From positions 15,136 to 79,135 of the forward strand of contig JANWXY010000057.1 of the NCBI GenBank assembly GCA_025057135.1: a DNA stretch of 64,000 nt. The letters are read 5' to 3'. Positions 1-64,000 of this stretch are shown piece by piece. Within the stretch, counting starts at the first letter, position 1; the number at the start of each line of letters is the position of its first letter. The translations under genes were made by a program, and so were the position numbers. The notes beneath the pieces were generated by a model. The model did no database searches. It was not told the origin of the DNA and saw nothing but the letters and a program-made list of their open reading frames with translations. This stretch comes from Bacteroidia bacterium. Its GTDB lineage: Bacteria > Bacteroidota > Bacteroidia > SpSt-205.

Positions 1-424
1 TCGCGCCGTACATCAGTTCATCACATTTTGCGCTCCGACTCCTCTTCAGATAGCTGCCGCTAAATACCTCCACTCTAATCCGAACCGAGTATTCTTTTTC
101 CATGACACGCTACTGGCTCGGCGAAAACTATTCGTGGAGCTGCTAAGGACATATACGAGCTTGAAAATACTCCCACCCGAAGGGGGATACTTTGTGCTTA
201 TCCGACCTACCGAGAATCAACTGCCGGACATTCAGCTCGCCGAGCATCTCACGCGTGAAGCCAAAGTAGCCTCTATACCTCTCAGTCCTTTCTATGGCGA
301 TGGGACGGATCCCGGATGGCTGCGACTGTGCTTCGCTCGGTCAGTAGATATGCTTAAGAATGCGGCTCAGCGGCTGGGAGAGGTGTATCCGGCGGATCAA
401 CCCACCGACCATCTGACCGAATAA
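1..424 (+). CDS. PLP-dependent aminotransferase (class I/II, YbdL/MalY-like), C-terminal fragment; 5' end lies outside the window
   Basis: The reading frame is open from the window edge (frame 2) to TAA at 422-424. The C-terminal sequence '...FCAPTPLQIAAAKYL...EGGYFVLIRP...ASIPLSPFY...LRLCFA' matches the C-terminal small domain of fold-type I aminotransferases. Confidence 0.55.
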   Translation, partial: RAVHQFITFCAPTPLQIAAAKYLHSNPNRVFFFHDTLLARRKLFVELLRTYTSLKILPPEGGYFVLIRPTENQLPDIQLAEHLTREAKVASIPLSPFYGDGTDPGWLRLCFARSVDMLKNAAQRLGEVYPADQPTDHLTE

Positions 425-2297
425 GCTCAACAAGTGCCTCCAGAGCTTCCTCTTCTCGGACATTTTTACGGACGATGTCCTTGCCCCTGTATAGGTGGAT
501 CGTCCCAGGTCCAGCTCCCACATAGCCATAATCTGCATCCGCCATTTCGCCTGGACCATTTACAATACACCCCATTATAGCGATTTTGAGGCCCTTGAGA
601 TGACTCGTACGAGCGCGAATCCGTGCTGTGACCTCCTCCAAACTAAAAAGAGTACGTCCACAGGACGGGCACGCAATGTAATCTGTACGAATAATCCGCA
701 ATCGGGCACTTTGCAACAAATCAAAAGCTAAACGCACACCCACAGCTGGCGGACGCGTCTCTACATAGAGCCATAGCCCATCCACCATGCCGTCCACGAG
801 AAAAGGACTCACCTGCGCGGCAGCTTCCACGGCAAGCGCGTGAGCAGGGCGGGGCTCAGGACTGTTTTCAGGCGGATATATGGTGAGACGAGCTATCATC
901 GGGGGAAATTGTCTTTGATTGGCTGAATATAAGCGCATCCACCGTATAAGCCGGCCCGGAAGGGGAGATTCACCCTCCAATACCCAAACTACCCGCTCCG
1001 ATGCGAGAAAATCCCCCCTTCCTCTGAGTAGGTCATCGGGACTTAATTTCACGAAGTTGAGTTCAGGATGCACAAAACGAGCTTGAAGCCAACTATCTAC
1101 CGAAGGAAAGTAGGGCACATCCTGAGGACGGGCTACTTTCTGCCAAATCGGATAGTCATAAATAAGCCGAATGGAAGGCAGACGCTCTGGCACTTGCTCG
1201 CCCACGTAGATGAAATCTGGGGTCTGCTCTCCTCCATACAAATCTATGCCTTGAACTTGCCGAGAGTGGTCCGCTACCACAATCGCCGGGTTTAGCTCAC
1301 CGATCTGGGCCACACTCCGCCGAGAAAATCGCTCATGCCGAAGTCCCCCTCCTATCCATACAGGCTCAGGTAGAGACAGTTCTGCATCTCTATAAGCTTC
1401 TGCAAAGCTAACGAGCGCTTTACAAGTGGGCAGCTCATTTTCAGGGGGTTCGGTAAGCGAGACGCGCACAGTATCGCCGATACCATCCAGCAAAAGCGAT
1501 TCTATGCCGAGGGCAGATTTGATGCGCCCATCACTGCCATCTCCAGCTTCTGTGACTCCGAGGTGGATAGGATACAAACGACCATGAGCCCGCAATCGTG
1601 CCACCAGCTGACGGTAGGCACTGACCATTACAGCAGGATTAGAGGCTTTCATGGAGATGACGATTTGGTAAAAGCCCTCCGCTTCACATATACGAACAAA
1701 CTCCATCGCTGACTCCACCATCCCTTCTGGGGTATCCCCGTAACGGTTCAAGATGCGGTCGGAAAGCGAGCCATGATTTACCCCGATGCGCATCGCTGTG
1801 CCATACTCCTTACAGATGCGTACCAAAGGGGCAAATTTTTCATATATCCTCACGAGTTCTGCCTCATACTCTGCGTCGGTGTAGGTGCGCTGCTCAAATC
1901 GCTTTTTATCGGCGTAGTTGCCGGGGTTTATGCGCACTTTTTCCACGATACGGGCAGCTATTTCTGCGGCTCGTGGGGTAAAGTGAATATCTGCCACGAG
2001 AGGCACTTTATATCCCTGCTGGCGAATGCGCTTTTTGATTTCCGCGAGAGCCTCGGCTTCCTTCTGACTGGGAGCAGTGATTCGGACATATTCCGCCCCC
2101 GCTTCCGCAAGACGAATGACCTGAGAAACCGTCCCTTCAATATCCAGCGTGTCAGTAGTGGTCATCGTCTGGATACGGATAGGATGCGAACCGCCGACAG
2201 GAATCTCTCCTATGGGCACTTCTATGGTGGGGAGGCGCTTCGGCGCCACGAGCGAAGTGTAGTAAGCTTGCTTTTCAGAAAAATGAGGGACAGACAC
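354..2297 (-). CDS. ispG: 4-hydroxy-3-methylbut-2-enyl diphosphate synthase (flavodoxin), long form with inserted A* domain
   Basis: 647 aa. N-terminal TIM-barrel motifs ('IRIQTMTTTDT', 'VRITAPSQKEAEAL', 'PLVADIHF') and a C-terminal 4Fe-4S region ('ACPSCGRT...MGCIVNGPGE'). A large central insertion is typical of the Bacteroidota/Chlamydia-type IspG. Confidence 0.9.
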   Translation of the reverse strand: MSVPHFSEKQAYYTSLVAPKRLPTIEVPIGEIPVGGSHPIRIQTMTTTDTLDIEGTVSQVIRLAEAGAEYVRITAPSQKEAEALAEIKKRIRQQGYKVPLVADIHFTPRAAEIAARIVEKVRINPGNYADKKRFEQRTYTDAEYEAELVRIYEKFAPLVRICKEYGTAMRIGVNHGSLSDRILNRYGDTPEGMVESAMEFVRICEAEGFYQIVISMKASNPAVMVSAYRQLVARLRAHGRLYPIHLGVTEAGDGSDGRIKSALGIESLLLDGIGDTVRVSLTEPPENELPTCKALVSFAEAYRDAELSLPEPVWIGGGLRHERFSRRSVAQIGELNPAIVVADHSRQVQGIDLYGGEQTPDFIYVGEQVPERLPSIRLIYDYPIWQKVARPQDVPYFPSVDSWLQARFVHPELNFVKLSPDDLLRGRGDFLASERVVWVLEGESPLPGRLIRWMRLYSANQRQFPPMIARLTIYPPENSPEPRPAHALAVEAAAQVSPFLVDGMVDGLWLYVETRPPAVGVRLAFDLLQSARLRIIRTDYIACPSCGRTLFSLEEVTARIRARTSHLKGLKIAIMGCIVNGPGEMADADYGYVGAGPGTIHLYRGKDIVRKNVREEEALEALVELIRSDGRWVDPPDTPLPAAEPHS

Positions 2298-2388
2298 GCA
2301 CGAAAAAACAAAAATTACCTTCTTGGGCTGCCGCCCCGTTAGTATATCACCTCAAGCACGCCTCCCTCTATTCCTTGCCAGAAGCCGA

Positions 2389-3552
2389 CTAAGCCGTAAG
2401 CAAAGCTTTTTCTGCTCGGGCTAAGCTCCGAGAAAGGACGATACGCTGCACTTCGCTTGTGCCCTCGTAGATTTCGGTGATTTTAGCGTCACGAAACAGG
2501 CGCTCCACATGGTACTCCTTGACATACCCATAGCCGCCATGAATCTGTACGGCCTCGGTGGTGACCCACATGGCAGTACGAGAAGCGAATAGTTTAGCCA
2601 TGGAGGCCAAAAACCCATAAGGCTGCTGTCTATCTTTTGCTTCTGCAGCTCTCAGACACATTAGACGGGCCGCTTCTACCTCAGTCCCCATGCGGGCAAG
2701 TTTGGCGGCGATAGCTTGATGCTTAGCAATGGGCACGCCGAATGCTTTTCTCTGTGTGCTATACCTAAGCGCCAGTTCAAAAGCCCCAGAAGCAATCCCC
2801 AGGGCCTGAGCGGCTATTCCTATTCGCCCACCATCCAGAGTTTTCATGGCAAACTTGAAGCCAAAACCTTCCTCTCCGATGCGATTTTCTACGGGTACCC
2901 GCACATCGTTGAATATCATCGTGTGAGTGTCCGAGCCACGAATACCAAGTTTGTCTTCCTTTTTGCCCACGATTACCCCGTCCCATTCACGCTCTACGAT
3001 GAATGCACTGATGCCCCGACTACCCAGACTATGGTCTGTTTGAGCTATTACTAAGTACAGGCCTGCTCTGCCGGCGTTTGTTATCCAGTTTTTAGTGCCA
3101 TTGAGGATGTAATGGTCACCTCGCCGTACGGCGGTCGTACGCTGCTGGGTGGCATCGCTCCCTGCTTCGGGTTCTGAGAGACAAAAGGCGCCTACAATCT
3201 CTCCCCGAGCTAGTTTAGGGAGATACTTCTGCTTTTGCTCTTCCGTACCGAAAGTTTCAATACCCCAGTTGACGAGAGAGTTTTGGACAGAGACGATTAC
3301 ACTGGCAGAAGCATCTACTTTGGAAAGCTCCTCCATCAAAAGGACATAGCTTATGGTGTCCATGCCCCCTCCGCCATATTCTGGGGAAACCATGAGTCCC
3401 ATGAAGCCCAATTCACCCATCCGGCGAACCAACTCAGGAGGAAAGGTCTGTGTCTCATCCCGTTCTATGACACCCGGCAGCAGCTCGGTCTGAGCAAAGT
3501 CCCGAGCTGCCTGACGAATCATCTCCTGCTCCGCTGTAAAGGAGAATTGCAT
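2389..3552 (-). CDS. acyl-CoA dehydrogenase (short/branched-chain type)
   Basis: 387 aa. ACAD motifs are present, including 'GAFCLSEPEAGSDA', 'YILNGTKNWITNAG' and a C-terminal catalytic-glutamate region 'IYEGTSEVQRIV'. Confidence 0.85.
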   Translation of the reverse strand: MQFSFTAEQEMIRQAARDFAQTELLPGVIERDETQTFPPELVRRMGELGFMGLMVSPEYGGGGMDTISYVLLMEELSKVDASASVIVSVQNSLVNWGIETFGTEEQKQKYLPKLARGEIVGAFCLSEPEAGSDATQQRTTAVRRGDHYILNGTKNWITNAGRAGLYLVIAQTDHSLGSRGISAFIVEREWDGVIVGKKEDKLGIRGSDTHTMIFNDVRVPVENRIGEEGFGFKFAMKTLDGGRIGIAAQALGIASGAFELALRYSTQRKAFGVPIAKHQAIAAKLARMGTEVEAARLMCLRAAEAKDRQQPYGFLASMAKLFASRTAMWVTTEAVQIHGGYGYVKEYHVERLFRDAKITEIYEGTSEVQRIVLSRSLARAEKALLTA

Positions 3553-3577
3553 ATGGCAAAGCTAACAAAAAAGCCCC

Positions 3578-4534
3578 TCAGGCCGAACGCTTCACAAACT
3601 GCTCTCTCTTATATAGCAAGCGATCCAAGGTGTGCCGGGAGATAATATACACAAAATACGGGGAGTGCCAGAGCCGCACATAATAGTGCAGGGCACTGCT
3701 CGAATGCGGATAGACGCTCCAGTGGTACTTTTTCCCTTTCCATAAAAACAGCTGAACCTCAGCTATGGTTGAAAGCCCCACCAGAGAGTCCGCCGAAGTC
3801 AGCTCATCCGCATAAAAAGGCCCTGAATATGCCATGAGATACTCAGCTACCGCGAAGGAATCTACCGGCTCTTCTGTGGCTAAACGCCAAGGAGCATTGG
3901 GCTGAGGGCGCTCTAAACGCCAGCTCTTCTCTGGCTCGCCTGTATAATCCACCTGTATAGCGTAGAGGTCTGCGACTCGGGCATCAAACATTTGATTGGA
4001 CTGCCAAACGCCAAGGTCAGGATAATACCGAGAGGTCAAATAGCCTTCCAAGCCTGGCAGAAAGACTTCATAGGGTTGGTCACTCCCAGGACGCAGCATG
4101 TAAGTAGCAAATTGGTCAGGCGTCGGTCCCCCTACGTAAAACTCCTCTTCTCTGCCATCGCGAAAACGCAGCGTAACCTCTATACGATGCTCTCGCAAAA
4201 AGGAAAGCACATTTTTCAGAGCATTCTGAGGCACAGGAGCTCGGGGCGTCTGCGCAACAAGTGTGCGCAGAAGGGTCTGTAATGGCTGCTCAAAGACAGG
4301 CAAAGTATCCCCGATGAGCCATCCTTTTGGGGTTCTGCGCAAATCTATGCGGCGAAAAATCGTGTCTGCGTGCTTCTCTACCAGGTGTATCTCAACAATG
4401 GCGCCTGTATCCGGAAAAGCGAATCGTTTTTCAGCTTCGGCTCTCCGGGCGGCTATCTGCCCTCCCCATATTACTACGCCGATAGCTACAAGCAGTACGA
4501 CTAATAGTGCAATAGATGCCCAAGAGACCTTCAT
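3578..4534 (-). CDS. membrane-anchored hypothetical protein (possibly a DUF4340-like partner of GldG)
   Basis: 318 aa with an N-terminal TM helix 'IALLVVLLVAIGVVIW'. Its 4-nt overlap with the upstream GldG-like gene suggests co-translation. No catalytic motif was recognised. Confidence 0.35.
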   Translation of the reverse strand: MKVSWASIALLVVLLVAIGVVIWGGQIAARRAEAEKRFAFPDTGAIVEIHLVEKHADTIFRRIDLRRTPKGWLIGDTLPVFEQPLQTLLRTLVAQTPRAPVPQNALKNVLSFLREHRIEVTLRFRDGREEEFYVGGPTPDQFATYMLRPGSDQPYEVFLPGLEGYLTSRYYPDLGVWQSNQMFDARVADLYAIQVDYTGEPEKSWRLERPQPNAPWRLATEEPVDSFAVAEYLMAYSGPFYADELTSADSLVGLSTIAEVQLFLWKGKKYHWSVYPHSSSALHYYVRLWHSPYFVYIISRHTLDRLLYKREQFVKRSA

Positions 4535-6222
4535 ACCAGCGATCGCCTGTATTTATGACGCCGCCAAAGGTATAGCCCCACACCAAAAACCACCATCACA
4601 ACTACGGGTAATCCCAAGTTAAACGCCTGTATAAGCAGGGGATTACGGCGCACAATATCCGGATTCAGTCGGCGCAGCTGCACACTCCTACTACGCACTT
4701 GAGTGAGGGTCGTTTCTCCTGTGAGGTAATCTATGCAGTTCAGTAGGAAGGTCAAATTGTCCAACGGAGTGTAGTCCGCAGCGCGCCCCTGCACCTCCGA
4801 GGGCAAAGCAAACTCTCCGTCAGTAATAAAAATGGCTTTGCCCGGAAGGCCAGATTCAGGTAGAAACCTCGCTGTGGGGGGATTGGGAGCATATGCATCC
4901 GTAGGTGGTTCTCTGTCTACGAATACCGAAGTAAATCGCCCTTCGCTCAGCACCGCCATTGGTCGGAAGCCCTTTCCTTTGAAGGTCTCAGGATTGGGAG
5001 GATTCTTGACTGTGAGGTTTATATCTATCATTTGCGTGCCCTTGACGGACCGGCTTATGGGAGAGCTAAGCGCTAAAATCGTGTGCTTAATCCCTGGGCG
5101 GGAAATAGTATCTACGCTCCCTGCGTATCGGTATAAAACAGCATCCACCGTGCGGGTAACGGGATGAGCAGGAAAGATATACACGATCGGATAATATAGC
5201 CATTTTTCTGCTCCCCAGACCGGACCGTCATAGTACCCCTTTATGAGCTCAATATATCCACAGGAGAAGTCTTGAACAAGGTCATATCCTGGCCGCCATC
5301 CCCAGCGGAAAAATAGATCATCTAAGTTTAGCTCACGCAGAAGTACCAGCGCACTCCCCTCCGATAAATTGATACGATGATGGTCTAAAAGCCAGAGCAA
5401 ACGCCCGCCCCGCAGAAGATACTGCTCCAACTCATACTTTTCCCGCTCGGTAAAGGCACTATCCGGTCCAATCACTACTATCGCCGCAAAGCCATCCCCT
5501 GAAAGTTTTTTCTGGAGGGTCTCAGGTAGGTAGGCTTTGGCAGGCGCGAGGGCTTGCCCTTCTCGAACGCGCACAGGCACCAAACGGTAGAACTTTCCCA
5601 ATTCAGCCTCTAACTGAGGCATCTGCGACAGGCTGTATTCCCCATGACCGCTCAGAAAGCCCAAAATTGGCTTACTACCGTGCGTAGCGATTTGGCGGAG
5701 GGCCGCAGCGATTTTGTATTCTACCTCCTGCTCAGCTTCTAATAGGTCTATTTCCCCAGTAGGACGAAAATGGCCTTTGACCAAATCCACCCAGATATCC
5801 TGCTGTCCCGCATGAATCGTCGCCACAGGATACATGTACTGACGGCGCGTCTCAGTCTGAGAAACCCGTACATTGATAGGTATCGGCTGGATGCCGTGCT
5901 GCTTGAAGAGGCGCAGAACCTGTGGATTTTTAGAGGGGTTGACAAATGTATAGTTGAAAGGCTTAGGAGCCACAGCGCGCATCTCTGCTAGCATAGTCTC
6001 CACAGCCCGTTTGTATCTTTGGATAGGATACGGAAAATCCCCCTCTAAATACACCGTCACATAGGTGCTCTGAGGCATTCGCTTGAGGATTTCCCGCGTC
6101 CCTTCGGAGAGGGTGTAGCGCTTTTCCTCCGTCAAATCTACTCGCAGAAAGTATCTCCCCCCCAGAAGGTATAGTAGTATTAGCGCGGCGACTAAAATGA
6201 GTAGCTGCAGGAGATTTTTCAT
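4531..6222 (-). CDS. gldG: GldG-like ABC-transporter auxiliary component (gliding-motility-associated)
   Basis: 563 aa with an N-terminal TM helix (LLILVAALILLYLL) and a C-terminal TM helix (LPVVVMVVFGVGLYLW). This size and topology are typical of GldG, and it overlaps the start of the upstream ABC-2 permease. Confidence 0.55.
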   Translation of the reverse strand: MKNLLQLLILVAALILLYLLGGRYFLRVDLTEEKRYTLSEGTREILKRMPQSTYVTVYLEGDFPYPIQRYKRAVETMLAEMRAVAPKPFNYTFVNPSKNPQVLRLFKQHGIQPIPINVRVSQTETRRQYMYPVATIHAGQQDIWVDLVKGHFRPTGEIDLLEAEQEVEYKIAAALRQIATHGSKPILGFLSGHGEYSLSQMPQLEAELGKFYRLVPVRVREGQALAPAKAYLPETLQKKLSGDGFAAIVVIGPDSAFTEREKYELEQYLLRGGRLLWLLDHHRINLSEGSALVLLRELNLDDLFFRWGWRPGYDLVQDFSCGYIELIKGYYDGPVWGAEKWLYYPIVYIFPAHPVTRTVDAVLYRYAGSVDTISRPGIKHTILALSSPISRSVKGTQMIDINLTVKNPPNPETFKGKGFRPMAVLSEGRFTSVFVDREPPTDAYAPNPPTARFLPESGLPGKAIFITDGEFALPSEVQGRAADYTPLDNLTFLLNCIDYLTGETTLTQVRSRSVQLRRLNPDIVRRNPLLIQAFNLGLPVVVMVVFGVGLYLWRRHKYRRSLV

Positions 6223-6950
6223 GGATGGCGACGACTGAGTTGAAAGTGCGCTAAACCAAGACTGAAAGCAATCACGCTCAGATAATATAAAATATCCCGG
6301 CTGTCTAAAACCCCCCGACTCAAGCTGCGGTAATGCTCCATCAAGCTAAGCTGAGCAAGCATTTCCTGAAAAAACCGCCCCACAGGGAGTTCTGAGGCAA
6401 ACTCAAACCCAATCAGCCATACAAAGCCCAATAGGAGCCCAAGCAAAAAGGCGATAATCGTATGCACAGTAAGCGTAGATGCCCATATACCCAGGGCGGA
6501 GAGGCTAAGTCCCAGAGCAAAAAGTCCAACGTACGCCCCCTGAATGGCTCCATGGTCTATATTTCCGCGAGGTTGCGCCAGCCAAGAAATGGAGATGTAA
6601 AATACCCCCGTAGGAACCAGCGCAAATCCAATCACCGCAGCCACAGCGAGATACTTTGCCAGAAGGATACCCCAGCGCGAGATGGGAGCAGTAGCTAATA
6701 GCTCATATGATCCCGTCCGAAACTCCTCCGAAAAACTCCGCATGGTGAGAGCGGGGGCTAAGAAGAGTAAAAACCACGGAGCTATACTAAAAAATGCATC
6801 CATTTCAGCTGCACCGGTTTGAATCACCCCACCAGAAAAAACCCACAAAAATAACCCCGTACCGACCAGAAATATAGCCCAGGTAAGATAGGCAATAAGC
6901 GAATGGAGAAGGGCAAAAACTTCTTTTCGCCAGAGGGCAAGCACGGGCAC
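6219..6950 (-). CDS. gldF: ABC-2 family permease, GldF-like
   Basis: 243 aa polytopic membrane protein (about 6 TM helices) of ABC-2 permease size. It sits immediately upstream of, and overlapping, the GldG-like gene. No cognate ATPase (gldA) is adjacent. Confidence 0.5.
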   Translation of the reverse strand: MPVLALWRKEVFALLHSLIAYLTWAIFLVGTGLFLWVFSGGVIQTGAAEMDAFFSIAPWFLLFLAPALTMRSFSEEFRTGSYELLATAPISRWGILLAKYLAVAAVIGFALVPTGVFYISISWLAQPRGNIDHGAIQGAYVGLFALGLSLSALGIWASTLTVHTIIAFLLGLLLGFVWLIGFEFASELPVGRFFQEMLAQLSLMEHYRSLSRGVLDSRDILYYLSVIAFSLGLAHFQLSRRHP

Positions 6951-6954
6951 AAAG

Positions 6955-8355
6955 TTATGCCCTGCCCGAAGAATGCCTTCGGCTCAGATACCTATCCGGC
7001 AAAAGAAGTACAAACCCACACAGAAACACCCCAAATCCCATCATCCCTCCCATCACCCCCTGAATACCCCTGAGCAAGATTTCAGGTGAAGCGGTGCCCT
7101 TGTCCATATTAGTCAGATACAGGATATTCACCACGGCGAGCCCAAGGGTAGAGCCTACCTGACGCATAAACTGTAAAGCGCTCGTGGCAGAACCAACACG
7201 AGTTTGAGGAATATCATTTTGCCCTACGACACTCAGTAGCGCCTGAAAAGGTCCGAGTAAAGAAGCTGCGCTCACCATCGCCAGCAGTAGCCATCCCATA
7301 GAAATCTGAGAAGGCAAAGCCACTCTCGCCACACCAAAAATCACCGTCAAAGCTATTCCGCAGATAAGCAGAATGGGCTTGTATCGCCCATGACGACTCA
7401 CCCAGGCTCCGACCGCCCCAGTACTAAAAACAGCCCCTACCGTGAATGCAAGGAGTAGTAGCCCGCTCTGCCTCGGAGAATACCCCAGTACTCCTTGAAG
7501 ATACAGCGGCAGAAAAGTCACGCCCGCCATAAATATCGCCCCGAAGAAAAAGCCCGCCAGAGCGGCATACCGAAAAGTCGGTATTTGGACAAGGCGAAGG
7601 TCAAACAGAGGAGCTGGATGAAACCTCTCAGCACGAATCCATACCCATAGCATAAGAAGGCTGCCCATGAAAAGCCCTATGCCCCACACAGGGGAACCTA
7701 ACCTTTCTGGACCCCAAAACGAAAACGCCAACAAGAGCGGAGCTGCCCACAAAGCCATGAGGAACGCTCCTTTGATGTCCATAGGCTCGCTCTCTAAAGT
7801 GCCATGGGCAGGGAGATAGCGGAAAACAAAGACGACCGCAAGAACCAGAAAAGGGAGATTTCCCCAGAATGCCCACCGCCAGCTGAGATTCTCGGCTATG
7901 ACCCCACCTATGACAGGCCCCAAAGCACCTGCCATGCCAAATAAAGCTCCAATCAGACCTGCCCAACGACTGCGCTCTCTTGGAGGAAAAAACCAAGCCA
8001 GCGTTGTAAATGCCAGCGAAAAAAGAGCCCCACCTCCCAACCCTTGGACAAAACGAAATGCTAACAACTGCGAAAAGTGAATGGCACTCCCACACAAAAA
8101 TGAACCCAGTCCAAAAAGGCTCAAAGCCCCAATCAAAACCTTCCGACGGGAGATAATCTCTGTAAGCCGACCCGCTACGGGCGCCGCAATCGTGCTCCCA
8201 AGTAAATATAAAGCGCCCACCCATCCATACCACGCCTCCCCACCAAGGTCTGCAAGGATACGCGGAAGGGCGGTAGCCGTAACAGTCTGATCCAGCGCAG
8301 CCAAGAAGAGGCCAATGAATACCCCCAGTAAAGTCAAACGCACCTCACGAGCCAT
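6955..8355 (-). CDS. MFS transporter, DHA2 (EmrB/QacA-like) drug:H+ antiporter family
   Basis: 466 aa with about 14 predicted TM helices. MFS signatures include 'GALDQTVTATALPRI' and 'RLTEIISRRKVL' (G-x-L-x-D-R-x-G-R-K-like loop). Confidence 0.8.
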   Translation of the reverse strand: MAREVRLTLLGVFIGLFLAALDQTVTATALPRILADLGGEAWYGWVGALYLLGSTIAAPVAGRLTEIISRRKVLIGALSLFGLGSFLCGSAIHFSQLLAFRFVQGLGGGALFSLAFTTLAWFFPPRERSRWAGLIGALFGMAGALGPVIGGVIAENLSWRWAFWGNLPFLVLAVVFVFRYLPAHGTLESEPMDIKGAFLMALWAAPLLLAFSFWGPERLGSPVWGIGLFMGSLLMLWVWIRAERFHPAPLFDLRLVQIPTFRYAALAGFFFGAIFMAGVTFLPLYLQGVLGYSPRQSGLLLLAFTVGAVFSTGAVGAWVSRHGRYKPILLICGIALTVIFGVARVALPSQISMGWLLLAMVSAASLLGPFQALLSVVGQNDIPQTRVGSATSALQFMRQVGSTLGLAVVNILYLTNMDKGTASPEILLRGIQGVMGGMMGFGVFLCGFVLLLPDRYLSRRHSSGRA

Positions 8356-8457
8356 AGTTTGAACGCTTAGCTTTAAAGGTAGTACAAAGTAATTTCGCCA
8401 TGTCTGCCGAAGGTATGGACGGTTGATGGCATACAGAAAACCGAACTCTAAGTCCGA

Positions 8458-10863
8458 GTGTCCTATCTTCGTTCCATGGCAGGCACGGATGTGCTTTCTC
8501 GTCGTAGGATGCTCCTCAGCCTTGGGGTTGGAATAGCGGGGCTGTATATCCTGACTGCTGTGCTTGCGTATTTTGCGAGTTATACCGAGGACCTGCCTGC
8601 CCTAGAAGGCGCACCCACAGCTGTACCCTTGCAAAATCCCACTGGCTGGCTTGGAGCCAAAATCGCCCATCGTCTCGTTTATAGGGGATTCGGATGGGTA
8701 GGTATCCTGTTCCCCATCGGGCTTCTGTATATAGCTTTCAAGTGGTCTCAGCGGCGACCAGTTCCTCTAAGGGCTCTGGGCTGGGGAGCTGCTGTGATTT
8801 ATTTAGCTGCTACCTTTGGCGGCTGGCTGGTGCAAGCGGGATGGGTAGAGGACCTCATCTGGTGCGGAAGTGTCGGAGCTGCTTTTGCTGCATGGCTCAG
8901 CTTATACATAGGTAGCGTAGGACTTTTTATCACCTGGCTTGCGTTGCTGGGTGCAGCTGGGGTCGCTTTTATCTACCCCTACATCCGCCTGAGAAACCGA
9001 GAAGCGCAGCCCCCACCTATAAACTATCAGACAGCTTCCTCCAGCCCCGAAGCCGAAGAACAAGCGCCCAACCCCTCTTCCCTATGGTATGAAGTCGTAC
9101 ACAACCCGATACAACCACCAACACCTCCTTTCAGAAAAAAGGATAGCCCTTCGGAGACTGACAGTCAGGTCGCTATTTTGACACCTCCAGCAGAAGAGGA
9201 GCCTCTCAATCCTACGGAGAGTGAGCTGGATTTAGAGATTATCCATACCGATACACCTACTCCCTCCGAGCAGGTGCATTCCTCTGAGTATGATGCAGCA
9301 GAAAACCCCGTGAGAGATACCAATACCGAACTCAGGGCGACAGGACTTCCACGCACAGAGGAGCCCAGAGAAAGAAAACCCGCTATTACAGCGGCTTCGC
9401 CGCAGCATACATTCCCTCCTCTCTACCTTCTCAGTCAAACTGAACGCAGCATCACCCCGCCCATCTCCCCCGAAGAGTTAGAAGCCCATAAAGAGCAAAT
9501 CGTCCGCACGCTGAGGCAATACGGGATAGAACTGACCCGTATTACAGCGACGGTCGGACCGACCGTCACACTTTTTGAAGTGGTGCCAGCCCCAGGCATT
9601 CGTATCAGTCGGATTAAGAGCTTGGAGGATGATATTGCCCTGAGCTTAGCCGCTTTGGGGATACGGATTATTGCTCCTATGCCCGGAAAAGGCACCATAG
9701 GAATAGAAGTTCCTAATGCTCGTCCCAGAACCGTGCCTCTTTCAGAACTTTTGGAAGCCCCTGAGTACCAAAAAACCTCCGCCCAGCTGCCCTTAGCTAT
9801 CGGAAAAACTATCACAGGTGAAGCCTTTGTACGGGACCTCGCACAGATGCCCCACCTCCTTATCGCTGGCGCCACTGGCCAGGGCAAATCTGTCGCTCTC
9901 AACTGCATGATCCTCTCCCTGCTCTATAAGCGCTCACCAGACGAGGTACGGCTTGTCTTGATTGATCCGAAAAAAGTAGAGATGAGCCTTTATCAAGGCT
10001 TGGAGGAGCATTACTTAGCTCGGATACCTGGACTACCCGAAAGAATCATCACCGAGGTAAAACATGCCCTCCCTGCCCTCCAAAGTCTCGTGCAAGAAAT
10101 GGAAATGCGATATGAGCTCCTAAAAGAACTCCGTGTCCGCAACATTACAGAGTATAATCGCCGCTGCAGAGAAGGGCAGGTCCCCGAAGGTCATCACCCA
10201 CTACCGTACATCGTATTGATTATTGATGAGCTGGCAGACCTGATGATGACTGCTGGCAAAGAAGTAGAAACCCCCATCTGCCGATTAGCGCAGCTGGCTC
10301 GTGCTGTGGGCATTCATCTGATAGTGGCTACTCAACGCCCCTCTGTGAACGTCATCACAGGTCTCATCAAAGCTAACTTTCCAGTACGCATCTCTTTCCG
10401 AGTAGTGTCTCGGGTGGACTCCAGAGTCATATTAGATGATGATGGAGCAGAGAGGCTAATCGGACGGGGAGATATGCTTTTCGCTATGGGTACAGAAATG
10501 ATTCGGTTGCAGAGCGGCTTCGTTAGCACGAGCGAAATTGAAAGTGTCGTAGAATACATCCAACGACAACCCATCCCCGTCCCTTATGAGCTACCCGAAC
10601 CGCCAGCCCAGGAAGCCAGTGAAGAGGAGTCCCCCGAAGACATCGGAGAACGAGACCCCCTCTTCTATGAAGCCGCTCTTCTCATAGTACGCAATCAATA
10701 CGGCTCCACTTCCCTACTCCAACGGAAGCTGGGAGTCGGCTTTAATCGGGCTGGACGACTCATGGACCAGTTAGAGCGAGCAGGCATAGTAGGACCCGCA
10801 CGGGGAAGCAAACCCCGAGAAGTCCTCATCCAAGACGAAAGCCAATTAGAGGTATTTCGCTGA
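8458..10863 (+). CDS. ftsK: DNA translocase FtsK
   Basis: 801 aa. N-terminal TM helices, a Pro/Glu-rich linker, an ATPase domain with Walker A 'GATGQGKSV' and Walker B 'IVLIIDELADL', and a C-terminal gamma (winged-helix) domain 'YEAALLIVRNQYGSTSLLQRKLGVGFNRAGRLMDQLERAGIV'. Confidence 0.92.
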   Translation: MSYLRSMAGTDVLSRRRMLLSLGVGIAGLYILTAVLAYFASYTEDLPALEGAPTAVPLQNPTGWLGAKIAHRLVYRGFGWVGILFPIGLLYIAFKWSQRRPVPLRALGWGAAVIYLAATFGGWLVQAGWVEDLIWCGSVGAAFAAWLSLYIGSVGLFITWLALLGAAGVAFIYPYIRLRNREAQPPPINYQTASSSPEAEEQAPNPSSLWYEVVHNPIQPPTPPFRKKDSPSETDSQVAILTPPAEEEPLNPTESELDLEIIHTDTPTPSEQVHSSEYDAAENPVRDTNTELRATGLPRTEEPRERKPAITAASPQHTFPPLYLLSQTERSITPPISPEELEAHKEQIVRTLRQYGIELTRITATVGPTVTLFEVVPAPGIRISRIKSLEDDIALSLAALGIRIIAPMPGKGTIGIEVPNARPRTVPLSELLEAPEYQKTSAQLPLAIGKTITGEAFVRDLAQMPHLLIAGATGQGKSVALNCMILSLLYKRSPDEVRLVLIDPKKVEMSLYQGLEEHYLARIPGLPERIITEVKHALPALQSLVQEMEMRYELLKELRVRNITEYNRRCREGQVPEGHHPLPYIVLIIDELADLMMTAGKEVETPICRLAQLARAVGIHLIVATQRPSVNVITGLIKANFPVRISFRVVSRVDSRVILDDDGAERLIGRGDMLFAMGTEMIRLQSGFVSTSEIESVVEYIQRQPIPVPYELPEPPAQEASEEESPEDIGERDPLFYEAALLIVRNQYGSTSLLQRKLGVGFNRAGRLMDQLERAGIVGPARGSKPREVLIQDESQLEVFR

Positions 10864-10876
10864 AAGTCTGTATCTT

Positions 10877-11890
10877 TTGCCTATGTGGTTCGTCACAGGA
10901 GCGACAGGATTTGTAGGATACAGCTTTTTAAAGGAGTGGGAACGGCGCGAGTATCCTGTACCTCTGCGCCTCTTGGTCCGCAATCCGAAACATCCTGTCC
11001 TCAAGCCCTACCTCGGGAAAGTTGAGCTCGTCCATGGCACCCTCACTGACACAGAGGTATTGATAGAATACTGTCGCGGCGCAAATGCAATCATACATGC
11101 TGCAGCGACCATCAGTTTTTCACCCCGCAGCCGAACATGGATGCACAAAACGAATGTAGAAGGGACCAGAAACTTAGTCAATGCTGCGATTGAGGCAGGA
11201 GTCCAAAGATTTGTCTATCTCAGCTCCATAGCTGCACTGGGGCGCCCTGCCTCACCCGACGGGCTAATCACCGAAGACACACTTTGGCAAGACTCCCCTT
11301 ACAATACTTTCTACGGCTACACAAAGTACCTCGGCGAAAAAGAAGTGTGGCGAGGAGGTGAGGAAGGCTTATCTGTCATAGTCTTCAATCCCGGCATCAT
11401 CTTAGGACCTTACATAGACTGGCGTAAAGGCTCTCCGGCTTTCTTTCGCATGGTGTCGCAAGGACTTTTAGCCTATCCCGTAGGAACTAACGGTTTCGTC
11501 GGCGTGCAAGATGTCGTTCAGGCGATATTTCTGAGCTTAGATAAGCATCCGCATGGATGGGGAGAACGATATATACTCGTAGCAGAAAACTGGAAATACC
11601 AAAAAATTTTCGCAGAAATAGCCCATGCTGTAAAAAAAGCTCCACCCCGCTTTCCAATACCTAAGGAGTTGGCGGTGGGGGTAGGCTGGATGATGGAAAA
11701 AGTAGGACGATGGTTCGGGCTACCCGCTGCGGTGACCAGAGAAACAGCCCGTACCTCTAGCTCGGACTTTTTATACGATGGGAGCAAAATCACCCGCACT
11801 TATCCAGAGTTTCAATATACTCCGATTAAAAGCGTCATTCAGGAGACAGCCAAAATGTTTTTACAACATGCGCGTACAGCTCAACGGTGA
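10877..11890 (+). CDS. NAD-dependent epimerase/dehydratase family protein
   Basis: 337 aa. N-terminal Rossmann motif 'VTGATGFVGYSF' and catalytic 'YGYTK' (Y-x-x-x-K), indicating an extended SDR fold. Confidence 0.75.
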   Translation: MPMWFVTGATGFVGYSFLKEWERREYPVPLRLLVRNPKHPVLKPYLGKVELVHGTLTDTEVLIEYCRGANAIIHAAATISFSPRSRTWMHKTNVEGTRNLVNAAIEAGVQRFVYLSSIAALGRPASPDGLITEDTLWQDSPYNTFYGYTKYLGEKEVWRGGEEGLSVIVFNPGIILGPYIDWRKGSPAFFRMVSQGLLAYPVGTNGFVGVQDVVQAIFLSLDKHPHGWGERYILVAENWKYQKIFAEIAHAVKKAPPRFPIPKELAVGVGWMMEKVGRWFGLPAAVTRETARTSSSDFLYDGSKITRTYPEFQYTPIKSVIQETAKMFLQHARTAQR

Positions 11891-12074
11891 GTCCATCGTA
11901 CTATCGCAGGGCATAAACATTGAGACGCTCCTTCGGCAACTGAACATAGACCCTCAACAAGTCGGCATCGCCGTGGCTGTGAACCGTCGCGTCATCCCAC
12001 GCCCTCAATGGAAGCATACCATCTTGTCCGATGGCGACCAGATAGAGCTGGTGTATGCCCGACAAGGCGGTTGA
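11868..12074 (+). CDS. thiS: sulfur carrier protein ThiS
   Basis: 68 aa from internal Met 'MRVQLNGESIVL...DGDQIELVYARQGG'. It has a ThiS/MoaD fold signature and a C-terminal Gly-Gly. The longer ORF in the track (11778) overlaps the epimerase and is probably over-extended. Confidence 0.7.
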   Translation: MRVQLNGESIVLSQGINIETLLRQLNIDPQQVGIAVAVNRRVIPRPQWKHTILSDGDQIELVYARQGG

Positions 12075-13173
12075 AATAGGGATTATTGGTGCGGGGGCTG
12101 CCGGCTTGGGCATAGCTTGGCAGCTGGCTCTGCGAGGGCATCCTCCCGTAGTTTTTGAAGCTAACCAACCCGGAAGCGGTGCCATGACCGCCTCCGGAGG
12201 CATGCTCTCTCCTGCCTATGAAGCTGAGTATGAGGAGCTCCCGCTCCTGCATGCCATGATGCAAAGTCGGGAAATGTACCGCCACTGGGCTGCACAACTC
12301 GGCGATATTGGGTACGCCGAGTCAGGCACCTACGAACTCGCTATTTTGCCAGAGGATGTTCCGTATGTGCAACGGCGTGTAGCGTTTGAGCAAGCTCAGG
12401 GGCTAAAAGTAGAATGGCTGGAGGGTCAAAATCTGAGAAAGCGACTGCCAATGCTCTCGCCGCGGATACAGGGAGGCAGCTACGCCCCAGACGAAGGCCA
12501 CGTCATCCCAGAGCTTCTGCGTGATCGCCTTGTGGAGGCGATTCATCACGCAGGCGGAACCATCCTGACCCAGACACCAGTATCTCTCATAGAACCCCTC
12601 GGAACAGGCTTCCGTCTGCACACGCCCAGAGGTACTTATACGGCTCAAAGGCTTCTGGTCTGCACAGGTGTGCCTTTGGGAGGCTTAGAGCTTCCCTTCA
12701 AGGTTTATCCTATTCGGGGACAAATGCTCGCCATTGAAAATCCCAGCCCTGAATGGCTGCCTGCCCCAGTTCGGTACTTCAACAAACTGGCTGGCTATGG
12801 ATACGCTGTACCTAAACGGGGCTACATTATATTAGGCGGCACCGTGGAAGAGAAGGGGATAGATTTTTCTCTCACGTTTGGCGGTGTGCTGGATATCCTG
12901 CGTCGGGCTTATCATGTATTCCCGGACTTGTACGAGCGCCGAATCCTCCGCTTCTGGGCTGGCTTGCGTCCTGCCACCGCCTCACGCCTGCCCCTCCTGT
13001 ATCAATCCCCTGACGCCTCCTTATATTTCGTAAATGGTCTTTACAGAAATGGCATATTACTCCTACCCCTAATCGGAGAGGGCGTCGCTGAGTGGATCAG
13101 CAGGGGCACCCTCCCACAGGTATTACAGCCATTTTGGGTCCGAGAACTGCCCCAGGTTAGAGATACGGTCTGA
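12055..13173 (+). CDS. thiO: FAD-dependent glycine oxidase (ThiO-like)
   Basis: 372 aa. N-terminal FAD dinucleotide-binding motif 'IGIIGAGAAGLGIAWQLALRG' of the DAO family. It lies immediately after thiS and overlaps it by 20 nt. Confidence 0.65.
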   Translation: MPDKAVEIGIIGAGAAGLGIAWQLALRGHPPVVFEANQPGSGAMTASGGMLSPAYEAEYEELPLLHAMMQSREMYRHWAAQLGDIGYAESGTYELAILPEDVPYVQRRVAFEQAQGLKVEWLEGQNLRKRLPMLSPRIQGGSYAPDEGHVIPELLRDRLVEAIHHAGGTILTQTPVSLIEPLGTGFRLHTPRGTYTAQRLLVCTGVPLGGLELPFKVYPIRGQMLAIENPSPEWLPAPVRYFNKLAGYGYAVPKRGYIILGGTVEEKGIDFSLTFGGVLDILRRAYHVFPDLYERRILRFWAGLRPATASRLPLLYQSPDASLYFVNGLYRNGILLLPLIGEGVAEWISRGTLPQVLQPFWVRELPQVRDTV

Positions 13174-13193
13174 CTTGTGGATTATACCGCTGA

Positions 13194-13868
13194 GTGGTCT
13201 ATTTGTGCAGTCAAATCCAAACTTTTATTTACAATCCAGTCCGAAAGCTGGATGGTGCGTATATTTGTCTCACCATGCATCGGGTCATCTTGGGGTTTGC
13301 TATCGGTTGGCTAAGTTTTTTGTGGAAAACCCATGTATCTCCCCTTCCAGAGTACGAGTCTTCCTCCCAAACTTCAAACTTAGCGGAAGTATGGGTAGTG
13401 CGAGTACTCTTTGAGGGGAAGGATAAGGGCGAAGTAGAGCTGCATTTCATTTATCCCTCGGAGAAAAAAGTCATCCGAGCCTTTGTTTCTCAAGGACAAG
13501 CTCAAATATCCATGTCTCTGAGCGAATCTCTGAAAGAAGTAGTAGCGTATGGAGTGGGACATTTACCTGTCAGGCTGATGAAAATTTCGCATACGAAACG
13601 AGAGTTAGATTTCACTGACCCCAAAAATCTACATCCAAATAGTGGGTATATTCTCCGTCAGGGGCGCGCTTATTTAGCTGCGGGCGAGTTAGGACAGCTA
13701 CCTGAGCAGCCAAATCCAATCATAAATGCATATGATGTAGAAATGTTTCTCATCGCCCAAAAGCAGCAAGACCTGCGAGCCGACTTCAACGATGATGGTC
13801 GCGTGGATGAAGGAGACTTTCACCTTTTGGTCAAAAATCAAAATCGCCTCTTACAGACCGAACTATGA
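13194..13868 (+). CDS. exported hypothetical protein with C-terminal dockerin-like Ca-binding repeat
   Basis: 224 aa. A probable real start is at Met 13275 ('MHRVILGFAIGWLSFLW', a signal/TM segment). The C-terminus 'DFNDDGRVDEGDFHLLVKNQ' matches the dockerin/EF-hand-like DxNxDGxVDxxD repeat. A 4-nt ATGA overlap couples it to the next gene. Confidence 0.45.
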   Translation: MVYLCSQIQTFIYNPVRKLDGAYICLTMHRVILGFAIGWLSFLWKTHVSPLPEYESSSQTSNLAEVWVVRVLFEGKDKGEVELHFIYPSEKKVIRAFVSQGQAQISMSLSESLKEVVAYGVGHLPVRLMKISHTKRELDFTDPKNLHPNSGYILRQGRAYLAAGELGQLPEQPNPIINAYDVEMFLIAQKQQDLRADFNDDGRVDEGDFHLLVKNQNRLLQTEL

Positions 13869-14854
13869 AAAGGCTCTTTTGTATATCCTTCCTGGGGCTT
13901 TCATGGGCACAAGATAGCATTCGTGCTGTGAGCCGCATGGTAGGAGATTTTGTAGAAGTAGCTTTTTACTGGCGCGGAGCCCCTGCGCATGTACCTATCG
14001 GCGCCAACTTCGTCTTAGTGGGCAGGCCAGCGGCCGCACTCGCATGGCGCGAAGCGAATCTATATACCACCGGACAGTGGAGCGCGCCACACTCTACCGT
14101 CTATCGTCCCCTTTACCTCACAGCTCGGGAGGAAAGCAGCCATGCGTTTCGTATAAGTATGAACTTACTCACACAAAACCCACCTACTGGCATTCCCCTC
14201 TCGGATACCTGGTCCCTGATAGGTACTTGGCGAGCTCCTGTGATGCGTTTCAATGATACTTTGCATTTAGCTTGGAGTATGGAGACGGGGGAAATTGTGC
14301 TCGCTCCTTTCGTACGAGCAAAGTCATACTTTACCTATGTCGCCCCACTGCCCCTTAGGCTGTGCCCTGACTTCCCTCGCCTCCACCTCATTAGACAAGA
14401 CGAGCAGCTTGGCATCGTAGGATTGGAACACTTTCGCTCAGAGAACTTATCTATTCGCTGGTATAGAGACGGCGTACTCGTTCATGAGGGCATATCATGC
14501 ATTCCACTCATCGCCGGCTCCTACCATGCCGAAGTGCAACATGTCTGCGGAAGTGTAACCAGAACCGATACAATCACATGGAGCTCCACCAGTGTAAGCG
14601 CGACCGTGCAGGGAGGTTGGAGAATTTATCCCAATCCCACCAACGGGTTGGTATGGATAGAGTCTCCTAAAACTTGCTGGGCAGAAATCCAACTCCGAGA
14701 TGGTGTAGGACGCACAATATACATGCATTCTGAAACCTTCAAGTCCAGCCAAGCTCAATCCATCAATCTCCCAAGCCTACCAACTGGGCTTTACTATTTG
14801 AATATTCGTACGGAACAGGAGACCATCTCTTTGCCTATATCCTATGCGCCATAG
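13865..14854 (+). CDS. secreted protein with T9SS type-A C-terminal sorting domain (Por_Secre_tail)
   Basis: 329 aa with signal peptide 'MKRLFCISFLGLSWAQ'. The C-terminal ~80 aa 'IYPNPTNGLVWIES...LPTGLYYLNIRTEQETISLPISYAP' is a typical CTD-A beta-sandwich. Confidence 0.7.
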   Translation: MKRLFCISFLGLSWAQDSIRAVSRMVGDFVEVAFYWRGAPAHVPIGANFVLVGRPAAALAWREANLYTTGQWSAPHSTVYRPLYLTAREESSHAFRISMNLLTQNPPTGIPLSDTWSLIGTWRAPVMRFNDTLHLAWSMETGEIVLAPFVRAKSYFTYVAPLPLRLCPDFPRLHLIRQDEQLGIVGLEHFRSENLSIRWYRDGVLVHEGISCIPLIAGSYHAEVQHVCGSVTRTDTITWSSTSVSATVQGGWRIYPNPTNGLVWIESPKTCWAEIQLRDGVGRTIYMHSETFKSSQAQSINLPSLPTGLYYLNIRTEQETISLPISYAP

Positions 14855-17591
14855 AGGATGGCTAATATATCTTCTAACTGGGCTATTGTCCGCCCAGTAT
14901 ACTTACAATGCCTTTTTCATCCAGATATACCAGCCCAGTGGCAATCTAACTACACCCGACTCTCTGGATATTTATATTTGCATAAGGCGCAGTGGCACTG
15001 GAAATAATGATACGTTGGCATCCTCTAACTTTCCGTTTTTTTACAATACCACGGCCCTAAACTTTAGCGGTGCTCGTATTTTATACCGAAATAAGTTTCA
15101 CGATAACAACTATTACGCTCCCCTGAGCTATTCAGTTTCTGGCGGACAGGTCAATGTAACCGTTCAGCGGAAAATAGGATACGCTCCGCCGGGAGATATC
15201 CTTGATACTTTGGATACTTTGATGGGGTTGCGAGTGCCGCTATACGCTTGTGGGCAGAACCTTACGAGCCCTCTCGTATGGAATAGTGCCCCTGCAGCCG
15301 TGCTCAATTCCCAGCTGCAAAGCCTCAAGCCCCGAATGACATGGCGCAATGATACGCTCTACTTATGTCCTAACTTTTCGATTACCTCTGCACCGAGTAT
15401 CTCTACTTCCGTATCCCCTATCTGTCCGAATAGATATATCTCCTTTACACTGGGCATGTCTGGCTTGTTTTTACCAGACAGCTTTATCGTAGTAGTGCAG
15501 CAGACGGCGCCCTCCACCTCTACACCGATTATTTATCCGAATATAGTCACCCAATCTGGGGGAGCATATCAATTTTCTCTCAGCTTCCCCTCAAGTGGCA
15601 CATACGCTGTGCAAGTAGTGGGGATATACAAAAAGTGCTTATGCAGCAGTCCAATCGCAAGTACGAGTGTAATCGTTTCGCCTGAGCCCGCTCAGCTCAA
15701 TATCTACGGCCGCGACACGATATACGCAGGCGGCACAGCAGCTTATACACTTTCTCAATCGCCTCAGACCGCTTCCTGGTCTATGACAAATAGCGGAGGC
15801 AGTACCACGCTTTCCTGCACAAATGCCCCCTCCTGCTCTATTACATTTCCCTCAACTCCTGCTCCTCCGAGGATTGATACGATTTTAGTGAGTTATACTC
15901 TTTCTGGAACGCCCTGTGCAAAAAAAGCTATCAAGTATGTAGTCGTCCTACCCTGCCCCACAAACGGTGGTACGATAACAACTACCGCCACCAACTTGTG
16001 TCCAGGACAGCGCGCTGAGCTCACTCTCGCCGGTGCGCCACCTGGTTATGATAGCCTGCGCTGGCAGATATATGATGGCTCTGCGTGGAACTTCATTACC
16101 ACTCAGGGCACTGGCATGACGCAACCTACCTACATTACTCCCCCTCTCACCGCAGGTAGCCATCAGTACAGGGCTATTTTATACTACGGTGGATGTAGAG
16201 CGATAAGTGCGGACATCACAATCAATGTATCGGGTAGCTTACTTGTTCGGGAGTTTTATGGCCTCCAAACGCCTGTCTGCGTCGGAGATACTATCCAGTT
16301 ATATGCAGAAGGTCCGGGCGTATGGTACACGCCAAACGGTCAGGGTGTTTTCTCCTCTCCTAATGACCCAAAAGGCGAATACATCCCCGCCCCGTCTGAC
16401 ACCGGACAAATCCAAATATGCTGGGTTATCCTCCCGCAGGATACGAATCAGTGCCGTGATACTCGTAAAGACACCTTATGTCTCTATGCAACAGTCACCC
16501 CTTCAGATGCCAGTGGGGACTTCTCAATACCGCCTGGTGAAGATACCATCTGCTTAGGCGGACGCGTGGCTCTATTTGGACAGATATTTTCTGGGGCGGG
16601 CGGATTCTGGGTAGCTGATAGTGCTTCGGGAGGATTTTATCCAGATATTTTCAGCCAGCAAGCTTACTACATACCTGGAGCAGGTGATGTAGGAAGGTGG
16701 ATTCGCATAGCATGGGTAGTAGGTGGGAATGCCTGTGGAGTAGCTGCTTACATAGACTCTGTATATGTAGACGCAGGCACACCGGTCAAAATACTCGCTC
16801 CGAATGCCGTATGTGACAATGTAGCTCTCAGTTTATCAGCCATCCCCCCCATGGATAGCTTATTATGGTTCCGCGGTAGCGTAGCTTCTGTCCTAGCAAA
16901 TGGTGGTTTCACAAGGAGTAATCCACGCTTTCTCACGAGTGGCCCTTCGTATGATGCAGGGGTTCTACCTGCTGGTACCGATACTTTCTGTGTGTATATG
17001 CGGCAAGGCGTATGTGAAAGCGTGGATGAGTTTCCTGTGCGTGTAGCCTCATCTCCTCGTGCAGCCTTCGACGCCTCTCCAAGAATCACTACCATGAACA
17101 ATCCACAAATCACCTTCACCTCTCAATCACAAGGGGCCAACTCCTACACTTGGGATTTTGGGGACCTCAATAGAATAACCGTAGATAGCACACAAACCGT
17201 CGTAGAACACGCTTATGCTGCGCCGGGCACCTATTCTGTGGTGCTTTATGTGCAAAATCGGCTGGGGTGTTCTGACTTCTATGTATGCACGGATTGTATT
17301 CAAATCCTTCCACGCAGGGTCTATCTACCAAATGCCTTTTCCCCCAACGGAGACGGAAAGAATGATTCCTTCCGCATACTACCTTTGGAAGAGAGGTTCC
17401 GCTTCACTAGACTGGAAGTTTTTGATAGATGGGGGCAAATAGTTTTCTCAGGGGATGATATTGCCGAATGGAAAGGTGAAGGCAGAGACGGACGCCCTTT
17501 GGATGCAGGAAGCTATTCGTACAGAGCAATAATCTTGATTCCTGATGAAGGCCTATTCACTTATACTGGGGTGGTGCATATTGTGCGGTAG
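14844..17591 (+). CDS. large cell-surface adhesin-like protein with PKD domain and T9SS type-B C-terminal domain (gliding-motility-associated CTD)
   Basis: 915 aa with signal peptide 'LIYLLTGLLSAQ'. It has Cys-rich Ig-like repeats and a PKD motif 'YTWDFGDLN...GTYSVVLYVQN'. The C-terminus 'YLPNAFSPNGDGKNDSF...FDRWGQIVF...W.G...G..L..G.Y.Y' matches the type-B CTD (TIGR04131). Confidence 0.75.
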   Translation: MRHRGWLIYLLTGLLSAQYTYNAFFIQIYQPSGNLTTPDSLDIYICIRRSGTGNNDTLASSNFPFFYNTTALNFSGARILYRNKFHDNNYYAPLSYSVSGGQVNVTVQRKIGYAPPGDILDTLDTLMGLRVPLYACGQNLTSPLVWNSAPAAVLNSQLQSLKPRMTWRNDTLYLCPNFSITSAPSISTSVSPICPNRYISFTLGMSGLFLPDSFIVVVQQTAPSTSTPIIYPNIVTQSGGAYQFSLSFPSSGTYAVQVVGIYKKCLCSSPIASTSVIVSPEPAQLNIYGRDTIYAGGTAAYTLSQSPQTASWSMTNSGGSTTLSCTNAPSCSITFPSTPAPPRIDTILVSYTLSGTPCAKKAIKYVVVLPCPTNGGTITTTATNLCPGQRAELTLAGAPPGYDSLRWQIYDGSAWNFITTQGTGMTQPTYITPPLTAGSHQYRAILYYGGCRAISADITINVSGSLLVREFYGLQTPVCVGDTIQLYAEGPGVWYTPNGQGVFSSPNDPKGEYIPAPSDTGQIQICWVILPQDTNQCRDTRKDTLCLYATVTPSDASGDFSIPPGEDTICLGGRVALFGQIFSGAGGFWVADSASGGFYPDIFSQQAYYIPGAGDVGRWIRIAWVVGGNACGVAAYIDSVYVDAGTPVKILAPNAVCDNVALSLSAIPPMDSLLWFRGSVASVLANGGFTRSNPRFLTSGPSYDAGVLPAGTDTFCVYMRQGVCESVDEFPVRVASSPRAAFDASPRITTMNNPQITFTSQSQGANSYTWDFGDLNRITVDSTQTVVEHAYAAPGTYSVVLYVQNRLGCSDFYVCTDCIQILPRRVYLPNAFSPNGDGKNDSFRILPLEERFRFTRLEVFDRWGQIVFSGDDIAEWKGEGRDGRPLDAGSYSYRAIILIPDEGLFTYTGVVHIVR

Positions 17592-18564
17592 ATTAGCCGC
17601 TCAGGAGCTCCTACCCATAGGATTATGGTCGCAGCCGCAAGCTCTGAGTCCTGCGATGGTAGGGTTGATAGATGGTAAAGCACGATTAAGTCTAACACAT
17701 CAGTTTCGCCCTCCGACTGGTTTTACAAACTTCAGCACGACATGGATGGGTATAGAAGCTCCTTTTCAGTTAGGAGAACTCCCCGCTGGTGTGGGGGGCT
17801 TACTACTTTCCGATGCGGCAGGAGGATGGCGAACGATAAAGGCTGTACTCAGCTTCGCTTACGAAGCTCCTCTGGGCAGTCGCGCCCGATATGATCATTT
17901 ACGAGGAGGCCTCTACGCAGGTTTTGTCAATCGGTCTATACAATCCACAGACCTATATTTTGAAGACCAGTTTGATGGAATCACCTTTTCTCGTCCGACT
18001 ACGGAAACCTTTGACCGCACGACGCTATGGCACGCAGACATGGGGCTTGGGGTACTGTATTATAGAACGCAAAAAGTGCCCGGTAATGTAGAGCTGGTCC
18101 CTTTTGCTGGCTTCTCTGTCGCTCGTCTCAATCGCCCGAGTATTGGGATACTTGTACAAGATGCCGCTCGTCTTTCTCTCTTGTGGTCTATACACGGGGG
18201 GGCGCGATTATTTACGCGTGCGCCGCTTCAGTTGGTCGGAAGTGTGCTTCTCAATCGTTCTAATCAAAGCTCTTGGATAGGAGGGAGCTTGTTAGCAGAG
18301 TTTGTCATCTACGAGGGGGGATACTGGCACACTCGCCCTCTGGGCTCCGTCATAGCAGGGGGGACTTTACGAGCTCGGGACCAATACGCCCTGACCGCAG
18401 GCTTCACCCTGCAGAAGGGACTTTCTTTCGGACTGTCATATAGCCTGCTGACACGAAGGGCGACGACCCCTACGGCTTTTGGAGGATTACAACTTATGAT
18501 GCATTACCAGATAGGATACAGCTACCGCGAGAGAGGCACCGTGTATCCATTCCCTATTTTCTGA
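17545..18564 (+). CDS. T9SS membrane protein PorP/SprF family
   Basis: 339 aa with signal peptide 'MKAYSLILGWCILCGRLAAQE'. The N-terminal region ('SPAMVG...LSLTHQFR') resembles the PorP/SprF consensus, and the residue composition is beta-barrel-like. It sits directly downstream of a type-B CTD cargo, which is the canonical arrangement. Confidence 0.65.
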   Translation: MKAYSLILGWCILCGRLAAQELLPIGLWSQPQALSPAMVGLIDGKARLSLTHQFRPPTGFTNFSTTWMGIEAPFQLGELPAGVGGLLLSDAAGGWRTIKAVLSFAYEAPLGSRARYDHLRGGLYAGFVNRSIQSTDLYFEDQFDGITFSRPTTETFDRTTLWHADMGLGVLYYRTQKVPGNVELVPFAGFSVARLNRPSIGILVQDAARLSLLWSIHGGARLFTRAPLQLVGSVLLNRSNQSSWIGGSLLAEFVIYEGGYWHTRPLGSVIAGGTLRARDQYALTAGFTLQKGLSFGLSYSLLTRRATTPTAFGGLQLMMHYQIGYSYRERGTVYPFPIF

Positions 18565-18565
18565 T

Positions 18566-20092
18566 ATGGCGAGAGAAATGGCGGCAGTCTTATCTGCGAT
18601 GCGCTCTCAAAACCGGAGTCTTTCTGGGCGTCGTGAAGTCATAATTTTCGGCAGTGCGGTTATTTCACTTAGCATTTTAGGCTTGGTACTGATTTTCTGG
18701 GTGTCGGCTGACTGGCGGGGGTATGTAATAGGTGCTTTATGGCTCGGTGTAATAGGCTTTGGAAGCTCCTTAGGTTGGAATGTATGGCGATCCGCTCGGC
18801 GTTACAAAGAATCCGCTGCCTTAGAAGCACGGGAAACTATACTTCGCATAGAGGGACGATATAAAGCTCTCATTCAGTATGCCTCGGATATATTCCTAAT
18901 CTTGGATAAAAACGGATGGGTAACTTATGCAAGTCCATCTTTACAGCGGACACTGGGCTATGCCCCCCATGACATAGAAAAGCACGATTTAGCCGAAATC
19001 GTCCATTCAGAAGATATGCCGCTCGTGGGCAGCGCCGTACAAAGGCAAAGTTCAGCAGCCTTCACCGTACGCCTGCAACACCGAGAGGGTTACTGGCGAT
19101 ATTTTGATGCAATTGGACAGCCCCTTTACACTGATCCGATTATCCAGGGATACCTTCTCACCCTTCGGGATGTCACAGACCGCAAGCGCGAGGAAGCTCA
19201 ACGCCGAGAGAAAGAAGCCGCAGCCCTCCGACTCGCCGTGGAACGCGAGCGCGCTGAATATGAGAAACAGCTAATTGAACAAAGTCGCCGGCAACTTGAA
19301 GAAGCGTACAAGATTATAGAATCTAAAAATCAGGAAATAGAGGAAAGTCTTCAATATGCAGCCCGCATACAGCAGGGCATGGCAGCGCCGATTAGCTTGA
19401 TAAGGGAATACCTACCCGAGAGCTTCATTTTCTGGAGGCCTCGGGATATAGTAAGTGGAGATTTCTACTGGTTTGCTGCCGTAGGTGAGAAGATTTACAT
19501 CGCTGCGGCCGACTGCACAGGACATGGGGTACCAGGCGCACTTATGACGATGATAGCTTCCTCTACTCTTACCCAGGCAGTGCTCGGAGAGGGATTGCGC
19601 AGCCCGGATGAAATTCTAAGTGCAGCGCATCGTATCCTCAGACGAGCTCTCCGGCAGGATGTGCCCGGAGCTACTTCACAAGACGGCATGGATATTGCGC
19701 TTTTGTGCTTTGAAGGCTCCCGAGTCTTATACGCCGGAGCCAATCGCCCCCTCTGGATACTTGAACCTGACGCTCAGGAAGTCAAGGAGTATGCCGCTGA
19801 CCGCAAGGGCATTGGTGGCGCCTCTGCCCCAGCTCAGCAGATTTTCACTTTACATGTAATTGAGCCTCCCAAGGGTAGCTGGATATACATGTCCTCAGAC
19901 GGATATGGGGATCAGTTTGGTGGTCCCGAGGGACGCAAGTATATGGGCAAACGCTTCAAAAGATTTTTATCCCAGCTTGGCTCTCTATCGCCTGATGCCC
20001 AAGCAGAAGCCCTCCGAGTAGAATTGGAAAACTGGATGGGCAGCCAACATCCACAAATAGATGACATTCTCGTCGTCGGTGTGCGCTTGTGA
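18566..20092 (+). CDS. membrane-anchored PAS-domain / PP2C-type (SpoIIE family) serine phosphatase
   Basis: 508 aa. Two N-terminal TM helices, a PAS fold ('YASDIFLILDKNGWVTYASPSLQRTLGY'), a coiled-coil, and PP2C/SpoIIE motifs 'SGDFYWF...IAAADCTGHGVPGALMTM' and 'SDGYGDQFGG'. Confidence 0.8.
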   Translation: MAREMAAVLSAMRSQNRSLSGRREVIIFGSAVISLSILGLVLIFWVSADWRGYVIGALWLGVIGFGSSLGWNVWRSARRYKESAALEARETILRIEGRYKALIQYASDIFLILDKNGWVTYASPSLQRTLGYAPHDIEKHDLAEIVHSEDMPLVGSAVQRQSSAAFTVRLQHREGYWRYFDAIGQPLYTDPIIQGYLLTLRDVTDRKREEAQRREKEAAALRLAVERERAEYEKQLIEQSRRQLEEAYKIIESKNQEIEESLQYAARIQQGMAAPISLIREYLPESFIFWRPRDIVSGDFYWFAAVGEKIYIAAADCTGHGVPGALMTMIASSTLTQAVLGEGLRSPDEILSAAHRILRRALRQDVPGATSQDGMDIALLCFEGSRVLYAGANRPLWILEPDAQEVKEYAADRKGIGGASAPAQQIFTLHVIEPPKGSWIYMSSDGYGDQFGGPEGRKYMGKRFKRFLSQLGSLSPDAQAEALRVELENWMGSQHPQIDDILVVGVRL

Positions 20093-20110
20093 TTTTGTAA
20101 GTTTGCCTAC

Positions 20111-21568
20111 ATGGAGCCTGTGCTTCTATGCACACCCAACTTTAGCGAAGGCCTGCGTGAAGAGGTTATCCAAGCTATATTGCAACCCATAAAGGCTACT
20201 CCCGGCGTAAAGCTGATGGTTGTAGATAAAGGAAGTACCGTGAATCGCACCGTAATAGCCTTTGGAGGAGAGCCCGAAGCGGTATTCAATGCGGCACGTT
20301 CAGCATACGAAGTGGCTTTGAAGCATATAGATATGCGTCACCACAGGGGAGTCCATCCACGCATAGGAGCGGTGGATGTATGCCCCTTCACTCCTTATAG
20401 AGGTGTGGAAAAAGCATGGCTGCTTCGGCGAGTGGAGAGTTTTGCCCAAGAAATAGGTGATACCTTTCGCCTACCGGTGTATTTATATGCTGAGTCAGCC
20501 CGCTCTCCCGAACGCCGCTCTCTCCCTAACATCCGAAAAGGTGGCTACGAAAAGCTGCCTGAGAAACTAAGGGACCCTTTTTGGTCCCCAGACTTCGGTC
20601 CTATAGCTGTCAATGCCCGGTCTGGGGCGACAGCCATAGGCGTCAGAGATTTCATCGCTGCATTTAATCTCACACTCAACACACGATCTGAGACGATAGG
20701 AAAACGCATAGCCGAATCTGTAAGAGAAAGTTCAGGGGGATTACCTAATGTGCAGGCGATTAGCTGGTTTTTACCCGAGGTAGGTTTCGTACAAGTGAGT
20801 CTCAACATCACTGACTTGCGAGCAACGCCGTTACATAAGGCTTTTGAAGCCGTAGAAGAAGCCGCAAGGCAGTTAGGCGCTCGAGTATCGGAAACTGAGA
20901 TTGTAGGCATTTTACCTGAATGGGCGCTTATAGATGCGGGACGCTACTTCGCTCAAAAAGCAGGAGAGTCTGTAGAGAAGTTTTCTCGTGATGAGCTTAT
21001 TCTCACTGCTATACGCTCTCTAATGCTCAAAGATTTTGACCCGGAGTCAAGATGTCCAGAGCGTGTTTTCGGAGAGGCTGTGGGAGGACAGGATTTAGGC
21101 GAGTTATCGCTCCGAGAGCTTCTCTGGCGCATGGCAGACAAGCAACAGCCAATAGCCCATGAAGTAGCGGTCGTTCTCCAAGTCGCTACTGCCCTTGGAT
21201 TTGCTGCACGAGCCGTAGCTGGACTGCCTGCCCGGCATGCCTTCGCTCATGCCGAGTTTGTTCAACTTTTGCAGGATACGCTTTTATTTTTGCAGGACTC
21301 TAAAATGAATATAGAAGCTCTGCGCACCTTGGGCAAAAAAGCGTTGAGGGGATTTGCCCTTCTCCGCCAAATCAGTGAGACTCTTTCTGCTGACCAAAAA
21401 GAGCAGCTTGTCCTACTTGGGCAGCTTTTTAGCTGTGCCGTTGATAGTTTGGCAGCCGCCCTTATCTCTCACCAAAGTAACAATCCTGAGATTGCACAAG
21501 AACGCCACGACATAGAGTTGCAGGGGCGATTTTTCCGAGAAGAAATATTCAAGCGCGTGCGCATATGA
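20111..21568 (+). CDS. ftcD: glutamate formimidoyltransferase (FtcD family), with alpha-helical C-terminal extension resembling a degenerate cyclodeaminase domain
   Basis: 485 aa. The N-terminus 'MEPVLLCTPNFSEGLREEVIQAI' is the hallmark formiminotransferase start. The C-terminal ~180 aa are all-alpha, but the PGGGS motif of FTCD_C was not seen. Confidence 0.65.
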   Translation: MEPVLLCTPNFSEGLREEVIQAILQPIKATPGVKLMVVDKGSTVNRTVIAFGGEPEAVFNAARSAYEVALKHIDMRHHRGVHPRIGAVDVCPFTPYRGVEKAWLLRRVESFAQEIGDTFRLPVYLYAESARSPERRSLPNIRKGGYEKLPEKLRDPFWSPDFGPIAVNARSGATAIGVRDFIAAFNLTLNTRSETIGKRIAESVRESSGGLPNVQAISWFLPEVGFVQVSLNITDLRATPLHKAFEAVEEAARQLGARVSETEIVGILPEWALIDAGRYFAQKAGESVEKFSRDELILTAIRSLMLKDFDPESRCPERVFGEAVGGQDLGELSLRELLWRMADKQQPIAHEVAVVLQVATALGFAARAVAGLPARHAFAHAEFVQLLQDTLLFLQDSKMNIEALRTLGKKALRGFALLRQISETLSADQKEQLVLLGQLFSCAVDSLAAALISHQSNNPEIAQERHDIELQGRFFREEIFKRVRI

Positions 21569-22602
21569 CCTTGACTCCATCAGCTATTGCCGAAATAGTA
21601 TCAGTAGAACGCATCGTAGGTGATGAGAGTAAGCCCTTGCGGGGGTTCGCAAGCCTCACTGAGGCGCATAACACGGACCTCTCATTTTTCTCAGACCCCA
21701 GATACGAAAATCATCTCTATACCACTAAGGCAGGGGCTGTGCTACTTCCTCTGGACTTTCAGGCAAAACGCCCTCTGCCATCTTACCTCACTCAGATTTA
21801 CGTCCGTCGCCCAGATCAGGCGTTCTACACTCTCGTACAGAAATATAAAGCTCCTCCCCTACCTGAGTGGGGGAGAGAGCCGAATAGCTTTATTCACCCT
21901 TCGGCGGAGATTCCAGAAGACACATATATTGGGGCATTTGCGTACATTGGGGAACGGGTAAAGATAGGATCGCAAGCTCGGATATTCCCCTTCGCATATG
22001 TGGGAGCAGAAGTGGAAATTGGCGAGGGTACCGTGGTCTACCCACATGCTGTCATCATGCCGAGGACTAAAATCGGTAGCTGGTGCATCATCCATCCCGG
22101 GGCTGTGATTGGCGCAGATGGATTTGGATTTTACAAAGGTGATACGCGTCTCTATGAAAGAATCCCGCAGATCGGGCGCGTCGTAATTGAAGATGAGGTA
22201 GAGGTTGGAGCCAATACCTGCGTGGATCGCGCCACACTTGGAGAGACACGCTTAGGTAAAGGCGTCAAGTTAGACAACCTTATCCAAATCGCTCATAATG
22301 TCCAGATAGGACCTCATACAGCCATAGCAGCTCAGACAGGTATCGCTGGCAGCACCACCATCGGAGCCTACTGCCGCTTAGGTGGTCAGGTCGGTATTGC
22401 GGATCATTTGAGCATCGCTGAAGGGAGCTCCATAGCAGCCCAGAGTGGCGTTTCGCGCTCTATTACCACCCCAGGCAAGTCTTGGCGCGGCGCCCCAGCC
22501 CAAGAAGTGCGCCAGCAGCTCCTCATGGAAGCCCTAATGCGGCGATTACCTGAGCTGTATCCAAAGCTCCGAGAGATTGAAAAAATCATTCGGCATCCCT
22601 AA
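21565..22602 (+). CDS. lpxD: UDP-3-O-(3-hydroxyacyl)glucosamine N-acyltransferase
   Basis: 345 aa. N-terminal LpxD domain followed by left-handed beta-helix hexapeptide repeats (multiple [LIV]-G-x-x-x-x-I). Confidence 0.85.
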   Translation: MTLTPSAIAEIVSVERIVGDESKPLRGFASLTEAHNTDLSFFSDPRYENHLYTTKAGAVLLPLDFQAKRPLPSYLTQIYVRRPDQAFYTLVQKYKAPPLPEWGREPNSFIHPSAEIPEDTYIGAFAYIGERVKIGSQARIFPFAYVGAEVEIGEGTVVYPHAVIMPRTKIGSWCIIHPGAVIGADGFGFYKGDTRLYERIPQIGRVVIEDEVEVGANTCVDRATLGETRLGKGVKLDNLIQIAHNVQIGPHTAIAAQTGIAGSTTIGAYCRLGGQVGIADHLSIAEGSSIAAQSGVSRSITTPGKSWRGAPAQEVRQQLLMEALMRRLPELYPKLREIEKIIRHP

Positions 22603-22605
22603 CCT

Positions 22606-24048
22606 ATGTTTCAGAAACAGCACACTCTGCGAGAGTCGCTGACTTTTGAAGGGACAGGACTCCATACGGGAGAGAGCGTACGCGTACATCTGACCCCTGC
22701 TCCAGAAAACACTGGTTATGTCTTCATCCGAATGGATACTCCGACCCCCGTTGAAATCCCAGCTCGTGTAGAACATGTGGTTGATCTAATGCGCTCCACC
22801 ACGCTGGGTAAAGAGAATATACGCGTGCATACCGTAGAACATCTGCTCGCTGCTCTCATGGGTACAGGAGTCTCCAACGCTAAAATAGAAGTCTGGGGGC
22901 CAGAGATTCCCATCATGGATGGTAGTGCTCTGCCCTTCGTGGAGAGTATTCAACAAGTAGGGCTCCAACCTCAGAAGGAACCCCAGCATTTCTACCACAT
23001 AGAAGAGCCTGTACATTATCAAAATAAAGAACGCGGCGTTGATATAGCGGCTTTCCCATTTGATGGCTTCCGAGCCACTGTAATCGTGGACTATAACTCT
23101 CAAGTGCTCGGCATTCAGCCTGCTACCTTGGTCCGGTGGGAAGACTTCGCTAAAGACATCGCCCCCGCTCGTACATTTTGCCTCCTATATGAGCTTGAAG
23201 AGCTGCATCGGCTCGGGCTCATCCGAGGCGGTACGCTTGAAAATGCCATAGTAATCGTAGACCGTCAATATTCCCCAGAGGAGCTTCATCGGATAGGCTC
23301 CCTATTCGGATACCCTAATGTACAGGTCGTAGAAGAAGGGGTTTTGAATAATACCCCACTTCGCTTTGACAACGAGCCAGCGCGTCATAAACTTCTGGAC
23401 TTGATAGGTGACTTAGCTCTTTTAGGAGCGCCTCTCCGAGGTCAGATAGTCGCCATGCGCCCAGGTCATGCAGCAAACATAGAGTTTATCAGGACCCTGC
23501 ATAAGTTTATCCAAAAGCGGCGCATCATCCAACGCTTCCAAAAAACCCCCACACAAGGCGGAGTGGTCTTTGATATTCACGCCATCCGACAAATTCTCCC
23601 CCACCGATACCCATTCCTACTGGTGGATCGCATCACACACTTTAGTGAAGATAGCATCATCGGCATAAAAAATGTAACCATCAATGAGCCTTTTTTCGTA
23701 GGACATTTTGAGGACAATCCCATCATGCCAGGCGTGCTCATCTTAGAAGCGATGGCTCAGGTAGGCGGCATTTTGTTTCTAAACATCGTTGAAAATCCAC
23801 AGGATTATTGGGTTTATTTTCTAGCAATAGATGGGGCACGATTCAAAAAGCCTGTCGTCCCCGGGGATCAGCTCGTTTTCAAGTTAGACATGCTCCAACT
23901 TCGGCGAGGTATCTGTAAAATGGCCGGTAAAGCTTATGTGGATGAAAAACTGGTCTGCGAAGCCGAATTGACGGCAAGTCTCGTACCCAAAAGTTCTCTA
24001 AAGAGCGCTTATGCCGCCAAAGCTCCATCTGGAGAGAGTCGGTCTTAG
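22606..24048 (+). CDS. lpxC/fabZ: bifunctional UDP-3-O-acyl-N-acetylglucosamine deacetylase / 3-hydroxyacyl-ACP dehydratase (LpxC/FabZ fusion)
   Basis: 480 aa. N-terminal LpxC motifs ('[16 protein letters not shown]', '[10 protein letters not shown]', '[12 protein letters not shown]'). C-terminal FabZ hot-dog fold ('[11 protein letters not shown]', '[20 protein letters not shown]'). This fusion is typical of Bacteroidota. Confidence 0.92.
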
Positions 24049-24601
24049 ATATGAAAGGCACTTCGTGTTCAGAGACGTAACCTTTTCTGCTCGGGGAGGT
24101 GAGAGTTGGGCTATCACCGGACCCAACGGCATCGGAAAAAGCAGTTTGCTGTCTATAATCGCTAAATACCGCATCCCATCAGAAGGGAAACTGACTTATG
24201 AGCCCGCATCAGTTGCGTTTGCCTGGCAGTCTCCGCATGTCCATCCCCCCGCAGACCTTCACGTACGCGATATAGTGCGAGATTGGCAGCGATACAAACC
24301 ATCGGAAATTAATTCTGACTTTTACGACCGATGGAAACTACCCGCCCACAAACCACTGCACATGCTCTCCTCCGGTATGCGTCAGCGGCTCTTGGTCGGG
24401 CTAACTCTCAGCCTCACAACAGGGATTATCCTCTTAGACGAGCCGACAGCTCATTTAGACGAGGACTACCGAAAGCAAATTCAATCAGAAATCGTATCTC
24501 GGATGACAAATCCTGAGCTATTGGTAGTGTGTGCTACAAATGATCCTAACGAAGCCGCTCTCTTCCCAAGAATTCTAAACTTGAAAGAGTATGCCGCATG
24601 A
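24011..24601 (+). CDS. short ABC-transporter ATP-binding protein (orphan; no adjacent permease)
   Basis: 196 aa with Walker A 'GPNGIGKSS', ABC signature 'LSSGMRQR' and Walker B 'ILLDEPT'. It overlaps the 3' end of lpxC/fabZ by 38 nt and occupies the position where lpxA is usually found. Confidence 0.6.
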   Translation: MPPKLHLERVGLRYERHFVFRDVTFSARGGESWAITGPNGIGKSSLLSIIAKYRIPSEGKLTYEPASVAFAWQSPHVHPPADLHVRDIVRDWQRYKPSEINSDFYDRWKLPAHKPLHMLSSGMRQRLLVGLTLSLTTGIILLDEPTAHLDEDYRKQIQSEIVSRMTNPELLVVCATNDPNEAALFPRILNLKEYAA

Positions 24602-25517
24602 AAAAGCACATACCCATCCAACCCATGCTACCAGCAAACGTACCACAATCCTATGGCAAGGAGTGAAGCACTTTTACCTCATCACTTGGGCAGGTAAGGG
24701 GATTCTCTGGGTCTCCCTGCTCCTGGCACAATCTCCTGAGCCACTTCAGATTTTGAACACTATGATAGAACGCACGGGCACCATTCAGGGGCTCAGGTAT
24801 GAACTCAAAAAATACGAACGTATCCAAGGTAAGCTCATATTAGAGCAAATGCGCTTCAAACTTCGGAGGCAGCCCTTCGCCGTTTATGGCTATCAAATCA
24901 GTCCCCGTAAAGGCGTTGAGGTTTTATTTCCCGCAGAGCCTGGTAGCACACGACTCCTCGTCAAACCCAACTCCTTTCCTTATGTATCCATCACCCTTGA
25001 TCCCTATGGGGATGTGATCTTAGAAAATCAACATCAAACCGTAAAGGCTGCAGGATATGACCAAGCCCGAAACCTTCTCATCACAGCCCGAGAGAAATAC
25101 AGAAGTGACTTACCCCGCCTCGTCAAGTATGAGGGAACGCTCATCTGGGATGGAAGAAAGTGTCATAAACTGACCCTCCAGCCGCCAGCTTACCATATTC
25201 AAACTTACACTGTGAAAAGTGGCGACAACCTTTTCTCCATCGCAGAAAAGTTTCATGTAGGTTGGTACAAGATTATGGAACTCAACGGTATAAAGTCACC
25301 CAACGCTACACTCAAAATAGGACAAACCCTTCAGATACCCTCTGATTACGGCAAGGTGATCCGGCTCATCATAGATGCCGAACGGTATATTCCCTTAGTC
25401 TTGGAGGTGGAGGATGAGAAAGGGCTTTATGAAAGGTACGAATACTACAAAGTAGAGGTAGACCCTCCCCTCACGAACAAGGACTTTTCCAGAGACAATC
25501 CAGAATATAACTTCTAA
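24591..25517 (+). CDS. LysM-domain protein (predicted periplasmic/peptidoglycan-binding)
   Basis: 308 aa with an N-terminal hydrophobic segment. The C-terminal LysM motif is 'YTVKSGDNLFSIAEKFHVGWYKIMELNGIKSPNATLKIGQTLQIP'. Confidence 0.6.
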   Translation: MPHEKAHTHPTHATSKRTTILWQGVKHFYLITWAGKGILWVSLLLAQSPEPLQILNTMIERTGTIQGLRYELKKYERIQGKLILEQMRFKLRRQPFAVYGYQISPRKGVEVLFPAEPGSTRLLVKPNSFPYVSITLDPYGDVILENQHQTVKAAGYDQARNLLITAREKYRSDLPRLVKYEGTLIWDGRKCHKLTLQPPAYHIQTYTVKSGDNLFSIAEKFHVGWYKIMELNGIKSPNATLKIGQTLQIPSDYGKVIRLIIDAERYIPLVLEVEDEKGLYERYEYYKVEVDPPLTNKDFSRDNPEYNF

Positions 25518-25519
25518 CT

Positions 25520-26365
25520 ATGCTATCCATAGACTTAAGCGGTAAAGTAATCGTCGTAACGGGCGGTGGCACTGGCCTGGGACGAGCTATGACAGAAACT
25601 TTTGTAAAGTGTGGGGCCCGAGTCGCCATATGCGGCCGCCGCAGCCATATCGTGGAAGAAGCCGCTCAATCCATAGGTCCAGCTGTACGACCCTACACCT
25701 GCGATGTTCGCAGTTGGGAAAGTGTGGATACTTTTTTGAAGCAAGTCATTCTTGACTTGGGCACGATAGACGCCGTAGTCAATAATGCCGCAGGTAACTT
25801 TCTCTATGCCTCAGAAAGGCTTTCTCCCAAAGGCTTTCGGGCAGTGGTGGATATTGTACTAATGGGAACTTTCCACATGAGTCGTTGGGCTGGCGCTTAC
25901 TGGATAGACAATCGCCGCCCCGGCCATATTCTCAATATCGTCACGACTTACACTGACACTGGATGTGCATTTGTGCTTCCCTCAGCTGCTGCCAAAGCAG
26001 GCGTACAGGCCCTTACTCTATCCTTAGCCTATGAATGGGCTCCGTACGGCATACGCGCAAATGCCATAGCTCCAGGGCCTTTTCCGACACAGGGAGCCTG
26101 GTCCCGCCTCATGCCCGGAAGCGATTTTGAGGAAAAATATCTCCAAAGGTTACCTACACGCCGATATGGCAACTACGCAGAACTCGGCGCTCTCGCAGCC
26201 TTTCTGCTTTCTGATTTAGCTCCCTATATAACAGGGGCTGTAATACCGATTGATGGGGCAGAGCGGCTCCAGGGAGCAATGTTCAACTATCTCGCCCAAA
26301 TCACAGACCGAGAAACCCTCTACCATGTATTTGAGATGATGCGACAAGCCGCTCGCTCAGAATGA
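25520..26365 (+). CDS. SDR-family oxidoreductase (2,4-dienoyl-CoA reductase-like)
   Basis: 281 aa. Motifs 'VTGGGTGLGRAM' (TGxxxGxG), 'NNAAGNF' and catalytic 'S...AAKAGV' (the Y-to-A substitution is typical of DECR-like SDRs). Confidence 0.75.
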   Translation: MLSIDLSGKVIVVTGGGTGLGRAMTETFVKCGARVAICGRRSHIVEEAAQSIGPAVRPYTCDVRSWESVDTFLKQVILDLGTIDAVVNNAAGNFLYASERLSPKGFRAVVDIVLMGTFHMSRWAGAYWIDNRRPGHILNIVTTYTDTGCAFVLPSAAAKAGVQALTLSLAYEWAPYGIRANAIAPGPFPTQGAWSRLMPGSDFEEKYLQRLPTRRYGNYAELGALAAFLLSDLAPYITGAVIPIDGAERLQGAMFNYLAQITDRETLYHVFEMMRQAARSE

Positions 26366-26423
26366 CTCAAAAGCCTCTTCATGCTGAGATTCATATATCA
26401 GAACTTCTGAGTAGCTTCGCTTC

Positions 26424-27647
26424 GTGGATAGACGAACCTTCTTGGAGAGCATTTTGGCCTTCAACTTCTTGCCAGCTTTGACCCCTGCTCTGGAAAATCG
26501 TCCCGACTCAGCAGAGGAGGAAGAAGATTTCTGGCGGAGTATTCGGGGGGAGTTTATGCTGCATCCTTCTATCATCAACCTCAATAATGGGGGCGTCTCC
26601 CCCCATCCCCGCAGTGTCGTGGAAGCGCTTTTTCGCATGGAGCTGACAGCAAATGAAGCCCCTGCTTATGTGATGTGGCGGATCCAGGATCAAAAGGAAC
26701 CTATTCGCCAGCGATTAGCGGCTATCGGCGGTGCAGACCCCGAAGAAATCGCCATAGTTCGCAACTCTACCGAAGCTCTGGAAACCGTAATCTTCGGTCT
26801 CAATCTCAAAGCCGGAGACGAAGTCATAGCGGCTGAGAGTGATTATCCCAGCATGATAGCGGCATGGAAGCAGCGGGAAGCCCGAGACGGTATAAAAGTA
26901 CGCTGGTTACGCCTGCCTCTCCCCTCAGAGGATGAAGATAAGCTGGTCGCTCCGTACTTAGAGGCTATCACTCCCCGCACTCGTGTAATTCACCTCACTC
27001 ATCTCATCAATTGGACTGGACAGATAGTTCCCGTGGAAAAAGTCACCGCTGAGGCTCGGAAAAGGGGGATTTTTACCATAGTGGATGCGGCACATAGCTA
27101 TGCTCACATACCACTGGATTTTCATGCTATGGGATGCGATGCGGCTGGCGTCAGCCTCCACAAGTGGCTATGCGCTCCTTTCGGAACTGGGCTTCTGTAT
27201 GTGAAAAAAGAGCGCATTCGGGACATCTGGCCGCTATTTGCCCCGGCAGCGGATAGAAGAGCGGATGATATCCGAAAGTTTGAACATCTCGGCACGCGAT
27301 CCATTCCGACTGAACAAGCCATAGCCGCAGCCATAGACTTTCATGAACGCATCGGTTCCCAACGCAAGTTTGAACGGCTCAAAAAATTGCGCCAGTACTG
27401 GCTGTCCAAAGCCATCCAACTCCCAAAAATCAAATCCCTGACTCCCGACAAGCTCGCGGGTGCCCTCGCCACAATACAGGTAGACGGCTGGTCTCCCCAA
27501 AAGTTAGCCGACCACCTTTTAGAGAAGCACCGCATTTTCGTAGTAGGTATAGACTGGGCTGGCATGCAAGGCATTCGCGTTACTCCGCACGTCTATACGA
27601 CATTTGAAGAGCTGGACAAACTGGTAGATGCTCTGAGAGCCGTATAG
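26424..27647 (+). CDS. aminotransferase class-V-fold PLP-dependent enzyme with twin-arginine (Tat) signal peptide
   Basis: 407 aa. N-terminus 'MDRRTFLESILAFNFLPALTPALE' matches the Tat consensus S/T-R-R-x-F-L. The class-V fold has the PLP-lysine region 'GVSLHKWLCAPFGTGLLY' (S-x-H-K). Confidence 0.7.
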   Translation: MDRRTFLESILAFNFLPALTPALENRPDSAEEEEDFWRSIRGEFMLHPSIINLNNGGVSPHPRSVVEALFRMELTANEAPAYVMWRIQDQKEPIRQRLAAIGGADPEEIAIVRNSTEALETVIFGLNLKAGDEVIAAESDYPSMIAAWKQREARDGIKVRWLRLPLPSEDEDKLVAPYLEAITPRTRVIHLTHLINWTGQIVPVEKVTAEARKRGIFTIVDAAHSYAHIPLDFHAMGCDAAGVSLHKWLCAPFGTGLLYVKKERIRDIWPLFAPAADRRADDIRKFEHLGTRSIPTEQAIAAAIDFHERIGSQRKFERLKKLRQYWLSKAIQLPKIKSLTPDKLAGALATIQVDGWSPQKLADHLLEKHRIFVVGIDWAGMQGIRVTPHVYTTFEELDKLVDALRAV

Positions 27648-27649
27648 AT

Positions 27650-28363
27650 TTGCGGTCTATGTGGAAAAATCAGTATCGTCTCATCTGGATAGCAGATGAG
27701 GGGACGAGAAGAATAGAGGTACGCCTTCCTCTGTGGAGCTGGGTTGCGGCTCTGATTACCTTTTTATTGATACTATGGGCGATATTCGCTTATACTCCTC
27801 TGCGCTACACTGTACCAGGGTATCCTACCCGAAGCTTCCGACAGAAGTACAACCAGCTCGTCCAGCGGCTACAAGCGATAGAACAGAAGCTCGCCCAGCA
27901 GACAGCAACCATAGAAGAGCTGCGCACGCTGAACGCCGTCATGCGGGCTAACCCTCAACCTCCAACCTTACCCCTCATCCCTACCTTACAATCCGGGCAG
28001 TATATGCTCCCTGCAGAGGGTCAAATATCCCGACGCTTTCAACCCTCCAGGGACCACTGGGGACTGGATATCACCTGCAACGCAGGAGATCCAGTTTTGG
28101 CTATCGCCGAGGGCGTGGTGATTTTTTCGGAGTACTCTTATGAATCGGGATATGTGATTGGTATTCAACACCCAAATGGACTTGTTTCGCTATACAAGCA
28201 CAACTCCCGCCTCATGCGAAGGGTGGGTGAAAAAGTACGTGGCGGGGATGTAATAGCTCTGGCTGGGGGGCTTGGAGCTTATTCTACTGCACCACACTTA
28301 CACATAGAGACATGGTTAGGAAGCTTTCCAGTAGACCCCCTTAAGCTACTTGCGTATGAGTGA
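27650..28363 (+). CDS. M23 family metallopeptidase (LytM-like)
   Basis: 237 aa with an N-terminal TM anchor. M23 motifs are 'HWGLDITCNAGDPVLAIAEGVV' (HxxxD) and 'HLHIE' (HxH). Confidence 0.8.
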   Translation: MRSMWKNQYRLIWIADEGTRRIEVRLPLWSWVAALITFLLILWAIFAYTPLRYTVPGYPTRSFRQKYNQLVQRLQAIEQKLAQQTATIEELRTLNAVMRANPQPPTLPLIPTLQSGQYMLPAEGQISRRFQPSRDHWGLDITCNAGDPVLAIAEGVVIFSEYSYESGYVIGIQHPNGLVSLYKHNSRLMRRVGEKVRGGDVIALAGGLGAYSTAPHLHIETWLGSFPVDPLKLLAYE

Positions 28364-28370
28364 AGCCCTG

Positions 28371-28378
28371 TATATTTG
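28371..28378 (+). promoter_or_regulatory. Bacteroidota-type sigma-A -7 element (TAtaTTTG) with -33 TTG 19 nt upstream; putative tRNA-Cys promoter
   Basis: TATATTTG matches the TAnnTTTG consensus 8 nt upstream of the tRNA 5' end. 'cTTGc' at 28348-28351 is at appropriate spacing for the -33 element. Confidence 0.45.
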
Positions 28379-28385
28379 CCTTAGC

Positions 28386-28456
28386 GGCGACGTGGCCGAG
28401 CGGTTAGGCACGGGTCTGCAAAACCCTCTACGGGAGTTCGAATCTCCCCGTCGCCT
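28386..28456 (+). tRNA. tRNA-Cys (anticodon GCA)
   Basis: 7-bp acceptor stem ggcgacg/cgtcgcc. Anticodon loop 'cuGCAaa'. T-arm gggag-TTCGAAT-ctccc. CCA is not encoded. Confidence 0.8.
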
Positions 28457-29197
28457 CTAACTCTGCGGTAGATACCTGGCTGTCAGGCTTGCCCAAGTTT
28501 GAGCCTCCTCGGGCCTTTGAAGTAAAGCCCTACCCACCACCAAGAGAGCGGGATATAGAAGATTGGTAGAAGGGAGCTGAGCTCCTTGTGCGCCTAAACC
28601 CGGCATAAGAAGCCAATCCGTAGGGCGATTTTGTCTCAGCTCCAAAAGTTCGGCATCCGTATGATGAGCAGCCCATACCCACCCAATATTCGCAGGTAGC
28701 GTTTTGGGCTCCTCTAATAAAATCTGTCGCCAAATAACCCTCTGCCAAGCCGGCGCCTCTGTCGTCCGCAATAGAATGAAAGCCCACTTTCCCTGATAAG
28801 ACCAAAAAGGCTCTAAGGCATGCCAGCCCATATAAGGGTGGAGGGTTACAGCATCAAACCCCAAGTCTTCATACAGAGCCTGGGCGTAGTAGCGATTCGT
28901 GTGGGCGATGTCACCGCGTTTCGCATCGGCTATACTTAGGGTGTCGGTGGGCAGTAAGGACCTGAGCCGTTTCATCAGTGTCCATCCGGCTGCTCCCCAT
29001 CGTTCGTAAAAGGCCGTATTGAGCTTGTAAGCTATCGCATAGGGAGCCGTGTATTCAATGATTGAATGCAGCCGAGCCTCTGCGCGCTCTGGGGATGAGC
29101 CATCCTCATACCCAAGAGCCGCTTCTGAAGGGTCTAAAGCCACACACAGCAGGCTATTCTTGCCCCGAGCAGCCTGTTCTAACTCCTGAGGAGTCAC
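28457..29197 (-). CDS. pyrF: orotidine-5'-phosphate decarboxylase, type 2
   Basis: 246 aa. 'LLCVALDP' and 'IADAKRGDIAHTN' match the conserved type-2 OMPdecase motifs (D-x-K-R-x-D-I-x-x-T). Overall it is collinear with actinobacterial-type PyrF. Confidence 0.75.
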   Translation of the reverse strand: MTPQELEQAARGKNSLLCVALDPSEAALGYEDGSSPERAEARLHSIIEYTAPYAIAYKLNTAFYERWGAAGWTLMKRLRSLLPTDTLSIADAKRGDIAHTNRYYAQALYEDLGFDAVTLHPYMGWHALEPFWSYQGKWAFILLRTTEAPAWQRVIWRQILLEEPKTLPANIGWVWAAHHTDAELLELRQNRPTDWLLMPGLGAQGAQLPSTNLLYPALLVVGRALLQRPEEAQTWASLTARYLPQS

Positions 29198-29823
29198 CTT
29201 AGGTCTATGACTTTGACCCCCGGATGCTTTGTACTATCAAACACAAACATGGAGTCTGGTATCGGCTGAGTATCGTAGCTCTTGAGTTCGTACTCTACGA
29301 TGGTGCCATCTCTATTAGATATGCGCATTCGCTGGGGAAGCTGAGACTGTGCGTCTATCCACACCTCCACACGGAAATAATCCGTACCATCACTAATCGG
29401 GAAAAGAGATATTTTGTGAGTCGTCCGGCCCTTATATGTCTCCGTTTTATCCAGCCGAACCTTCATGTCTTCCTCATAAATCCGAAAAATCCGCTCTATG
29501 CTGAAGCCTTCTTTGGGGTCGTACTTTGAGACATTTACTTCATTTTCTTTCTTGAGGAACTGCCAGACGGTCTTTCCATCTGACAGAACTACGATGTCTC
29601 CAATGTCCACGGAAAACTTATTCTGTTTGGGGCGATAACGGAAGGTACCGCTGCGAGCGATGCGCTTCTGGGTCGTATCCGCCCTATTTTCAACCATGTA
29701 AGAAAACACCACAGTCATATGATCCATGGCTTTCAGCTTTTTTCTAGAACTGCGTATGAGATTATCTGCTTTTGGGTCCACCTGTGCCCACACAAGGCTT
29801 AGGCAGAGTATGCTGCGATACAT
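29194..29823 (-). CDS. lolA: LolA-like outer-membrane lipoprotein carrier protein
   Basis: 209 aa with signal peptide 'MYRSILCLSLVWAQ'. Size and beta-rich composition are typical of LolA. It is translationally coupled to pyrF by a 4-nt overlap. Confidence 0.55.
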   Translation of the reverse strand: MYRSILCLSLVWAQVDPKADNLIRSSRKKLKAMDHMTVVFSYMVENRADTTQKRIARSGTFRYRPKQNKFSVDIGDIVVLSDGKTVWQFLKKENEVNVSKYDPKEGFSIERIFRIYEEDMKVRLDKTETYKGRTTHKISLFPISDGTDYFRVEVWIDAQSQLPQRMRISNRDGTIVEYELKSYDTQPIPDSMFVFDSTKHPGVKVIDLR

Positions 29824-29868
29824 AGGTCAAAGGTAGCGAGTATTTGATTTGGATATGTGCAGAAATCG

Positions 29869-29876
29869 TAGCTTTG
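29869..29876 (+). promoter_or_regulatory. Bacteroidota-type -7 element (TAgcTTTG) with upstream TTTG; putative tRNA-Thr promoter
   Basis: TAGCTTTG lies 10 nt upstream of the tRNA-Thr 5' end. TTTG at 29843-29846 and 29848-29851 is at about 17-18 nt spacing. Confidence 0.45.
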
Positions 29877-29886
29877 CAGTGGCTAA

Positions 29887-29958
29887 GCCATCGTAGCTCA
29901 GTGGCAGAGCACTTCCTTGGTAAGGAAGAGGTCGCCGGTTCAATCCCGGCCGATGGCT
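29887..29958 (+). tRNA. tRNA-Thr (anticodon GGT)
   Basis: Acceptor gccatcg/cgatggc. D-arm 'agctcagtggcagagc'. Anticodon stem cttcc/ggaag with loop 'uuGGUaa'. T-arm 'ccggttcaatcccgg'. Confidence 0.88.
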
Positions 29959-29960
29959 CT

Positions 29961-30560
29961 ATGCGGGTGTTGCCTGTAGTTTTCTGGTTTGCGTTAGGCA
30001 TACTGAATGCACAAGCAAGAGTCGGTATAGTATTAGCCCCCCAGGCAACTACCGCAAAAGGTCAAATGGATAAAGACTACTTTGTGTTAGGCTTTGCAGG
30101 CGGGCTATCTGGCGAGGTTTTATTTACCGAACGCGCAGCAGTAGGCATAGACTTACTCGGTTCTTTCGCTGGCTGGCGAGAGGAAGAAAGAAGTGGCAAC
30201 AGTTTCATCAAATCAGAGCATCGCCTCACGACCTTACAGGTACCTGTCTATGTGCGCGCCCAGTGGTTAGAGTTAGGAGAAGAAGGGGCTGGGTTGAGCG
30301 CAGTACTGGGCGTTCAGTCTGACGTGTTATTGGGTGCTCGGAGCCGATTGGAAGGGGCAAGGTTTAGCAAAAATGTGTCTGAATATAGTCGGTTCGCAGG
30401 CTCTCTCCTCGGTGGAATAGGCTTCTCATATGAGGGCGACTATGCCTTTTCGGTAGATGTACGAAGTGCTTATAGCTTTATCAATCTCAAGCGAAACAAA
30501 GGCGGCCGAATAAATCCTGCATGGTTCATGCTGCGCGTAGCTTTCTACTTCGGGCAGTGA
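29961..30560 (+). CDS. outer-membrane beta-barrel protein (porin/OmpW/PorT-like family)
   Basis: About 200 aa from Met 29961 with signal peptide 'MRVLPVVFWFALGILNAQA'. It has alternating hydrophobic beta-strand patterning and ends in aromatic-rich 'RVAFYFGQ'. The ORF-track start at 29844 runs across the tRNA and is rejected. Confidence 0.55.
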   Translation: MRVLPVVFWFALGILNAQARVGIVLAPQATTAKGQMDKDYFVLGFAGGLSGEVLFTERAAVGIDLLGSFAGWREEERSGNSFIKSEHRLTTLQVPVYVRAQWLELGEEGAGLSAVLGVQSDVLLGARSRLEGARFSKNVSEYSRFAGSLLGGIGFSYEGDYAFSVDVRSAYSFINLKRNKGGRINPAWFMLRVAFYFGQ

Positions 30561-30589
30561 CGGAGCATTTGGATGTTTGATCTTTTTTG

Positions 30590-30597
30590 TACCTTTG
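30590..30597 (+). promoter_or_regulatory. Bacteroidota-type -7 element (TAccTTTG) with -33 TTTG 18 nt upstream; putative promoter of the tuf-secE-nusG-rpl-rpo cluster
   Basis: TACCTTTG at 30590-30597 and TTTG at 30568-30571. It lies about 75 nt upstream of the tuf ATG. Confidence 0.45.
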
Positions 30598-30608
30598 CAC
30601 CGCTTTCA

Positions 30609-30667
30609 GCTGTCACAGCTCGGGGAGCTACCTTTATAGGATAGGCCGGTTCGACTCCGGAGACAGC
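30609..30667 (+). other. degenerate tRNA-like element (T-arm + acceptor stem intact, D/anticodon arms collapsed) in tuf leader; probable tRNA remnant
   Basis: 6-bp acceptor-like pairing gctgtc/gacagc. Perfect T-arm ccgg-TTCGACT-ccgg. No complete anticodon arm, about 59 nt in total. Confidence 0.3.
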
Positions 30668-30672
30668 ACTAT

Positions 30673-31860
30673 ATGGCAAAAGAGGTTTTCGTCCGCGATA
30701 AAGAACATGTCAACGTTGGCACCATAGGCCACGTAGACCACGGCAAGACCACGCTTACGGCGGCTATTACGCGAGTACTTTCTAGAAAAGGGCTCGCTCA
30801 AGAGCGCAGTTACGACTCTATAGACAACGCGCCAGAGGAGCGAGAACGTGGGATTACCATCAATACTGCACATGTAGAATACAATAGTGAAAAACGGCAT
30901 TACGCCCATATTGACTGCCCTGGCCATGCAGATTATGTGAAAAACATGGTTACGGGAGCTGCTCAGATGGACGCAGCCATCCTCGTGGTAGCTGCTACTG
31001 ATGGTCCCAAAGCTCAAACTCGGGAGCACATTCTCTTGGCTCGGCAAGTCGGCGTTCCATACATTGTTGTCTTTCTCAACAAAGTAGACATGGTAGATGA
31101 CGAAGAGCTCTTGGAGCTTGCCGAAATGGAAATCCGCGATCTCCTAAACTTTTACGGTTATCCCGGAGATACGACGCCTATCATCCGAGGTTCTGCCCTT
31201 GGTGCTCTCAATGGAGACCCTAAATGGGAGCAGAAAGTTTTAGAGCTCATAGAAACATTAGACTCATACATACCTACCCCCCAGCGCATTGTTGATAAGC
31301 CATTTTTGATGCCTGTGGAGGATGTCGTCTCTATTACAGGACGGGGTACGGTAGTTACCGGCCGAATAGAGCGTGGTCGCATCAAACTGAATGAGCCAGT
31401 AGATATCGTGGGGCTCAGAGAAGAGAAAATGACCTCAGTCGTCACAGGGATAGAAATGTTCCGTAAGCTCCTGGATGAGGGACAAGCAGGTGATAATGTG
31501 GGCTTACTCCTACGAGGTATTGATAAGGATCAGGTTCGCAGGGGGATGGTAGTATGTGCTCCAAATAGCATCACCCCTCACAAACATTTCAAAGCCGAAG
31601 TCTATATCCTCACAAAAGAGGAGGGGGGACGACACACGCCATTTACGAATAACTATCGGCCTCAATTCTTCTTCCGTACAGCCGATATAACTGGCACTAT
31701 AAAGCTGCCTGCCGACGTTCCGATGGTTATGCCTGGCGACAATGTGAGCATAGAGGTAGAGCTAATCTACCCCATAGCTATGGAAAAAGGGCTCCGCTTC
31801 GCCATCCGAGAAGGTGGGCGTACCATCGGCGCCGGTCAAGTAACTGAAATTTTAGACTAA
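30673..31860 (+). CDS. tuf: elongation factor Tu
   Basis: 395 aa: '[33 protein letters not shown]...[20 protein letters not shown]...NKVD'. Canonical EF-Tu. Confidence 0.97.
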
Positions 31861-31871
31861 AACTTTCTCCT

Positions 31872-31944
<73 letters not shown>

Positions 31945-31946
31945 CG

Positions 31947-32141
31947 ATGCGTGAAAAGCTGACTAAGCTGTGGAAGGATTACTCTCTGGAGTGGCGCACT
32001 AAAGTAGAGTGGCCAGCCCTCCCACAGCTCTTCAGCACGACGGTAGCGGTGTTGGTGGGTAGCCTACTGCTTGCTATCGTGATAGGGCTGATAGATTTGA
32101 TCTTTAGTACTGTGATGCGTGGATTATACTCTATTTTTTGA
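31947..32141 (+). CDS. secE: preprotein translocase subunit SecE
   Basis: 64 aa with a single C-terminal TM helix 'VAVLVGSLLLAIVIGLIDLIF'. Its position after tRNA-Trp and before nusG is conserved. Confidence 0.8.
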   Translation: MREKLTKLWKDYSLEWRTKVEWPALPQLFSTTVAVLVGSLLLAIVIGLIDLIFSTVMRGLYSIF

Positions 32142-32145
32142 AGCG

Positions 32146-32688
32146 ATGGCATGGTATGCGCTAAAAGTGCGGGCTACACAGGAGAAAAAAGTCTCCGACC
32201 GCATTCGGAACGAACTCGCAAGGCTGGGAATAGAATACCAAGTCAAGGACATTCTAGTCCCAGCTGAGAGGGTGTTAGAAGAACGCAAAGGCGCTAAAAA
32301 GAAAGAACGGGAACGCGTGTTTCTTCCAGGGTATTTGTTCTTAGAAGTTACCGCCGAAGAGTATCTGCCAGAACTCATTCAGACCCTCAAAGGGGTGCCT
32401 GATGTTTTATATTTCGTCTCCCCAGCTCGTGGAGCTCCGCCGATGCCCATGGCTGACCACGAGATTACTCCCATACTCTCACGGGCACGTTCTATTTCCA
32501 CCACTTCGGAATCTGACCAAACTTTTGAAGTTGGACAGTTAGTGCGTATTTCCGAAGGGCCTTTTTCTGGGTTTGAAGGTTATGTTGCCGAGGTGTATCC
32601 CGAAAAGCAGCGCATACAAGTTCGTGTGAAAATCTTCAACCGAGAAACTCCCGTAGAACTTCCATATTCCCACGCTGAAAAGATATGA
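32146..32688 (+). CDS. nusG: transcription termination/antitermination factor NusG
   Basis: About 180 aa from '[15 protein letters not shown]' (NGN domain). C-terminal KOW motif '[24 protein letters not shown]'. Confidence 0.85.
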
Positions 32689-33113
32689 AAGAGATAGCTG
32701 CCATAGTGAAACTCCAAATCAAAGGAGGACAAGCGAATCCCGCCCCTCCCATCGGTCCTGCTCTCGGCTCTAAGGGCGTGAATATCATGGAATTTTGCAA
32801 GCAGTTCAACGCCCGGACTCAGGACAAAGCCGGAGAAGTACTCCCCGTCCTCATCACTATTTACAAAGACAAAAGTTTTGAGTTTGTCATAAAGACCCCA
32901 CCTGCCGCTGAACTTCTCAAAAAAGCTGCAAAAGTGGAGCGAGGCTCGGCAGAACCTAACCGCAAAAAGGTGGGCACAGTTACTTGGGCTCAAATCAGGG
33001 AAATCGCCGAGAAAAAGATGCCTGACCTCAACTGTTACACGATAGATGCGGCGATGAATATGATCGCAGGTACAGCTCGTAGCATGGGACTGATTATCCA
33101 AGGCGAAAGATAA
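32685..33113 (+). CDS. rplK: 50S ribosomal protein L11
   Basis: 142 aa: '[35 protein letters not shown]'. Confidence 0.95.
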
Positions 33114-33114
33114 C

Positions 33115-33801
33115 ATGGCACGGCACGGAAAAAAATACCTCACCGCTCTGAAATCCATAGAGTCTCGCCCTTATGCGCTTACGGAAGCGATAGAGACTCT
33201 GAAAAAGGTGCGCTATGAGCGGTTTGATGCGACTTTTGAACTATCAGTGGACCTCAATATAGACCCTCGTCAAGCCAATCAGCTAGTGCGCGGTACCGTT
33301 TCCCTACCCCATGGAACTGGTCGCTCTGTACGAGTATTGGCTCTTGTAGCGCCTGATAAGGAGAAAGACGCCCTGAACGCTGGGGCAGACTATGCGGGAT
33401 TGGATGAGTATATCCCGAAAATCGAGCAAGGCTGGTTAGATTTTGACGCTGTAGTCTGTACGCCAGATGTGATGCCCAAGGTAGCTCGCCTCGGGAAAAT
33501 CCTCGGTCCGCGCGGATTGATGCCTAATCCAAAAAGCGGCACAGTTACGCCTGACATTACTCGCGCTATCAAGGAGCTCAAGGCTGGCAAAATAGAAATT
33601 CGTAATGACAAAACTGGTGTCGTTCATTTGCCCATCGGTAAAGCCTCCTTTGATACCCAAAAGCTGCGAGAAAATGCCATAGAAGCTCTGAAAGCCATAG
33701 AAAGTCTGCGCCCCGCAGGAGTGAAAGGGACATATATCCTTTCCGCTTACATCTCTACCACGATGAGTCCCGCAATCCTATTAGATCGTAATCGCTTATG
33801 A
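33115..33801 (+). CDS. rplA: 50S ribosomal protein L1
   Basis: 228 aa with L1 signature regions '[24 protein letters not shown]' and '[19 protein letters not shown]'. Confidence 0.95.
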
Positions 33802-34331
33802 ATAAGGAGCAGAAAACTCAGCTTATTGAGGAGCTGACCCAAACTATAAAGAACAACCGGGCTTTCTATATACTCAATCCAGGCCCGATGAATGCCGAAG
33901 AAACCGTAACTTTCCGCCGGCGGCTATATGAGAAGGGGCTCCGCCTCCGAGTCGTCAAAAACTCCCTCCTCTTGAAAGCTTTGGAAAATGCTGGCATCCC
34001 CGAAACTCATAACTTCGAGCCTGCCTTGAAAGAAATGAGTGGTATCGTCCTTTGTACAAATGATCCAAAGGCCCCAGCCCAGGTATTAGAAAGTTTTCGC
34101 AAGGAGACGAAAAAGGACTACCCTACTCTCAAAGCCGCTTATGTAGAAGATACGCTCTTCGTAGGTGAGCAACATTTGGAAGCCCTCACGCGTCTTAAGT
34201 CCAAAAGCGATCTCCTTGCAGAGCTTGTGGGCCGCTTACAAGCCCCCATTCAACAGGTCGTCAGTGCTCTACAAGGAGCTGGACATACACTCGCTGGAAT
34301 TCTTAAAACCCTCTCTGAACGAAACAACTAA
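33798..34331 (+). CDS. rplJ: 50S ribosomal protein L10
   Basis: 177 aa. Its position between rplA and rplL is conserved, and it has an L10 N-terminal fold. Confidence 0.9.
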
Positions 34332-34348
34332 CCTCATCCCATACACAT

Positions 34349-34732
34349 ATGGCTGACTTGAAAGCACTTGCAGAAACTCTGGTGAATCTCACCGTGAAAG
34401 AAGTAAACGAGCTTGCCTCTATTCTGGAGCAGGAGTATGGTATCAAGCCCGCAGCCGCTGCCCCTGTGATGGTCGCAGCTGGACCTGCCGCCCCCGCTCA
34501 GGAAGCCCAAGCCCCAGCTAAGACTGAATTTGACGTTATACTCAAAGCCCCAGGCGAAAGAAAACTGGATGTAGTCAAAGTAGTCAAAAATATCACTGGA
34601 CTTGGGCTCAAAGAAGCCAAGGAACTCGTGGATAAAGCCCCGCAACCGATAAAGGAAAAAATCTCCAAAGAAGAAGCCGAGCAAATCCGCCAGCAACTCG
34701 CCGAACTGGGGGCTGACGTTGAAGTTAAGTAA
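34349..34732 (+). CDS. rplL: 50S ribosomal protein L7/L12
   Basis: 127 aa. Ala/Pro-rich hinge '[23 protein letters not shown]' and C-terminal '[22 protein letters not shown]'. Confidence 0.95.
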
Positions 34733-34838
34733 GTGCGTCGCCCTACTGATTTGTATATACCCGCACTTGGTCTGAAACAGACTGAGAGCGGGAGACTTTT
34801 GTTTTTCCTCTTTTGTCACAGAACTTACACACTCTCCT
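34730..34838 (+). promoter_or_regulatory. rplL-rpoB intergenic leader with imperfect hairpins (possible partial terminator/attenuator)
   Basis: Inverted repeat aagtgcg (34730-34736) / cgcactt (34764-34770), plus hairpin 'gtctg-aaa-cagac' (34771-34783). No canonical T-tract follows. The analogous region is an attenuator in other bacteria. Confidence 0.25.
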
Positions 34839-37800
34839 ATGAAACAAGAGCGTATTCGCTTTTCTAAGCACGAAGCTATCGTACCTGTACCAGATCTCCT
34901 GTCCATTCAGCTGGACTCATTCAAGAAGTTCGTAGACCTCTCTACCCCTCCTGAAAAGCAGGAGTCCGAAGGGCTATATAAAGCCTTCAAGGAACACTTT
35001 CCTGTCCGTGATAGTCGGGAGGAGTATGAGATGGACTTTGCGGGCTATCTATTAGAGCCCCCGCGTTACACACCTGAGGAATGTAAAATCCGTGGCCTGA
35101 CCTACGGCGTCCAACTCAAAGTACGCTTTACCTTAGTGGCCCTCAAACCCGACAATACCGTCTTTACCCCAAAAGAAGAATGGGTATTTCTCGGCATCAT
35201 TCCATACATGACACCGCAAGGCACCTTCATCGTAAATGGCGTCGAGCGTGTCGTGATTAATCAGCTCCACCGCTCCCCTGGTATTCTATTCTCAGCGACT
35301 TCTCGCTCTGGAACCTCAGAGATGACCTACGGGGCACGAGTGATTCCTCAGAAGGGCACATGGATAGAATTTGCGACAGACTCCACAGGCTACACCCGAG
35401 TGTATTTTGATAGAAAGAAGTCTGTACCTGCCACATTACTCCTCAGAGCCATGGGGCTCAGCTCAGATGGAGATATTGTGAGCTACTTCAAGTTAGCTGA
35501 TGAGGTGAAGCTCAGTCAGATTCGCTCCGAGAAGCAATTCGCTCAATATATTGGGCGCAAACTCGCCACTCGCATCTCCACCATTGACCAACAGGAATAC
35601 ACAGACCCTGAAACAGGTGAAACCTCTCGAGTTTCACGCGTCAACACCGTCTTTGAAATAGGACATGTTCTCACAGCGGAAGACTGGGAACAGCTGCGCA
35701 AGCTGCCCTTGGTAGATACGATTTATCTTTTCAAACCCGAATACTTAGACCAAAAGCACGTCATTTTCGCCACGCTGGCTAAGGACCCGAGTCATTCTCT
35801 TTCCTCGGCGTGCGTGGAGATTTACAAACTCTTGCGCGGGATTGAGAACGCCTCGGATGAAGAAGCAGCGCGTGCTTTCGTAGAGAAACAGGTCCTCTCA
35901 GACAAGCGATATGACCTCGGCGTAGTAGGACGTTTTCAGATCAATCGTAAGCTATACGGAGAACAAATCTACACCGACTCCACCCTCCGACTTGAGGATG
36001 TAGCTGCAATCCTTCAGCATCTCCAACGCTTGCTTCAAGGCGAAGTAGAAGGGGACGAAGAAGACCACCTCAGCCATCGTCGTGTCCGCACCGTAGGTGA
36101 GCAAATCTATCTCCAAGTCTCCACAGGCCTTAGTCGGCTCGCCCGTACTATACGGGAAAAAATGAGCACCTATGAGTCAGAAAACTTTCAGCCATCTGAC
36201 ATTATCAGTCAGAGACCCTTTACTGGGGTTATCAATAGCTTCTTTTCTCAGGGGCAACTAAGTCAGCTCCTTGACCAAACCAACCCCCTTTCTGAGCTGG
36301 CTCACAAACGCCGAATCACCGCTCTCGGCCCAGGCGGGCTCTCACGAGAGCATGCAGGATTTGAAGCACGGGATGTGCATTATTCTCACTATGGGCGCAT
36401 ATGCCCCATAGAAACCCCAGAAGGCGCCAATATCGGTCTCATCAACTCCCTGGCTATCTATGCCCGGGTAAATGAGCTGGGCTTTTTAGAGACCCCCTAT
36501 CATCCCGTCAAAAACGGTACCCCCCTCTTAGAAGAGGTCGTGTATTTCTCCCCCGACAAAGAGGAGAAATATCCTATCGCTCCTTTACGCCCATTCCTGA
36601 ATGGACATACACCTTCCGAAATCCAAGTGCGGTACGAGGGAGAGTATCCCGAGATATCCGTAGAAAAAGTCGCCTACACAGACGTAGCTCCCGATCAACT
36701 TTTAGGGCTCTCCGCCAGCTTGATACCCTTCTTAGAGCACGATGACGCAAACCGTGCTCTCATGGGCTCTAACATGCAGCGCCAGGCTGTGCCTCTCCTC
36801 CACCCCGAAGCCCCTATTGTCGGAACTGGAATGGAAAAGCATGTCGCCAGAGACAGCCGAGTGCTGATTTACGCAGAATATCCGGGCGTAGTGGAATATG
36901 TGGATGCCAAGCAAATCCGCGTGCGCTATGAGCGCCCTCCCGAAGAAGAGCTCGTGAGTTTCTCATCGGATGTCGTCACCTATGAGATTCCCAAGTTCCG
37001 CCGAACTAATGAAAGCACATGCCTCAACCTTCGCCCCATCGTCCGCAAGGGACAACGCATAGAAAAAGGGCAGCCACTGGTAGAAGGATTCTCTATTCAA
37101 GATGGGGAGCTTGCTTTGGGTAAAAACCTTCTCGTGGCATTCATGCCTTGGCAAGGCTACAACTTCGAAGATGCCATAGTGATTTCCCAGCGGCTTGTGC
37201 AGGATGATGTGCTTACCAGCATCAACATTCAAGAGTTTGAGGTAGAAGTGCGAGAAACTAAGGCCGGACCCGAAGAGCTGACCCGGGAGCTGCCCAACGA
37301 AGGCGAAGACCGAGTAAAATTCTTGGATGAAAACGGCATTGTCGCTATCGGTACAGAGGTTCGAGAAGGGGATATTTTGGTCGGCAAAGTCACGCCGAAA
37401 GGGCAAAGTTCAGAATTGAGTCCCGAGGAAAAACTTTTGCGGCAGATATTCGGCGAGCGGAGCGCAGAGGTCAAAAGTACCTCCCTGGTCATGCCTCCCG
37501 CTTCCAGCGGTTATGTAATCGCCACCTACCTATATCGCAAAGACCGCCGAGCAGCCACTCCCGAAGAGCGCCGACAGAGAGAAAAAGAGATAGATGAACG
37601 CTTCAATCAACAGGTAAGCGCCCTGCGTCATCAGATGGTCCAGAAGCTCACCCGACTAATAGAAGGAAAAAAACTGGTGGAGGTTAAGGACAAGCTCGGA
37701 CGAGATGTCTTGCCTTCATCTAAAAAGCCCAGTGAAAAATGGCTACTCTCGCTCAAGTTTGAAGACCTGAATCCGACGGGGTGGACCACAGATCAACATA

Positions 37801-38642
37801 CGAATCTTTTGATTGAGCGGCTGTTTCAGAACTACATCGCTCTATACAGCCGTTATCAAGCCGATGCTCAGCGGGAGAAGCAGTATTTAGCTTCCGGAGA
37901 TGAGCTGCCCAACGGCGTACTCAAAATGGCCAAAGTATATGTCGCCTCCAAGCGGAAAATCAAAGTAGGCGACAAAATGGCTGGACGCCACGGTAATAAG
38001 GGAGTCATAGCTAAGGTCGCTCCAATAGAAGACATGCCGTATTTGGAGGACGGAACCCCCGTGGATATCGTATTGAACCCATTAGGCGTGCCCTCACGAA
38101 TGAATATCGGACAGATTTATGAAGCTATTTTAGGCTGGGCAGGTCAGAAACTTGGAGTAAAGTTCGAGGTACCTCCCTTCGCCGGGGCCAGCTATGAAGA
38201 AGTAAACAGCTGGCTTGAGAAAGCAGGGCTCCCAAGAGACGGGCGAGTCTATCTGTACGACGGACAGACAGGTGAAAGGTTTGACCAGCCAGCCACAGTG
38301 GGTGTCATCTACATGCTCAAGCTGGACCACATGGTCGATGATAAAATGCATGCGCGCTCCGTCGGTCCGTATGGCGTGGTCACCTCACAGCCTCTGGGAG
38401 GACGCTCTCATTTTGGTGGGCAGCGCTTCGGTGAAATGGAAGTCTGGGCTCTGGAAGCTTTCGGTGCAGCTACGCTGCTTCAAGAAATGCTGACTATCAA
38501 GTCCGATGATATAGAAGGGCGCATGAAGGCCCACGAAGCTATCATCAAAGGTGAAAATATCACCTACTTCGGTGTGCCAGACTCCTTCCAAGTTCTCGTG
38601 AATGAACTAAGGGGTCTGGGCTTAGATGTAAAGTTTGACTAA
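34839..38642 (+). CDS. rpoB: DNA-directed RNA polymerase subunit beta
   Basis: 1267 aa, collinear with bacterial RpoB (e.g. 'RPFTGVINSFFSQGQLSQLLDQTNPLSELAHKRRITALGPGGL'). Confidence 0.97.
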   Translation: MKQERIRFSKHEAIVPVPDLLSIQLDSFKKFVDLSTPPEKQESEGLYKAFKEHFPVRDSREEYEMDFAGYLLEPPRYTPEECKIRGLTYGVQLKVRFTLVALKPDNTVFTPKEEWVFLGIIPYMTPQGTFIVNGVERVVINQLHRSPGILFSATSRSGTSEMTYGARVIPQKGTWIEFATDSTGYTRVYFDRKKSVPATLLLRAMGLSSDGDIVSYFKLADEVKLSQIRSEKQFAQYIGRKLATRISTIDQQEYTDPETGETSRVSRVNTVFEIGHVLTAEDWEQLRKLPLVDTIYLFKPEYLDQKHVIFATLAKDPSHSLSSACVEIYKLLRGIENASDEEAARAFVEKQVLSDKRYDLGVVGRFQINRKLYGEQIYTDSTLRLEDVAAILQHLQRLLQGEVEGDEEDHLSHRRVRTVGEQIYLQVSTGLSRLARTIREKMSTYESENFQPSDIISQRPFTGVINSFFSQGQLSQLLDQTNPLSELAHKRRITALGPGGLSREHAGFEARDVHYSHYGRICPIETPEGANIGLINSLAIYARVNELGFLETPYHPVKNGTPLLEEVVYFSPDKEEKYPIAPLRPFLNGHTPSEIQVRYEGEYPEISVEKVAYTDVAPDQLLGLSASLIPFLEHDDANRALMGSNMQRQAVPLLHPEAPIVGTGMEKHVARDSRVLIYAEYPGVVEYVDAKQIRVRYERPPEEELVSFSSDVVTYEIPKFRRTNESTCLNLRPIVRKGQRIEKGQPLVEGFSIQDGELALGKNLLVAFMPWQGYNFEDAIVISQRLVQDDVLTSINIQEFEVEVRETKAGPEELTRELPNEGEDRVKFLDENGIVAIGTEVREGDILVGKVTPKGQSSELSPEEKLLRQIFGERSAEVKSTSLVMPPASSGYVIATYLYRKDRRAATPEERRQREKEIDERFNQQVSALRHQMVQKLTRLIEGKKLVEVKDKLGRDVLPSSKKPSEKWLLSLKFEDLNPTGWTTDQHTNLLIERLFQNYIALYSRYQADAQREKQYLASGDELPNGVLKMAKVYVASKRKIKVGDKMAGRHGNKGVIAKVAPIEDMPYLEDGTPVDIVLNPLGVPSRMNIGQIYEAILGWAGQKLGVKFEVPPFAGASYEEVNSWLEKAGLPRDGRVYLYDGQTGERFDQPATVGVIYMLKLDHMVDDKMHARSVGPYGVVTSQPLGGRSHFGGQRFGEMEVWALEAFGAATLLQEMLTIKSDDIEGRMKAHEAIIKGENITYFGVPDSFQVLVNELRGLGLDVKFD

Positions 38643-38656
38643 TCTGCAACTAACCT

Positions 38657-41600
38657 ATGGAACAGACGAAAAGCCAACTTGCCTCTCGGTTATCCGTAGT
38701 AACGATACCCGTACCGATCCGTCGGGTAACTCTCGCATTAGCCTCTCCGAACCGCATCTTAGAATGGAGTCGCGGCGAAGTGGTTCGGGCGGAAACCATA
38801 GACTACCGGACGCATAAACCTGAAATGGGCGGGTTGTTTTGCGAGCGCATCTTCGGACCCGTGAAAGATTACGAATGCGCTTGCGGCAAATATAAAGGCG
38901 CTCGGTACAAAGGGATTCGCTGTGACCGCTGCGGCGTAGAAGTAATTGAGAAAAAGTGGAGACGCGTCCGCATGGGCCACATAGCCTTACAAGAGCCAGT
39001 GGTGCATCCATGGTATTTCCGCCACAATCCCCCCAAACTCGGCGCCCTCCTCAACTACAACTCTAAGCGACTGGAACAGGTAGTTTATTACGACCGTTAT
39101 GTCGTCATAGAGGTCGGCGATGCAGTCCATGTTCTCAGGCAAGTCCGCCGAAGCAAGGAAGCTCGGGACCCGAAATCCTTGGAGCCAGGGGACCTGCTCA
39201 CCGCCGAGGAGTATCAAGATTTCATGCGCCATCTGCGCAATCTTGCTAAGGAAAATCCTAACATTCGTCCGGAGTCTTTCGTCGTGAAAATGGGGGCGCA
39301 AGCCTTAGATATCCTCCTAAGCCGACTGGACTTAGACAAGTTAGCCATAGAACTGCGTGCCCAGCTGGCTAATGAAATCTCCATTCAGCGACGAAGCGAC
39401 ATTCTACGCCGTCTCAAAATCGTTGAGGAGTTTCGCTCAGCCAATCGCCGAGTAGAAAACCGCCCTGAATGGATGATTCTGCGGGTAATTCCTGTGGTGC
39501 CCCCAGAGCTGCGTCCGCTGATACCTCTCCCCGGAGGACGATTTACTGCCGCTGACTTGAATGACCTATACCGCAGGCTCATTCAGCGCAACAACCGCCT
39601 CAAGCGCATGATGGAAAACCGCACCCCCGAAATCCTCCTGAATAACGAGCGGCGAATGCTCCAAGAATCCGTAGATGCCCTTTTAGACAGCGCCCGCAAA
39701 CGAAATCAGACCAGAGCATCCGCAGAAAGCGCCTCCGGACGCATTTTGCGTTCTCTCAGTGAAAACATCAAAGGAAAACAAGGACGCTTCCGCCAAAATC
39801 TCCTCGGCAAGCGCGTGGATTATTCTGGACGCTCCGTAATCGTCGTCGGTCCCCACTTGAAACTCCACGAGTGTGGGCTGCCCAAGGACATGGCCGTAGA
39901 ACTCTTCAAGCCATTCATCATCAGAGACCTACTCGCCCAGCGCATAGCCCGCACTGAAAAAAGCGGTCGCCGCCTTGTAGAGCGAAAAGACCCCCGCATT
40001 TGGCCCATTTTGGAAAACGTTCTGCGAGGGCACCCCGTTTTGCTGAACCGAGCCCCTACCCTGCACAGACTCGGGATCCAGGCATTTCAGCCGCGTCTCG
40101 TAGAAGGAAAAGCGATTCAGCTACACCCCCTCGTTTGCACCGGATATAATGCAGACTTTGATGGAGACCAAATGGCCGTCCACGTCCCGCTCAGTCAAGC
40201 AGCTATCGCAGAAGCGCAAATCCTCCTTTTATCCAGCCATAATATTCTCCATCCCGCCAATGGGGCTCCTATAGCTGTGCCCTCACAAGACATGGTCTTG
40301 GGACTGTATTACATCACAAAACTCCGTCGCGGCGCTAAGGGCGAAAGAGCGACTTTTGCTGACACCACAGACGCCTTGCAGGCTTATCACGCTGGGCAAA
40401 TAGACATGCATGCCATCATCACCGTGCGCATCCCTGCCGATAAAGATGTATGGGTGCTCGGTGATGAGCCCGAAGACAAATATCAAGAAGTGGTAGGGAA
40501 ATGGAAACGCATAACCACCACAGCTGGTCGGGTCATTTTTAATCAGACCCTCCCCCCCGAAATGCCATATGTGAATGGTCTCCTCACGAAGGGCGCCATA
40601 CGCGATGTGATTATGGAAGTTTTCCGCCGAACCGACCATCGCCGAACCGCAGAGTTCCTGGATAAAATCAAAGAGTTAGGCTTCAGCTCTGCCTTCAAAG
40701 GTGGGCTATCCTTTACCCTACACGATGTGATAGTCCCCTCCAATAGAGAAAGGTTGATTCAAGAGGCTTTTGAAAAGAGGGAAGAGATTCGGCAGGAGTA
40801 TAGCATGGGGCTCATTAGCGATGGCGAGCGCTACAATAAGATAATAGACCTCTGGACGCGGACTTCTAACGAGATTACGGATCAACTCATCCGAGAACTC
40901 AAAGGACATGAGGGCGGCTTCAATCCGATTTATATGATGATGCATTCAGGAGCTCGTGGCTCGCGGGAGCAGGTACGTCAGCTCTGCGCCCTTCGTGGTC
41001 TCATGAACAAGCCTCAGCGCCGCCTTGGAGCCCGTGAAATCATAGAGACCCCAATCCTCTCCAGCCTGAGAGAAGGATTAAATGTGATTGAATACTTCAT
41101 CTCTACTCACGGCGCCAGAAAAGGGCTGGCTGACACTGCACTGAAAACCGCAGATGCCGGCTATCTCACCCGTAAGCTCGTAGATGTAGCTCAGGATGTC
41201 GTCATCACCGAGCATGACTGCGGCACTCTACGCGGCCTTCGTATAACTGCCCTCTACGATGAAAATGAAGAGCTCATAGAATCCCTCTCATCTCGCATTG
41301 CAGGACGCTTCTCTCTGAACGACATATATCATCCGCTCACAGGCGAAAAGCTCTGTGGAGCCGCCGAAGAAATCACCGACGAAATAGCCAAGGCAATAGA
41401 GAAAGCCGGCATTGAAGCGGTAGATGTCCGATCGCCTTTGACTTGCGAAGCTGAACGCGGCATATGTCAGAAGTGCTACGGACGACATTTAGCTATCGGA
41501 CGTTTAGTAGAAATCGGAGAAGCTGTCGGCATTATCGCTGCCCAATCTATCGGGGAGCCAGGCACTCAGCTCACTCTCCGGACCTTCCACACTGGTGGTG

Positions 41601-43123
41601 CCGCCCAGCGTATCGCCGGTCAAAGTGCCCTGAAAGCTAAATACGACGGAGTTATAGAGTTCAGCGATGACCTTCGTACCGTAGAGCGCATTTATCGTGG
41701 AGAAAAAGAAGTCGTCATTTTGAGCCGTACATCAGAAGTATTCATACGGCATCCCCAAACTGGTCAAATAATCTGGCGGGCAGACCTGCCATATGCTTCT
41801 GTATTGCGCGTCGCCGCAGGCGAAATCGTCTCTAAAGGACAGGAAATCTGTTCCTGGGACCCATACGCACGACACATCCTCAGCAGCGAGGGGGGCACCA
41901 TTCGCTGGCAGAACCTTGTAGAAGGCAAAACTTACAAGAAAGAGCACATTGAAGAGTCTCAGCAGGATGAATACATCGTCACAGAATCGGCGGATCGCTT
42001 CCTCACGCCCACGATTGAGGTATTGAACCCCTACGGCGAACCGATAGAAGCATTCACCCTCCCCGTAGGAGCCCGTCTGATGGTGAAGGACGGCGAGAAT
42101 GTAGCGGCAGGTACAATCTTAGCTCGAACCCCCGTTCAAGCCGCTAAAACAGCAGATATCACTGGTGGATTGCCGAGGGTTACTGAACTCTTTGAGGCTC
42201 GTTCTCCGAATGGAGCAGCCGTCCTGGCAGAAATAGATGGCATTGTCCGAATGCGAAGCCGACGCCGCTCCACCCGTCAAGAGATAGATATTGTCTCAGC
42301 TGACGGGAAGGTAACGGTCAGTCACCAGGTCCCGACAGCTCGCCTCTTGCTCGTCCAGGACGGGGATAAAGTGCGAGCTGGGCAGCCTCTCTGTGACGGT
42401 CCGATTAGTCCTCACGACATTCTGCGTATATTGGGAGTCTCTGCCGTCGCTGAGTATCTCCTACGCAGCATCCAACTCATTTATGCGCCACAAGCTGTGC
42501 GGATTAGTACAAAGCATTTAGAAATCATCCTCCGCCAAATGCTCCAAAAAGTGGAAATCGTAGAACCCGGCGACACCATCTTTTTACCCGAGGAGGTAAT
42601 CGACAAATCCGAGTACTTCCAAGAAAATGCTCTACTCAGTGGTAAATACATCGTCACTGATCCAGGAGACTCGGTAGAGGTCCAAGTGGGGGCATTGATT
42701 ACTCAGACCCAGTTAGAGGAAATGAACGAAACACTGCGTACCCAAGGGCGACAAGAGATACAAGCCCGTCCAGCGCGTCCAGCCATCGCCCAACCCAAGC
42801 TCCTCGGCATATCCAAAGCGGCAGCCACTACCCGAAGCTGGCTATCAGCGGCTTCATTCCAGGAGACAATCCGCGTCTTGATAGATGCTGCCGTTACCGC
42901 TCGGACAGATGAACTCGTCGGACTGAAAGAAAACGTAATCACAGGGCAAAAGATACCCGCAGGCACAGGCTACATAGAACGGCTCCGAGAGCAGACAGAA
43001 TATAAACTTCCTGTTCCCGAACTCTTGGAACCGGTCAGCGTACAAAAAGCCGAGCCCAAGCCCACCAAAACTAAAGCCACCACTACCCGAAGAAAGAAAG
43101 AAAAAGGCACCGCTAGTAAGTGA
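38657..43123 (+). CDS. rpoC: DNA-directed RNA polymerase subunit beta'
   Basis: 1488 aa. Zn-binding '[19 protein letters not shown]', catalytic '[12 protein letters not shown]' and trigger-loop regions are present. The exact start is uncertain by a few codons. Confidence 0.97.
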
Positions 43124-43899
43124 CTACTCTGAAAGAGGTCATTCAAGCATTAGAAGAGTGGGCTCCCCCACAGTGGGCTGAGTCATATGATACAGTTGGA
43201 CTGCTGTGGGGAGAGCTCACTCGGCCTGTGTCAGGTATCCTCACCACCCTGGACATTACCCACGACACCATTCAGGAGGCCCAAGCCATAGGCGCCAATC
43301 TCATCATTTCACACCATCCCATCTGGTTTGGACAGAAGCAACGCCTTTCGTGGGACAACTTCGCAGATAGAGTGATTTATGGGCTCATTCGGGCAGATAT
43401 AGCTGTCTATGCCATGCACACCAACTTAGACCATGCAAAAGATGGTGTCAGCTACATATTATGCCGAACCTTAGGATTGGAGCCGATTGCTTTCCTTCGT
43501 TCCCATGATACCTACGGAGCGGGCTATGTGGGGATCGGCTCAACTGAACTGCCAATAGAAAGTTTTCTCCGCCATGTACAAAGCACTCTGAAAGTCCCGA
43601 GTTTGCGATACAGCAGAGGAAAGCAGGTTACTATACGAAAAGTCGCTGTGTGTGGAGGAGCTGGAAGCTTTCTTTTGCCAGAAGCTATCCGGGCAGAGGC
43701 GGATGCCTTTTTGACCGCAGACATTCCCTACCATCGTTTCTTTGAAGCCCAGGGGCATTTATGGCTCATAGATATTGGACATTATGAGTCCGAAGTCTGG
43801 ATAGCAGACCAGATAGCGCACTATCTGCGCAGACGCTTTCCTAACCTATCTACCTTTTCTACCCGCATCCATACCAATCCAATTGAATACTGGATATGA
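43120..43899 (+). CDS. Nif3-like dinuclear metal centre protein (YqfO/GTP cyclohydrolase 1 type 2 homologue)
   Basis: 259 aa. N-terminal 'WAPPQWAESYDTVGL' and 'ISHHPIWF'. It overlaps the rpoC stop with an ATGA junction. Confidence 0.75.
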   Translation: MTTLKEVIQALEEWAPPQWAESYDTVGLLWGELTRPVSGILTTLDITHDTIQEAQAIGANLIISHHPIWFGQKQRLSWDNFADRVIYGLIRADIAVYAMHTNLDHAKDGVSYILCRTLGLEPIAFLRSHDTYGAGYVGIGSTELPIESFLRHVQSTLKVPSLRYSRGKQVTIRKVAVCGGAGSFLLPEAIRAEADAFLTADIPYHRFFEAQGHLWLIDIGHYESEVWIADQIAHYLRRRFPNLSTFSTRIHTNPIEYWI

Positions 43900-44687
43900 C
43901 GACGACAGATACCACTCAAATCCGTGAACGGCTCGTAGAGCTGATACAGTTACAAGTATTATACGACAGGCTCAACGCCGTAAGGTCTCGGCAAGGAGAC
44001 TTGCCCCAACAAATAGATGACCTGAAAGACAAAATAAGCACCGTCCAGCACACACTTTCTGAGCTCTCAGAGCAGATTCGGCAGATTGAGAGTGAAATCA
44101 GGTCCCTTCACGTAAGCAATGATAGTCTGCGTGACCATGAACAAAAACTCAGGAAAAAACTGGAAGCTGTCCGCACAAATCAGGAGTACTTTGAGATTGA
44201 GACGGAGATAAAGGAGACCCGTTTGACCATAGAGAAAAACCTCCAAGATATCCGCCGCCTCCAGCATAGAGCCGATGCTCTGCGCCAGAAACATGCCGAA
44301 GATGAAACCCATCTGAACGAGCTTCATGAGCGGGTAGCGGAAAAAGAAAAGCGATTGGAGATCATCAAGCTACACACCACTGAACAAGAGGTCTATTTGC
44401 TTGAAAAAATAGAAGCCCTGAGTCAAGAGCTGCGAAAACACGATGCGCGCCTATTTCAACTATTTGAGCGACGCAGACGCTCCTTACGGGGAGGTAAAGC
44501 GGCGGTTCCCGTCATCCCTATCGAACGACAAGAGGGACGCTATGCTTGTAGCGGGTGCTATACCCTCCTCCCTCGCCAGCTCCACTTGGAGATCCTCCAA
44601 CGAAATAAAATTATCATCTGTGAAAGCTGCGGGCGTTTTCTCATAGATGAGGAGTTTTACACTGAGGTGGCTAAGTCTATTCCTTAG
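43896..44687 (+). CDS. zinc-ribbon / coiled-coil protein (COG1579 family, usual Nif3 neighbour)
   Basis: 263 aa, largely coiled-coil. C-terminal C4 zinc ribbon 'CSGCYTLLP...ICESCGRFL'. A 4-nt overlap couples it to nif3. Confidence 0.7.
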   Translation: MTTTDTTQIRERLVELIQLQVLYDRLNAVRSRQGDLPQQIDDLKDKISTVQHTLSELSEQIRQIESEIRSLHVSNDSLRDHEQKLRKKLEAVRTNQEYFEIETEIKETRLTIEKNLQDIRRLQHRADALRQKHAEDETHLNELHERVAEKEKRLEIIKLHTTEQEVYLLEKIEALSQELRKHDARLFQLFERRRRSLRGGKAAVPVIPIERQEGRYACSGCYTLLPRQLHLEILQRNKIIICESCGRFLIDEEFYTEVAKSIP

Positions 44688-46113
44688 TCTCGCTTGGCCA
44701 CAGAGAGCCTCCTTTTTATATGCCCTATGGGATTTAGACTTTGAGACTGCGGAAAAAGAAGTCACCGGCGAATGGAACGGCTCCTACATTGCATGGGATC
44801 AGCACCGCATAGCCTTTTTCAAAGCACTCTTTCCGATTCATCCTTCTGAGCGTGAGGCTTTCTGGGAGAAAACTAATCTAAGTGAAAGGCTATTTGAACG
44901 GCAAATCGCACCAGCCCTGCCAGAGCTGGTCGCTGACATGTATGCGCAGCGGGCGATTATTCATGTTTTGGAAAGAAACTGGTTATCCGCTGGTTATTCG
45001 GCATGGAAAAGTTGGCGGCTCCTCCAAAAAGGCCTGAAGACAGACCCTCTAACCCATCAGTGGCTCGGTCTATGGCAAATCATTTTCGCTACTTTACCTC
45101 CGCCATATAGCGACTGGCTCCCCGGTTCTCCCGAGAGTAGGTGGCAGCAAGCTCTCAACTCCATGCGCATGGCTAGTGCTGCTGAGAGCTACACAGTATG
45201 GGAATCCAGTTTGCTTTACTTTTATGTTTTGCGAAACTTAGATACCCTGGCTTCGGCATGGTTAGATACTCACGAACGGACACTCTTTCTCCGAAAACCA
45301 CCACCCTACCTATGGCGATTTTCCATCGCTCTCCACGCAATAGAGGAAGGACAGCTTACCAAAGCAGAGACTATCCTGAAAAACCTCACCCAGCAGCCTC
45401 AGATCAGCCGATTCCCTTATCCATACTACTGGCTGGGGAAGCTCTACCTATATCAGGGTAAATGGGATGCCGCTCTGACGGCATGGAATGCTTTTATGGA
45501 GATTCAAACGCAACCTTTTGGTCGCGCAGCACAGTATGCATGGACCGGGTACGTCTTGTGGGCAAAAGGAGATTCACTGCATGCCCAAGCCTACTGGCAA
45601 CGGGCAATCAACTTAGAGGGACTGCTCTGGGAGGAGGACCTTTTAGCGCAGAGTTTAGCTCGGCAGTGGACTGCGCACCCACCTGACCCCATAGAACGCA
45701 CTCTGTGGGCCGCTAAGTGGCTGCTCCACGCCCGAGAGTACCAGGCCGCTTTGGATACCTTAGAACCTCTCCGAGTTCGCATAACTCAACTAACCAGTGA
45801 CCAACGAACGGCATTGTATTACACCTATGGAAGGCTCTACCACCGCTCCAATCGCGATGAGCCCGCACGCTTCGCCTATTATCAGGCGACCCGCCAAGTC
45901 GCTCGACAGAACCGATGGATGCAGGCGTACGCCGCTCTTTATTTAGCTCAGCTGTACGAGCGCATAGCAGATTGGCACAATGCTCGCCTCTATTACAAAG
46001 AAGCCGAAAAAATAGCCATAGAAACAGGCCGTACAGGGGTGGTCCAAAAAGCTCGGGGAGGCTTCGCTCGGACAAAAGATAAACGCTATCCCGTACCCGG
46101 CGAGAAGTATTAG
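44647..46113 (+). CDS. tetratricopeptide (TPR)-repeat protein
   Basis: 488 aa. N-terminal signal-like segment 'LSLFLSLAWPQ'. Multiple W/Y-rich TPR-like helical repeats (e.g. 'ALYLAQLYERIADWHNARLYYKEAEKIA'). Confidence 0.55.
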   Translation: MRSFTLRWLSLFLSLAWPQRASFLYALWDLDFETAEKEVTGEWNGSYIAWDQHRIAFFKALFPIHPSEREAFWEKTNLSERLFERQIAPALPELVADMYAQRAIIHVLERNWLSAGYSAWKSWRLLQKGLKTDPLTHQWLGLWQIIFATLPPPYSDWLPGSPESRWQQALNSMRMASAAESYTVWESSLLYFYVLRNLDTLASAWLDTHERTLFLRKPPPYLWRFSIALHAIEEGQLTKAETILKNLTQQPQISRFPYPYYWLGKLYLYQGKWDAALTAWNAFMEIQTQPFGRAAQYAWTGYVLWAKGDSLHAQAYWQRAINLEGLLWEEDLLAQSLARQWTAHPPDPIERTLWAAKWLLHAREYQAALDTLEPLRVRITQLTSDQRTALYYTYGRLYHRSNRDEPARFAYYQATRQVARQNRWMQAYAALYLAQLYERIADWHNARLYYKEAEKIAIETGRTGVVQKARGGFARTKDKRYPVPGEKY

Positions 46114-46176
46114 CCAGAAAAAACTCCTAATACCACAGACGGAGGCTTTATCTGCATAACTTGCTGCCAGCTAATC

Positions 46177-46926
46177 ATGAAACAGCTATTTTTGCCAGGT
46201 ATGGACCGCAGGAGTTTTCTGATGACCTTTGCAGCTTTGGCTCTGGGTGGTGTTAGTTGGGCTCGTCGCCGCACTAAACCTTATGTATGGATGGAAGCTT
46301 CCCTGACAGGCAGCTACCCTTATACCCTTCCCGACCTACCCTACCCCTACGAAGCCATAGAGCCTGCCATAGATACTCAGACGATGAAGGTTCATCATCA
46401 AGGACACCATGCTACCTATGTGAATAACCTCAATAAAGCCCTCGAAGAGCTCCCCTCCTTTCAAACGCAACCCTTAGAAGACTTGCTCAGTAATTTAGAG
46501 AAGGTACCCATGCCACAGCGTACAGCTATCAGGAATAATGGGGGGGGACACTGGAATCATACATTCTGGTGGAAGCTCCTCGCTCCTAAACCACAAGAAC
46601 CCTCCGTAAGCTTACAGAAACGCATCGCCTTAGAATTTGAGAGCTGGACTTCATTTCGGGCACAGCTATTAGAAGCGGCGGTAAAACACTTCGGTTCTGG
46701 CTGGGCATGGGTCGTACTGACACCAGCAGGCAAACTCCGTATCGTTACCACGCCTAATCAAGACAATCCTCTCATGCCCTACTCAGACGTGCGTGGCAAA
46801 CCAATTTTAGGCATAGATGTCTGGGAGCATGCATACTATCTGAAGTACCAAAACCGCCGTTCAGAGTACCTCGCAAATCTCTGGCAAAGACTAAACTGGG
46901 AATATGTAGAGACGCTGCTGGGATAG
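46177..46926 (+). CDS. sod: Fe/Mn-superoxide dismutase with Tat signal peptide (predicted periplasmic)
   Basis: 249 aa. Tat motif 'MDRRSFLMTFAALALGG'. SOD motifs 'HHQGHHATYVNNLN' and 'DVWEHAYYLKYQNRR'. Confidence 0.85.
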   Translation: MKQLFLPGMDRRSFLMTFAALALGGVSWARRRTKPYVWMEASLTGSYPYTLPDLPYPYEAIEPAIDTQTMKVHHQGHHATYVNNLNKALEELPSFQTQPLEDLLSNLEKVPMPQRTAIRNNGGGHWNHTFWWKLLAPKPQEPSVSLQKRIALEFESWTSFRAQLLEAAVKHFGSGWAWVVLTPAGKLRIVTTPNQDNPLMPYSDVRGKPILGIDVWEHAYYLKYQNRRSEYLANLWQRLNWEYVETLLG

Positions 46927-46932
46927 CCATTT

Positions 46933-48708
46933 ATGCGCCGTCTCTCAATAGGACTATCCCTTCTCCTAATCATCTCTCTGGGGAGCTGGTGGATGTACAA
47001 GCACTTTATGTATGCTCCCAAGCGTCCTTCTCTCTGGCAAAATCTCCCTATGAACTATCTCTTTGTAGCCTACACTCCTTCCTTTAGCCAAATGTGGCGA
47101 AGCCTCAGGCGCAACTCCTTTACAGAAAAGCTCGCTCGTACCCCCCAGTTCAGTGTGCCTTTCGCCATGGCACACCAGTGGGACTCTGTCATTCATACTT
47201 CTGAGGAGATCAAACACTGGCTCACTGGTCATGCCCTGCTTATTGCCATTTATCCAGAAGGCACCCTTTTCCTTATGGATGCCCCTTTTTTGGAAGATAT
47301 TGGCGACTGGCGCGGCACAATGGAAAAAATAGCCACAAAAAATGGATGGAAAGTCGAAATAGTAGAATATAATGGCTACAGCCTCTGGAAGATTGGACGA
47401 GGGTATTTAGCCCCTGCAGGAAAGATTCTAGCGTACTCCGAGGAGCCTAAACTTCTCTCTCGGTTTCTACTCGGGGAGAATATATCTATACTCCCTGAAA
47501 GCTGGGGAAATGCTATTATAGAAGGACAATCCAGCTGGCTAATTCTCACCACTGGACAGGGGCTACATCAACTTTTTCCTCACCCTCTACTAACCCCTCT
47601 CCTTCAAATAGACACTATCCAAGCGGAGGTTCACCTGAGTGAAGAGGCACTCCAGATTAGAGGACGGGGCGTCATCTCATCTGGAACATGGCCTTATCTC
47701 ACTGTGTCTCCCCCTCAGTTAGCCGATTTATGCCCTCCATCAGTTTCTGCTTTTGTAAGCTTTAGAATCAAAGACCCTGTGATGTTCTTCAATAGCCTGA
47801 TTCAGCCTCATTATCAAGCTGAAATTCGCCAGGCAGAAAAGAGCCTCGGCATATCTTTTTCAGAAAGCTTTTTCTCGCAGATTACGGGAGAAGTCGGACT
47901 CATCCAGGAAAAAGAGCCGTATGTGATTTACCACCTACGCCAAAATGCACCATTTACTGTCCTACCCCAAGAAAAGGTTCTATACCATCACGGTTATACG
48001 ATAAAGCAGGTGCGCGCCGAAGGCCTTTTTCGCTGGTTGCATGGAGAGGCTTTCTCTAAATGGACCTCTCCGTATATGGTCCAGGTCGGTGAATGGGTAC
48101 TTTTCGCCCAAAGTCCAGCTCCTTTATACTCTTGGCTTGACGCCCTGGTTAACCGTCAAAGCCTTTATAATCGTTCAGATTTCTCCATAGACGTACCAGC
48201 CAGAGCGATTGTTTATGCCTTTATAGATGCCAAGAAGAGCTCATGGATAGAAACATGGGCACCTCCCAAAGCTGTCGCTCGCTGGCAGAAGGACTTCGAA
48301 CCATTCTCCGCTCTGTATGTGACGATAGAAGAAGAGGATTCCCTTCACATAAAGATAGACCTGCGGGCCACTTGGCGTGGAGAAGAAGAAAATACCATCG
48401 CACAGGACACCTCTTTACCTAAAAAGCTCAACATAACTTTTACACCCAAAAAAGACAGCACCTCAGATGGTCCGCAAGAAGAGTACTACCCAAATGGCGT
48501 AGTCAAACGACGATTTACACTTATTGATGGGCAAATGGAGGGCGAATACACAGAATATCACCCAAATGGCATCGTCAAAGTTCGGGGGTTTTATGAGCAG
48601 GGGCAGAAAGTTGGAAAGTGGATTTACTTCAACTCTAAGGGTGAGAAGCTTCGCGAAGAGACATGGAGTAGTGAAAGCGAACCGCTCAACACCCCAGGCG
48701 TTCCATAA
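46933..48708 (+). CDS. membrane-anchored hypothetical protein with C-terminal MORN-like repeats
   Basis: 591 aa with an N-terminal TM helix 'LSLLLIISLGSWWMY'. C-terminal repeats 'YYPNGVVKRRFTLIDGQMEGEYTEYHPNGIVKVRGFYEQGQKVGKWIYFNSKGEK' are of the MORN/YwqK type. Confidence 0.5.
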   Translation: MRRLSIGLSLLLIISLGSWWMYKHFMYAPKRPSLWQNLPMNYLFVAYTPSFSQMWRSLRRNSFTEKLARTPQFSVPFAMAHQWDSVIHTSEEIKHWLTGHALLIAIYPEGTLFLMDAPFLEDIGDWRGTMEKIATKNGWKVEIVEYNGYSLWKIGRGYLAPAGKILAYSEEPKLLSRFLLGENISILPESWGNAIIEGQSSWLILTTGQGLHQLFPHPLLTPLLQIDTIQAEVHLSEEALQIRGRGVISSGTWPYLTVSPPQLADLCPPSVSAFVSFRIKDPVMFFNSLIQPHYQAEIRQAEKSLGISFSESFFSQITGEVGLIQEKEPYVIYHLRQNAPFTVLPQEKVLYHHGYTIKQVRAEGLFRWLHGEAFSKWTSPYMVQVGEWVLFAQSPAPLYSWLDALVNRQSLYNRSDFSIDVPARAIVYAFIDAKKSSWIETWAPPKAVARWQKDFEPFSALYVTIEEEDSLHIKIDLRATWRGEEENTIAQDTSLPKKLNITFTPKKDSTSDGPQEEYYPNGVVKRRFTLIDGQMEGEYTEYHPNGIVKVRGFYEQGQKVGKWIYFNSKGEKLREETWSSESEPLNTPGVP

Positions 48709-49408
48709 GCTCTCTGAGGAAAACCTGCTCAGCAGGCTTGTAGATAGCCCTGTTAGCGCGTTTCAACCATACACACGCAGAGTCTGTTCTTATACGGGAC
48801 AGAAAAAGGTACGCTACGCCGCAGGTGGAATCCATGCGTATCGCTTCTCGCAGGTAACTTTCTGCTTTTTCCGCTTGATTGGTATGATAAGCCAAGCGCC
48901 CCAGATAAGATAATACCACTGGGTCTGACTTAAGCTGCTGTAAGCGCTGGATATAGACCATCGGCGGAGCAGAGAGGGCATCCGTACCATAAATGAGAAG
49001 AAAAGCCACAGCCAGAGCATACGCTTCTGGAATGGTATCCGGGACCTGTGCAACGAAAGAAGCCGCATTTTTGATCTCCTCGGCGGAGAGAGATTTACCT
49101 GCCTCTAAGCGCCAGAAGGCATCAGCTATCACCTCCTGAGGCGACAGCGTAGAGAGTGCTGAGCGACGCTTCCCCAAGAGTAGGAGCCCCGCGCCAATCA
49201 GCAAGGCTGAGCCAGCCCAAATAATCAAGCGCTGCCTTTCACTCAGACGTATAACGCTCAAGCAGCTCCTTTTTTTGGAAAATAGATTTTTGGAGTTGAG
49301 GAGAGGGCTCAAAGCTTGCCCTAAGTCGGGGGGGTATTGGGACAATCTGCCCACTGTGGATGATGCGCCCTTTGCGCGCTCTTTGGTACTTAAGACCAAA
49401 AGTGCCAA
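48686..49408 (-). CDS. hypothetical membrane-anchored TPR-like protein (start uncertain; ORF-track 5' end overlaps HU gene)
   Basis: TM segment 'LIIWAGSALLIGAGLLLL' followed by a helical repeat region 'AYHTNQAEKAESYLREAIRMD'. The 5' 170 nt overlap the HU gene in another frame, so the real start is probably downstream (non-ATG). Confidence 0.35.
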   Translation of the reverse strand: MALLVLSTKERAKGASSTVGRLSQYPPDLGQALSPLLNSKNLFSKKRSCLSVIRLSERQRLIIWAGSALLIGAGLLLLGKRRSALSTLSPQEVIADAFWRLEAGKSLSAEEIKNAASFVAQVPDTIPEAYALAVAFLLIYGTDALSAPPMVYIQRLQQLKSDPVVLSYLGRLAYHTNQAEKAESYLREAIRMDSTCGVAYLFLSRIRTDSACVWLKRANRAIYKPAEQVFLRELMERLGC

Positions 49409-49547
49409 ACCCCCGAATAGTTACGGCTTCACCTCGGAGGAGACTCTCCTCAATCGTCGCAAATACTACCGATACAGCCGCCTCTGCATCTTTGCGGGAG
49501 AGGCCTGTCTTTTCACTAATAGCTCGGGCGAGGTCTTTCCGTGTCAT
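49239..49547 (-). CDS. hup: HU family DNA-binding protein
   Basis: About 102 aa from 'MTRKDLARAISEKTGLSRKDAEAAVSVVFATIEESLLRGEAVTIRGFGTFGLKYQRARKGR...' with the typical HU/IHF fold. Confidence 0.8.
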   Translation of the reverse strand: MTRKDLARAISEKTGLSRKDAEAAVSVVFATIEESLLRGEAVTIRGFGTFGLKYQRARKGRIIHSGQIVPIPPRLRASFEPSPQLQKSIFQKKELLERYTSE

Positions 49548-50331
49548 TAGCAGCAAACTTACGGTACTTTTCCCATACTTGGCTTAATACTTGCGCAGGT
49601 ATGGCAAAGCAAATGCCTTCATATCCCCCCGATAAAGTAGCAATATCTGAAATCATTCCTATAAGATTTCCCTGACTGTCCACGACAGGACTGCCTGAGC
49701 TCCCAATCTGAGCGGGTATAGAAAGCTGCAGAAGAAGCTGGCGAGGCTGACTTTTTTTCTCATCTAAAATGCGAGGTTCCGAAGCGACAAATCCCTCCTG
49801 AAAAGTACCTAACAGGCCCAGAGGAGCTCCTAAACTAAACACACTCTCCCCCACCTTAGGAAAGCTCTCGTCACGAAGGCTTATCCCTACGGATGCATGC
49901 ATGGTATCCATCACCAGCAGAGCTACATCTGCGATAGAATCTCTCCATACCACCCGAGCTTCATGGCATGTGCCACTTGCGTCCCACACTTCTATATGCA
50001 AGTTTTTGGCTGATGGTATCAGGTGCTTGCACGTCCAGAGGTATTTATCCGCCCAAGCCCATCCTGTTCCCTGATACTTTTCTACACGATAAAGAAGCGG
50101 CACGGAAACTTCTATACGATACACAAGCGGCCTGAGCGAAGAATAAAGCCTATTTCTGAGAATATTTTTCTCCTCTGTGCAACTAAGTTTGACTCCGGTA
50201 TCGGGGATTAGCTGAACTATTGCCTGAGAGCCGCTCTGTTCCGTAGAGGGAGAAAGGCTACTACAGCCTAAGAGCAAAAAGAAACCAGCGGCTCTATAAA
50301 AGAGTCTGGGCAAGCTGTTCCGCAGCTTCAT
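49516..50331 (-). CDS. trypsin-like serine protease lipoprotein (S1 family, no PDZ domain)
   Basis: 271 aa. Lipobox 'LLLGCSS', catalytic His region 'WTCKHL', and catalytic Ser 'GSSGSPVVDSQGNLIGMIS'. Confidence 0.65.
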   Translation of the reverse strand: MKLRNSLPRLFYRAAGFFLLLGCSSLSPSTEQSGSQAIVQLIPDTGVKLSCTEEKNILRNRLYSSLRPLVYRIEVSVPLLYRVEKYQGTGWAWADKYLWTCKHLIPSAKNLHIEVWDASGTCHEARVVWRDSIADVALLVMDTMHASVGISLRDESFPKVGESVFSLGAPLGLLGTFQEGFVASEPRILDEKKSQPRQLLLQLSIPAQIGSSGSPVVDSQGNLIGMISDIATLSGGYEGICFAIPAQVLSQVWEKYRKFAANDTERPRPSY

Positions 50332-51034
50332 AATCTTCCGGCGTGTCTATGCCTATCCCCCGATAGGATGTCTCTCCCAACCATACAGAATACCCATGAT
50401 ATAACCAGCGTAGCTGTTCTAACTGCTCGGCTTCCTCAGGTGGGGCGGTGGATAAACCGCAGATTTCCATTAGGACTGACCGGTAGTAGCCATACAGACC
50501 TATGTGGCGAAAATACCCATGACGAGCAAAGACTTCGGTACTTGTAAGCGGAAGGTCACGCGGATGAGGAATGAGCGAACGGGAAAAATATAAAGCCCTT
50601 CCATCCTTAGCAGTTACCACTTTGACAACCGAAGGGGATAAAAGCTCCTCTAACCGATGTATTCGTGTCATGAGGCTGACGAGATTATATTTCCGGAGAA
50701 GCTCCACAATCAGCCGAATTTGGTCGGGCTCTATGAAGGGTTCATCCGCCTGGATATTTACGTAGGCGTCATATATCAGCTTCTCCGCTACCTCACCGAT
50801 ACGCTCTGTACCTGATGTGTGTGTGGAACGTGTCATTATCGCTCTACCGCCGAAATCCTCGACGACTCGGACGACACGCATGTCATCGGTTGCTACAATA
50901 CATTCATCACCAAAGACTTGACGCGCTCGTTCATAGACATGCTGGATGATAGGTTTATGACGCAGAGGAAGGAGAACCTTCCCCGGCAATCTCTGAGAAT
51001 GATACCGCGCTGGAATGACAGCTAATATCCGCAT
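50294..51034 (-). CDS. kdsB: 3-deoxy-manno-octulosonate cytidylyltransferase (CMP-Kdo synthetase)
   Basis: 246 aa: 'MRILAVIPARYHSQRLPGKVL' and 'IVATDD...NIQADEP'. Confidence 0.85.
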   Translation of the reverse strand: MRILAVIPARYHSQRLPGKVLLPLRHKPIIQHVYERARQVFGDECIVATDDMRVVRVVEDFGGRAIMTRSTHTSGTERIGEVAEKLIYDAYVNIQADEPFIEPDQIRLIVELLRKYNLVSLMTRIHRLEELLSPSVVKVVTAKDGRALYFSRSLIPHPRDLPLTSTEVFARHGYFRHIGLYGYYRSVLMEICGLSTAPPEEAEQLEQLRWLYHGYSVWLGETSYRGIGIDTPEDYEAAEQLAQTLL

Positions 51035-51055
51035 ACTTCTGACCTTGCAAACCTA

Positions 51056-52396
51056 ATGCCGAAGCCTGATACTTTTGTAAGGATGCACTTGGTGTGGAGC
51101 GACGAGCGGGGAGTCATATACGACGCTCCGACTTGGCAGGCTGTCGGACGGAGCGGCTTTTGGAAGTATCCTTGGAGTTCCTACCCGTCATGGATACCCC
51201 TTCCCGAAGGAAGTACATTATTCCATCTCGTGGGAAGGCATCCCATAGGTATATCTCCCAAAGGTGAGCTTCGCGTATATGAAAAAGGTTGGGCAGTAGC
51301 GGCTTTCATCGCTCCAGCTCACACCCAGCTGGCATCAGCCGCCTATGAGAAAGTCAGTAATGCGCCTACTTTGCCTCTGTACGCTTACACCGCTGTGGGT
51401 TGGAAAAATGGACGCTTCTATGTACCAGCTGTGAGGATAGACCCCCAGCCCCGTCAGGACATAAGGCACTTTGACCCTCTGGCCATAAATAGGGGCGCTG
51501 AAAAGCTACGCAAGCGCTTCCCCAGTAATCGTCTCGTAGCCCACCTCTTGGATAACTGCGTAGAACGGTACTGCTGTCCCGCCGCCCGCAATCTTGCGCT
51601 TGGACGGTGGGAATGTCCCTTGCCAACTTCGCCCGCTTGCAATGCCGCCTGCATTGGGTGTATTTCTTTACAAGAGAAGCATGAATCCCCCATCCCCAGC
51701 TCACAAGAGCGGCTGTCATTCATTCCTACCCCCGAAGAAATCGCTGAACTCGCCGTTTATCACCTAAATCATGCACCAGCTCCCATCGTGAGCTTCGGGC
51801 AAGGCTGCGAAGGCGAACCTCTCCTCGTCTGGCGCACCATCGAAGAAGCGGTACGCCTCATCCGCCGTAAGACTCCTCGGGGTATCATCAATCTGAATAC
51901 AAACGGAGCATGGCCTGACATCATTGAGCGCCTCGCTCATGCCGGCATAGACAGCTTCCGAATCAGCATGAATAGTGCCCAGCCAGCGTGGTATGAGCGT
52001 TATTACCGCCCCCGAAACTATAGCTTCGCCATGGTCAAGGAATCTATAAGACGAGCCACCAGTATGGGAAAATGGGTCTCTATCAACTATTTCATCCTGC
52101 CTGGCTTCACAGACCAGCCTACAGAAGTCTCCGCTCTCTATCAACTTATCCAGGAGACAGGCTTGCATATGATTCAGTGGAGAAACTTCAACATAGACCC
52201 CGACTGGTACATAGAAAGAATGCAGCTTTGTATGGGGAACCTCCAGCCGCCTATCGGGATTTATGCGCTTATGCGCCAGCTAAAGCGAGATTTTCCCCGT
52301 TTGAAATTCGGCTACTTCAATCCGACAGAGAAGTTCATACGTCAGCATATTACCCCTCTGCCTGCCTCCCAAGGAAATACAAAATGCACTGTATGA
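51056..52396 (+). CDS. radical SAM domain protein with ~200-aa uncharacterised N-terminal domain
   Basis: 446 aa. CxxxCxxC cluster 'CNAACIGC' at about aa 205, a GGE-like SAM motif 'GQGCEGEPLL' about 50 aa downstream, and 'INLNTNGAW'. No SPASM/twitch Cys cluster is present. Confidence 0.6.
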   Translation: MPKPDTFVRMHLVWSDERGVIYDAPTWQAVGRSGFWKYPWSSYPSWIPLPEGSTLFHLVGRHPIGISPKGELRVYEKGWAVAAFIAPAHTQLASAAYEKVSNAPTLPLYAYTAVGWKNGRFYVPAVRIDPQPRQDIRHFDPLAINRGAEKLRKRFPSNRLVAHLLDNCVERYCCPAARNLALGRWECPLPTSPACNAACIGCISLQEKHESPIPSSQERLSFIPTPEEIAELAVYHLNHAPAPIVSFGQGCEGEPLLVWRTIEEAVRLIRRKTPRGIINLNTNGAWPDIIERLAHAGIDSFRISMNSAQPAWYERYYRPRNYSFAMVKESIRRATSMGKWVSINYFILPGFTDQPTEVSALYQLIQETGLHMIQWRNFNIDPDWYIERMQLCMGNLQPPIGIYALMRQLKRDFPRLKFGYFNPTEKFIRQHITPLPASQGNTKCTV

Positions 52397-52453
52397 GCTG
52401 CTGACCGGAAGATGGGGCCAAGGCATACTCAAAACGCGTAAGCGAAACGCTAT

Positions 52454-53320
52454 ATGGGGGTTATGGCATTTTACCACCTTTGCCTTCATGCCTTGTTATT
52501 CGGGGTCGGAATCTTATCTGCTCAGCACCATACTGATACCTTCCCCTTAGCCGAACCTGTACTACTCTTTCGCACAGGGGTTAGAACCCTACCAAGCGGC
52601 ATAGAACGCCTGAGCAGTATAGAACGCGGCGATACACTTTTCGTTTGGACACGATTTTGGGAGGCTCCCCCCGAAGGTATCCAGTGGAAATGGGGAAGGG
52701 ACACTTTTCGAGGCATCATTCAAGTCCCCCCTCTACCCCCGGATAGTGTCATGCCTCTGGCTGACTTTTCTGTGCCTATCACGCCTTCTGAAAGTACAGG
52801 TGCGGAGGCGTTTCCACTGGGGCTTCTATGGCTTTTGTTGGGCGGAGGGCTGGTTATCCTCGGGGTGTATCCTCTTTTCAGACCCCATTTACTTCGGGGA
52901 GCTAAAAAGCTGTATTTGCATTTGCGCTGGCAAGTTTGGCTCTGGCGCTGGCGTCGCCCTATGCCTCAAAGGTTTCCAGATTTCATTACAGCCGTAAAGA
53001 CTCTCCTGACACCTTACACTGAAAGTAACCCAGGAAGTTGGACACTGGCCGAAGTACGCACCCTTACCCCTCACTCTCCGCTAAGTCAAGTACTACAGGC
53101 TCTGTGGGAAGCCGACTATCAAATGCATTTCATGAATAAGCCATTGAATGATGCAGAAAAAACCACTCTCTGGCGCTCTGCGTGGCAAGCACTTCGCCAG
53201 GTGGGCTCCGAAGCTAAGGTACTCTCTGTGAAACCTCTATTTCCAAGCCATCATATGCCAAGCGCACATGAGAGGGCAGTGTCTTCTCTACTTCCCGATG
53301 TAGGCCCATCAGATGACTAA
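52454..53320 (+). CDS. hypothetical membrane protein
   Basis: 288 aa. N-terminal signal-like segment, a central TM helix 'LGLLWLLLGGGLVILGVYPLF' and an Arg/Trp-rich juxtamembrane stretch. No recognised domain. The 3' end overlaps the convergent MBL gene by 107 nt. Confidence 0.35.
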   Translation: MGVMAFYHLCLHALLFGVGILSAQHHTDTFPLAEPVLLFRTGVRTLPSGIERLSSIERGDTLFVWTRFWEAPPEGIQWKWGRDTFRGIIQVPPLPPDSVMPLADFSVPITPSESTGAEAFPLGLLWLLLGGGLVILGVYPLFRPHLLRGAKKLYLHLRWQVWLWRWRRPMPQRFPDFITAVKTLLTPYTESNPGSWTLAEVRTLTPHSPLSQVLQALWEADYQMHFMNKPLNDAEKTTLWRSAWQALRQVGSEAKVLSVKPLFPSHHMPSAHERAVSSLLPDVGPSDD

Positions 53321-53993
53321 TATGAGTAAAATAGGCCCGCCTTGGACGAACTCTCTCTACGACAGCCAAGGCCGCCTCTAAATGAAAGTGTGAAATGTGA
53401 GGCTCCTTTCTCAGAGCATTCAGAATGAGCACTTCCACATCGTACAGATATTCCCAAGTCTCCTCGGGAATAAAACTGGCATCCGTAATATACACCAACC
53501 CCCCTATACGAAACGCCAATACGGGCAGCTTATAATGCAGAACGGGCAAGGGAAGCACCTCTATCCCATGCAAACTAAATGGAACAAGGGGTTCTATCTC
53601 CCAGGGAGTGAGCTGTGGCACGCCCGGATACGGCGGTCCATCAAATGCATAAGCAAACTCCATTTTGATCTGCTGGATGGTAGCTGCATCTCCATAAATG
53701 GGAATGCGTTTATTCTGGAGGTAGTTGAAAGGACGCACATCGTCAAGGCCCGCCGTATGATCTTTATGAGCATGTGTAAAAAGAACGGCATCCACGGTGG
53801 CCAGGCGCGCATTTAGAACTTGCTGGCGGAAATCCGGACCCGTATCTATGACCCACACCTTTTCTTGCAGGAGAATAGCAATAGAAGTCCTGAGGCGCTT
53901 ATCTCGTGGGTCAAGAGACCGACAAACCGTACAAGAGCACCCGAGAACAGGCACCCCTTGTGAAGTACCTGTTCCCAAAAATCGCACCTTCAA
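53214..53993 (-). CDS. MBL-fold metallo-hydrolase, PhnP-like
   Basis: 259 aa: 'MKVRFLGTGTSQGVPVLGCSCTVCRS' (PhnP-type Cys motif) and 'LFTHAHKDHTAGLDD' (HxHxDH). Confidence 0.75.
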   Translation of the reverse strand: MKVRFLGTGTSQGVPVLGCSCTVCRSLDPRDKRLRTSIAILLQEKVWVIDTGPDFRQQVLNARLATVDAVLFTHAHKDHTAGLDDVRPFNYLQNKRIPIYGDAATIQQIKMEFAYAFDGPPYPGVPQLTPWEIEPLVPFSLHGIEVLPLPVLHYKLPVLAFRIGGLVYITDASFIPEETWEYLYDVEVLILNALRKEPHISHFHLEAALAVVERVRPRRAYFTHISHLMGLHREVEKTLPSHVRLAYDGLEIEVSQRVP

Positions 53994-54277
53994 CCTGCCA
54001 ATCGGTGGATTAGTGCGCGCTCCGCAGGGGTCAAATCTAACTTATCGCCGAGCTGCTCAGCGATGGCAGCGAGTGCTCGCACTCGCCCCGCCGGCGGATA
54101 GACAGCGTTAATGACCACCATTTTGTTCTCGTATAGACGACAAGGGCCTCCGTGAAATGCGCCTTTGAGGTATCTGAGAGTATAGCCGTTGCGACGAAAT
54201 AAGGCTTCCAGCTCCGCAAGGGCTTTGGAACCGACTCGCATACAGCGACTCAAAAATACAGGACTTATGTCAGTCAT
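53990..54277 (-). CDS. small hypothetical protein
   Basis: 95 aa ORF translationally coupled (4-nt overlaps) between aspS and the MBL gene. No recognised motif. Confidence 0.3.
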   Translation of the reverse strand: MTDISPVFLSRCMRVGSKALAELEALFRRNGYTLRYLKGAFHGGPCRLYENKMVVINAVYPPAGRVRALAAIAEQLGDKLDLTPAERALIHRLAG

Positions 54278-56019
54278 TCAGATAGCCATGAGAGGATTTC
54301 GGCTTTTTGCTCTGGCTCCAAAGGCGCTGGTGCCCCGAGCATTAGGTCAGCTCCACTGGCTGTCTTAGGAAAAGCTATAACTTCCCGCAGGCTCTGCGCC
54401 CCAGCCATAAGCATCACCCAACGATCAATCCCAAAAGCACATCCACCATGGGGAGGGGCTCCATAACTAAGCGCCTCTAAGAGAAACCCAAATTTCTCTT
54501 TCGCCTCAGCCTCTGACAGCCCCAAAGCTCGGAATACGCGCATTTGTAGCTCTGGCGTGTGACAGCGCAAGCTTCCACTCATAAGCTCATTTCCATTAAC
54601 TACTAAATCATAGGCCAAAGCGCGAACTGACAAAGGAGCCTCTTCTATGAGGTGTAGGTCTTCGGGATGTGGATGCACGAAGGGATGATGAGCCGCAGAC
54701 AAGCGTCCATTATCATCAGCCTCAAACAGCGGAAAATCAATCACCCAAAGCACCGCCCATGGCGTCTCAGGAGGAATGTTCAGATGCTGAATAATTCCTT
54801 GACGCACAGCACCAAGCGCTGATAGCTTTTCCGTCGTAAGCCAAATCCCCATACCGTCACCCGGCAGAGGCAGCTCTTCTATGGACAAAAATTTGCTAAG
54901 AGAAGAGGTCCGATGCCCTCTCTCCTGCTGAATGAAGGCGATACTGCTCGCACCATTATCTTTGGCGATAGTTTGTAGAGTGTCTTGGATTTTGCGGGAG
55001 GCTTTGACCTGCGGCACCCATAGCCAGAAAGTCGCCTTATCTTTCCAGAATGGTACGGGCTGCTGGCGCGCCCATTCAGACACCTCTTCCCAGCGAAAGC
55101 TATAACGCAAATCGGGCTTATCTGAACCGTACCATCGCATCGCCTCCGCATAAGTCAGCCGAGGAAAATCCGGCAACTGCACACCGATAAGCTCGCTGAA
55201 TACAGTTTTTACCAACCCCTCAAAGGTTTCTAAAACCTCCTCTCGGGTCACGAAGCTCATCTCACAATCCAGTTGGGTAAATTCTGCCTGCCGGTCTCCT
55301 CTGTAATCTTCATCACGGAAACAGCGCGCTATCTGGAAATACCTATCGTATCCTGCCACCATGAGAAGCTGCTTGAGAAGCTGGGGAGATTGCGGTAAAG
55401 CGTAGAAAGTACCAGGCTTCAGACGGGAAGGCACGACGAAATCCCTCGCCCCTTCTGGTGTAGAACGAATGAGCATAGGCGTTTCTACCTCTAAAAAGTA
55501 ACGCTGACTCAAATAGCTCCGGATAATAGAAATCATTCGTGCGCGCAGCTCTAAACGGCGCTGCTGTATCGGTCGCCGAAGGTCTAAATACCGATAACGC
55601 AACCGAAGTTCCTCCTGCCCATCCGTCTCATCTTCTATGAGAAAAGGCGGGACTGCGGAGTGATTCAGCACACGAACCTCTTCTACGAGGAGCTCTACTT
55701 CACCAGTAGGAAGGGTGGGATTAGGGCTCTCGCGCCGGCGGAGGATGCCCTCAGCTTGTATGACCCACTCACGACCGAGCTCACGCAATTTCGCATACAT
55801 CGGAGACTCTTCCAGAGCTACAAGTTGAAGTAGGCCGCTCCTATCACGCAAGTCTACGAATACGAACCTACCCAGGTCCCGCACTCGCCGCACCCAACCT
55901 GCGACTCTGACTCGCTGACCCACTTCGGATAGCCTTAGGGCTCCACATCCATGTGTACGATACGAGGTCGCTTCCACTGGACAAAGGTACAGGTGAAGCG
56001 TCGCTCTCTTCCCTGGCAT
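54274..56019 (-). CDS. aspS: aspartate--tRNA ligase
   Basis: 581 aa. N-terminal OB-fold 'YRTHGCGALRL...VRVAGWVRRVRDLG..FVDLRD', class II motifs 'FRDEDYRGDRQAEFTQLDCE' and 'GGCAFGIDRWVMLMAG'. The exact start is uncertain (ATG 56019 vs a downstream GTG). Confidence 0.92.
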   Translation of the reverse strand: MPGKRATLHLYLCPVEATSYRTHGCGALRLSEVGQRVRVAGWVRRVRDLGRFVFVDLRDRSGLLQLVALEESPMYAKLRELGREWVIQAEGILRRRESPNPTLPTGEVELLVEEVRVLNHSAVPPFLIEDETDGQEELRLRYRYLDLRRPIQQRRLELRARMISIIRSYLSQRYFLEVETPMLIRSTPEGARDFVVPSRLKPGTFYALPQSPQLLKQLLMVAGYDRYFQIARCFRDEDYRGDRQAEFTQLDCEMSFVTREEVLETFEGLVKTVFSELIGVQLPDFPRLTYAEAMRWYGSDKPDLRYSFRWEEVSEWARQQPVPFWKDKATFWLWVPQVKASRKIQDTLQTIAKDNGASSIAFIQQERGHRTSSLSKFLSIEELPLPGDGMGIWLTTEKLSALGAVRQGIIQHLNIPPETPWAVLWVIDFPLFEADDNGRLSAAHHPFVHPHPEDLHLIEEAPLSVRALAYDLVVNGNELMSGSLRCHTPELQMRVFRALGLSEAEAKEKFGFLLEALSYGAPPHGGCAFGIDRWVMLMAGAQSLREVIAFPKTASGADLMLGAPAPLEPEQKAEILSWLSE

Positions 56020-56066
56020 CTATACGGCCCCGGAGTTCAATAAATGTATTTTGCTTTTTTTGTCTT

Positions 56067-58982
56067 ATGCGGCTTTTTGGGCTACTGGCATGGGGGGGAT
56101 ATATCTTCTCGCAGGTGATCACGGGCACAGTATATGATGGGACAACGGGCGAACCTCTCCCCGGAGCCACAGTACGCATTCAAGGGACGACTACCGGTAC
56201 GCTCACCGATGAAAAAGGCGCTTTTGCCCTCCCCCTGAAAGAAAAGTTGCCCGTATTTCTCATAGTCAGCTATGTAGGGTATGACACCGCCAAAGTGCCT
56301 GTGTCCAGTTTCAAGCCAGTGCGGATTGCGCTCGGAGAAAAAGAGGTCCTCCAACAGACTGTAGAAATCGTAGATATCCGTATCAGTCAGAAACAGCAGG
56401 AATCTCCCCTCACGATAGAGACGATGGATGCCATCGCTGTACGCGAGAGTGCATCGCCAGACTTCTACGAAAACCTTGCCAATCTGAAAGGGGTAGATAT
56501 TACTACGGCAAGCCTTGGCTTCAAAATCATCAATACTCGCGGCTTCAATAGCACGCGACCAGTCCGCACCCTCCAGATTGTAGATGGCATGGATAATCAA
56601 GCTCCCGGACTGAATTTTTCCTTAGGAAACTTTGTCGGGGCTTCGGAACTAGACATCCAGTCGGTAGAGCTGGTAGTGGGTGCCCAATCCGCTCTCTATG
56701 GTCCGAATGCCTTCAATGGTGTCATCCTCATGAACCTCAAAGACCCCTTTCTCCATACTGGAACAAGTGCAAATTTCAAAATAGGTAATCGCGGTCTGAT
56801 AGAAACAGGCTTTCGGCTGGCGCAGGTGGTAGGAGCGTCTGAGCGCTTCGCTTTCAAACTAAGCGGCTCTTTCATGCAAGCCCAAGATTGGCCCGCTGAA
56901 AATGACGCCCCTACCACCCAGTCTCTCGTAAATCAAAATAATCCCGGGGGCTACGATGCGGTCAATCGCTACGGCGATGAAAACCCTGACCCCCGTTCCA
57001 ATAACTATGATAACTCTAACTACAGCCGCTTCTTCTTTCCTGGATTAGGCATTTACCATCGTACGGGCTACTGGGAACGCGAACTGGTAGATTACGCTGT
57101 CAAAAGCCTCAAACTCTCAGGCGGGCTATACTACAAGCTAAATCCAGACCTACGCTTAGAATACACCGCTAACTTCGGCACAGGAACCACAGTCTATCAA
57201 GGGGACAACCGCTACAGCATCAGGGACATTTTATTTTTCCAGCATAAGGCGGAAATCAAAGGAAAAAACTTTTACATTCGCAGCTATCATACCACAGAGG
57301 ATGCAGGCAAATCATATGACATCGTCTTCACTGCGCTTCTGCTCCAGCGGTATGCCAAACCTTCGGACAAATGGGCGTTAGATTATCAGAGAGCCTTTAT
57401 CCCTTACAGCCAGCAGATTCGGAATGACCCGGAGTTCCCCTCTAGCTTTGTCAACAACCCTAACTTTTACCCCCAGTATCAATACATCCTTCAAAAGTAC
57501 CGAGACTCTCTGCTGATATGGCATCAAAGAGCACGGGCGTATGCAGATGGTATCGGAAATCCCTTTTCCTGTGATACTTGCCGAAGTCGTCTGGAGCCTG
57601 GAACACCAGAATTTACGACAGTATTTCAGCGGATTATTTCTAATCCCAGTTTCTTAGGTGGAGGTAGCCGATTTGTAGACAATTCTGCCCTGGTGCATGT
57701 CCAAGGAGGGCATGAATGGAAGTTCGCCAAACGATTTCATCTCCACTGGGGCGCCAACTATCGCAGATACTTACCAAAGTCCTATGGAACTATATTCGCA
57801 GATACTCTCATAGACCCATCTAAGCCCGAGCTGGGATACAGACGCATCACCCTATACGAATGGGGCGCTTTTGGCCACTTGGAAAGTAGCTGGCTCAAAG
57901 ATGATCGCTTGCGTGTCGGCATAGCTCTGCGAGCCGACGTTCAGCAGAATTTCGTGCGAGAACGCAATATCCTCCAGCGCTTCTCCTTAGAGCGTGTCAT
58001 ACGAGCCCTCCGACGCAACTTCATTTATTCCCCGGCTGTCACAGTGAGCTATACTGTAAAGCAGTTTCACATTTTACGAGCGGCTTACACCTCCGCCCTA
58101 CGCTACCCCACCCTGCAGGACCAGTATCTATACTACAATGTCGGGCGAGCCATTCTTCTTGGGAACGCCACAGGCATGGGCAATATCATTCCTCTGGAAA
58201 ACCTATACGATTTCCTTGCTACTGGCGATATGCAGTTGCTGAATCCTATCTTCGTCCCCGGAGTTCGTCCAGAGCGGCTACGAACCTTTGAGATAGGCTA
58301 TAAGGGCATCTGGAAGGAACGGTTGTTCATTGATGCCGGCTACTTTTTCAGTTGGTATTGGGACTTTTTGGGATTTCGGCTGGTCTCTACGGTACCTGAT
58401 CTGCTGACAGGCCGCCCAGTACAGATTTATCGTCTTTCTGCAAATGCGTCAGATATAGTTACCACGCAGGGGTTTGCTTTGGGCGTGTATTACTATTTTG
58501 CTAAAAAATACACCTTTTCTGGCAGCTATACTTGGGCGGTGCTGAATAAAGGCGGCTCATGGATGGACGATTTCGCCAGAAGCGTTAATAGGCTTTTCGG
58601 GCGGCGGGTATTGAGAGAAATCCCCCCCCATGATGACCCAATCATTCCCGCTTTCAATACTCCTCCTCATAAATACAACTTCGGGCTCAGCGCTCGTGAC
58701 CTGATAATCCCTGTAGCCGGCAGGGATATTCGGTATTTAGGCTTTGCGGTCACCTGGCGGTGGGTGCATGGATTTTGGTTTGAGGGTTCCCCTCAATTTA
58801 CGGGATATGTGCCTTCGTACGGAACCCTCGATGCCCAGCTGAGCTGGCGGCCAGCATCTACCCCGGAAGTCACCTATAAAGTCGGAGGGACTAACCTGCT
58901 CGGGCAGAGATTTTTCCAAGCGTACGGAGCGCCATTTATCGGACGGCTCGTGTATGTCGGCGTTTGGATAGACCTGCTGTAA
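56067..58982 (+). CDS. TonB-dependent outer-membrane receptor (CarboxypepD_reg N-domain + plug + barrel)
   Basis: Start at Met 'MRLFGLLAWGGYIFSQ' (signal peptide). 'VITGTVYDGTTGEPLPGATVRIQGT...TDEKGAF' is the carboxypeptidase-regulatory-like domain. The sequence is beta-barrel rich and ends in aromatic-rich 'VYVGVWIDLL'. Confidence 0.8.
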   Translation: MRLFGLLAWGGYIFSQVITGTVYDGTTGEPLPGATVRIQGTTTGTLTDEKGAFALPLKEKLPVFLIVSYVGYDTAKVPVSSFKPVRIALGEKEVLQQTVEIVDIRISQKQQESPLTIETMDAIAVRESASPDFYENLANLKGVDITTASLGFKIINTRGFNSTRPVRTLQIVDGMDNQAPGLNFSLGNFVGASELDIQSVELVVGAQSALYGPNAFNGVILMNLKDPFLHTGTSANFKIGNRGLIETGFRLAQVVGASERFAFKLSGSFMQAQDWPAENDAPTTQSLVNQNNPGGYDAVNRYGDENPDPRSNNYDNSNYSRFFFPGLGIYHRTGYWERELVDYAVKSLKLSGGLYYKLNPDLRLEYTANFGTGTTVYQGDNRYSIRDILFFQHKAEIKGKNFYIRSYHTTEDAGKSYDIVFTALLLQRYAKPSDKWALDYQRAFIPYSQQIRNDPEFPSSFVNNPNFYPQYQYILQKYRDSLLIWHQRARAYADGIGNPFSCDTCRSRLEPGTPEFTTVFQRIISNPSFLGGGSRFVDNSALVHVQGGHEWKFAKRFHLHWGANYRRYLPKSYGTIFADTLIDPSKPELGYRRITLYEWGAFGHLESSWLKDDRLRVGIALRADVQQNFVRERNILQRFSLERVIRALRRNFIYSPAVTVSYTVKQFHILRAAYTSALRYPTLQDQYLYYNVGRAILLGNATGMGNIIPLENLYDFLATGDMQLLNPIFVPGVRPERLRTFEIGYKGIWKERLFIDAGYFFSWYWDFLGFRLVSTVPDLLTGRPVQIYRLSANASDIVTTQGFALGVYYYFAKKYTFSGSYTWAVLNKGGSWMDDFARSVNRLFGRRVLREIPPHDDPIIPAFNTPPHKYNFGLSARDLIIPVAGRDIRYLGFAVTWRWVHGFWFEGSPQFTGYVPSYGTLDAQLSWRPASTPEVTYKVGGTNLLGQRFFQAYGAPFIGRLVYVGVWIDLL

Positions 58983-59044
58983 GTTTCGGAGCCGATGCCG
59001 TATCTTAGTACCAGTGTATGGACTGCTCGGGTTTAGGCGTAGCT

Positions 59045-59920
59045 ATGGCTACGCCCTTCAAAGCCGATGGCTCCTTAGATGAGTCAGGGGTTAGGCGGCT
59101 GATTCGGTATGTGATAGATAATGGCGCCGACTATGTAGTAGCTCTGGGCACGACAGGAGAAGCCGTTACACAGACGCTCAGCGAAAGGCTCAGATTATTG
59201 GAAATTGTATTTGACGAGGTAGGTGGAAAGTCGCCCGTTGTGGTAGGGGCGGGGGGGTATGACTCTCACGCTATCGCCGAAGAAATGAACACGTATGCTC
59301 GCCACTTTCCCGTAGAGGCTTTCCTTTCCGTAACCCCGTATTATAATAAACCCACCCCAGATGGTCTCTACGCTCATTATGCCTACCTCGCAGAGCGCAG
59401 CCCGCGCCCCATCATTCTCTATAACGTGCCTGTACGAACAGGGGTACATTTGCCGCCTGCTATCACTCTAAAGCTCGCTCGTGATTTCCCTCAGCAGATA
59501 ATCGGCTTGAAAGACGCTTCTCTGGACCTTATACAAGGCATGGAGCTGTATGCCCAGGTTCCGTCAGGTTTTCAGCTTATTTCAGGCGATGATGTATTAG
59601 CTGCGCCTGCCATACTGATGGGCTATGTAGGGGTGATTTCTGTTTTAGGAAATGCTCTACCAGCTACCATGCGGCGCTTGGTACAAGCCGCTCACCAAGG
59701 AGAAATAGAAAGCGTGCGGCAGTTAGAGTCTGCATTACTTCCTCTAATGAGACTGTGTTTTGCTGAGGGCAATCCGACAGGGATTAAAGGCCTTCTATCG
59801 GAGTTAGGCATCATAGAGCCATGGACGCGCCTTCCGCTTCTCCCTGCCTCTGAAGGGCTGCGGGAGCGCTTCCGTCAAGCCCTTTCCGAGGTACGACATG
59901 CAGTACTTACTGAAAGCTAA
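59045..59920 (+). CDS. dapA: 4-hydroxy-tetrahydrodipicolinate synthase
   Basis: About 291 aa from 'MATPFKADG'. Motifs 'ALGTTGEAVTQT', 'PYYNKPT' and 'IIGLKDAS' (Schiff-base Lys region). Confidence 0.85.
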   Translation: MATPFKADGSLDESGVRRLIRYVIDNGADYVVALGTTGEAVTQTLSERLRLLEIVFDEVGGKSPVVVGAGGYDSHAIAEEMNTYARHFPVEAFLSVTPYYNKPTPDGLYAHYAYLAERSPRPIILYNVPVRTGVHLPPAITLKLARDFPQQIIGLKDASLDLIQGMELYAQVPSGFQLISGDDVLAAPAILMGYVGVISVLGNALPATMRRLVQAAHQGEIESVRQLESALLPLMRLCFAEGNPTGIKGLLSELGIIEPWTRLPLLPASEGLRERFRQALSEVRHAVLTES

Positions 59921-59997
59921 AAGCCATACATAAATACCATACTGACGGGTCTCGAGAGCTCCGAGCCCTTACTCTGGGATTTTTCTATTTACGGCTT

Positions 59998-62900
59998 TTA
60001 CGGCTGCACGAGGAGGAGTTTCTGGGCCCCACTGGGTAGGAAGCATATTCTGTATGCCCCAGCTGGCACAGCTAAGGTTAGCCGGGTAGGCTGGTACGGC
60101 TGTAATGTAGCCTGAGTGACGACTCTACCGCTCAGGTCAAAAATGAAGACCTCGCTTGTTTCGGGCGCTCTAATAAAGAGCTCACCTTGCGTCGGATTGG
60201 GATAAACTACGGGCATCCCCATCTCCATAAGGAGAGAAGAAGGGTCTGATGGGGGCTGAACGCTTACCCATATGGAGTCTGCCTCATTGCAGTCGTTAGT
60301 TTGGCTCTGTAGCTCTAAGAGAAATAGCCCTCTTTCCCCCCATTCTCGGGTATAGTCGGAGCCGCTCGTCCAATCTATGAGGATACCTTGACGATTCCAA
60401 AGCCGCCATGAGAAAGTGGCCCCGCTGGCGGCAGCCTGCGCTGAGAGGGTATGGGTGCCAAATATGAGCCCTAAGGTATCTCCATTCTGGAGGGTCAGCG
60501 TATCATAAGCTATTCGCGCATCTATGGAAGGGATAATCGTCAATCGGACTGTATCCCGAGCCGAGCGTAGCGGAGCACACAACTGAGTAGGCTCACGACG
60601 AGCCTCTACCACTATCACATGTGTGCCCAGGGGTAGGAGAAGGTTAGCCACAGAGTCGGTTTCATGAGAAAGTAGCTGACCATTCAGATACCATTGATAA
60701 GCATTTGCCCCCGGGACAAAACCACTCAGCCGAAAGCCAGTGGGACTGAGGCATACATTTCTATCAGGTCCCAAATCTGGCTTAGAGAGAGGAAGGTTAT
60801 ATGCCCGAGCGGTGAGCTTGAAATGACCAAGGTCAAGGGGAGTTTCACCTTCTACTACCACGAGAAAGTTGGCGCCGCCGGGGAGGGGGAGTTTTGGACG
60901 GGCTGGTTGAGAAAAATCTTCTCCCGAAGGAATGTCCCTCATCGTATAGCCAAGCGCAATAATCCGAGAAGTAAGGCTCGCCGGTACGGACCCAGGAGTA
61001 CAAGTAGGATGATACCCTTGATCCCGATCCGTTATGGTATCCAAACTTTCTATCAAGTGAAGGCGGGTATCAAAGTCGGTCTCCTCGCTACACAGGTCAA
61101 TCTCAAGAGAGTCCATACAATCGGGCAAGCTAAGAGTAAAAAACAACTCAGCCGAAGAACTGGCCCCAAAAACGCCATGATATGCATTCGTCAGACCCGG
61201 AGGAAGTAGAGAGTCACTATGCACTACTGCCCATATACCAGTGCCCGCAGGCGAGAGTGTCAGAGGAATAGCTGTTGAAGGTCGGTTACCGATACGGTCA
61301 TATACGCTAAGATATAGGGATGGAGAAGTATCTGCCGAAGCAGGGCAGCCGGGCGGCGAAAGGGCTATTAGCTTGAGCTCAACGCTTCCAGGAAAGCTTG
61401 GGGGCTCAGGCAGTGGAAAAGATAAAGGAAAACTCATCGGCAGAACCGCCTGAGTACGCCATGTCAGCCCATTATCCACTGACCATGCCAGAAGCAGCTC
61501 TCCTGAGAGGATAGAAGGATTTGACACAGAGAGGGTTATATGACTGCCCACCAAACCAGCGGTCGCTGAGGCACTGAGAGCGTGTGCAGACGGAGTCGGA
61601 CAGGGAAATACATTACCTGCCACCTCATCGGCCCCTATATCCGGAGCTGTACCTGGGTCATCGGCTCCACCCAGAGGGCGGATATCCCCATCTACGTCTT
61701 GGGAAGATGCGGTAGAAGTATGACCAGCATTTATACCTATCCAGGGCACAGTGGGATTGAGATGGAAATCGCTCCCAGAGACAAAGGGAGCGCCCCCAGT
61801 CAGTCCCCACTGACTATTTAGGTCTGTACCACTCAGGCTACGCCATTCCGCAAGGCTACCTACGGTGCGTTTAGCGCTCCCAGCACCCAAACGAGCGATA
61901 TAAGTGCGCTCTGGCGCCTCCCCCGCCACAAAGTAGAAATTATTCCTCAGGACAAAAGAACCCCACTGCATAAGTTCTGCGGGCTCCCAAAAAGCCAAGG
62001 CACAGGTTTCTTTTCTGTCTGGCGGGATAGAGCTACGCAAGTGGAGAGTGTTTTGAATCAGGTTATTGGTGAGCTCCACCCCGCCCCGGATGAAGCGTCC
62101 TATGACTATCCCAGCCGTGAAGCCATCCCGCGCCCATGGAACCCGACTCTCAGCAGTTCCGTAGAGATTTATGGTGTTATGTCTGATTGTGAAGGTGGCA
62201 GCATTGTCCGGCAGTTGGCTTTCTAAGATTATCCCTGCGGCGATATAACTACTGCTCCCTGGTATGCCCTCATCCGTTGAGGCGATAATATCGCTGATAA
62301 AGTTATTCTCAAACAGATGGGGAGCGGCACCGAAGTTCGGATTCCTTATGCACAATACCCCTACGGCGCCAAATCCCTCGTCTGATAGGCTGTGTATATT
62401 GCGGATGATGTTTTTTCTCAGAGTTACATTGTGGCATCGGTCTAAATGCAATCCCACCAAAGAGCGCGGACCTGCATACCAGCAACCCTCCACAAGTGAA
62501 GAATCTACTAAAAGGTTAGTCACAAGCTGGGCGAAAATCGCTGCATCTCTCCAGGCATTCTCCGCTTGACTGAGGGTATTTGTGGGATAGCCGATTGCGC
62601 ACCGACTGAAAGTTATTTGATTGACTGCGCCCCATCCCCCCGCAATCAAAGCTGCTCCATAACGCGCGCGCCGCAGCGTACAGGCGGAAAAAGTAATCTG
62701 ACTCACAGCCGCAGGCACTGGACGCATGACATTACTTACACTATCGCCGATGTAGATAGCAGTCCAAGTTTTCTCCCGCCCTGAACCTTCAATAAGGCAG
62801 CTATCTATGCGAATGCGCGTTATCCCCCCAGCATTAGAGGGCAGTATTCCCACGACCCCTGTAAAAGCCGTCGTATCAGTGAGACATTTCAGAGTGAGAT

Positions 62901-63264
62901 TGCCGCGCCCATTTAGAGTGAAGCGTTGTACCCCACCTTGAATTCGCAGTACAAACTGCCCTACCCACCACTCAGCAGGCGGTGCCTTAGCGATAGTAAC
63001 GGGCGTATCTACAAGAATCATAACCTCGCAGTTGGTGCAGGTATATGGCTTTACTCGGATGGTAAAAGGCTCAAGGGCTGGATCGTACGGATACACTACC
63101 CGAAAGATCACCGTATCCTGGGCCCCTTGCGCACTCAAGTGATCCAAAGCAAGTTGAATGGTCTCGTAAGTGCGAAGGGAGGGATTAGTTGTGCCATTGA
63201 TGAAATAGGTGCCAGTGAGCTGACTCCATAAAAGCAAGAATACCCCCATCATCCCCCACAGCAT
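59998..63264 (-). CDS. large secreted beta-helix-rich protein with T9SS type-A C-terminal sorting domain
   Basis: About 1088 aa from Met 'MLWGMMGVFLLLWSQLTG' (signal peptide). The ORF-track start at 63426 would overlap etfB and is rejected. The C-terminal CTD-A is 'VVYPNPTQGELFIRAPETSEVFIFDLSGRVV...YRICFLPSGAQKLLLVQP'. The central region has repetitive parallel beta-helix-like character. Confidence 0.65.
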   Translation of the reverse strand: MLWGMMGVFLLLWSQLTGTYFINGTTNPSLRTYETIQLALDHLSAQGAQDTVIFRVVYPYDPALEPFTIRVKPYTCTNCEVMILVDTPVTIAKAPPAEWWVGQFVLRIQGGVQRFTLNGRGNLTLKCLTDTTAFTGVVGILPSNAGGITRIRIDSCLIEGSGREKTWTAIYIGDSVSNVMRPVPAAVSQITFSACTLRRARYGAALIAGGWGAVNQITFSRCAIGYPTNTLSQAENAWRDAAIFAQLVTNLLVDSSLVEGCWYAGPRSLVGLHLDRCHNVTLRKNIIRNIHSLSDEGFGAVGVLCIRNPNFGAAPHLFENNFISDIIASTDEGIPGSSSYIAAGIILESQLPDNAATFTIRHNTINLYGTAESRVPWARDGFTAGIVIGRFIRGGVELTNNLIQNTLHLRSSIPPDRKETCALAFWEPAELMQWGSFVLRNNFYFVAGEAPERTYIARLGAGSAKRTVGSLAEWRSLSGTDLNSQWGLTGGAPFVSGSDFHLNPTVPWIGINAGHTSTASSQDVDGDIRPLGGADDPGTAPDIGADEVAGNVFPCPTPSAHALSASATAGLVGSHITLSVSNPSILSGELLLAWSVDNGLTWRTQAVLPMSFPLSFPLPEPPSFPGSVELKLIALSPPGCPASADTSPSLYLSVYDRIGNRPSTAIPLTLSPAGTGIWAVVHSDSLLPPGLTNAYHGVFGASSSAELFFTLSLPDCMDSLEIDLCSEETDFDTRLHLIESLDTITDRDQGYHPTCTPGSVPASLTSRIIALGYTMRDIPSGEDFSQPARPKLPLPGGANFLVVVEGETPLDLGHFKLTARAYNLPLSKPDLGPDRNVCLSPTGFRLSGFVPGANAYQWYLNGQLLSHETDSVANLLLPLGTHVIVVEARREPTQLCAPLRSARDTVRLTIIPSIDARIAYDTLTLQNGDTLGLIFGTHTLSAQAAASGATFSWRLWNRQGILIDWTSGSDYTREWGERGLFLLELQSQTNDCNEADSIWVSVQPPSDPSSLLMEMGMPVVYPNPTQGELFIRAPETSEVFIFDLSGRVVTQATLQPYQPTRLTLAVPAGAYRICFLPSGAQKLLLVQP

Positions 63265-63372
63265 GTAGCAAATATATCTGAAAACTTTCTCCGGGGATAG
63301 CCCGCCTGGCCTATCTGCTGTGAGCGTTTCAATATGCCATGAACAAGCGAGTTTTTGTTTATTTGTGCTGAG

Positions 63373-64000
63373 ATGAAAATCCTCTGCTGCATCAGCCACG
63401 TACCCGATACTACGACCCGCATCCAATTCACAGCAGATGGCAAAGCATTAGACCGAACGGGCGTAACTTTTATCATTAATCCGTACGACGATTTCATCTT
63501 AGCCCGAGCTGCGGAGCTCAAGGAAAAAAACCCTTCTGGTGTTCACGTCACTGTGCTATGTGTGGGGAAAAATGGCACCTCCTCCACTGACAGTGTAGAT
63601 GCGAATCTCCGTAAAGCTTTGGCCCTTGGACTGGATGAAGCCGTACGGATTGACGCTGAGGCGAGTGATGCGTTTTTTGTCGCCTCACAAATAGCTGCTT
63701 ATGCCAAGGGTGAAGGCTTTGACCTGCTCATGTTTGGTAAAGAGTCTATTGACTACAATGGTTCTCAGGTCGCAGGCATGGTTGCTGCGATGTTGGACCT
63801 ACCATTTATTTCATACGCCACCAGCATAGAGCCTCAGAATGGCGTAGCCAAGCTCACTCGCGAAATCACTGGGGGTAAAGAGCATATTGAGTGTCCGCTT
63901 CCTTTGGTGCTTAGTGCTCAGAAGGGATTAGCTGAGTGGCGGATTCCAAATGTCCGGGGTATTATGCAGGCAAAATCTAAGCCGCTACACGTGCTTGCTC
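63373..64000 (+). CDS. etfB: electron transfer flavoprotein beta subunit (3' end beyond window)
   Basis: 'MKILCCISHVPDTTTRIQF...GVTFIINPYDDFILARAAELKEK...VLCVGKNG'. Canonical EtfB N-terminus. No stop codon before the window end. Confidence 0.8.
   Translation, partial: MKILCCISHVPDTTTRIQFTADGKALDRTGVTFIINPYDDFILARAAELKEKNPSGVHVTVLCVGKNGTSSTDSVDANLRKALALGLDEAVRIDAEASDAFFVASQIAAYAKGEGFDLLMFGKESIDYNGSQVAGMVAAMLDLPFISYATSIEPQNGVAKLTREITGGKEHIECPLPLVLSAQKGLAEWRIPNVRGIMQAKSKPLHVLA

Follow-up and report, generated by a model that had tools for sequence, protein, structure and literature searches.

The window, that is, the whole 64-kb stretch of DNA that was analysed, contains five consecutive open reading frames on the + strand, at 13194-13868, 13865-14854, 14844-17591, 17545-18564 and 18566-20092. 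The junctions were read from the sequence: genes 1 and 2 overlap by 4 nt (ATGA at 13865); genes 2 and 3 overlap by 11 nt (gene 3 ATG at 14844, gene 2 TAG at 14854); genes 3 and 4 overlap by 47 nt (gene 4 ATG at 17545, gene 3 stop at 17591); and a gap of 1 nt, at 18565, lies between genes 4 and 5 (TGA-T-ATG). The open reading frames and junctions are exactly those listed in an earlier note on this DNA.

The same note took the tight junctions as a strong sign of co-transcription, a point that proved not to discriminate here. Among the 34 pairs of neighbouring genes that share a strand in the window, 19 have gaps of 5 nt or less and the median gap is 2.5 nt; such packing is usual in this compact genome, and unrelated genes are packed as tightly, with overlaps in ftcD/lpxD and rpoC/NIF3; therefore, the spacing of the five genes proves little. 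Co-transcription of unrelated genes is plausible in so compact a genome, and the case for a module is carried by comparative evidence, not by spacing.

The product of gene 1 (13275..13868, +) is 197 aa long and combines a signal peptide with a beta-sandwich (approximately residues 38-134) and a conserved C-terminal two-helix tail, which is dockerin-like and EF-hand-like. The start of the gene was assigned to the ATG at 13275, where the orthologue alignment begins, and not to the GTG at 13194 of the maximal open reading frame that the earlier note had used; the NCBI annotation also gives the 197-aa form. Profile scans detected no type IX secretion system (T9SS) CTD in this protein. The tail, which is the most conserved part in the orthologue alignment, scored below the cutoffs of both dockerin profiles, with 20.5 bits in two stretches for the type I dockerin family PF00404 (Dockerin_1; cutoff 22.9) and 17.4 bits for NF041540 (cutoff 29). 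A fold search with the AF2 model of gene 1 (pLDDT 73.8) gave no significant match, X-module-dockerin chains being among the top matches at E ~0.1. On these results a true dockerin was rejected and the protein is called dockerin-like only; the earlier description as a signal-peptide protein with a dockerin-like tail stands, and all other domain assignments of the note were backed by HMMs.

Gene 2 (13865..14854, +; 329 aa) encodes a signal peptide and, at residues 254-322, the type-A T9SS sorting domain previously attributed to it, which both Por_Secre_tail profiles recovered above cutoff (PF18962, 41.4 bits, cutoff 27; TIGR04183, 36.3 bits, cutoff 23). No family match was obtained for the N-terminal region in the profile scans, and the single-sequence AF2 model was confident for the CTD alone. 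In a distant clade, gene 2 has a homologue in a type-A CTD protein of approximately 429 aa encoded upstream of the cargo gene (E 7e-15 to gene 2 of locus L085). The homology of gene 1 across the window and distant clades is weaker than that of gene 2.

Gene 3 (14844..17591, +) encodes the cargo, a 915-aa protein with a PKD domain (residues 745-811, nt 17076-17276; PKD_4, 44.8 bits) and a type-B T9SS CTD at the extreme C-terminus (residues 828-895 of 915, nt 17325-17528), matched by CHU_C PF13585 (55.3 bits, cutoff 27) and TIGR04131 (36.3 bits, cutoff 35), in agreement with the PKD/type-B CTD assignment made earlier. Its N-terminus, MRHRGWLIYLLTGLLSAQ..., resembles a signal peptide by eye, and the product is presumed to be a surface adhesin. 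Orthologous cargoes of 739-3486 aa occupy the same position in 18 loci.

Gene 4 (17545..18564, +) encodes a 339-aa PorP/SprF-like outer-membrane protein. The PorP_SprF profile PF11751 matched it with 61.5 bits (cutoff 22.3) over positions 18-260 of the 273 of the model, and NCBI also annotates it as PorP/SprF. Both the PorP/SprF and the type-B CTD calls held up to HMM searches. The score for TIGR03519 was 80.5 bits, below the cutoff of 90.55, and the protein belongs to a divergent PorP/SprF subfamily, for which 28 word-sharing homologues were found in all. Exactly the same 47-nt overlap between genes 3 and 4 is seen in L001, L002, L085 and L169.

Type-B substrates depend on a cognate PorP/SprF-like protein, which is produced in matching amounts from a gene directly downstream (PMC12618676, PMC9143113), the downstream position of the porP/sprF-like gene being usual, not universal (PMC12618676). 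The location of gene 4 directly 3' of gene 3 fits this published rule and the partnership that the earlier note had proposed, and gene 4 is, by analogy, presumed to be the cognate shuttle and anchor of gene 3. A type-B CTD cargo gene followed by a porP/sprF-like gene likewise occurs in sprB-sprF and Fjoh_3952-3951-3950 of Flavobacterium johnsoniae and in PG1035-PorP-PorE of P. gingivalis, and the tight coupling seen here, resembling that of these operons, is consistent with matched production (PMC12618676, PMC9143113).

The locus differs from the known type-B/PorP operons in two respects. Two extra conserved genes, for the dockerin-like and the type-A CTD proteins, lie upstream. The optional third gene of the known operons codes for an outer-membrane protein that is PorE-like, binds peptidoglycan and serves the shuttle as a structural partner (PMC12618676), whereas the third gene here encodes an inner-membrane PAS-PP2C phosphatase; profile scans of genes 1-5 and their immediate flanks found no OmpA/PorE-like domain. 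The module is a variant of the known cargo-PorP/SprF operon; the lineages in which it was seen are few and all uncultured.

Gene 5 (18566..20092, +) encodes this phosphatase, an inner-membrane-anchored protein of 508 aa. By hydropathy it begins with a short predicted hairpin (residues ~24-74, nt 18635-18787), which is followed by a PAS domain (residues 96-212, nt 18851-19201; TIGR00229, 55.9), a coiled-coil linker (residues ~205-265) and a SiaA-type PP2C/SpoIIE domain (residues 227-507, nt 19244-20086; PF07228, 53.8 bits, cutoff 25). The description of the product as a 2-TM PAS-PP2C protein was upheld for the PAS and PP2C domains and for the first membrane helix, which is strongly hydrophobic (residues 23-50, Kyte-Doolittle 2.7). 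The second helix (residues 52-74) is weak, at ~1.4 by hand estimate, and the hairpin with two membrane passages is suggested by the positive-inside rule. The periplasmic loop comprises only ~5 residues and there is no periplasmic domain; therefore, the protein should be unable to sense cargo or PorP directly.

All 30 orthologues compared share the residues of the catalytic Asp/Gly-His-Gly motifs, D299, D316, G319-H320-G321, D373, D445, D449, D499 and D500, the Asp residues being those of the metal-binding motifs; gene 5 encodes a phosphatase of the SiaA/RsbU type that retains every catalytic motif. Clustered at 50% identity, the orthogroup is a small one of about five clusters, all from uncultured genomes. 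The closest solved relative of the catalytic part is the PP2C domain of Pseudomonas aeruginosa SiaA (PDB 6K4E; E 2.5e-38, 281 residues aligned). An assignment as SiaA equivalog was rejected: NF038263 (SiaA) scored 180 bits, far below the equivalog cutoff of 700, and matched the C-terminal 280 residues only (residues 224-507).

Gene 5 shares with SiaA of the P. aeruginosa SiaABCD system the linker and PP2C domain and the membrane anchor, and a small phospho-switch protein is the presumed target of each. The N-terminus of SiaA is of the periplasmic/HAMP type; the sensor of gene 5 is, in contrast, a cytoplasmic PAS domain, and its neighbours are T9SS genes. The genes siaB (kinase), siaC (DUF1987) and siaD (diguanylate cyclase) are not beside gene 5, and none was found in the window, where siaB was screened among ORFs of at least 150 aa. 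SiaA dephosphorylates SiaC and thereby controls biofilm formation (PMC7647112). RsbP/RsbU-type PPM phosphatases have the same architecture of sensor domain, coiled-coil linker and PPM domain, and such PAS-coiled-coil-PPM enzymes are switched by linker-mediated dimerisation (PMC12143880), a mechanism that by analogy probably applies to gene 5. Unlike them, gene 5 is membrane-anchored, has no STAS or anti-sigma kinase genes nearby and has the cargo and the shuttle as genomic partners.

No partner-switching kinase or substrate gene was found within the 64-kb window: SiaC and SUKH were absent from all ORFs of at least 50 aa, and STAS and SiaB were absent from the Pfam scans of ORFs of at least 150 aa. 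L085 alone has a SiaC gene, a single one located approximately 8 kb away. The gene that always adjoins the phosphatase gene in the distant clade is not PorP but a SUKH (SMI1/KNR4) gene, located directly 3' in 12 of 12 loci and sometimes overlapping; the clade of the window has no SUKH at this locus.

The constant SUKH neighbour could mean that phosphatase and SUKH form the core of the locus, as an immunity-like or adaptor pair, with the cargo as a toxin-like effector, SUKH as its antidote and the window clade as a remnant that has lost SUKH. Polymorphic toxin systems are known to use SUKH proteins for immunity (PMC3113570), which counts for this explanation. We give it very little credence, given that the domains detected in the cargoes were PKD, Ig-like and CHU_C only, none of them a toxin domain, that SUKH goes with the phosphatase and not with the cargo when the two separate, and that SUKH is missing from the window clade.

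Promoters were sought by motif matching alone, scanning for the pattern TAnnTTTG, the -7 consensus of Bacteroidota (used in PMC6847099, PMC9723704). A match on the + strand, TATATTTG (13260..13267), ends 7 nt before the gene 1 ATG and is the putative module promoter. Exact matches occur 12-15 nt 5' of the gene 1 ATG in L001, L085 and L089, and a TAnTTTG variant precedes this codon in L091, L093 and L169. A second + strand match, TAAGTTTG (20098..20105), lies in the 18-nt spacer between the phosphatase stop codon and the ftcD ATG (20111) and is identical, at the same position, in L001, L002 and L089; it is a putative independent promoter of ftcD and the downstream housekeeping genes and would mark the 3' boundary of the module. 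A promoter of its own for the phosphatase gene, which the earlier note had set against its proposal, was not apparent: gene 1 and ftcD each have a -7 box, and the motif scan of the 120 nt that precede the phosphatase gene found none in any of 8 loci. The gene upstream of gene 1 is divergent in L001, and the gene directly 3' of the phosphatase gene is convergent in L085 and L169. From these motifs and from the divergent and convergent neighbours in other genomes, we infer a single transcript that would start at a promoter directly 5' of gene 1 and end with the phosphatase gene.

The PorP-phosphatase adjacency that the earlier note had expected in related genomes was found there. Of the 18 loci for which upstream DNA was available, 16 have PorP directly upstream of the phosphatase orthologue, down to 37% identity and with gaps of 1 to ~100 nt (these 16 are the window, L001, L002, L003, L085-L089, L091-L094, L096, L099 and L172), whereas it was upstream of none of 71 other Bacteroidota PP2C genes; nor was it among the top families of 78 downstream neighbours of such genes. 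With PorP homologues as the starting point, the phosphatase gene was downstream in 2 of 3 loci. The flanking genes differ between clades while the order cargo-PorP-phosphatase stays, and the two upstream genes, for the dockerin-like and type-A CTD proteins, are also conserved with the module. Exceptions were observed in L097 and L173, of one sub-lineage, which keep the phosphatase-SUKH pair with neither PorP nor cargo, and in L170, which keeps cargo and PorP and lacks the phosphatase. The link between phosphatase and PorP is therefore not obligatory.

This order could be due to inertia of the operon: an unrelated cytoplasmic regulator would have joined the 3' end of an ancestral cargo-PorP operon, having no functional link to T9SS, and would have stayed since relocation in a compact genome would cost it its promoter. 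Such an origin would agree with the tight packing that is the rule for unrelated genes here, with the separation of the parts at least twice with neither lost, with a phosphatase devoid of a periplasmic domain and with the lack of a substrate gene in the window. It accounts poorly for a trio that persists while every flanking gene changes, across a divergence at which the housekeeping enzyme GcpE is 47% identical (window versus L097), and for an adjacency that the paralogous phosphatases do not share. The exceptions, moreover, are nested inside adjacency-positive clades and are therefore secondary losses. Gene pairs conserved at such depth are usually functionally linked, and we consider inertia unlikely, while leaving it some weight.

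We favour, by a modest measure, the reading that the five genes form a conserved T9SS surface-protein module and that this module acts together with a phospho-switch; the same guarded preference applies to module and mechanism as a whole. The cargo would cross the outer membrane via T9SS, and its PorP-like partner would keep it on the surface. The phosphatase would be made in fixed proportion to cargo and PorP and would be an inner-membrane protein whose PAS and catalytic domains lie in the cytoplasm. The PAS domain and the coiled-coil linker would switch the dimer on, and the phosphatase would then dephosphorylate a Ser/Thr-phosphorylated switch protein encoded elsewhere, candidates being proteins of the SiaC or STAS type or, where the distant clade is concerned, a partner that involves SUKH. 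Surface-protein display could thereby be coupled to a change of regulatory state, in transcription or in attachment or biofilm behaviour. It is the gene order that suggests such wiring of adhesin deployment to phospho-signalling.

Alternatively, the phosphatase may have its direct target in the T9SS or gliding machinery, in a part located in the inner membrane or the cytoplasm, or in a factor that this cargo requires, and may control the timing of cargo export or movement post-translationally. A hairpin anchor with no sensor loop could place the enzyme beside inner-membrane machinery, the junctions suggest fixed-ratio co-expression with the cargo/shuttle pair, and the porE-like third gene of the known operons encodes a structural partner of the shuttle (PMC12618676). 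This alternative is decidedly improbable: no description of T9SS core parts being phosphorylated on Ser/Thr came up in our literature search, the nearest relatives of the catalytic domain are partner-switch phosphatases of the SiaA type, and some lineages hold the phosphatase with no cargo or PorP nearby. A broader proposal makes the phosphatase, joined by SUKH in the distant clade, an inner-membrane control element dedicated to a cargo-specific T9SS branch; the enzyme would either gate the export or surface mobility of its own type-B cargo through a secretion or gliding component that it dephosphorylates or signal to the cytoplasm what state the complex of cargo and PorP is in. This proposal appears improbable as well. 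If true, it would be the first example of individual T9SS cargo/shuttle pairs under Ser/Thr-phosphorylation control.

The weight of the finding is limited by the small, uncultured host range and by the lack of a substrate gene in the window. To our knowledge, the regulation of the production or display of type-B cargo and PorP proteins is largely unknown. Bacteroidota have many orphan SiaA/RsbU-type phosphatases, one of which the module places in a context, and a phosphatase in third position across deeply diverged lineages is a testable candidate for linking adhesin display to an intracellular Ser/Thr phospho-switch in this phylum.

The earlier note's observation of a five-gene arrangement was confirmed overall: five plus-strand ORFs lie at 13194-13868, 13865-14854, 14844-17591, 17545-18564 and 18566-20092, and the junctions read as claimed, with overlaps of 4 nt (ATGA, genes 1 and 2), 11 nt (genes 2 and 3) and 47 nt (genes 3 and 4) and a 1-nt gap between genes 4 and 5. 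The module sits within a long series of co-directional, closely packed genes: FtsK (at 8458), an epimerase and ThiO (ending at 13173) lie upstream, and FtcD (at 20111), LpxD, LpxC/FabZ, an ABC ATPase, a DUF1571-LysM protein and an SDR follow downstream. Gaps of 5 nt or less were found in 19 of the 34 same-strand neighbour pairs of the window (median 2.5 nt), clearly unrelated pairs among them. Because close spacing is common between unrelated genes here, the tight junctions alone are uninformative about a functional link. This packing favours the main rival explanation, the neutral persistence of an unrelated phosphatase gene in a compact operon.

Repeats in the module region, direct or inverted, were short chance matches, and the Rfam matches in the window were three tRNAs (28386, 29887 and 31872), all outside the module. 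The maximal ORF of an OMP_b-brl_2 protein (29844-30560) overlaps a same-strand tRNA (29887-29958); its real start therefore lies further downstream. On the minus strand, the genes of an ABC-2 membrane protein (6219-6950) and of an ABC_transp_aux/DUF7088 protein (4531-6222) share 4 nt, and we take this pair (4531-6950) to be built like the gliding-associated GldF/GldG. The 318-aa protein encoded after it (3578-4534, minus strand) matched no Pfam family. A 1142-aa protein (59998-63426, minus strand) gave a weak right-handed beta-helix match. In L085, a locus from a related genome, proteins of 1058 and 1062 aa encoded directly downstream of the module (10640-17213, minus strand) gave faint Beta_helix and Por_Secre_tail matches; they are close in size to the 1142-aa protein.

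Promoter motifs were analyzed using the Bacteroidota −7 box consensus TAnnTTTG (PMC6847099, PMC9723704, PMC7366714). One such box (13260-13267, plus strand) ends 7 nt before the ATG of gene 1 and is kept in the window's clade: three more loci have it exactly, and another three have a variant shorter by one base. An identical TAAGTTTG occurs in four genomes within the 18-nt spacer before ftcD (20098-20105 in the window). The earlier note had proposed co-transcription through to the phosphatase gene; in agreement, motif matching in eight loci found no −7 box in the 120 nt before the phosphatase start. Two more matches, at 14973 and 17380, lie inside gene 3. Upstream of gene 1 in locus L001 lies a divergent gene, and in loci L085 and L169 the next gene after the phosphatase gene is convergent. 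The positions of the −7 boxes and these neighbours point to a single transcription unit that begins with gene 1 and ends with the phosphatase gene, ftcD having a putative promoter of its own. Scanning for sigma-70 promoters and terminators, with a model unsuited to Bacteroidota, gave results at chance (11 against 10.4 expected and 8 against 9.2, respectively).

Over the whole window TAnnTTTG was in excess, with 47 matches against 30.4 ± 5.9 expected, a number reached in none of 100 shuffles; examples are 3557-3564 (minus strand), 13260-13267, 20098-20105 and 51048-55 (minus strand). Many matches end only 4-13 nt before a start codon, which suggests leaderless or very-short-leader mRNAs in this organism.

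The ORF reported for gene 1 exists, but its start is the ATG at 13275 and not 13194: orthologues align from that Met and the NCBI annotation, as a hypothetical protein, has the same 197-aa form. The N-terminus of the product is signal-peptide-like, and the AF2 model (4-sequence alignment, pLDDT 73.8) predicts a beta-sandwich followed by two helices. Conservation is strongest in the C-terminal 60 residues. This tail scored below threshold against PF00404 (20.5 bits in two stretches, cutoff 22.9) and NF041540 (17.4 bits, cutoff 29). Foldseek with the model gave no match at E ≤ 0.001, X-module-dockerin chains being among the best matches at E about 0.1. With sub-threshold matches and no significant fold match, "dockerin-like" is a fair name for the tail but "dockerin" proper is not.

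The gene 2 product (329 aa) carries a type-A CTD above both cutoffs; its single-sequence structure model was poor (pLDDT 43). The PorP/SprF and type-B CTD calls held in HMM searches: the gene 3 product (915 aa) has a PKD domain and a type-B CTD (CHU_C, 55.3 bits; TIGR04131, 36.3 bits, cutoff 35), and the gene 4 product (339 aa) is PorP/SprF by Pfam (61.5 bits, cutoff 22.3). Against the NCBIfam PorP/SprF model gene 4 scored 80.5 bits, under the cutoff of 90.55, and therefore represents a divergent PorP/SprF subfamily. Cohesin-like N-terminal domains of genes 2 and 3, as binding partners of the gene 1 tail, were rejected: Pfam matches were nil even at E ≤ 5 and pairwise similarity was marginal (E 0.001). 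The N-terminal region of gene 3 (14844-15500) showed weak similarity to the corresponding N-terminal part of a gene-2-like type-A CTD protein of the more distant clade (L003:1890-3179; BLASTP E 0.001, 23% identity), so that an uncharacterised N-terminal domain may be common to the module's two secreted proteins.

Gene 5 encodes a 508-aa protein with a strongly hydrophobic helix (residues 23-50) and a second, weaker hydrophobic stretch (residues 52-74, estimated by hand); basic residues flanking both sides suggest that the N-terminus forms a membrane hairpin. A PAS domain, a charged coiled-coil linker and a SpoIIE/PP2C domain follow in this order. The linker and catalytic domain are nearest to the phosphatase domain of P. 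aeruginosa SiaA (6K4E, E 2.5e-38), and the protein scored 180 bits against NF038263, far under the 700-bit equivalog cutoff. The PPM metal-binding motifs are invariant among 30 orthologues, so that the enzyme is very probably active.

The genomic contexts of the phosphatase orthologues were taken from eleven protein look-ups and from a scan of metagenomes, for which the orthologue-specific PAS-linker region served as seed. Full-length orthologues form a clear series that begins at 100% identity and ends at 37%; every one came from an uncultured source, either a "Bacteroidia bacterium" genome or a metagenome. Theirs is a small orthogroup: a profile search of 1.84 billion representatives, in which multi-PAS proteins dominated, showed it to comprise about five clusters at 50% identity. 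PorP/SprF was found directly upstream of the phosphatase in 16 of the 18 loci having upstream DNA, all 16 with a type-B CTD/PKD cargo (739-3486 aa) upstream of PorP; searching from PorP homologues, the phosphatase was downstream in two of three loci.

The control consisted of 80 loci listed by a genome-contig scan with full-length orthologue alignment. The matches listed were generic PP2C paralogues, other Bacteroidota genes with TPR, 7TMR or PAS-GAF architectures, with no true orthologues among them. An iterated PorP profile found PorP upstream in 0 of 71 neighbours, and PorP_SprF did not figure among the leading Pfam families of these 71 or of the 78 downstream neighbours, in both cases among the matches listed. 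The adjacency of PorP and PP2C genes named in the earlier note was thus borne out.

The near clade, which includes the window (phosphatase identity 53% or more), retains the complete five-gene set and a cargo/PorP overlap of exactly 47 nt, usually with FtcD-LpxD downstream. In the far clade (37-49% identity) cargo, PorP and phosphatase occur together, and the flanks are wholly different. Between the window and one far-clade locus, GcpE is only 47% identical, and the divergence between the clades is therefore deep. Gene 2 is homologous in both clades (E 7e-15 via the L085 member), and the homology of gene 1 is weaker. Two loci of one sub-lineage (L097 and L173) have the phosphatase with neither PorP nor cargo, and L170 has cargo and PorP without the phosphatase; nested among adjacency-positive relatives, these exceptions point to secondary break-ups. 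The three break-ups speak for neutral persistence. However, the trio was kept despite complete turnover of its flanks, and PorP adjacency (16/18) contrasts with its absence among the listed paralogues (0/71); we consider neutral persistence rather unlikely.

Among the matches listed, immediate neighbours of the control genes (L005-L084) included type-A T9SS CTD proteins (7/71 upstream, 4/78 downstream) and three proteins with SprB repeats. The frequency beside these unrelated SiaA-type PP2C genes may exceed expectation and could hint at a wider link of such phosphatases with T9SS cargo.

In all 12 far-clade loci (L003:11576-12073; also L086, L087, L088, L096, L097, L098, L100, L101, L171, L172 and L173) an SMI1/KNR4 (SUKH) gene of roughly 155-180 aa lies directly 3' of the phosphatase gene and sometimes overlaps it; loci of the window's clade never had it there. 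SUKH proteins are known toxin-immunity proteins (PMC3113570), and the literature search found no published link between them and PP2C phosphatases. The SUKH gene prompts a toxin/immunity reading, which we regard as highly improbable: no toxin domain was detected in the cargoes, and SUKH remains with the phosphatase, not with the cargo, where PorP and cargo are missing.

A type-B substrate depends on a cognate PorP/SprF-like protein, whose gene usually lies directly downstream and which receives the substrate from the translocon and retains it on the surface; production of both is believed to be matched in amount (PMC12618676, PMC9143113). The cargo-PorP pair of the window belongs to this well-described kind. 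Several F. johnsoniae operons have a PorE-like gene as third member after the PorP/SprF-like gene (same references), whereas the third position here is taken by a phosphatase predicted to face the cytoplasm. Its sensor-coiled coil-PPM architecture is that of a class in which switching through linker-mediated dimerisation was shown (PMC12143880), and its catalytic domain is of the type by which Pseudomonas SiaA dephosphorylates the switch protein SiaC in biofilm control (PMC7647112).

We propose that transcription of the module would yield the surface protein set together with a fixed amount of phosphatase. On reading a cytoplasmic signal, the PAS domain would turn the phosphatase on, and the active enzyme might then dephosphorylate a switch protein encoded elsewhere, altering gene expression or attachment behaviour. 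Neither SiaC nor SUKH was found in the window among all ORFs of 50 aa or more, nor STAS or SiaB by Pfam scans of ORFs of 150 aa or more. SiaC-family proteins were 3 of 78 downstream neighbours of the generic PP2C paralogues, among the matches listed. In L085, a near-clade genome, a SiaC-family (PF09345) phosphoprotein gene (384-755) is located some 8 kb upstream of the phosphatase gene. Direct control of the secretion machinery by the phosphatase is improbable in our estimate. The interpretation offered in the earlier note is partly supported: domain anatomy and gene-order conservation hold, and the wiring of the adhesin module to a signalling output stands as a proposal.

The small, uncultured orthogroup limits the reach and testability of the finding. 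No paper was found that connects PP2C, SpoIIE, RsbU or partner-switching to PorP/SprF or to type IX secretion, and for this reason we count as new the addition of a conserved PAS-PP2C phosphatase and two upstream accessory genes to the known cargo-PorP pair.

Follow-up and report, generated by a model that had tools for sequence, protein, structure and literature searches.

The four consecutive genes described here are read, with a probability of about 0.7, as the place where two unrelated gene blocks have come to adjoin in this one lineage, and not as a pathway; the one unusual gene among them would be that of a class-V PLP enzyme, exported via Tat and acting in the periplasm. The genes lie within a 64-kb stretch of DNA, the whole of which was analysed and is called the window below. 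The initial annotation had taken a LysM protein, an SDR, the PLP enzyme and an M23 peptidase to be a single periplasmic cluster linked to cell-wall remodelling. Its gene order and domain assignments hold: the four ORFs are consecutive, all lie on the + strand, and all four are matched by the corresponding Pfam families. The features of the region are as follows.

24011..24601, + strand: small ABC-type ATPase (Pfam ABC_tran, E 5e-17), outside the four-gene cluster
24591-25517, + strand: DUF1571 protein with an inserted LysM domain (Pfam DUF1571, E 3e-22, 79 bits; LysM, E 6e-17)
25520-26365, + strand: SDR (Pfam adh_short, E 1.5e-40; adh_short_C2 also matched)
26366..26423, no strand: SDR-PLP spacer, 58 nt
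26424..26495, + strand: predicted Tat signal peptide of the PLP enzyme (M-D-R-R-T-F-L-E, then the h-region SILAFNFLPALTPAL)
26424-27647, + strand: class-V PLP enzyme, Aminotran_5 (PF00266; Pfam E 2e-45)
27162-27164, + strand: codon of the Schiff-base Lys247 of the PLP enzyme
27650-28363, + strand: membrane-anchored Peptidase_M23 (Pfam E 6e-24, 84.6 bits)
29194-29823: canonical LolA1, a separate gene

The four genes are part of a tightly packed co-directional run that extends from 18.5 to 28.4 kb, and are separated by gaps of 2, 58 and 2 nt; the last of these becomes 11 nt with NCBI's start of the M23 gene (ATG 27659). The NCBI product of the ABC ATPase is likewise shorter, at 178 aa. Scans for sigma-70 promoters and intrinsic terminators between 18.0 and 30.8 kb returned counts at chance level, and in the 58-nt spacer neither signal was found above chance; the tool does not model Bacteroidota promoters, and these scans have no bearing on operon structure.

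The neighbourhood was surveyed in 80 genome loci, with main cut-offs of E 1e-8 and 50% coverage. The proposed cell-wall role had been made to depend on the genes being conserved neighbours in related genomes; the same genes are not neighbours across divergent genomes, and all four stand together only in locus L001 (86% identity) and in the source assemblies (two of them source-like). Since the four genes adjoin only in these closest relatives, a cell-wall pathway is not indicated. The surroundings resolve into two blocks. Block A consists, in order, of a SpoIIE-type sensor, formiminotransferase, LpxD, LpxC/FabZ, the small ABC ATPase, the LolA-fold/LysM protein and the SDR; Block B of the PLP enzyme, M23, pyrF, lolA, OMP and the EF-Tu/ribosomal-protein region. 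The last three genes of Block A, encoding the ABC ATPase, the DUF1571/LysM protein and the SDR, are a lineage-specific triad that travels together: loci L081, L082 and L084 retain it, with LysM proteins as little as 49% identical, and in each of these the SDR closes the block and other genes come next, unrelated ones in L081. A permease is absent near the ABC ATPase, and DUF1571/LysM orthologues at 30–36% identity stand alone, with no ABC, SDR or PLP neighbour.

The boundary between the blocks is a rearrangement breakpoint. In the sister genome GCA_026414975.1, whose PLP enzyme is 80% identical, the LysM-SDR and PLP-M23 halves are on different contigs and have different neighbours. Directly upstream of its PLP gene (locus L003), in + orientation, are the genes of MFS, GldF, GldG and a 318-aa protein. 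Because the orthologues of these four genes sit inverted in the window (3578-8355, minus strand, in the order 318-aa protein, GldG, GldF, MFS), the breakpoint relative to the sister genome falls in the 58-nt SDR-PLP spacer.

On the other side of the breakpoint, loci L002 and L003 keep the order PLP-M23-pyrF-lolA-OMP-EF-Tu. The PLP and M23 genes are adjacent only in L001–L003 and the source, that is, in at least four assemblies of the clade. This, together with the gap of 2–11 nt, makes co-expression, and therefore a lineage-specific functional link, possible: in this organism the PLP and M23 genes probably share a transcript, and the two alone may be functionally coupled in this thermophilic Bacteroidia lineage, the PLP enzyme using, for example, products of the endopeptidase (peptides or amino acids) as substrates. 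Both products are predicted to be extracytoplasmic, and the invariant Arg385 of the PLP enzyme (see below) suggests a substrate with a free α-amino and a free α-carboxylate group; both groups are available in free amino acids and in meso-DAP that is not cross-linked. Such a coupling nevertheless seems unlikely, as the pair is lost within the same clade, at PLP identities of 76% or less and at an M23 identity of 71%. No PLP gene adjoins the M23 orthologues of 71, 60 and 53% identity, whose surroundings differ; L088 still has M23 near the OMP-EF-Tu block, without the PLP gene, and in GCA_025062295.1 the two are apart (PLP, L004, on contig 50; M23, L089, on contig 1). The PLP family, moreover, is very widespread, with unrelated neighbours. 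Co-transcription of the two genes would be a result of genome compaction, with no conserved functional link.

Elsewhere among the 80 loci the neighbours of the PLP gene are heterogeneous. About 75 PLP loci (45–76% identity) have no neighbour in common with the window when the main cut-offs are applied, and a second search at E 1e-3 yields weak partial matches in L038 and L055 only. A recurrent association in Chitinophagaceae with cyanophycin synthetase, cyanophycinase and an amino-acid permease (block order: cphA, PLP, [permease], [cphB], tyrS, PorV, PorU) was considered as a clue to function and rejected as firm evidence, because all cases belong to one family-level synteny block and many members have no cph genes; a bioinformatics paper on cyanophycin mentions no such PLP enzyme.

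The PLP ORF opens with GTG 26424 (an in-frame stop upstream leaves no earlier start) and has the N-terminus MDRRTFLE, in which the initial annotation saw a twin-arginine signal. Family conservation makes this credible. Across 45 homologues of 50–86% identity, R3 and R4 never vary and F6 occurs in 43; an RR motif lies within the first 40 residues in 103 of the 120 best database matches, and in 74 of 78 genome loci it follows a start codon by 11 codons or fewer (ATG in 73). Among 130 full-length representatives of 50%-clusters, 94 have RR, with RK/KR variants among the rest. The N-terminal consensus of the family, (S/N/D)RRxFL, fits the Tat motif SRRxFLK (PMC3712460). An (S/T)RRxFLK-like motif and a mildly hydrophobic h-region (Kyte-Doolittle 1.5) are present at the true N-terminus; residues 16–26 have low confidence in the AF2 model. 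A downstream start (M45, or the TTG codons 7–19) can be ruled out by the invariant RR and by a conserved block that lies before the next Met, M45, in which W37 is invariant and E34 nearly so. Since the signal is conserved across the family, Tat export of the folded, PLP-loaded enzyme to the periplasm is likely.

An RR motif that does not function in Tat export, with an enzyme that is cytoplasmic or Sec-exported, is improbable. Such a reading could draw on the GTG start codon, on an acidic c-region in which a classical AxA cleavage site is not evident, and on some distant family members that have no signal at all; nor was a gene of the Tat machinery found in the 64-kb window, where a scan for TatA-like motifs was also empty. 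Against it stand the invariance of the RR pair, the ATG preceding it in 73 of the 74 RR-bearing loci, the fit of the consensus, the conserved E34–W37 segment, and the mild hydrophobicity of the h-region, which is typical of Tat signals; the homologue PvdN, whose DRRTFL aligns with the motif, is an experimentally shown Tat substrate (PMC6206403). A second protein with an RR signal is encoded in the window, an Fe/Mn SOD (46177-46926), which suggests that the organism uses Tat. As the AxA site is not evident, the PLP protein could stay membrane-anchored.

The PLP enzyme has the features of fold-type I, class V: a PF00266 match above the gathering score, the Schiff-base lysine in S-x-H-K, and the pyridine-nitrogen-binding Asp. 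Its only cysteines are C238 and C250. The catalytic Cys361 of B. subtilis SufS aligns with Ile371, in a loop that is seven residues shorter, and this position is I, L or V in 45 of 45 homologues and Cys in none. With the catalytic cysteine missing, a housekeeping desulfurase, the assignment that would have undone the initial reading of this gene, is ruled out. A D140-Y141-P142 motif (D-Y-P) is invariant in the family and places a Tyr above the cofactor where SufS and PvdN have a His. Arg385, also invariant, aligns with a conserved Arg of SufS-type enzymes, which in those enzymes binds the substrate carboxylate. The enzyme's family, distantly related to PvdN, is large, bacterial and uncharacterised, and most of its members bear a Tat signal; at E ≤ 1e-30 it comprises at least 858 50%-clusters, mainly from Bacteroidota. 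A literature search found no paper on a Bacteroidota family of Tat-exported class-V PLP enzymes, and to our knowledge only PvdN and PtaA have been documented as Tat-exported PLP enzymes.

In the proposed sequence of events, the enzyme would be translated from GTG 26424, a start backed by homologue conservation, and would bind PLP at Lys247 and fold in the cytoplasm. By analogy with PvdN, the Tat translocase would then move it over the inner membrane, guided by the conserved RR signal. In the periplasm it may act on a substrate with a free α-amino and a free α-carboxylate group, since Arg385 aligns with the carboxylate-binding Arg of SufS-type enzymes. An enzyme persulfide would be impossible without a catalytic cysteine; because of this and of the His-to-Tyr change in D-Y-P, the reaction appears to be neither SufS-type desulfuration nor demonstrably that of PvdN. 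The most likely classes would be β-lyase, transaminase or decarboxylation-type reactions, on a periplasmic amino acid or a peptide-linked one.

A tailoring reaction of the PvdN type, that is, oxidative decarboxylation of a terminal glutamate on a secreted peptide, siderophore or other metabolite, is judged improbable. Both enzymes have a His (position 224) where SufS has Gln, and both are devoid of the desulfurase Cys. The score against the PvdN model NF051467, however, is 130.1 bits versus a cut-off of 650, at only 23% identity; the His of the PvdN E-H-Y motif is Tyr here; and NRPS, pvdM/O and siderophore genes are absent from the window and from the 80 related loci. Improbable too is the proposal that the Bacteroidota-wide, Tat-signal-bearing D-Y-P family carries out an undescribed periplasmic amino-acid transformation, other than desulfuration or the PvdN reaction, and that co-expression with M23 in the thermophilic lineage reflects action on peptides or amino acids derived from peptidoglycan.

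In the DUF1571/LysM protein, the LysM domain (residues 206–250) splits the Pfam DUF1571 match into two flanking stretches. Its homologues are 275–300 aa long and align with only about 88% of the full-length ORF, so the true start is most likely GTG 24663; the N-terminus then reads MKHFYLITWAGKGILWVSLLLAQ followed by S, and is signal-peptide-like. The AF2 model (pLDDT 88.7) was matched by Foldseek to LolA, LolA3, LprG, RseB and DUF1329 with probability 1.00 and TM 0.34–0.67; with the DUF1571 assignment, this gives the protein an open β-barrel, LolA-like fold. The likeness to the LolA/LprG/RseB superfamily thus lies in the predicted fold, and homologues bear the JGI name "outer membrane lipoprotein-sorting protein"; it differs by the LysM domain inserted into the barrel, and identity with solved members of the superfamily is only 10–13%. 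The protein is predicted to be exported and to resemble lipid or lipoprotein binders in structure, and to be no enzyme. Of the original label, a LysM peptidoglycan-binding protein, the LysM domain stands, while the protein as a whole is better described as a LolA-superfamily fold with LysM inserted.

The SDR (TGGGTGLG at residue 14, NAAG at 89) opens directly with its Rossmann motif and has neither a signal peptide nor an N-terminal hydrophobic segment. Its best NCBIfam match is PRK07677, 2,4-dienoyl-CoA reductase, at 239 bits against a cut-off of 318, which marks a resemblance only; it would be a cytoplasmic protein that resembles 2,4-dienoyl-CoA reductase. Because the SDR has no signal peptide, the cluster cannot be described as wholly periplasmic. 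The M23 protein is, as first annotated, a membrane-anchored endopeptidase, with an N-terminal TM segment (residues ~28–50, Kyte-Doolittle 2.8) and a complete motif set (H136xxxD140 as H136WGLD, Y182xH184 as YKH184, H216xH218 as H216LH218), and is predicted to be active.

A single periplasmic module of all four genes, modifying amino acids or stem peptides in cell-wall remodelling, is hardly tenable. In its favour, the genes point the same way and lie close together, three of the four products are expected outside the cytoplasm, two of the domains (LysM and M23) have links to peptidoglycan, and the arrangement recurs in L001 and two source-like assemblies. Against it, all four keep this order only at 86% identity or more, the synteny blocks are independent and part at the SDR-PLP spacer, the SDR is predicted to be cytoplasmic, and the LysM protein is a non-enzyme of LolA fold that is conserved together with the ABC ATPase and the SDR and not with the PLP enzyme or M23. 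A cell-wall pathway, though the more exciting prospect, is not supported by comparative genomics.

The SufS/CsdA group-II desulfurases (TIGR01979) have the same fold as the PLP enzyme (Foldseek TM ~0.8), with the PLP Lys, the Asp and the Arg conserved, and TIGR01979 gives the best NCBIfam score of the PLP enzyme, 136.3 bits against a cut-off of 475. Apart from the changes in the HHCAQ loop, where Cys is replaced by Ile371, the SufS His-His pair is Tyr-Pro here, and SufE/SufU/SufBCD neighbours are missing; SufS and CsdA are cytoplasmic, whereas the present enzyme is predicted from its sequence to be exported. The L-cystine C-S lyase C-DES of Synechocystis (PDB 1elq) belongs to the same SufS-like subgroup and reportedly works without an enzyme persulfide Cys; it is cytoplasmic and has no Tat signal, in contrast to the enzyme described here.

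PvdN (PDB 5i90/5hh9) is likewise a fold-type I, class-V PLP enzyme with an aligned twin-arginine motif, and the Schiff-base Lys and the carboxylate-binding Arg are conserved in both; it differs in its E-H-Y motif in place of the family-invariant D140-Y141-P142, in coming from a different phylum than this Bacteroidota enzyme, and in its pyoverdine, NRPS and pvdMNO context, which was not found in the window or the 80 loci. PvdN, which acts in periplasmic pyoverdine tailoring in Pseudomonas, leaves the cytoplasm via Tat in folded form together with its PLP, and the bound cofactor is needed for transport competence (PMC6206403). PtaA, the periplasmic transaminase A of pseudomonads, is a "normal" transaminase that is also exported with its cofactor by Tat (PMC6206403); its likeness to the present enzyme lies in this mode of export and is drawn by description only. 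A Tat-exported PLP enzyme, as the initial annotation proposed, is unusual but has precedents in these two proteins (PMC6206403). Periplasmic PLP chemistry is rare, and PtaA, as the second case, makes it an established principle. The family described here has the same design as PvdN and PtaA, is much larger and bears its own active-site signature; knowing its substrate would widen the picture of cofactor-dependent metabolism outside the cytoplasm.

The initial annotation placed four open reading frames between 24591 and 28363, and all four are present there on the + strand, with spacings of 2, 58 and 2 nt. Pfam and NCBIfam assign them as follows.

Features of the four-gene region (Pfam, NCBIfam)
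24591-25517, +, DUF1571 domain split by an inserted LysM
25520-26365, +, short-chain dehydrogenase/reductase (SDR)
26424-27647, +, Aminotran_5 (class-V) PLP enzyme
27650-28363, +, Peptidase_M23 protein

The four genes are only the end of a co-directional run that begins at 18566, the upstream part of which encodes a PAS/SpoIIE sensor, a formiminotransferase, LpxD, an LpxC-FabZ fusion and a small ABC ATPase. In Bacteroidota, lpxD and lpxC-fabZ are usually followed by lpxA; here (21565-24601, +) the ABC ATPase gene, not lpxA, comes after them. Downstream of the M23 gene, pyrF and lolA lie on the opposite strand, followed by the gene of an outer-membrane beta-barrel protein (OMP) and, beyond it, an EF-Tu/SecE/NusG/ribosomal-protein/RNA-polymerase region. 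The region is identical in contigs of two 'Bacteroidia bacterium' metagenome-assembled genomes, GCA_026419235.1 and GCA_033583795.1.

The neighbours of the PLP gene were compared across 80 genome loci that carry a relative of it, with E 1e-8 and 50% coverage as the main cut-offs. Judged by gene order, the four-gene 'cluster' is a recent junction of two synteny blocks: Block A, from the sensor to the SDR, and Block B, from the PLP enzyme to the EF-Tu region. In GCA_026414975.1, Block A is located on contig 1 (locus L081) and the PLP-M23 pair on contig 2 (locus L003). Directly 5' of the PLP gene in L003 are genes for an MFS transporter, GldF, GldG and a 318-aa protein (L003 1074-5847, +); the window orthologues of this set are inverted at 3578-8355 (-) and displaced by ~18 kb with respect to GCA_026414975.1, which places one end of an inversion in the 58-nt SDR/PLP spacer. 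The same spacer contains a perfect 6-bp inverted repeat, TCAGAA-C-TTCTGA (26395-26407, +), ~17 nt 5' of the GTG start; its spacing is too tight for a hairpin, and it could be a protein-binding site or a chance occurrence.

A link between the PLP enzyme and the M23 protein that is restricted to the lineage would agree with the order PLP-M23-pyrF-lolA-OMP-EF-Tu retained in L002 and L003 (80-81% identity), but is improbable: M23 orthologues at 71, 60 and 53% identity are found without a PLP neighbour, one of these (L088) is still close to an OMP-EF-Tu-SecE-NusG block that lacks the PLP gene, and in GCA_025062295.1 the PLP (L004) and M23 (L089) genes are on separate contigs. The other loci (45-76% identical) have none of the neighbours found in the window at the main cut-offs; at E 1e-3 the only gains are weak, partial LysM/M23 matches in L038 and, in L055, a distant EF-Tu-like match. 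That all four genes form one module, the predicted periplasmic cluster of the initial annotation, is highly improbable, as they occur together in one of the 80 loci (L001, 86% identity) and their halves lie on different contigs in GCA_026414975.1.

On the other side of the junction, DUF1571/LysM orthologues at 77, 66 and 49% identity lie within ABC ATPase-DUF1571/LysM-SDR triads, which come directly after LpxD-LpxC/FabZ in L081 and L082 and after a tRNA-synthetase gene in L084. The triads are followed 3' by IF3, or by a PHP-domain protein and FtsK, and in no case by PLP or M23; at 30-36% identity the triad is gone and the DUF1571/LysM gene occurs by itself. This triad (24011-26365, +, in the window, with no permease near the ATPase), kept within this Bacteroidia clade to 49% identity in these three loci, may be a module related to envelope lipids. 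The link to peptidoglycan remodelling that was proposed had adjacency as its only basis, and this adjacency is recent and unstable by comparative genomics; a new periplasmic cell-wall pathway is not supported.

The SDR opens directly on its Rossmann motif (TGGGTGLG at residue 14) and its N-terminus is not hydrophobic. By these features it is a cytoplasmic enzyme, so that the label 'periplasmic cluster' is unsuitable; its best model is 2,4-dienoyl-CoA reductase, whose 318-bit cut-off it does not reach (239 bits). For the LysM protein the probable start is GTG 24663, giving a signal-peptide-like N-terminus. AlphaFold2 models this protein (pLDDT 88.7) with the LysM module set into a fold of the LolA/LprG/RseB superfamily; as modelled, the protein looks like a peptidoglycan-tethered binder of lipid or lipoprotein and no cell-wall enzyme. 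A LysM inside a LolA-superfamily (DUF1571) barrel (24663-25517, +) is an unusual architecture; nearly all of the ~50 recovered homologues with a DUF1571 match also match LysM. In the M23 protein an N-terminal membrane anchor and a coiled-coil-like linker accompany the full catalytic motif set; it is an ordinary peptidoglycan endopeptidase, probably active.

The twin-arginine signal proposed for the PLP enzyme is upheld by its homologues. The ORF starts at GTG 26424, the first start codon past an in-frame stop, giving the N-terminus MDRRTFLESILAFNFLPALTPALENRPDSAEEEEDFW. Across 45 aligned homologues (50-86% identity) R3 and R4 never vary and 43 have F6, and in 74 of 78 genome loci a start codon (ATG in 73) lies no more than 11 codons ahead of the RR motif. 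An RR-x-hydrophobic-hydrophobic motif occurs within the first 40 residues of 103 of the 120 best database homologues, most of the remainder being visibly truncated or having a miscalled start. A downstream start is excluded because E34 and W37, invariant or nearly so, precede the next methionine, M45. The RR motif is carried by 94 of 130 full-length sequences that represent 50%-identity clusters and are 33-50% identical to the query, and several of the others have an RK or KR variant. On this conservation, the motif is no chance feature. The h-region is only mildly hydrophobic (Kyte-Doolittle 1.5) and residues 16-26 are modelled by AlphaFold2 at low confidence, both of which are consistent with a Tat signal peptide. 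No Tat machinery genes were found within the 64-kb window, and for that reason export itself is given as predicted.

RK or KR replaces RR at the same N-terminal position in more distant members (family representatives P0232, P0236, P0248, P0277, P0295, P0311, P0352, P0359 and P0360), and a minority of these more distant members have no signal whatever; the family seems, from these N-termini, to comprise exported and cytoplasmic branches. A second twin-arginine-type signal in the window belongs to an Fe/Mn superoxide dismutase (46177-46926, +; Pfam Sod_Fe_N/C; NCBIfam SodA-like, 223 bits), whose N-terminal extension, MKQLFLPGMDRRSFLMTFAALALGGVSWA, reads MDRRSFL... This candidate Tat-exported periplasmic dismutase suggests that the organism employs this type of signal.

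Every NCBIfam score of the PLP enzyme is well under its curated threshold, the highest being the SufS subfamily (136 bits, cut-off 475) and PvdN (130 bits, cut-off 650). The closest solved structure by sequence is PvdN of Pseudomonas aeruginosa (5i90, E 3e-32), with an alignment that runs from the DRRTFL signal to the C-terminus, followed by SufS and the cystine lyase C-DES. Invariant residues include the Schiff-base lysine (SLHK247), D221 and R385. The persulfide-forming Cys of SufS aligns with Ile371, in a loop seven residues shorter; this position is I, L or V in 45 of 45 homologues, and the only cysteines of the enzyme are C238 and C250. The E-H-H segment of SufS (E-H-Y in PvdN) corresponds to an invariant D140-Y141-P142, and where SufS has a glutamine after the PLP-binding Asp, the enzyme has His224, in common with PvdN; most of 150 more distant representatives keep the D-Y and H224 signature. 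The score shortfall, the missing catalytic Cys and the D-Y-P segment rule out both a housekeeping desulfurase and a PvdN orthologue. By these sequence criteria the enzyme is a member of a distinct, large family (858 50%-identity clusters at E<=1e-30), with Bacteroidia, Saprospiraceae, Chitinophagaceae, Fulvivirgaceae and Spirosoma as sources where an organism is named. A literature search found no publication on it.

Signal conservation, fold and cofactor-binding residues are firm; by analogy with PvdN, we infer that the enzyme is exported with its cofactor bound. It would be synthesised with the RR signal, bind PLP at Lys247, fold in the cytoplasm and then be exported by Tat, to act in the periplasm; the invariant Arg385 suggests a substrate whose alpha-amino and alpha-carboxylate groups are both free. 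Absence of the catalytic Cys excludes SufS-type sulfur transfer, and Tyr in place of His above the cofactor argues against a plain copy of the PvdN or C-DES mechanism.

The neighbours of the PLP gene in other lineages are mixed and each association is restricted to one lineage: cyanophycin synthetase, cyanophycinase, an amino-acid permease, glutamine synthetase III, S10 and beta-lactamase-family hydrolases and, by a look at N-terminal sequence only, arginine-biosynthesis-like and S9-peptidase-like genes. Taken together, they are a weak pointer to the metabolism of amino acids or nitrogen. In Chitinophagaceae the orthologue adjoins cyanophycin genes, in some loci also an APC amino-acid permease (loci L013, L017, L019, L021-L023, L026, L027, L030, L040, L044, L050, L057, L059, L060, L062-L064, L067 and L068); in many it lies between the gene of a divergent cyanophycin synthetase and that of a cyanophycinase, with tyrS, PorV and PorU next in several. 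Such neighbours are a hint of nitrogen or amino-acid metabolism, but from a single family-level synteny block only.

Folded, PLP-loaded enzymes are rare among Tat substrates, but the principle is established by PvdN and PtaA of pseudomonads; the transport competence of PvdN requires its active-site lysine (PMC6206403). The uncharacterised family described here merits biochemical attention. Compared with SufS, the enzyme of the window has Ile371 in place of the catalytic Cys of the HHCAQ loop. It shares the export design of PvdN, of which it is structurally a distant relative, but it belongs to another phylum, the siderophore context is absent around its gene, and its active-site signature is D-Y-P where that of PvdN is E-H-Y.

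Follow-up and report, generated by a model that had tools for sequence, protein, structure and literature searches.

Transfer RNAs and tRNA-like structures adjoin protein-coding genes in several described systems. In the tufB-type operon of E. coli and Salmonella (thrU-tyrU-glyT-thrT-tufB), tRNA-Thr(GGT) immediately precedes tuf, and the two are co-transcribed from a tRNA-type promoter (PMC6134099). The t-elements of plant mitochondria are non-decoding, tRNA-derived, cloverleaf-like structures that have been proposed as cis-signals for RNase P and/or RNase Z cleavage defining mRNA 5′ or 3′ ends (PMC1920247). In mitochondrial tRNA punctuation and in 3′-end processing of the mascRNA/MALAT1 type, neighbouring RNA ends are created when a tRNA or a tRNA-like structure is excised, and the acceptor and T arms of a tRNA, including the T-loop motif, are mimicked by the tRNA-like domain of tmRNA and by the Y RNA YrlA. 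Animal mitochondrial mRNAs made by tRNA punctuation are leaderless.

The 64-kb stretch of DNA analysed here (the window) carries a 60-nt mini-cloverleaf on the + strand (30609-30668), which ends 4 nt before the ATG of tuf. We consider it probable (roughly 0.6) that this element is a cis-acting tRNA-like processing module descended from the promoter-proximal thrT of a promoter-thrT-tuf unit. In comparison with the tufB-type operon, the tuf-proximal "tRNA" is non-decoding and its anticodon arm and D loop have collapsed, an intact thrT is present separately, farther upstream, and 3-4 nt precede the AUG instead of tens of nucleotides with a ribosome-binding region. The t-elements are organellar and scattered across genes, whereas the element described here is bacterial, belongs to the single gene tuf, has its own promoter and covaries across a clade; it adjoins the tuf open reading frame, where an mRNA end is predicted. 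Cleavage has been mapped for t-elements and is predicted for the tuf element. The resemblance to mitochondrial punctuation and mascRNA is an analogy in the RNA ends that excision would create, but the domain of life and the enzymes are different, and here three junctions are read from the DNA of one operon region. tmRNA and YrlA are free-standing genes whose models do not match the element, in contrast to an mRNA leader. The literature searched contained no earlier account of a bacterial tuf leader that resembles a tRNA.

Anatomy of the element and its neighbourhood

The cloverleaf was delineated by its minimum free energy (MFE) fold, by covariation and by a covariance model built from the element (R1). 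Its acceptor stem of 6 bp is formed by GCTGTC (30609-14) and GACAGC (30662-67). Between them lie a short D-like hairpin (30617-29) with invariant Gs at 30623 and 30625, a remnant of the anticodon arm consisting of the 3-bp hairpin CCT-TTAT-AGG with a 4-nt loop (30631-40), and a T arm, GCCGG-TTCGACT-CCGGA, with the loop TTCGACT (30645-61). A discriminator-like A (30668) is followed by the linker CTAT (30669-30672), of which the C corresponds to position 74, and then by the tuf ATG. The unconstrained RNAfold MFE structure of the window element was exactly this cloverleaf (-22.1 kcal/mol); its folding z-score against shuffled sequences was only a modest -1.88, and the single sequence is therefore not decisive. 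The stack of acceptor stem and T arm measures 10-11 bp in the window version and 10-12 bp over all versions, compared with 12 bp in a tRNA. R1 gave 65.9 bits for the window copy, the sole such copy in 64 kb.

The genes around the element are all on the + strand. Upstream lies an intact tRNA-Thr(GGT) (29887-29958; ARAGORN, Rfam tRNA 71.1 bits) with discriminator T at 29958, C74 at 29959 and no encoded CCA. The ATG of a porin-like gene (29961-30560) starts 2 nt after position 74 of this tRNA; it encodes an outer-membrane beta-barrel protein of 199 aa (OMP_b-brl_2/"PorT family", Pfam E=5.6e-11), whose homologues share 61-100% identity, and the same juxtaposition was found in loci L001-L006. The tuf gene (30673-31860; EF-Tu, 395 aa; Pfam GTP_EFTU plus domains D2 and D3) encodes a protein with the clade N-terminus M[AS]KEVFVRD[KR]EH, the clade comprising roughly 100 EF-Tu clusters. 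A tRNA-Trp(CCA) (31872-31944; ARAGORN, Rfam 70.6 bits), with discriminator G at 31944 and C74 at 31945, follows the tuf stop at a distance of 11 nt, and the gap contains no promoter box. The ATG of secE (31947-32141; Pfam SecE) begins 2 nt after the tRNA-Trp discriminator and is thus the second start codon that abuts a tRNA 3′ end. The tRNA-Trp/secE spacing is 1-3 nt, or an overlap with an encoded CCA, in 21/21 clade loci checked. Start codons lie 1-4 nt after the real tRNAs at both junctions (tRNA-Thr/porin-like gene and tRNA-Trp/secE) in all loci checked, and C74 follows the discriminator in the element as in every real tRNA of the clade genomes. Since real tRNAs must be excised, short-leader mRNAs must arise at these two junctions.

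The tuf promoter (30568-30597) consists of a -33 TTTG (30568-30571), a T-rich spacer and the -7 box TACCTTTG (30590-30597). It is found in all family loci and is homologous to the promoter that precedes the intact tRNA-Thr in locus L126. The promoter region of the window's own tRNA-Thr also aligns with it, comprising TTTG -33 motifs (29843-29851) and a putative -7 box, TAGCTTTG (29869-29876), recognized by the Bacteroidota consensus TAnnTTTG (PMC6847099). In F. johnsoniae, transcription starts 4-5 nt after the -7 box (PMC6847099). Because of this spacing and the invariant C1..C3 C4 G5 after the box, transcription is predicted to start at the invariant G 30602, which would leave the 5′ leader GCUUUCA (30602-30608) before the element. 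The -7 box is separated from nucleotide 1 of the element by 9-12 nt; before tRNA-Cys and tRNA-Thr the distance is 7-10 nt. No plus-strand terminator was found between the porin-like gene and tuf in a sigma-70 promoter/terminator scan, a scan that is uninformative for this phylum. The tRNA-Thr(GGT), barrel gene, promoter, T arm and 6-bp stem described in the earlier note were all found in place, and its promoter proved to be real and conserved.

Conservation and covariation

Related metagenome-assembled genomes (MAGs) and metagenomes yielded 24 distinct homologous elements. All 24 lie at the same position, each folds on its own into a cloverleaf (-22 to -35 kcal/mol), and the linker from element to ATG is 3-4 nt in 24/24 versions (CTAT, CTGT, CTT, CCAT). 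In an alignment that starts at acceptor nucleotide 1, with the variable 5′ leader left out and the acceptor register of L002, L012 and L023 set by hand, 91% of cells were paired, compared with 30-49% when partners were slid. The covariation score was 0.401 against 0.236 in shuffled alignments (0/500 reached it) and 0.06-0.15 for slid partners, counts that rest on related sequences standing for only a few independent lineages. The acceptor stem (6-7 bp) was 97% paired with double compensatory changes at 3/6 pairs, the T stem was 90% paired with such changes at 3/5 pairs, and the middle stem also carried compensatory changes among versions. RNAalifold independently returned the cloverleaf, with compensatory changes at 11/18 pairs. 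The earlier note had allowed that the T-arm likeness might be a coincidence; 24 covarying cloverleaves at one position speak against this.

Invariant over the versions were G1-C72, C2-G71, the T-loop motif TTCNANT and the D-loop Gs, together with T-stem pairs 52-62 and 53-61, both G-C. Position 49-65 was a G-A or G-G mismatch in about half of the sequences. The discriminator varied (A, G or C) in comparison with the U of real tRNA-Thr, and acceptor pairs 3-7 drifted freely. Features kept in the element correspond to the requirements of RNase P and RNase Z, not to those of decoding.

The earlier note had described a decayed tRNA, and a neutral, decaying pseudogene that came to lie by chance between promoter and tuf would indeed have lost its anticodon and D loops and escaped the tRNA finders. 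However, the element is retained in the same place in 24/24 versions although NusG and L10 of the clade are only 58% and 54% identical. Substitutions at four-fold sites of the adjacent tuf have reached saturation (an identity of 0.25-0.39 even with the closest relative), yet the element remains 52-90% identical over the clade, where real tRNA-Thr is 92-100% identical, and its cloverleaf is kept through compensatory changes. Retention, covariation and an identity above that of the saturated tuf sites contradict neutral decay, leaving it with very little probability. These comparisons indicate instead that the element is under purifying selection with structure-preserving covariation.

Whether the element could be a structurally unusual decoding tRNA, akin to the truncated mitochondrial tRNAs, was judged from tRNA finders and family models. 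ARAGORN did not call the element a tRNA and found no tmRNA. It called only the long-armed versions of the L050 type, a result that favours a decoding function at first sight, but the assignments of near-identical relatives were ???, Arg, Tyr, Thr or Leu, and their "anticodons" within the L050 subclade were tccg, cc, tct, gta, cgt and aag. The element has the acceptor stem of a canonical tRNA and a T arm with the T-loop TTCRANY, but not the 7-nt anticodon loop; its middle hairpin has 3-13 bp and a loop of 3-12 nt (in the window only 4 nt, TTAT), and neither the loop sequence nor an anticodon is conserved. A cmscan with Rfam 15 (E<=10) of 5 kb of the window, a 91-nt stretch and seven related loci placed no tRNA, tmRNA, YrlA or other family over the element, and the tRNA model RF00005, with a family threshold of 29 bits, left it unmatched at the same cut-off even on the 91-nt stretch. 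The sole Rfam overlap was a weak antisense "Plastid-ycf2" match, a family that also matches the antisense strand of real tRNAs; weak YrlA matches (~21 bits against a gathering score of 69) overlapped real tRNAs only. A broad pattern scan of the genome returned mostly real tRNAs or chance matches. The inconsistent anticodons, the loop length and the Rfam result contradict a decoding tRNA, and we assign this explanation a negligible chance.

Origin from thrT

The family models gave no tRNA-like match, one of the two outcomes that together would have led the earlier note to abandon a tRNA origin. Its second check, an intact tRNA at the same position in related genomes, turned out in favour of that origin. 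Loci with the element are monophyletic (bootstrap 100/100), and the corresponding slot of their sister lineage (L126, L127), between the same promoter and tuf, contains an intact tRNA-Thr(GGT). In the R1 ranking, tRNA-Thr(GGT) of the same genome came second with 46 bits (tRNA-Trp reached 20.7), and the promoter-plus-tRNA and promoter-plus-element units aligned collinearly. The intact tRNA-Thr(GGT) at this slot in the sister lineage therefore marks the element as a thrT derivative minus the decoding features, and on these alignments the tRNA origin claimed in the earlier note is upheld, with the tRNA-Thr(GGT) gene thrT as the source. By its gene order the locus can be classed as a tRNA-tuf operon of the tufB type, with a thrT derivative between promoter and tuf on the same strand.

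Outgroup tuf genes had A/T-rich leaders of 43-50 nt without the element, and the array Thr-Tyr-Gly-Thr(GGT)-tuf was present in outgroups L122-L125 and in the Sulfurimonas MAG L116. The earlier note had proposed that the porin-like gene had disrupted such a Thr/Tyr/Gly/Thr array and that the element was left over from it. That gene is confined to a single subclade and is absent from L012, L051, L098, L070 and the L050 type, so its insertion was a separate, later event. Members without it (L012, L051, L098, L050 type) have the same element, and neither a broken array nor a by-product of that insertion accounts for the element.

Predicted excision and the fate of the mini-tRNA

According to the processing-module interpretation, the promoter-thrT-tuf unit would have been duplicated, with the upstream copy kept for decoding. 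The tuf-proximal thrT copy would have lost its anticodon loop and most of its D loop and retained what end-processing enzymes use: an acceptor helix with G1-C72 and C2-G71 stacked on the T arm, along with the T loop and a few guanines of the D loop. Transcription is predicted to begin about 7 nt before the element, which would then be cut out by RNase P at the 5′ end and, just behind the discriminator, by the tRNA 3′ endonuclease (RNase Z where tRNA genes lack CCA); the earlier note had raised processing by RNase P/Z as a possibility. The products would be a mini-tRNA of ~60 nt and a tuf mRNA with a 5′-monophosphate end only 3-4 nt before its AUG, which would be translated from this short leader. 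On transcripts reading through from the porin-like gene, the same cuts would part the porin-like mRNA from tuf, as in tRNA punctuation. Because of the 10-11 bp stack and the mismatch at 49-65, RNase P or RNase Z might recognize the element less well.

Initiation in Bacteroidota works without Shine-Dalgarno pairing. It needs an unstructured, A-rich leader (PMC6847099), a rule with which the A/T-rich outgroup leaders agree, and a stable cloverleaf ending at -5 should therefore prevent initiation as long as it remains in place. Leaders exceed 10 nt in 87% of F. johnsoniae mRNAs (PMC6847099), so efficient translation of the most abundant protein from a 3-4 nt leader would not be the norm of the phylum.

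The element might instead stay on the mRNA as a stable 5′-terminal structure, perhaps trimmed by RNase P only, and protect the tuf mRNA from 5′-end-dependent decay or tune its initiation. Its predicted folding energies (-22 to -35 kcal/mol) would suit such a role at the very 5′ end of the transcript, abundance and a long lifetime are to be expected of a tuf mRNA, the imperfect acceptor/T stack of the window version could disfavour RNase Z, and conservation with covariation fits any structural role equally. However, a generic protective hairpin needs no invariant TTCNANT, G1-C72/C2-G71, D-loop Gs or C74, a helix that extends to within 5 nt of the AUG would be expected to hinder initiation in this phylum (PMC6847099), and the linker, fixed at 3-4 nt, is like the junctions that follow real tRNAs, where cutting is obligatory. 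We regard retention on the mRNA as unlikely.

A further alternative lets the excised mini-tRNA act in trans. It would be CCA-added and bind EF-Tu, ThrRS or a modifying or surveillance factor, coupling EF-Tu synthesis to the tRNA pool or providing feedback. Transcription from a tRNA-type promoter would yield the mini-tRNA 1:1 with the tuf mRNA. It has kept two acceptor pairs that serve as ThrRS identity elements in E. coli (G1-C72 and C2-G71), and its T arm, where EF-Tu makes contact, is intact; eukaryotic mascRNA and bacterial YrlA, both stable tRNA-like products, are precedents. On the other hand, the variable discriminator and the free drift of acceptor pairs 3-7 do not fit a protein partner that reads the sequence, ThrRS would find no anticodon, strict coupling to the ATG by a 3-4 nt linker is needless for a trans-acting RNA, and the 64 kb hold no second, free-standing copy. 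A trans-acting product is accordingly improbable. More speculative still is a combination in which the clade uses tRNA punctuation regularly, and dedicated excision of the mini-tRNA yields both a near-leaderless tuf mRNA and a stable ~60-nt CCA-tailed mimic that is sensed by EF-Tu or by the tRNA-processing or charging machinery, coupling EF-Tu synthesis to tRNA-processing capacity. If this were true, the mimic would be comparable to mascRNA, but bacterial and with a function in feedback.

EF-Tu usually outnumbers every other protein of the bacterial cell, and in a whole clade the leader of its gene has given way to a tRNA mimic whose fold ends 5 nt before the AUG. If cut out as proposed for the processing module, the mimic would represent tRNA-like "punctuation" in bacteria, supplying essential genes with near-leaderless mRNAs, and it would mean that processing signals alone can be reason enough to keep a duplicated tRNA gene. 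In this simple system one could ask for the minimal in vivo requirements of RNase P and RNase Z, and for the efficiency with which Bacteroidota ribosomes initiate on 5′-monophosphate mRNAs with leaders of 3-4 nt.

Anatomy and class of the tuf leader element

On the plus strand of the window, which belongs to the MAG of an uncultured "Bacteroidia bacterium", a promoter with the -7 box TAGCTTTG (29869-76) precedes tRNA-Thr(GGT) at 29887-29958, which was identified by ARAGORN and the Rfam tRNA model. It is followed by a 199-aa porin-like gene (Pfam OMP_b-brl_2, 29961-30560), whose ATG lies 2 nt past tRNA position 74 and whose product has a 100% identical database entry. Behind the tuf promoter (-33 TTTG, 30568-71; -7 TACCTTTG, 30590-97), the 60-nt element comprises an acceptor stem GCTGTC/GACAGC (30609-14/30662-67), a D-like hairpin AGCTC-GGG-GAGCT (30617-29), a small hairpin CCT-TTAT-AGG (30631-40), a T arm GCCGG-TTCGACT-CCGGA (30645-61) and a discriminator-like A (30668). 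The linker CTAT (30669-72) leads to tuf (30673-31860), followed by tRNA-Trp (31872-31944), secE (ATG at 31947), nusG, rplK, rplA, rplJ and rplL. The anatomy and location in the earlier note were accurate, and the cloverleaf is the RNAfold MFE structure (-22.1 kcal/mol); the folding z-score is only -1.88, so this single sequence proves little. Farther upstream, the 3' end of tRNA-Cys (28386-28457, plus strand) shares base 28457 with the stop codon of the convergent OMP decarboxylase gene pyrF (28457-29197, minus strand), and the tRNA-Cys -7 box TATATTTG lies just 7 nt 5' of its first base.

The element was not called as a tRNA by ARAGORN. The Rfam tRNA model gave zero matches at E<=10 on a 5-kb or a 91-nt stretch, and no other Rfam family matched in the same scans, the tmRNA and YrlA models included. 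Both model score and anticodon loop depart from those of a canonical tRNA. What remains of the anticodon arm is a stem of 3-13 bp capped by a loop of 3-12 nt, and its sequence is not conserved; in near-identical relatives within the L050 subclade ARAGORN read it as ???, Arg, Tyr, Thr or Leu. These sequences indicate that the element cannot decode. The possibility that it is an odd decoding tRNA, contradicted by these mixed anticodons and variable loops, is virtually negligible.

Conservation and selection in the element family

Searches with the porin-like protein yielded six relatives (61-82% identity) whose genes run in the same order and in which the element can be recognised. Seven more MAGs of the type "Bacteroidia/Bacteroidota bacterium" came from a pattern scan that covered one genome for each species, and further versions from a metagenome scan and, for four loci (L128-L131), from EF-Tu look-ups, giving 24 distinct element sequences in total. 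The placement in the tuf leader behind a promoter, as first proposed, was conserved throughout: 24/24 elements follow a TTTG...TAnnTTTG promoter and are joined to the tuf ATG by a 3-4 nt linker (CTAT, CTGT, CTT or CCAT). Folded singly and unconstrained, every sequence gave a cloverleaf-type junction.

Covariation was assessed in the element alignment A3, trimmed to begin at acceptor nucleotide 1, in which 97% of the acceptor stem and 90% of the T stem are paired. Double compensatory changes occurred at three pairs of the T stem and, in the acceptor, at pairs 3-70 (C-G/U-A), 4-69 (A-U/G-C) and 6-67 (U-A/C-G); the sequences share ancestry and stem from a handful of lineages, so that these counts overstate independent events. 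The covariation score was 0.401, compared with 0.236±0.018 for shuffles (reached by 0/500) and 0.06-0.15 with slid partners; paired cells fell from 91% to 30-49% after sliding. RNAalifold independently predicted a four-arm cloverleaf with 11/18 pairs compensated. Taken together, the alignments indicate that the element is a conserved family.

The tuf four-fold degenerate sites are saturated (identity 0.25-0.39), even when the window is compared with its nearest relative, and clade-wide protein identity drops to 58% (NusG) and 54% (L10). The element retains 90% identity to the window's closest relative and 52-86% to others; the real tRNA-Thr(GGT) retains 92-100% across the clade. At such divergence a neutral relic would no longer be recognisable, which argues that the element is under purifying selection. 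The earlier description of a "decayed" tRNA is therefore at odds with selection, covariation and element identity of 52-90% against saturated four-fold sites. A neutral pseudogene is likewise very improbable, being contradicted by the covariation, the cloverleaf in every version and the slower-than-neutral divergence.

The (nearly) invariant features are G1-C72 and C2-G71, T-stem pairs 52-62 and 53-61, the T loop (T54 T55 C56. A58. T60) and the D-loop-region guanines (window 30622-30625). The acceptor/T-arm helix and the T-loop/D-loop elbow are what RNase P, RNase Z and the CCA-adding enzyme read, and the anticodon arm is dispensable for them; the conservation pattern appears to fit these needs. 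The nucleotide past the discriminator is C in every element and every real tRNA of these genomes (window 28457, 29959, 30669 and 31945; likewise in all related loci). In the element and in all the tRNA genes encountered (Cys, Thr, Trp, Pro), this C74 is usually present without a full CCA; in a few relatives an encoded CCA overlaps the next ATG.

Origin from tRNA-Thr

Of the covariance models, the Rfam tRNA and tmRNA models raised in the earlier note failed to match, and R1, a model built from the element family, linked the element to tRNA-Thr. R1 found a single copy in the 64 kb (65.9 bits), followed by tRNA-Thr(GGT) at 46 bits and, far lower, tRNA-Trp at 20.7 bits; other loci gave the same ranking.

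EF-Tu homologues formed about 100 clusters with 88-96% identity and the N-terminus M[AS]KEVFVRD[KR]EH, past which identity falls to 81% or less. At this lower level, outgroups L122-L125 carry the classic Lys-Leu-Thr(TGT)-Tyr-Gly-Thr(GGT) array and, beyond 43-50 nt of A/T-rich spacer, tuf, with tRNA-Trp 24-39 nt ahead of secE; the element was not found in them. L126 and L127 are clade members by EF-Tu identity, and here, in the comparison that the earlier note proposed, an intact tRNA occupies the slot: the same promoter is followed by tRNA-Thr(GGT) (acceptor GCCATTG/CAATGGC), a 15-nt A/T-rich spacer and tuf. A five-protein NJ tree (1,135 columns) showed that element-bearing loci are monophyletic (bootstrap 100/100) with L126 as sister. 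The promoter and tRNA-Thr unit of the window is collinear with the promoter and element unit and with L126, and the CTTCC/GGAAG anticodon stem of tRNA-Thr is still present in the element of relative L012. The proposed tRNA origin is upheld by R1, collinearity and this stem. From the ranking, the L126/L127 slot, monophyly and collinearity, the simplest history would be that the promoter-thrT unit before tuf was duplicated, the distal copy stayed decoding, and the tuf-proximal copy was reduced once to a processing-competent mimic and retained since. The window arrangement derives from the tufB-type tRNA-tuf operon (PMC6134099).

The porin-like gene is limited to one subclade (window, L001-L006, L023, L049); L012, L051, L098/L115 and the L050 type lack it. 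Downstream of tRNA-Thr and ahead of the tuf promoter, the slot is empty in L012, L051 and L098, holds tRNA-Pro(CGG) in the L050 type (L050/L106-L119), and in L070 (oriented 4535-5620) contains a pair of neighbouring ORFs that look like a split DNA methyltransferase (motif DPDYNVG). This slot accepts differing inserts. Since the element is present in all these loci, it is not a consequence of the porin-like insertion to which it had initially been tied.

Junctions and putative processing

In the window subclade, the porin-like ATG lies 2-4 nt past the tRNA-Thr discriminator (window 29958-29963; L001-L006), and 6-13 nt past it in L023 and L049. With the tRNA-Thr -7 box, the porin-like gene is seemingly expressed as a tRNA-mRNA co-transcript. 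In L118, a long hairpin 5' of tRNA-Thr (117-186) weakly matches several miRNA-precursor models, in either orientation, at about 27 bits, well short of the threshold, and is probably just a strong inverted repeat. In 21/21 clade loci checked, the secE ATG either lies 1-3 nt past the discriminator of tRNA-Trp or shares bases with an encoded CCA (GCCATG). This junction is present in the window (31872-31949) and in L001-L005, L012, L023, L049, L051, L070, L098, L106-L119 and L126. In the window, tRNA-Trp begins 11 nt after the tuf stop and no promoter box was found in this gap, so tRNA-Trp and secE are probably co-transcribed with tuf; the sister locus L126 has a -7 box TACCTTTG there (4190-4212), so transcription-unit structure differs within the clade. 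Because real tRNAs need excision, mRNAs with 1-4 nt leaders must arise at the porin-like and secE junctions, and the element-tuf junction shares their geometry.

In F. johnsoniae, the -7 box is followed by the transcription start after 4-5 nt, leaders are mostly longer than 10 nt, and translation of EF-Tu relies on adenines upstream of the gene in a leader free of structure (PMC6847099). Applied to tuf, this spacing would place the transcription start at the invariant G 30602, giving a 7-nt 5' leader typical of pre-tRNA. We favour, at a probability of about 0.6, a cis processing signal that yields near-leaderless tuf mRNA. RNase P would cut at 30608/30609 and the tRNA 3' endonuclease (RNase Z for genes that lack an encoded CCA) after 30668, releasing a near-leaderless 5'-monophosphate tuf mRNA and a ~60-nt by-product. 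From the end of the porin-like gene to the tuf promoter, a scan predicted no plus-strand terminator, so read-through transcripts would also be split at the element. The acceptor/T stack of 10-11 bp and the frequent 49-65 mismatch, as read from the alignments, are real weaknesses of the processing model. Retention of the structure on the mRNA, where it would stabilise the transcript or modulate translation, is unlikely; a stable cloverleaf ending at -5 would be expected to hinder 30S binding unless removed. It is highly doubtful that the excised mimic is itself the functional product, acting in trans.

Mitochondrial tRNA punctuation and mascRNA-type processing also resemble the arrangement. The closest functional likeness to the proposed cis signal would be the plant mitochondrial t-elements, tRNA-like structures proposed as RNase P/Z signals defining mRNA ends (PMC1920247). 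A few unrelated genomes have a real tRNA adjoining the tuf ATG: tRNA-Thr(GGT) plus 3 nt in a Sulfurimonas MAG (L065/L116, 4567-4643), tRNA-Gly-CCA plus 5 nt in L112 (contig WNFH01191421, about 1374-1456), and tRNA-Tyr-CCA plus 5 nt, 8 nt from the discriminator, in an uncultured proteobacterium (L047). The junction type is thus not unique; the new part is a dedicated non-decoding mimic at the tRNA-tuf junction, for which no prior description was found in the literature searched. Confined to an uncultured clade, the element represents, at the sequence level, a clean and well-supported comparative case with a testable mechanism.

Follow-up and report, generated by a model that had tools for sequence, protein, structure and literature searches.

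Gene Start and Divergent Spacer

The window analysed here, a 64,000-nt stretch of DNA from a Bacteroidia bacterium, contains an uninterrupted open reading frame at 51056..52396 on the plus strand, called at 446 amino acids. Sequence comparison places the true start at the second methionine of this frame, the ATG at 51083, because the database entry that is 100% identical to the window protein is 437 aa long, and because the nine-codon upstream extension (51056..51082, plus strand) is interrupted by a stop codon in one of the two closest relatives (locus L001) and lacks an in-frame ATG in the other (L002). The conserved coding sequence then runs from 51083 to 52396 on the plus strand, with 437 codons followed by a TGA stop. 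In these relatives, 51056..51082 is conserved at the level of the DNA but not of the reading frame, and the extension is probably untranslated, since it holds a promoter element. The gene is intact and belongs to a large, uncharacterised radical SAM family. Residue numbers below refer to the 437-aa protein unless otherwise stated.

The neighbouring kdsB gene is divergently transcribed from a start codon at 51034..51032 on the minus strand. The original prediction gave a distance of 21 nt between the two starts; this figure derived from the wrong start codon, and the spacer measured from the ATG at 51083 is 48 nt. The element TACTTTTG (51070..51077, plus strand) matches the Bacteroidetes -7 promoter consensus TAnnTTTG and is located 5 nt 5' of the ATG; L001 (TATCTTTG) and L002 (TATTTTTG) each have a box equally far from the ATG. 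A second TAnnTTTG box, TAGGTTTG (51048..51055, minus strand), faces kdsB, 13 nt upstream of its ATG. The motif is enriched in the window, with 47 matches compared to 30.4 ± 5.9 expected, a count reached in none of 100 shuffles. From established knowledge of Bacteroidetes promoters, we take both boxes to be promoters; they would constitute a putative back-to-back divergent pair, a compact arrangement with kdsB that appears particular to the lineage of the window. Scans for sigma-70-type promoters and terminators around the gene yielded matches at chance level only.

Domain Architecture

The AlphaFold model of the full-length protein (pLDDT 89.3, pTM 0.89) consists of an all-β domain, three helices and a barrel, the last having the (β/α)6 partial TIM-barrel fold of the radical SAM superfamily. 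The radical SAM core comprises residues 177–372 (51611..52198, plus strand) and opens with an invariant glutamate, E177. Residues 190–356 in the 446-aa numbering match PF04055 with an E-value of 2e-19 (70.7 bits, cutoff 29.5), which places the radical SAM identity far beyond chance. The SAM-binding [4Fe-4S] cluster motif CxxxCxxC is present as CNAACIGC (C186, C190 and C193; 51638..51661, plus strand) and is conserved in 313–318 of 319 family members. The motif itself was thus correctly recognised in the original prediction, although its position was not: it starts at residue 195 in the 446-aa numbering rather than at about 205. The GGE-like motif that had been noted as GCEGEPLL is indeed found, at residue 250 in that numbering; it forms part of GQGCEGEPLL (51797..51826, plus strand), a GGE-type SAM-binding motif that includes the invariant C242 (51806-51808) and aligns to GPGEPL in NifB. 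At the end of the barrel, the family-signature motif QWRNFNIDPDWY (52175..52210, plus strand) is invariant in 46 Bacteroidota-type members, and its residues Q365, R367, N368 and D372 are at least 90% conserved among 47 divergent representatives. A further motif, GYFNP, is located near the C-terminus (52310..52324, plus strand) and is conserved in the family alignment. The window protein carries the full family signature: C159, C165, E177, C242, QWRNxNIDP and GYFNP.

The N-terminal region had been described as an uncharacterised domain of about 200 aa, rich in W, Y and P, with no Rossmann or flavodoxin character. All of these points are borne out. The first 190 residues contain 4.2% W, 4.7% Y and 10.5% P, and the predicted fold is all-β followed by three helices. 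Residues 1–125 (51083..51457, plus strand) form the family-specific β domain, modelled as 12 strands with pLDDT mostly >93, and residues 126–176 (51458..51610, plus strand) form a linker with helices at 132–145, 150–162 and 166–172. These first ~176 residues had no match in Pfam, NCBIfam or the PDB sequences; for the N-domain this includes Pfam searches with 20 members at E-values up to 10 and a profile search of the PDB sequences. When residues 1–176 alone were searched against 1.84 billion representatives, 374 matches (representative clusters) were obtained. The full-length matches were nearly all 404–453 aa long, with the matching region at the N-terminus, and among the matches found, the N-domain occurs solely fused to this radical SAM core. 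Modelled in isolation, the domain is poor (pLDDT 62), whereas it exceeds 93 in the full-length context, as expected of a domain that packs on the barrel. It has few invariant positions.

An Invariant Cysteine Set Outside the Catalytic Cluster

The helical linker contains a Cx5C motif, formed by C159 (51557-51559) and C165 (51575-51577), 21 residues ahead of the radical SAM motif. These two cysteines, together with C242 and E177, are invariant in all 319 members of the family alignment and are better conserved than the CxxxCxxC cysteines themselves (counted in the 446-aa frame, C159, C165 and C242 are residues 168, 174 and 251). No further cysteine column is conserved in these 319 sequences. 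The lack of any such column after C242 agrees with the earlier observation that no SPASM or twitch cluster is present at the C-terminus. From that observation the protein had been treated as a single-cluster enzyme, which overlooked the invariant Cx5C pair and the cysteine triad to which it belongs.

Four representatives are apparent pseudo-enzymes that have lost the CxxxCxxC motif and the acidic residues of the GGE motif, but retain all three extra cysteines. This retention points to a role that does not depend on SAM cleavage, for instance the binding of a cluster. By analogy with known auxiliary clusters, C159, C165 and C242 are likely to ligate a second Fe-S cluster.

The layout parallels that of LipA. 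In the lipoyl synthase LIAS, C111-x5-C117 is followed 20 residues on by C137 (PMC12246082). Both LipA/LIAS and the present family have a three-helix module before the barrel, with a Cys-x5-Cys pair 20–21 residues upstream of CxxxCxxC. The family differs in having [H/Q]-x4-C-x5-C in place of Cx4Cx5C, with His in 178 and Gln in 140 of the 319 members at the position of the first LipA cysteine, in having its third invariant cysteine in the GGE loop, and in carrying the additional 125-aa β domain. The RSSY motif is absent from the family alignment, the LipA model was not among the NCBIfam matches, and no lipoyl-protein context was seen. The alternative lipoyl synthases LipS1 and LipS2 were also considered and rejected, since they are BioB-like, whereas the family gives no BioB signal. 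An hhalign comparison of the family profile with LIAS gave a probability of 0.28% and covered only the barrel, leaving the helical module unaligned.

In NifB, a cysteine N-terminal to the radical SAM motif serves as a ligand for auxiliary K clusters (PMC10701300), and the present family likewise has cysteines upstream of this motif. However, the profile alignment with NifB begins at the cluster loop and does not reach them. Because the family profile aligns neither with the LipA helical module nor with the upstream segment of NifB, the analogy to these auxiliary clusters would be one of spacing and layout only.

The same lack of sequence homology to known auxiliary-cluster modules, in the NifB and LIAS comparisons, raises the possibility that the protein has a single cluster and that the extra cysteines are catalytic or redox-active, with C242 acting as a hydrogen-atom donor near SAM and C159/C165 as a resolving pair. 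C242 is well placed for this, three residues ahead of the SAM-contacting glutamate of the GGE motif. Cysteines that donate hydrogen atoms or carry methyl groups are known from RlmN/Cfr, spore photoproduct lyase and peptide epimerases, which thus provide precedents. Such a role would make it hard to explain why pseudo-enzymes without the CxxxCxxC motif and the GGE acids should retain all three cysteines. Moreover, both the spacing within the Cx5C pair and the interval between this pair and the radical SAM motif agree with those of the auxiliary module in LipA, and the invariant E177 could serve as a fourth ligand. On balance, we consider a catalytic role possible but rather doubtful, and favour a second cluster.

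Family Distribution and Relationship to Characterised Enzymes

More than 8000 homologues were found, all under generic names; the full-length ones are 53–100% identical to the window protein. The family occurs in at least 598 species genomes, mostly Chitinophagales and Saprospiraceae, but also in Kryptonia, Syntrophomonadaceae, Alicyclobacillus, Deferribacter and the amoeba Balamuthia. Its hosts include both aerobes and strict anaerobes. No paper describing the family was found in a literature search.

The protein had been proposed to be a radical SAM enzyme of unclear class, and searches of Pfam and NCBIfam gave no confident match to a characterised family that would alter this. No curated NCBIfam subfamily model reached its cutoff: the best scores were 31.5 bits for MoaA (cutoff 284.05) and 31 for TatD-linked rSAM (cutoff 130), followed by 22.6 for NifB (TIGR01290; cutoff 343.65) and 19 for PFL-AE (cutoff 231.75). 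Structurally, the barrel of the model is closest to NifB, BlsE, PFL-AE and LipA, in alignments that cover at most 207–263 positions and leave the first ~176 residues unmatched.

By sequence, the closest solved relative is NifB (PDB 6Y1X, 7JMB, 7BI7; E = 2e-6). The two share the cluster loop GR[MW]..P..[AS]P.CN..C..C and PG.[NT]D motifs, and GPGEPL in NifB corresponds to CEGEPL in the family. The family differs from NifB in its sub-cutoff score and in the absence of conserved C-terminal Cys/His ligands, which in NifB serve the K1/K2 clusters together with N-terminal ones; the annotated neighbourhoods examined showed no nif genes.

MoaA (GTP 3',8-cyclase), the best-scoring curated model, has the same short-barrel type, an NTNG motif and a similar second-cluster logic. 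The auxiliary cluster of MoaA has three C-terminal cysteines as ligands, whereas the family has no conserved C-terminal cysteine and falls far below the MoaA cutoff. SPASM/twitch and B12-dependent enzymes resemble the family as multi-domain radical SAM proteins with accessory modules. The family, however, lacks a C-terminal Cys-rich domain and has no Pfam match to SPASM or Fer4_12; nor is there a match to a B12-binding Pfam model, and the N-domain is all-β in the model rather than Rossmann.

Some sources (JGI automatic annotation) name homologues "pyruvate-formate lyase-activating enzyme" or "wyosine synthetase", and these names are the evidence in favour of a glycyl-radical-enzyme activase or a TYW1-type wyosine synthase. 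PFL-AE, however, has neither an N-terminal domain nor the extra conserved cysteines, and none of the annotated neighbourhoods contains a glycyl radical enzyme. The TYW1 model gave no match at all, and wyosine is an archaeal and eukaryotic modification. With the curated scores so far below threshold, both identities are effectively refuted, and we give them next to no chance.

The kinship with NifB, MoaA, BlsE and HydE, the closest relatives in sequence and structure, has a further implication, as these enzymes act on small molecules or clusters. The protein could similarly belong to the biosynthesis of a small molecule or cofactor, with the second cluster anchoring a small substrate over which the β domain closes the barrel. 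The barrel is rich in invariant polar residues (R210, H227, R261, N272, N274, R293, S298, Y304, Y307, N335, D344, E348, Q365, R367, N368 and D372), in keeping with such a reading, and the β domain, with its few invariant positions, is confidently modelled only when packed on the core. In one genome, the gene directly follows arsenosugar-type transferases (TIGR04282/TIGR04283). This adjacency is a single instance, however, and an arsenosugar link was rejected, since such transferases were seen neither in the window nor in 170 other loci. The gene has no recurring pathway genes at its side, and the search for riboswitches found none. A small-molecule substrate is a possibility that we put forward only tentatively.

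Genomic Context

The original prediction placed the gene next to LPS core biosynthesis and proposed that conserved neighbours be sought, including the 288-aa membrane protein encoded downstream. Neither association extends beyond the closest relatives. Among 80 genome loci, kdsB is adjacent only in L001 and L002 and is absent from the other 78, while the gene for the 288-aa protein is kept only in L001, or at most in L001 and L002. In 87 further, diverse loci, no neighbour was common to more than 15. The partners seen in Chitinophagaceae, an agmatinase-like protein and a 187-aa membrane protein, are missing from the window and are unrelated to the 288-aa protein.

An enzyme modifying Kdo, lipid A or a core sugar, with its regulation tied to that of kdsB by the shared divergent promoter region, would fit the 48-nt spacer with its two back-to-back promoter-like boxes, an arrangement retained in L001 and L002, and in L087 a degenerate paralogue has LpxK at a distance of ~3.5 kb. 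But kdsB is not a recurrent neighbour in the 87 diverse loci either, and the family is found in an amoeba and in the Gram-positive groups Alicyclobacillus and Syntrophomonadaceae, organisms that do not make LPS. The LPS link is unsupported, such an enzyme is highly improbable, and the adjacency of kdsB looks like a local coincidence.

Elsewhere, the context is scattered and housekeeping-like, and hints weakly at the translation apparatus. The gene lies within a rho-rpmE-prfA-prmC-sua5 cluster in two distant lineages of Firmicutes. A YhaM-like 3'-5' exoribonuclease is encoded downstream in Syntrophomonadaceae, a PHP phosphoesterase resembling RNase RNM upstream in another clade, and Dus downstream in L172-174; a SpoU methylase and EndoV are found near the gene in Kryptonium, and an MnmC-type methyltransferase and S21 in Deferribacter. 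These neighbours would be consistent with a tRNA- or rRNA-modifying enzyme that uses the β domain as an RNA-binding module, as would the basic character of the window protein (pI 9.3). However, none of the RNA-related neighbours is common to different lineages, and basic charge was rejected as a sign of nucleic-acid binding, since it is not conserved across the family (median pI 8.2, with 40% of members <7). Furthermore, the invariant polar residues lie mostly inside the barrel, not on the β domain, and no TRAM, PUA, THUMP or other known RNA-binding domain was detected with Pfam. An RNA substrate is doubtful on these grounds.

In the P0234-like clade, a 34-aa ORF for a conserved polybasic microprotein, MKRRKKTNRLKAALKRKNVKHSLRKSKGERKYPT, is located immediately upstream of the gene and co-directional with it in 17 loci, and occurs in 7 further places. 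The pair survives changes in the downstream genes and the insertion of two genes between its members; in L175, the stop codon of the peptide abuts the start of the enzyme. The ORF evolves as a coding sequence, with 13, 14 and 30 variable sites at the three codon positions and 953 synonymous versus 473 non-synonymous differences. The enzyme might accordingly be a maturase acting post-translationally on a small basic product of the ribosome, either a polybasic microprotein or a small ribosomal protein, whose gene would be adjacent in some clades and elsewhere in the genome in others, including this organism. The position of the Firmicutes gene beside or near rpmE (L31) would agree with this. The peptide was found in one clade only, however, and neither in the window, where no small ORF adjoining the gene was detected, nor in any of the other loci. 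The enzyme also lacks the RRE and SPASM domains typical of peptide-modifying radical SAM enzymes, and several loci have terminator-like hairpins downstream of the peptide gene, suggesting that the two genes are perhaps separate transcription units. We consider such a maturase unlikely.

A search for riboswitches and other RNA elements near family genes in 17 loci and in the window found only three tRNAs, all distant from the gene. PADLOC returned no matches, and a role in a defence system was rejected. The second radical SAM gene beside the degenerate member in L090 encodes an unrelated SPASM-type enzyme.

Proposed Mechanism and Significance

We favour, at a probability of roughly 60%, an uncharacterised four-part family with a two-cluster radical mechanism and a lid role for the β domain, encoded by a gene outside the Kdo/LPS pathway. 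The four parts, in a fixed arrangement, are the private all-β N-domain of ~125 aa, the Cx5C three-helix linker, a NifB/MoaA/PFL-AE/LipA-type barrel that contains CxxxCxxC and a GGE motif with an invariant cysteine ahead of it, and a conserved C-terminal cap. The CxxxCxxC cluster would bind SAM and cleave it reductively to a 5'-deoxyadenosyl radical, which would abstract hydrogen from a substrate positioned between two clusters, the second of them an Fe-S centre with C159, C165, C242 and possibly E177 as ligands. The β domain would pack on the open side of the partial barrel, serving as a lid and in substrate recognition. Membership of the family, its architecture, the conservation of its motifs and the lack of a consistent LPS neighbourhood are direct results, whereas the second centre and the lid role are inferred. 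In its context, the gene behaves like a scattered housekeeping gene and not like a component of the Kdo/LPS pathway.

A bolder form of this proposal, to which we assign little chance, is that the family is an unrecognised two-cluster class with a housekeeping role in modifying the translation apparatus, a role that would be conserved across Chitinophagales, Firmicutes and an amoeba. Its target would be a ribosomal-protein-like polybasic microprotein, whose gene adjoins that of the enzyme in one clade, or the ribosomal binding site of this microprotein, recognised by the β domain, which would have a novel fold.

Most radical SAM subfamilies are without known function, and the reactions of the superfamily are chemically difficult. 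The present family is of interest for its size, for an N-domain that falls outside the domain libraries, and for a Cys/Glu set that outconserves the catalytic cluster, as well as for its pseudo-enzyme paralogues, its presence in a eukaryote and its microprotein partner in one clade. In the window, the gene should not be assigned to LPS core biosynthesis. Proof of the second cluster and identification of the substrate would give the superfamily a new reaction or a new mode of recognition, and thousands of generic or wrong annotations, such as "PFL activase" and "wyosine synthetase", would be corrected.

Gene Boundaries and Putative Promoter Region

The radical SAM gene beside kdsB occupies an uninterrupted 446-aa ORF at 51056..52396 on the forward strand of the window, as originally predicted. 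The identical protein in the database is 437 aa long. The nine additional codons are broken by a stop in L001 and lack an in-frame ATG in L002 (the loci of the two closest relatives), while the same stretch is conserved as DNA in all three genomes despite the broken frame. Within it lies a match to TAnnTTTG, the Bacteroidetes −7 promoter consensus (TACTTTTG, 51070-51077, + strand), which ends 5 nt before the ATG and is found at an equal distance from the enzyme start in the window, L001 and L002. The motif is over-represented window-wide (47 matches vs. 30.4 ± 5.9 expected, a count reached by 0 of 100 shuffles). Because of the identical database entry, the disrupted extension and the promoter-like box inside it, we place the CDS at 51083..52396. 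The divergent arrangement with kdsB (NF003952, 274 bits) stands, but with this start the spacer is 48 nt rather than 21 nt, and it holds two back-to-back promoter-like boxes, the second of which (51048-51055, − strand) faces kdsB. Since the putative −7 box ends so close to the ATG, the enzyme leader is suggested to be very short or absent.

Class Assignment and Distribution

The radical SAM assignment holds up, at a level far exceeding chance. The cluster motif CNAACIGC is present, although it starts at residue 195 of the 446-aa frame rather than about 205 as first described; GCEGEPLL follows at residue 250, and the first 190 residues are rich in W, Y and P as noted (4.2%, 4.7% and 10.5%). The sole Pfam match was the generic Radical_SAM model (residues 190-356 of the 446-aa frame, E = 2e-19). 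None of the NCBIfam subfamily models came near its cutoff: the top scores were MoaA (31.5 vs. 284), TatD-linked rSAM (31 vs. 130), NifB (22.6 vs. 344) and PFL-AE (19 vs. 232). The profile searches thus bear out the unclear class, with no confident match to a characterized family.

A word-indexed search returned at least 8000 homologues, all scored candidates having E-values of 0.001 or better. The best 120 of these were full-length throughout (~430 aa) with 53-100% identity, and carried either the name “radical SAM protein” or automatic names (such as “PFL activase” and “wyosine synthetase”). With one genome scanned per species, the family was found in at least 598 species; the best 80 were nearly all Chitinophagales/Saprospiraceae. 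The family also occurs in Kryptonium, Syntrophomonadaceae, Alicyclobacillus, Deferribacter and the amoeba Balamuthia mandrillaris, whose copy (P0137, KAL6054992.1, 577 aa) was probably acquired by horizontal transfer from a bacterium. Its ~120-aa Arg-rich N-terminal extension looks like an organellar targeting sequence. P0137 was found on several Balamuthia contigs, along with a shorter “variant 2”.

The N-Terminal Domain and Predicted Fold

When residues 1-176 alone (437-aa frame, used from here on) were searched against 1.84 billion representatives, 374 matches were found, 202 of them at E ≤ 1e-10. Nearly all full-length matches were 404-453 aa with the domain N-terminal, and the two exceptions, the Balamuthia extension and one frameshift fusion, were only apparent. 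By this survey, the domain appears to be private to the family architecture.

An AlphaFold model built with a 46-sequence alignment (pLDDT 89.3, pTM 0.89) predicts an all-β domain (residues 1-120, about 12 strands) followed by three linker helices (132-145, 150-162 and 166-172) and a barrel of alternating strands and helices (177 to about 370), with helices at the C-terminus. The N-domain was confidently modelled only within the full-length protein, consistent with its packing against the barrel. A Foldseek search of all PDB chains found no match to the full architecture; the best query-normalized TM-scores were 0.42 for LipA/LIAS and 0.39 for NifB.

Invariant Cysteines and a Putative Second Fe-S Site

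Exactly six Cys columns are conserved among 319 full-length members: the three radical SAM cysteines (313-318 members) and C159, C165 and C242 (319 each). E177 is invariant as well, whereas C178, which looks conserved in Bacteroidota, is Ala or Gly in other members. C159 and C165 form a Cx5C motif on linker helices two and three, 21 residues before C186. In four divergent representatives, P0160 (L090 6001-7254), P0188, P0241 (L087 6001-7362) and P0250, CxxxCxxC and the GGE acidic residues are gone but C159, C165 and C242 remain; these proteins are likely to be pseudo-enzymes or cluster-binding paralogues.

NifB is the closest solved relative by sequence (E = 8e-8, or 2e-6 with a profile), the alignment beginning at the cluster loop and ending at the PG.[NT]D strand. 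In NifB, a Cys N-terminal to the radical SAM motif serves the K clusters (PMC10701300), but the family profile does not align with that upstream segment. In human LIAS, a three-helix N-terminal domain with C106-x4-C111-x5-C117, preceding C137 by 20 residues, ligates an auxiliary [4Fe-4S] cluster (PMC12246082). The family differs from LipA in several respects: its profile does not align with the helical module (hhalign 0.28%), His or Gln stands where LipA has its first Cys, and the RSSY motif is absent. From the conserved Cys set, the LIAS-like layout of Cx5C and the upstream Cys of NifB, we infer that C159, C165 and C242, perhaps joined by E177, make up a second Fe-S site beside the active site.

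Genomic Context

Among the best 80 loci, the divergent pairing with kdsB is confined to the window, L001 and L002. The next gene downstream in the window, a 288-aa ORF with two hydrophobic segments (52454-53320, + strand), had no match in family searches and is conserved only in L001 (48% identity). Its end overlaps the 3′ end of a convergent MBL-fold hydrolase gene (53214-53993, − strand) by about 107 nt. In Chitinophagaceae (L005-L080), the enzyme gene is preceded by a co-directional gene for an agmatinase-like protein (57 of 80 loci) and by one for a 187-aa membrane protein (63 of 80). Most Chitinophagaceae have this conserved co-directional trio, with examples at L042 28-1074 and L077 5409-5972, the ureohydrolase scoring just under the TIGR01230 cutoff. 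The trio was not found in Saprospiraceae or in the window's lineage, and the window contains neither partner.

In Alicyclobacillus and Syntrophomonadaceae (L081, L084, L089), the enzyme gene sits between rho and rpmE (L31), in the rho-rpmE-prfA-prmC-sua5 cluster; Syntrophomonadaceae also have a LysM-M23 peptidase and a YhaM-like OB+HD exoribonuclease as flanking genes, the latter directly 3′. The recurring translation-apparatus genes are a weak pointer to function. RNA is a rather unlikely substrate, and the family-wide pI, which is not basic (median 8.2), tells against it. Other neighbors include DUF4921 and EndoV (Kryptonium), enolase and DUF6588 (Deferribacter) and an S49 peptidase (Haliscomenobacter), and any one neighbor was common to at most 15 of 87 further diverse loci. 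Riboswitch scans around family genes in 17 loci and in the window were negative, as was a defence-system scan (PADLOC). This is the pattern of a scattered housekeeping gene. The implied link to LPS core biosynthesis is unsupported, since the neighbors are not conserved and the family is present in organisms without LPS; LPS is a very improbable substrate.

At L171 8001-10699, on a frameshift-prone long-read contig, the enzyme gene is directly preceded, in the same orientation, by a TIGR04282 and TIGR04283 “arsenosugar biosynthesis glycosyltransferase” pair, and so takes the slot usually held by ArsS. This single instance did not recur in 170 other loci. Elsewhere in the window, 46177-46926 (+ strand) encodes, by eye from its translation, a putative Fe/Mn superoxide dismutase; its twin-arginine-like start (MDRRSFLMTFAALALGG) suggests that it may be exported. 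An Rfam scan located three tRNA genes on the + strand within 3.6 kb (28386-28456, 29887-29958 and 31872-31944), unrelated to the radical SAM gene.

A Clade-Specific Microprotein

One clade, whose members share about 42% identity with the window protein, has a conserved 34-aa polybasic ORF (MKRRKKTNRLKAALKRKNVKHSLRKSKGERKYPT) just upstream of and co-directional with the enzyme gene, the gene order always being PHP phosphoesterase, EamA-like, peptide, enzyme. It was found in 17 metagenomic loci and in 7/7 further places retrieved via the peptide. Examples are L092 (5364-5468), L094 (2393-2497), L112 (1092-1196), L172 (4816-4920) and L175 (5001-5120), with at least 12 other loci. The pair persists where the downstream genes have changed or two genes are inserted between, and in L175 the peptide stop abuts the enzyme start. 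The ORF evolves as coding sequence: 13, 14 and 30 of 34 sites vary at the three codon positions, and synonymous codon differences outnumber non-synonymous ones (953 vs. 473). Pfam and NCBIfam gave no match, and the peptide family comprises only 33 clusters, each labelled hypothetical. Neither the window nor the other family clades yielded the peptide, which may act as a substrate or a subunit, or its gene may simply be linked. A small basic protein as the substrate of the enzymes is unlikely.

Proposed Mechanism

The best-supported reading is a two-center radical SAM enzyme. SAM would be cleaved at the CxxxCxxC cluster, with the substrate positioned between this cluster and the putative second Fe-S site, built of the linker Cx5C and the GGE-loop Cys, while the β domain would close or extend the partial barrel at its open side. 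The closest relatives and the many invariant polar residues in the barrel point tentatively to a small molecule or cofactor as substrate, a possible but doubtful assignment.

The superfamily and its general logic are already known, and uncharacterized radical SAM subfamilies are common. Pfam, NCBIfam and the searchable literature yielded no description of the N-domain or the invariant C/C/E/C set, nor of the pseudo-enzyme paralogues, the copy in the amoeba or the microprotein partner. The value of the family lies less in surprise than in the well-defined target it offers biochemistry.
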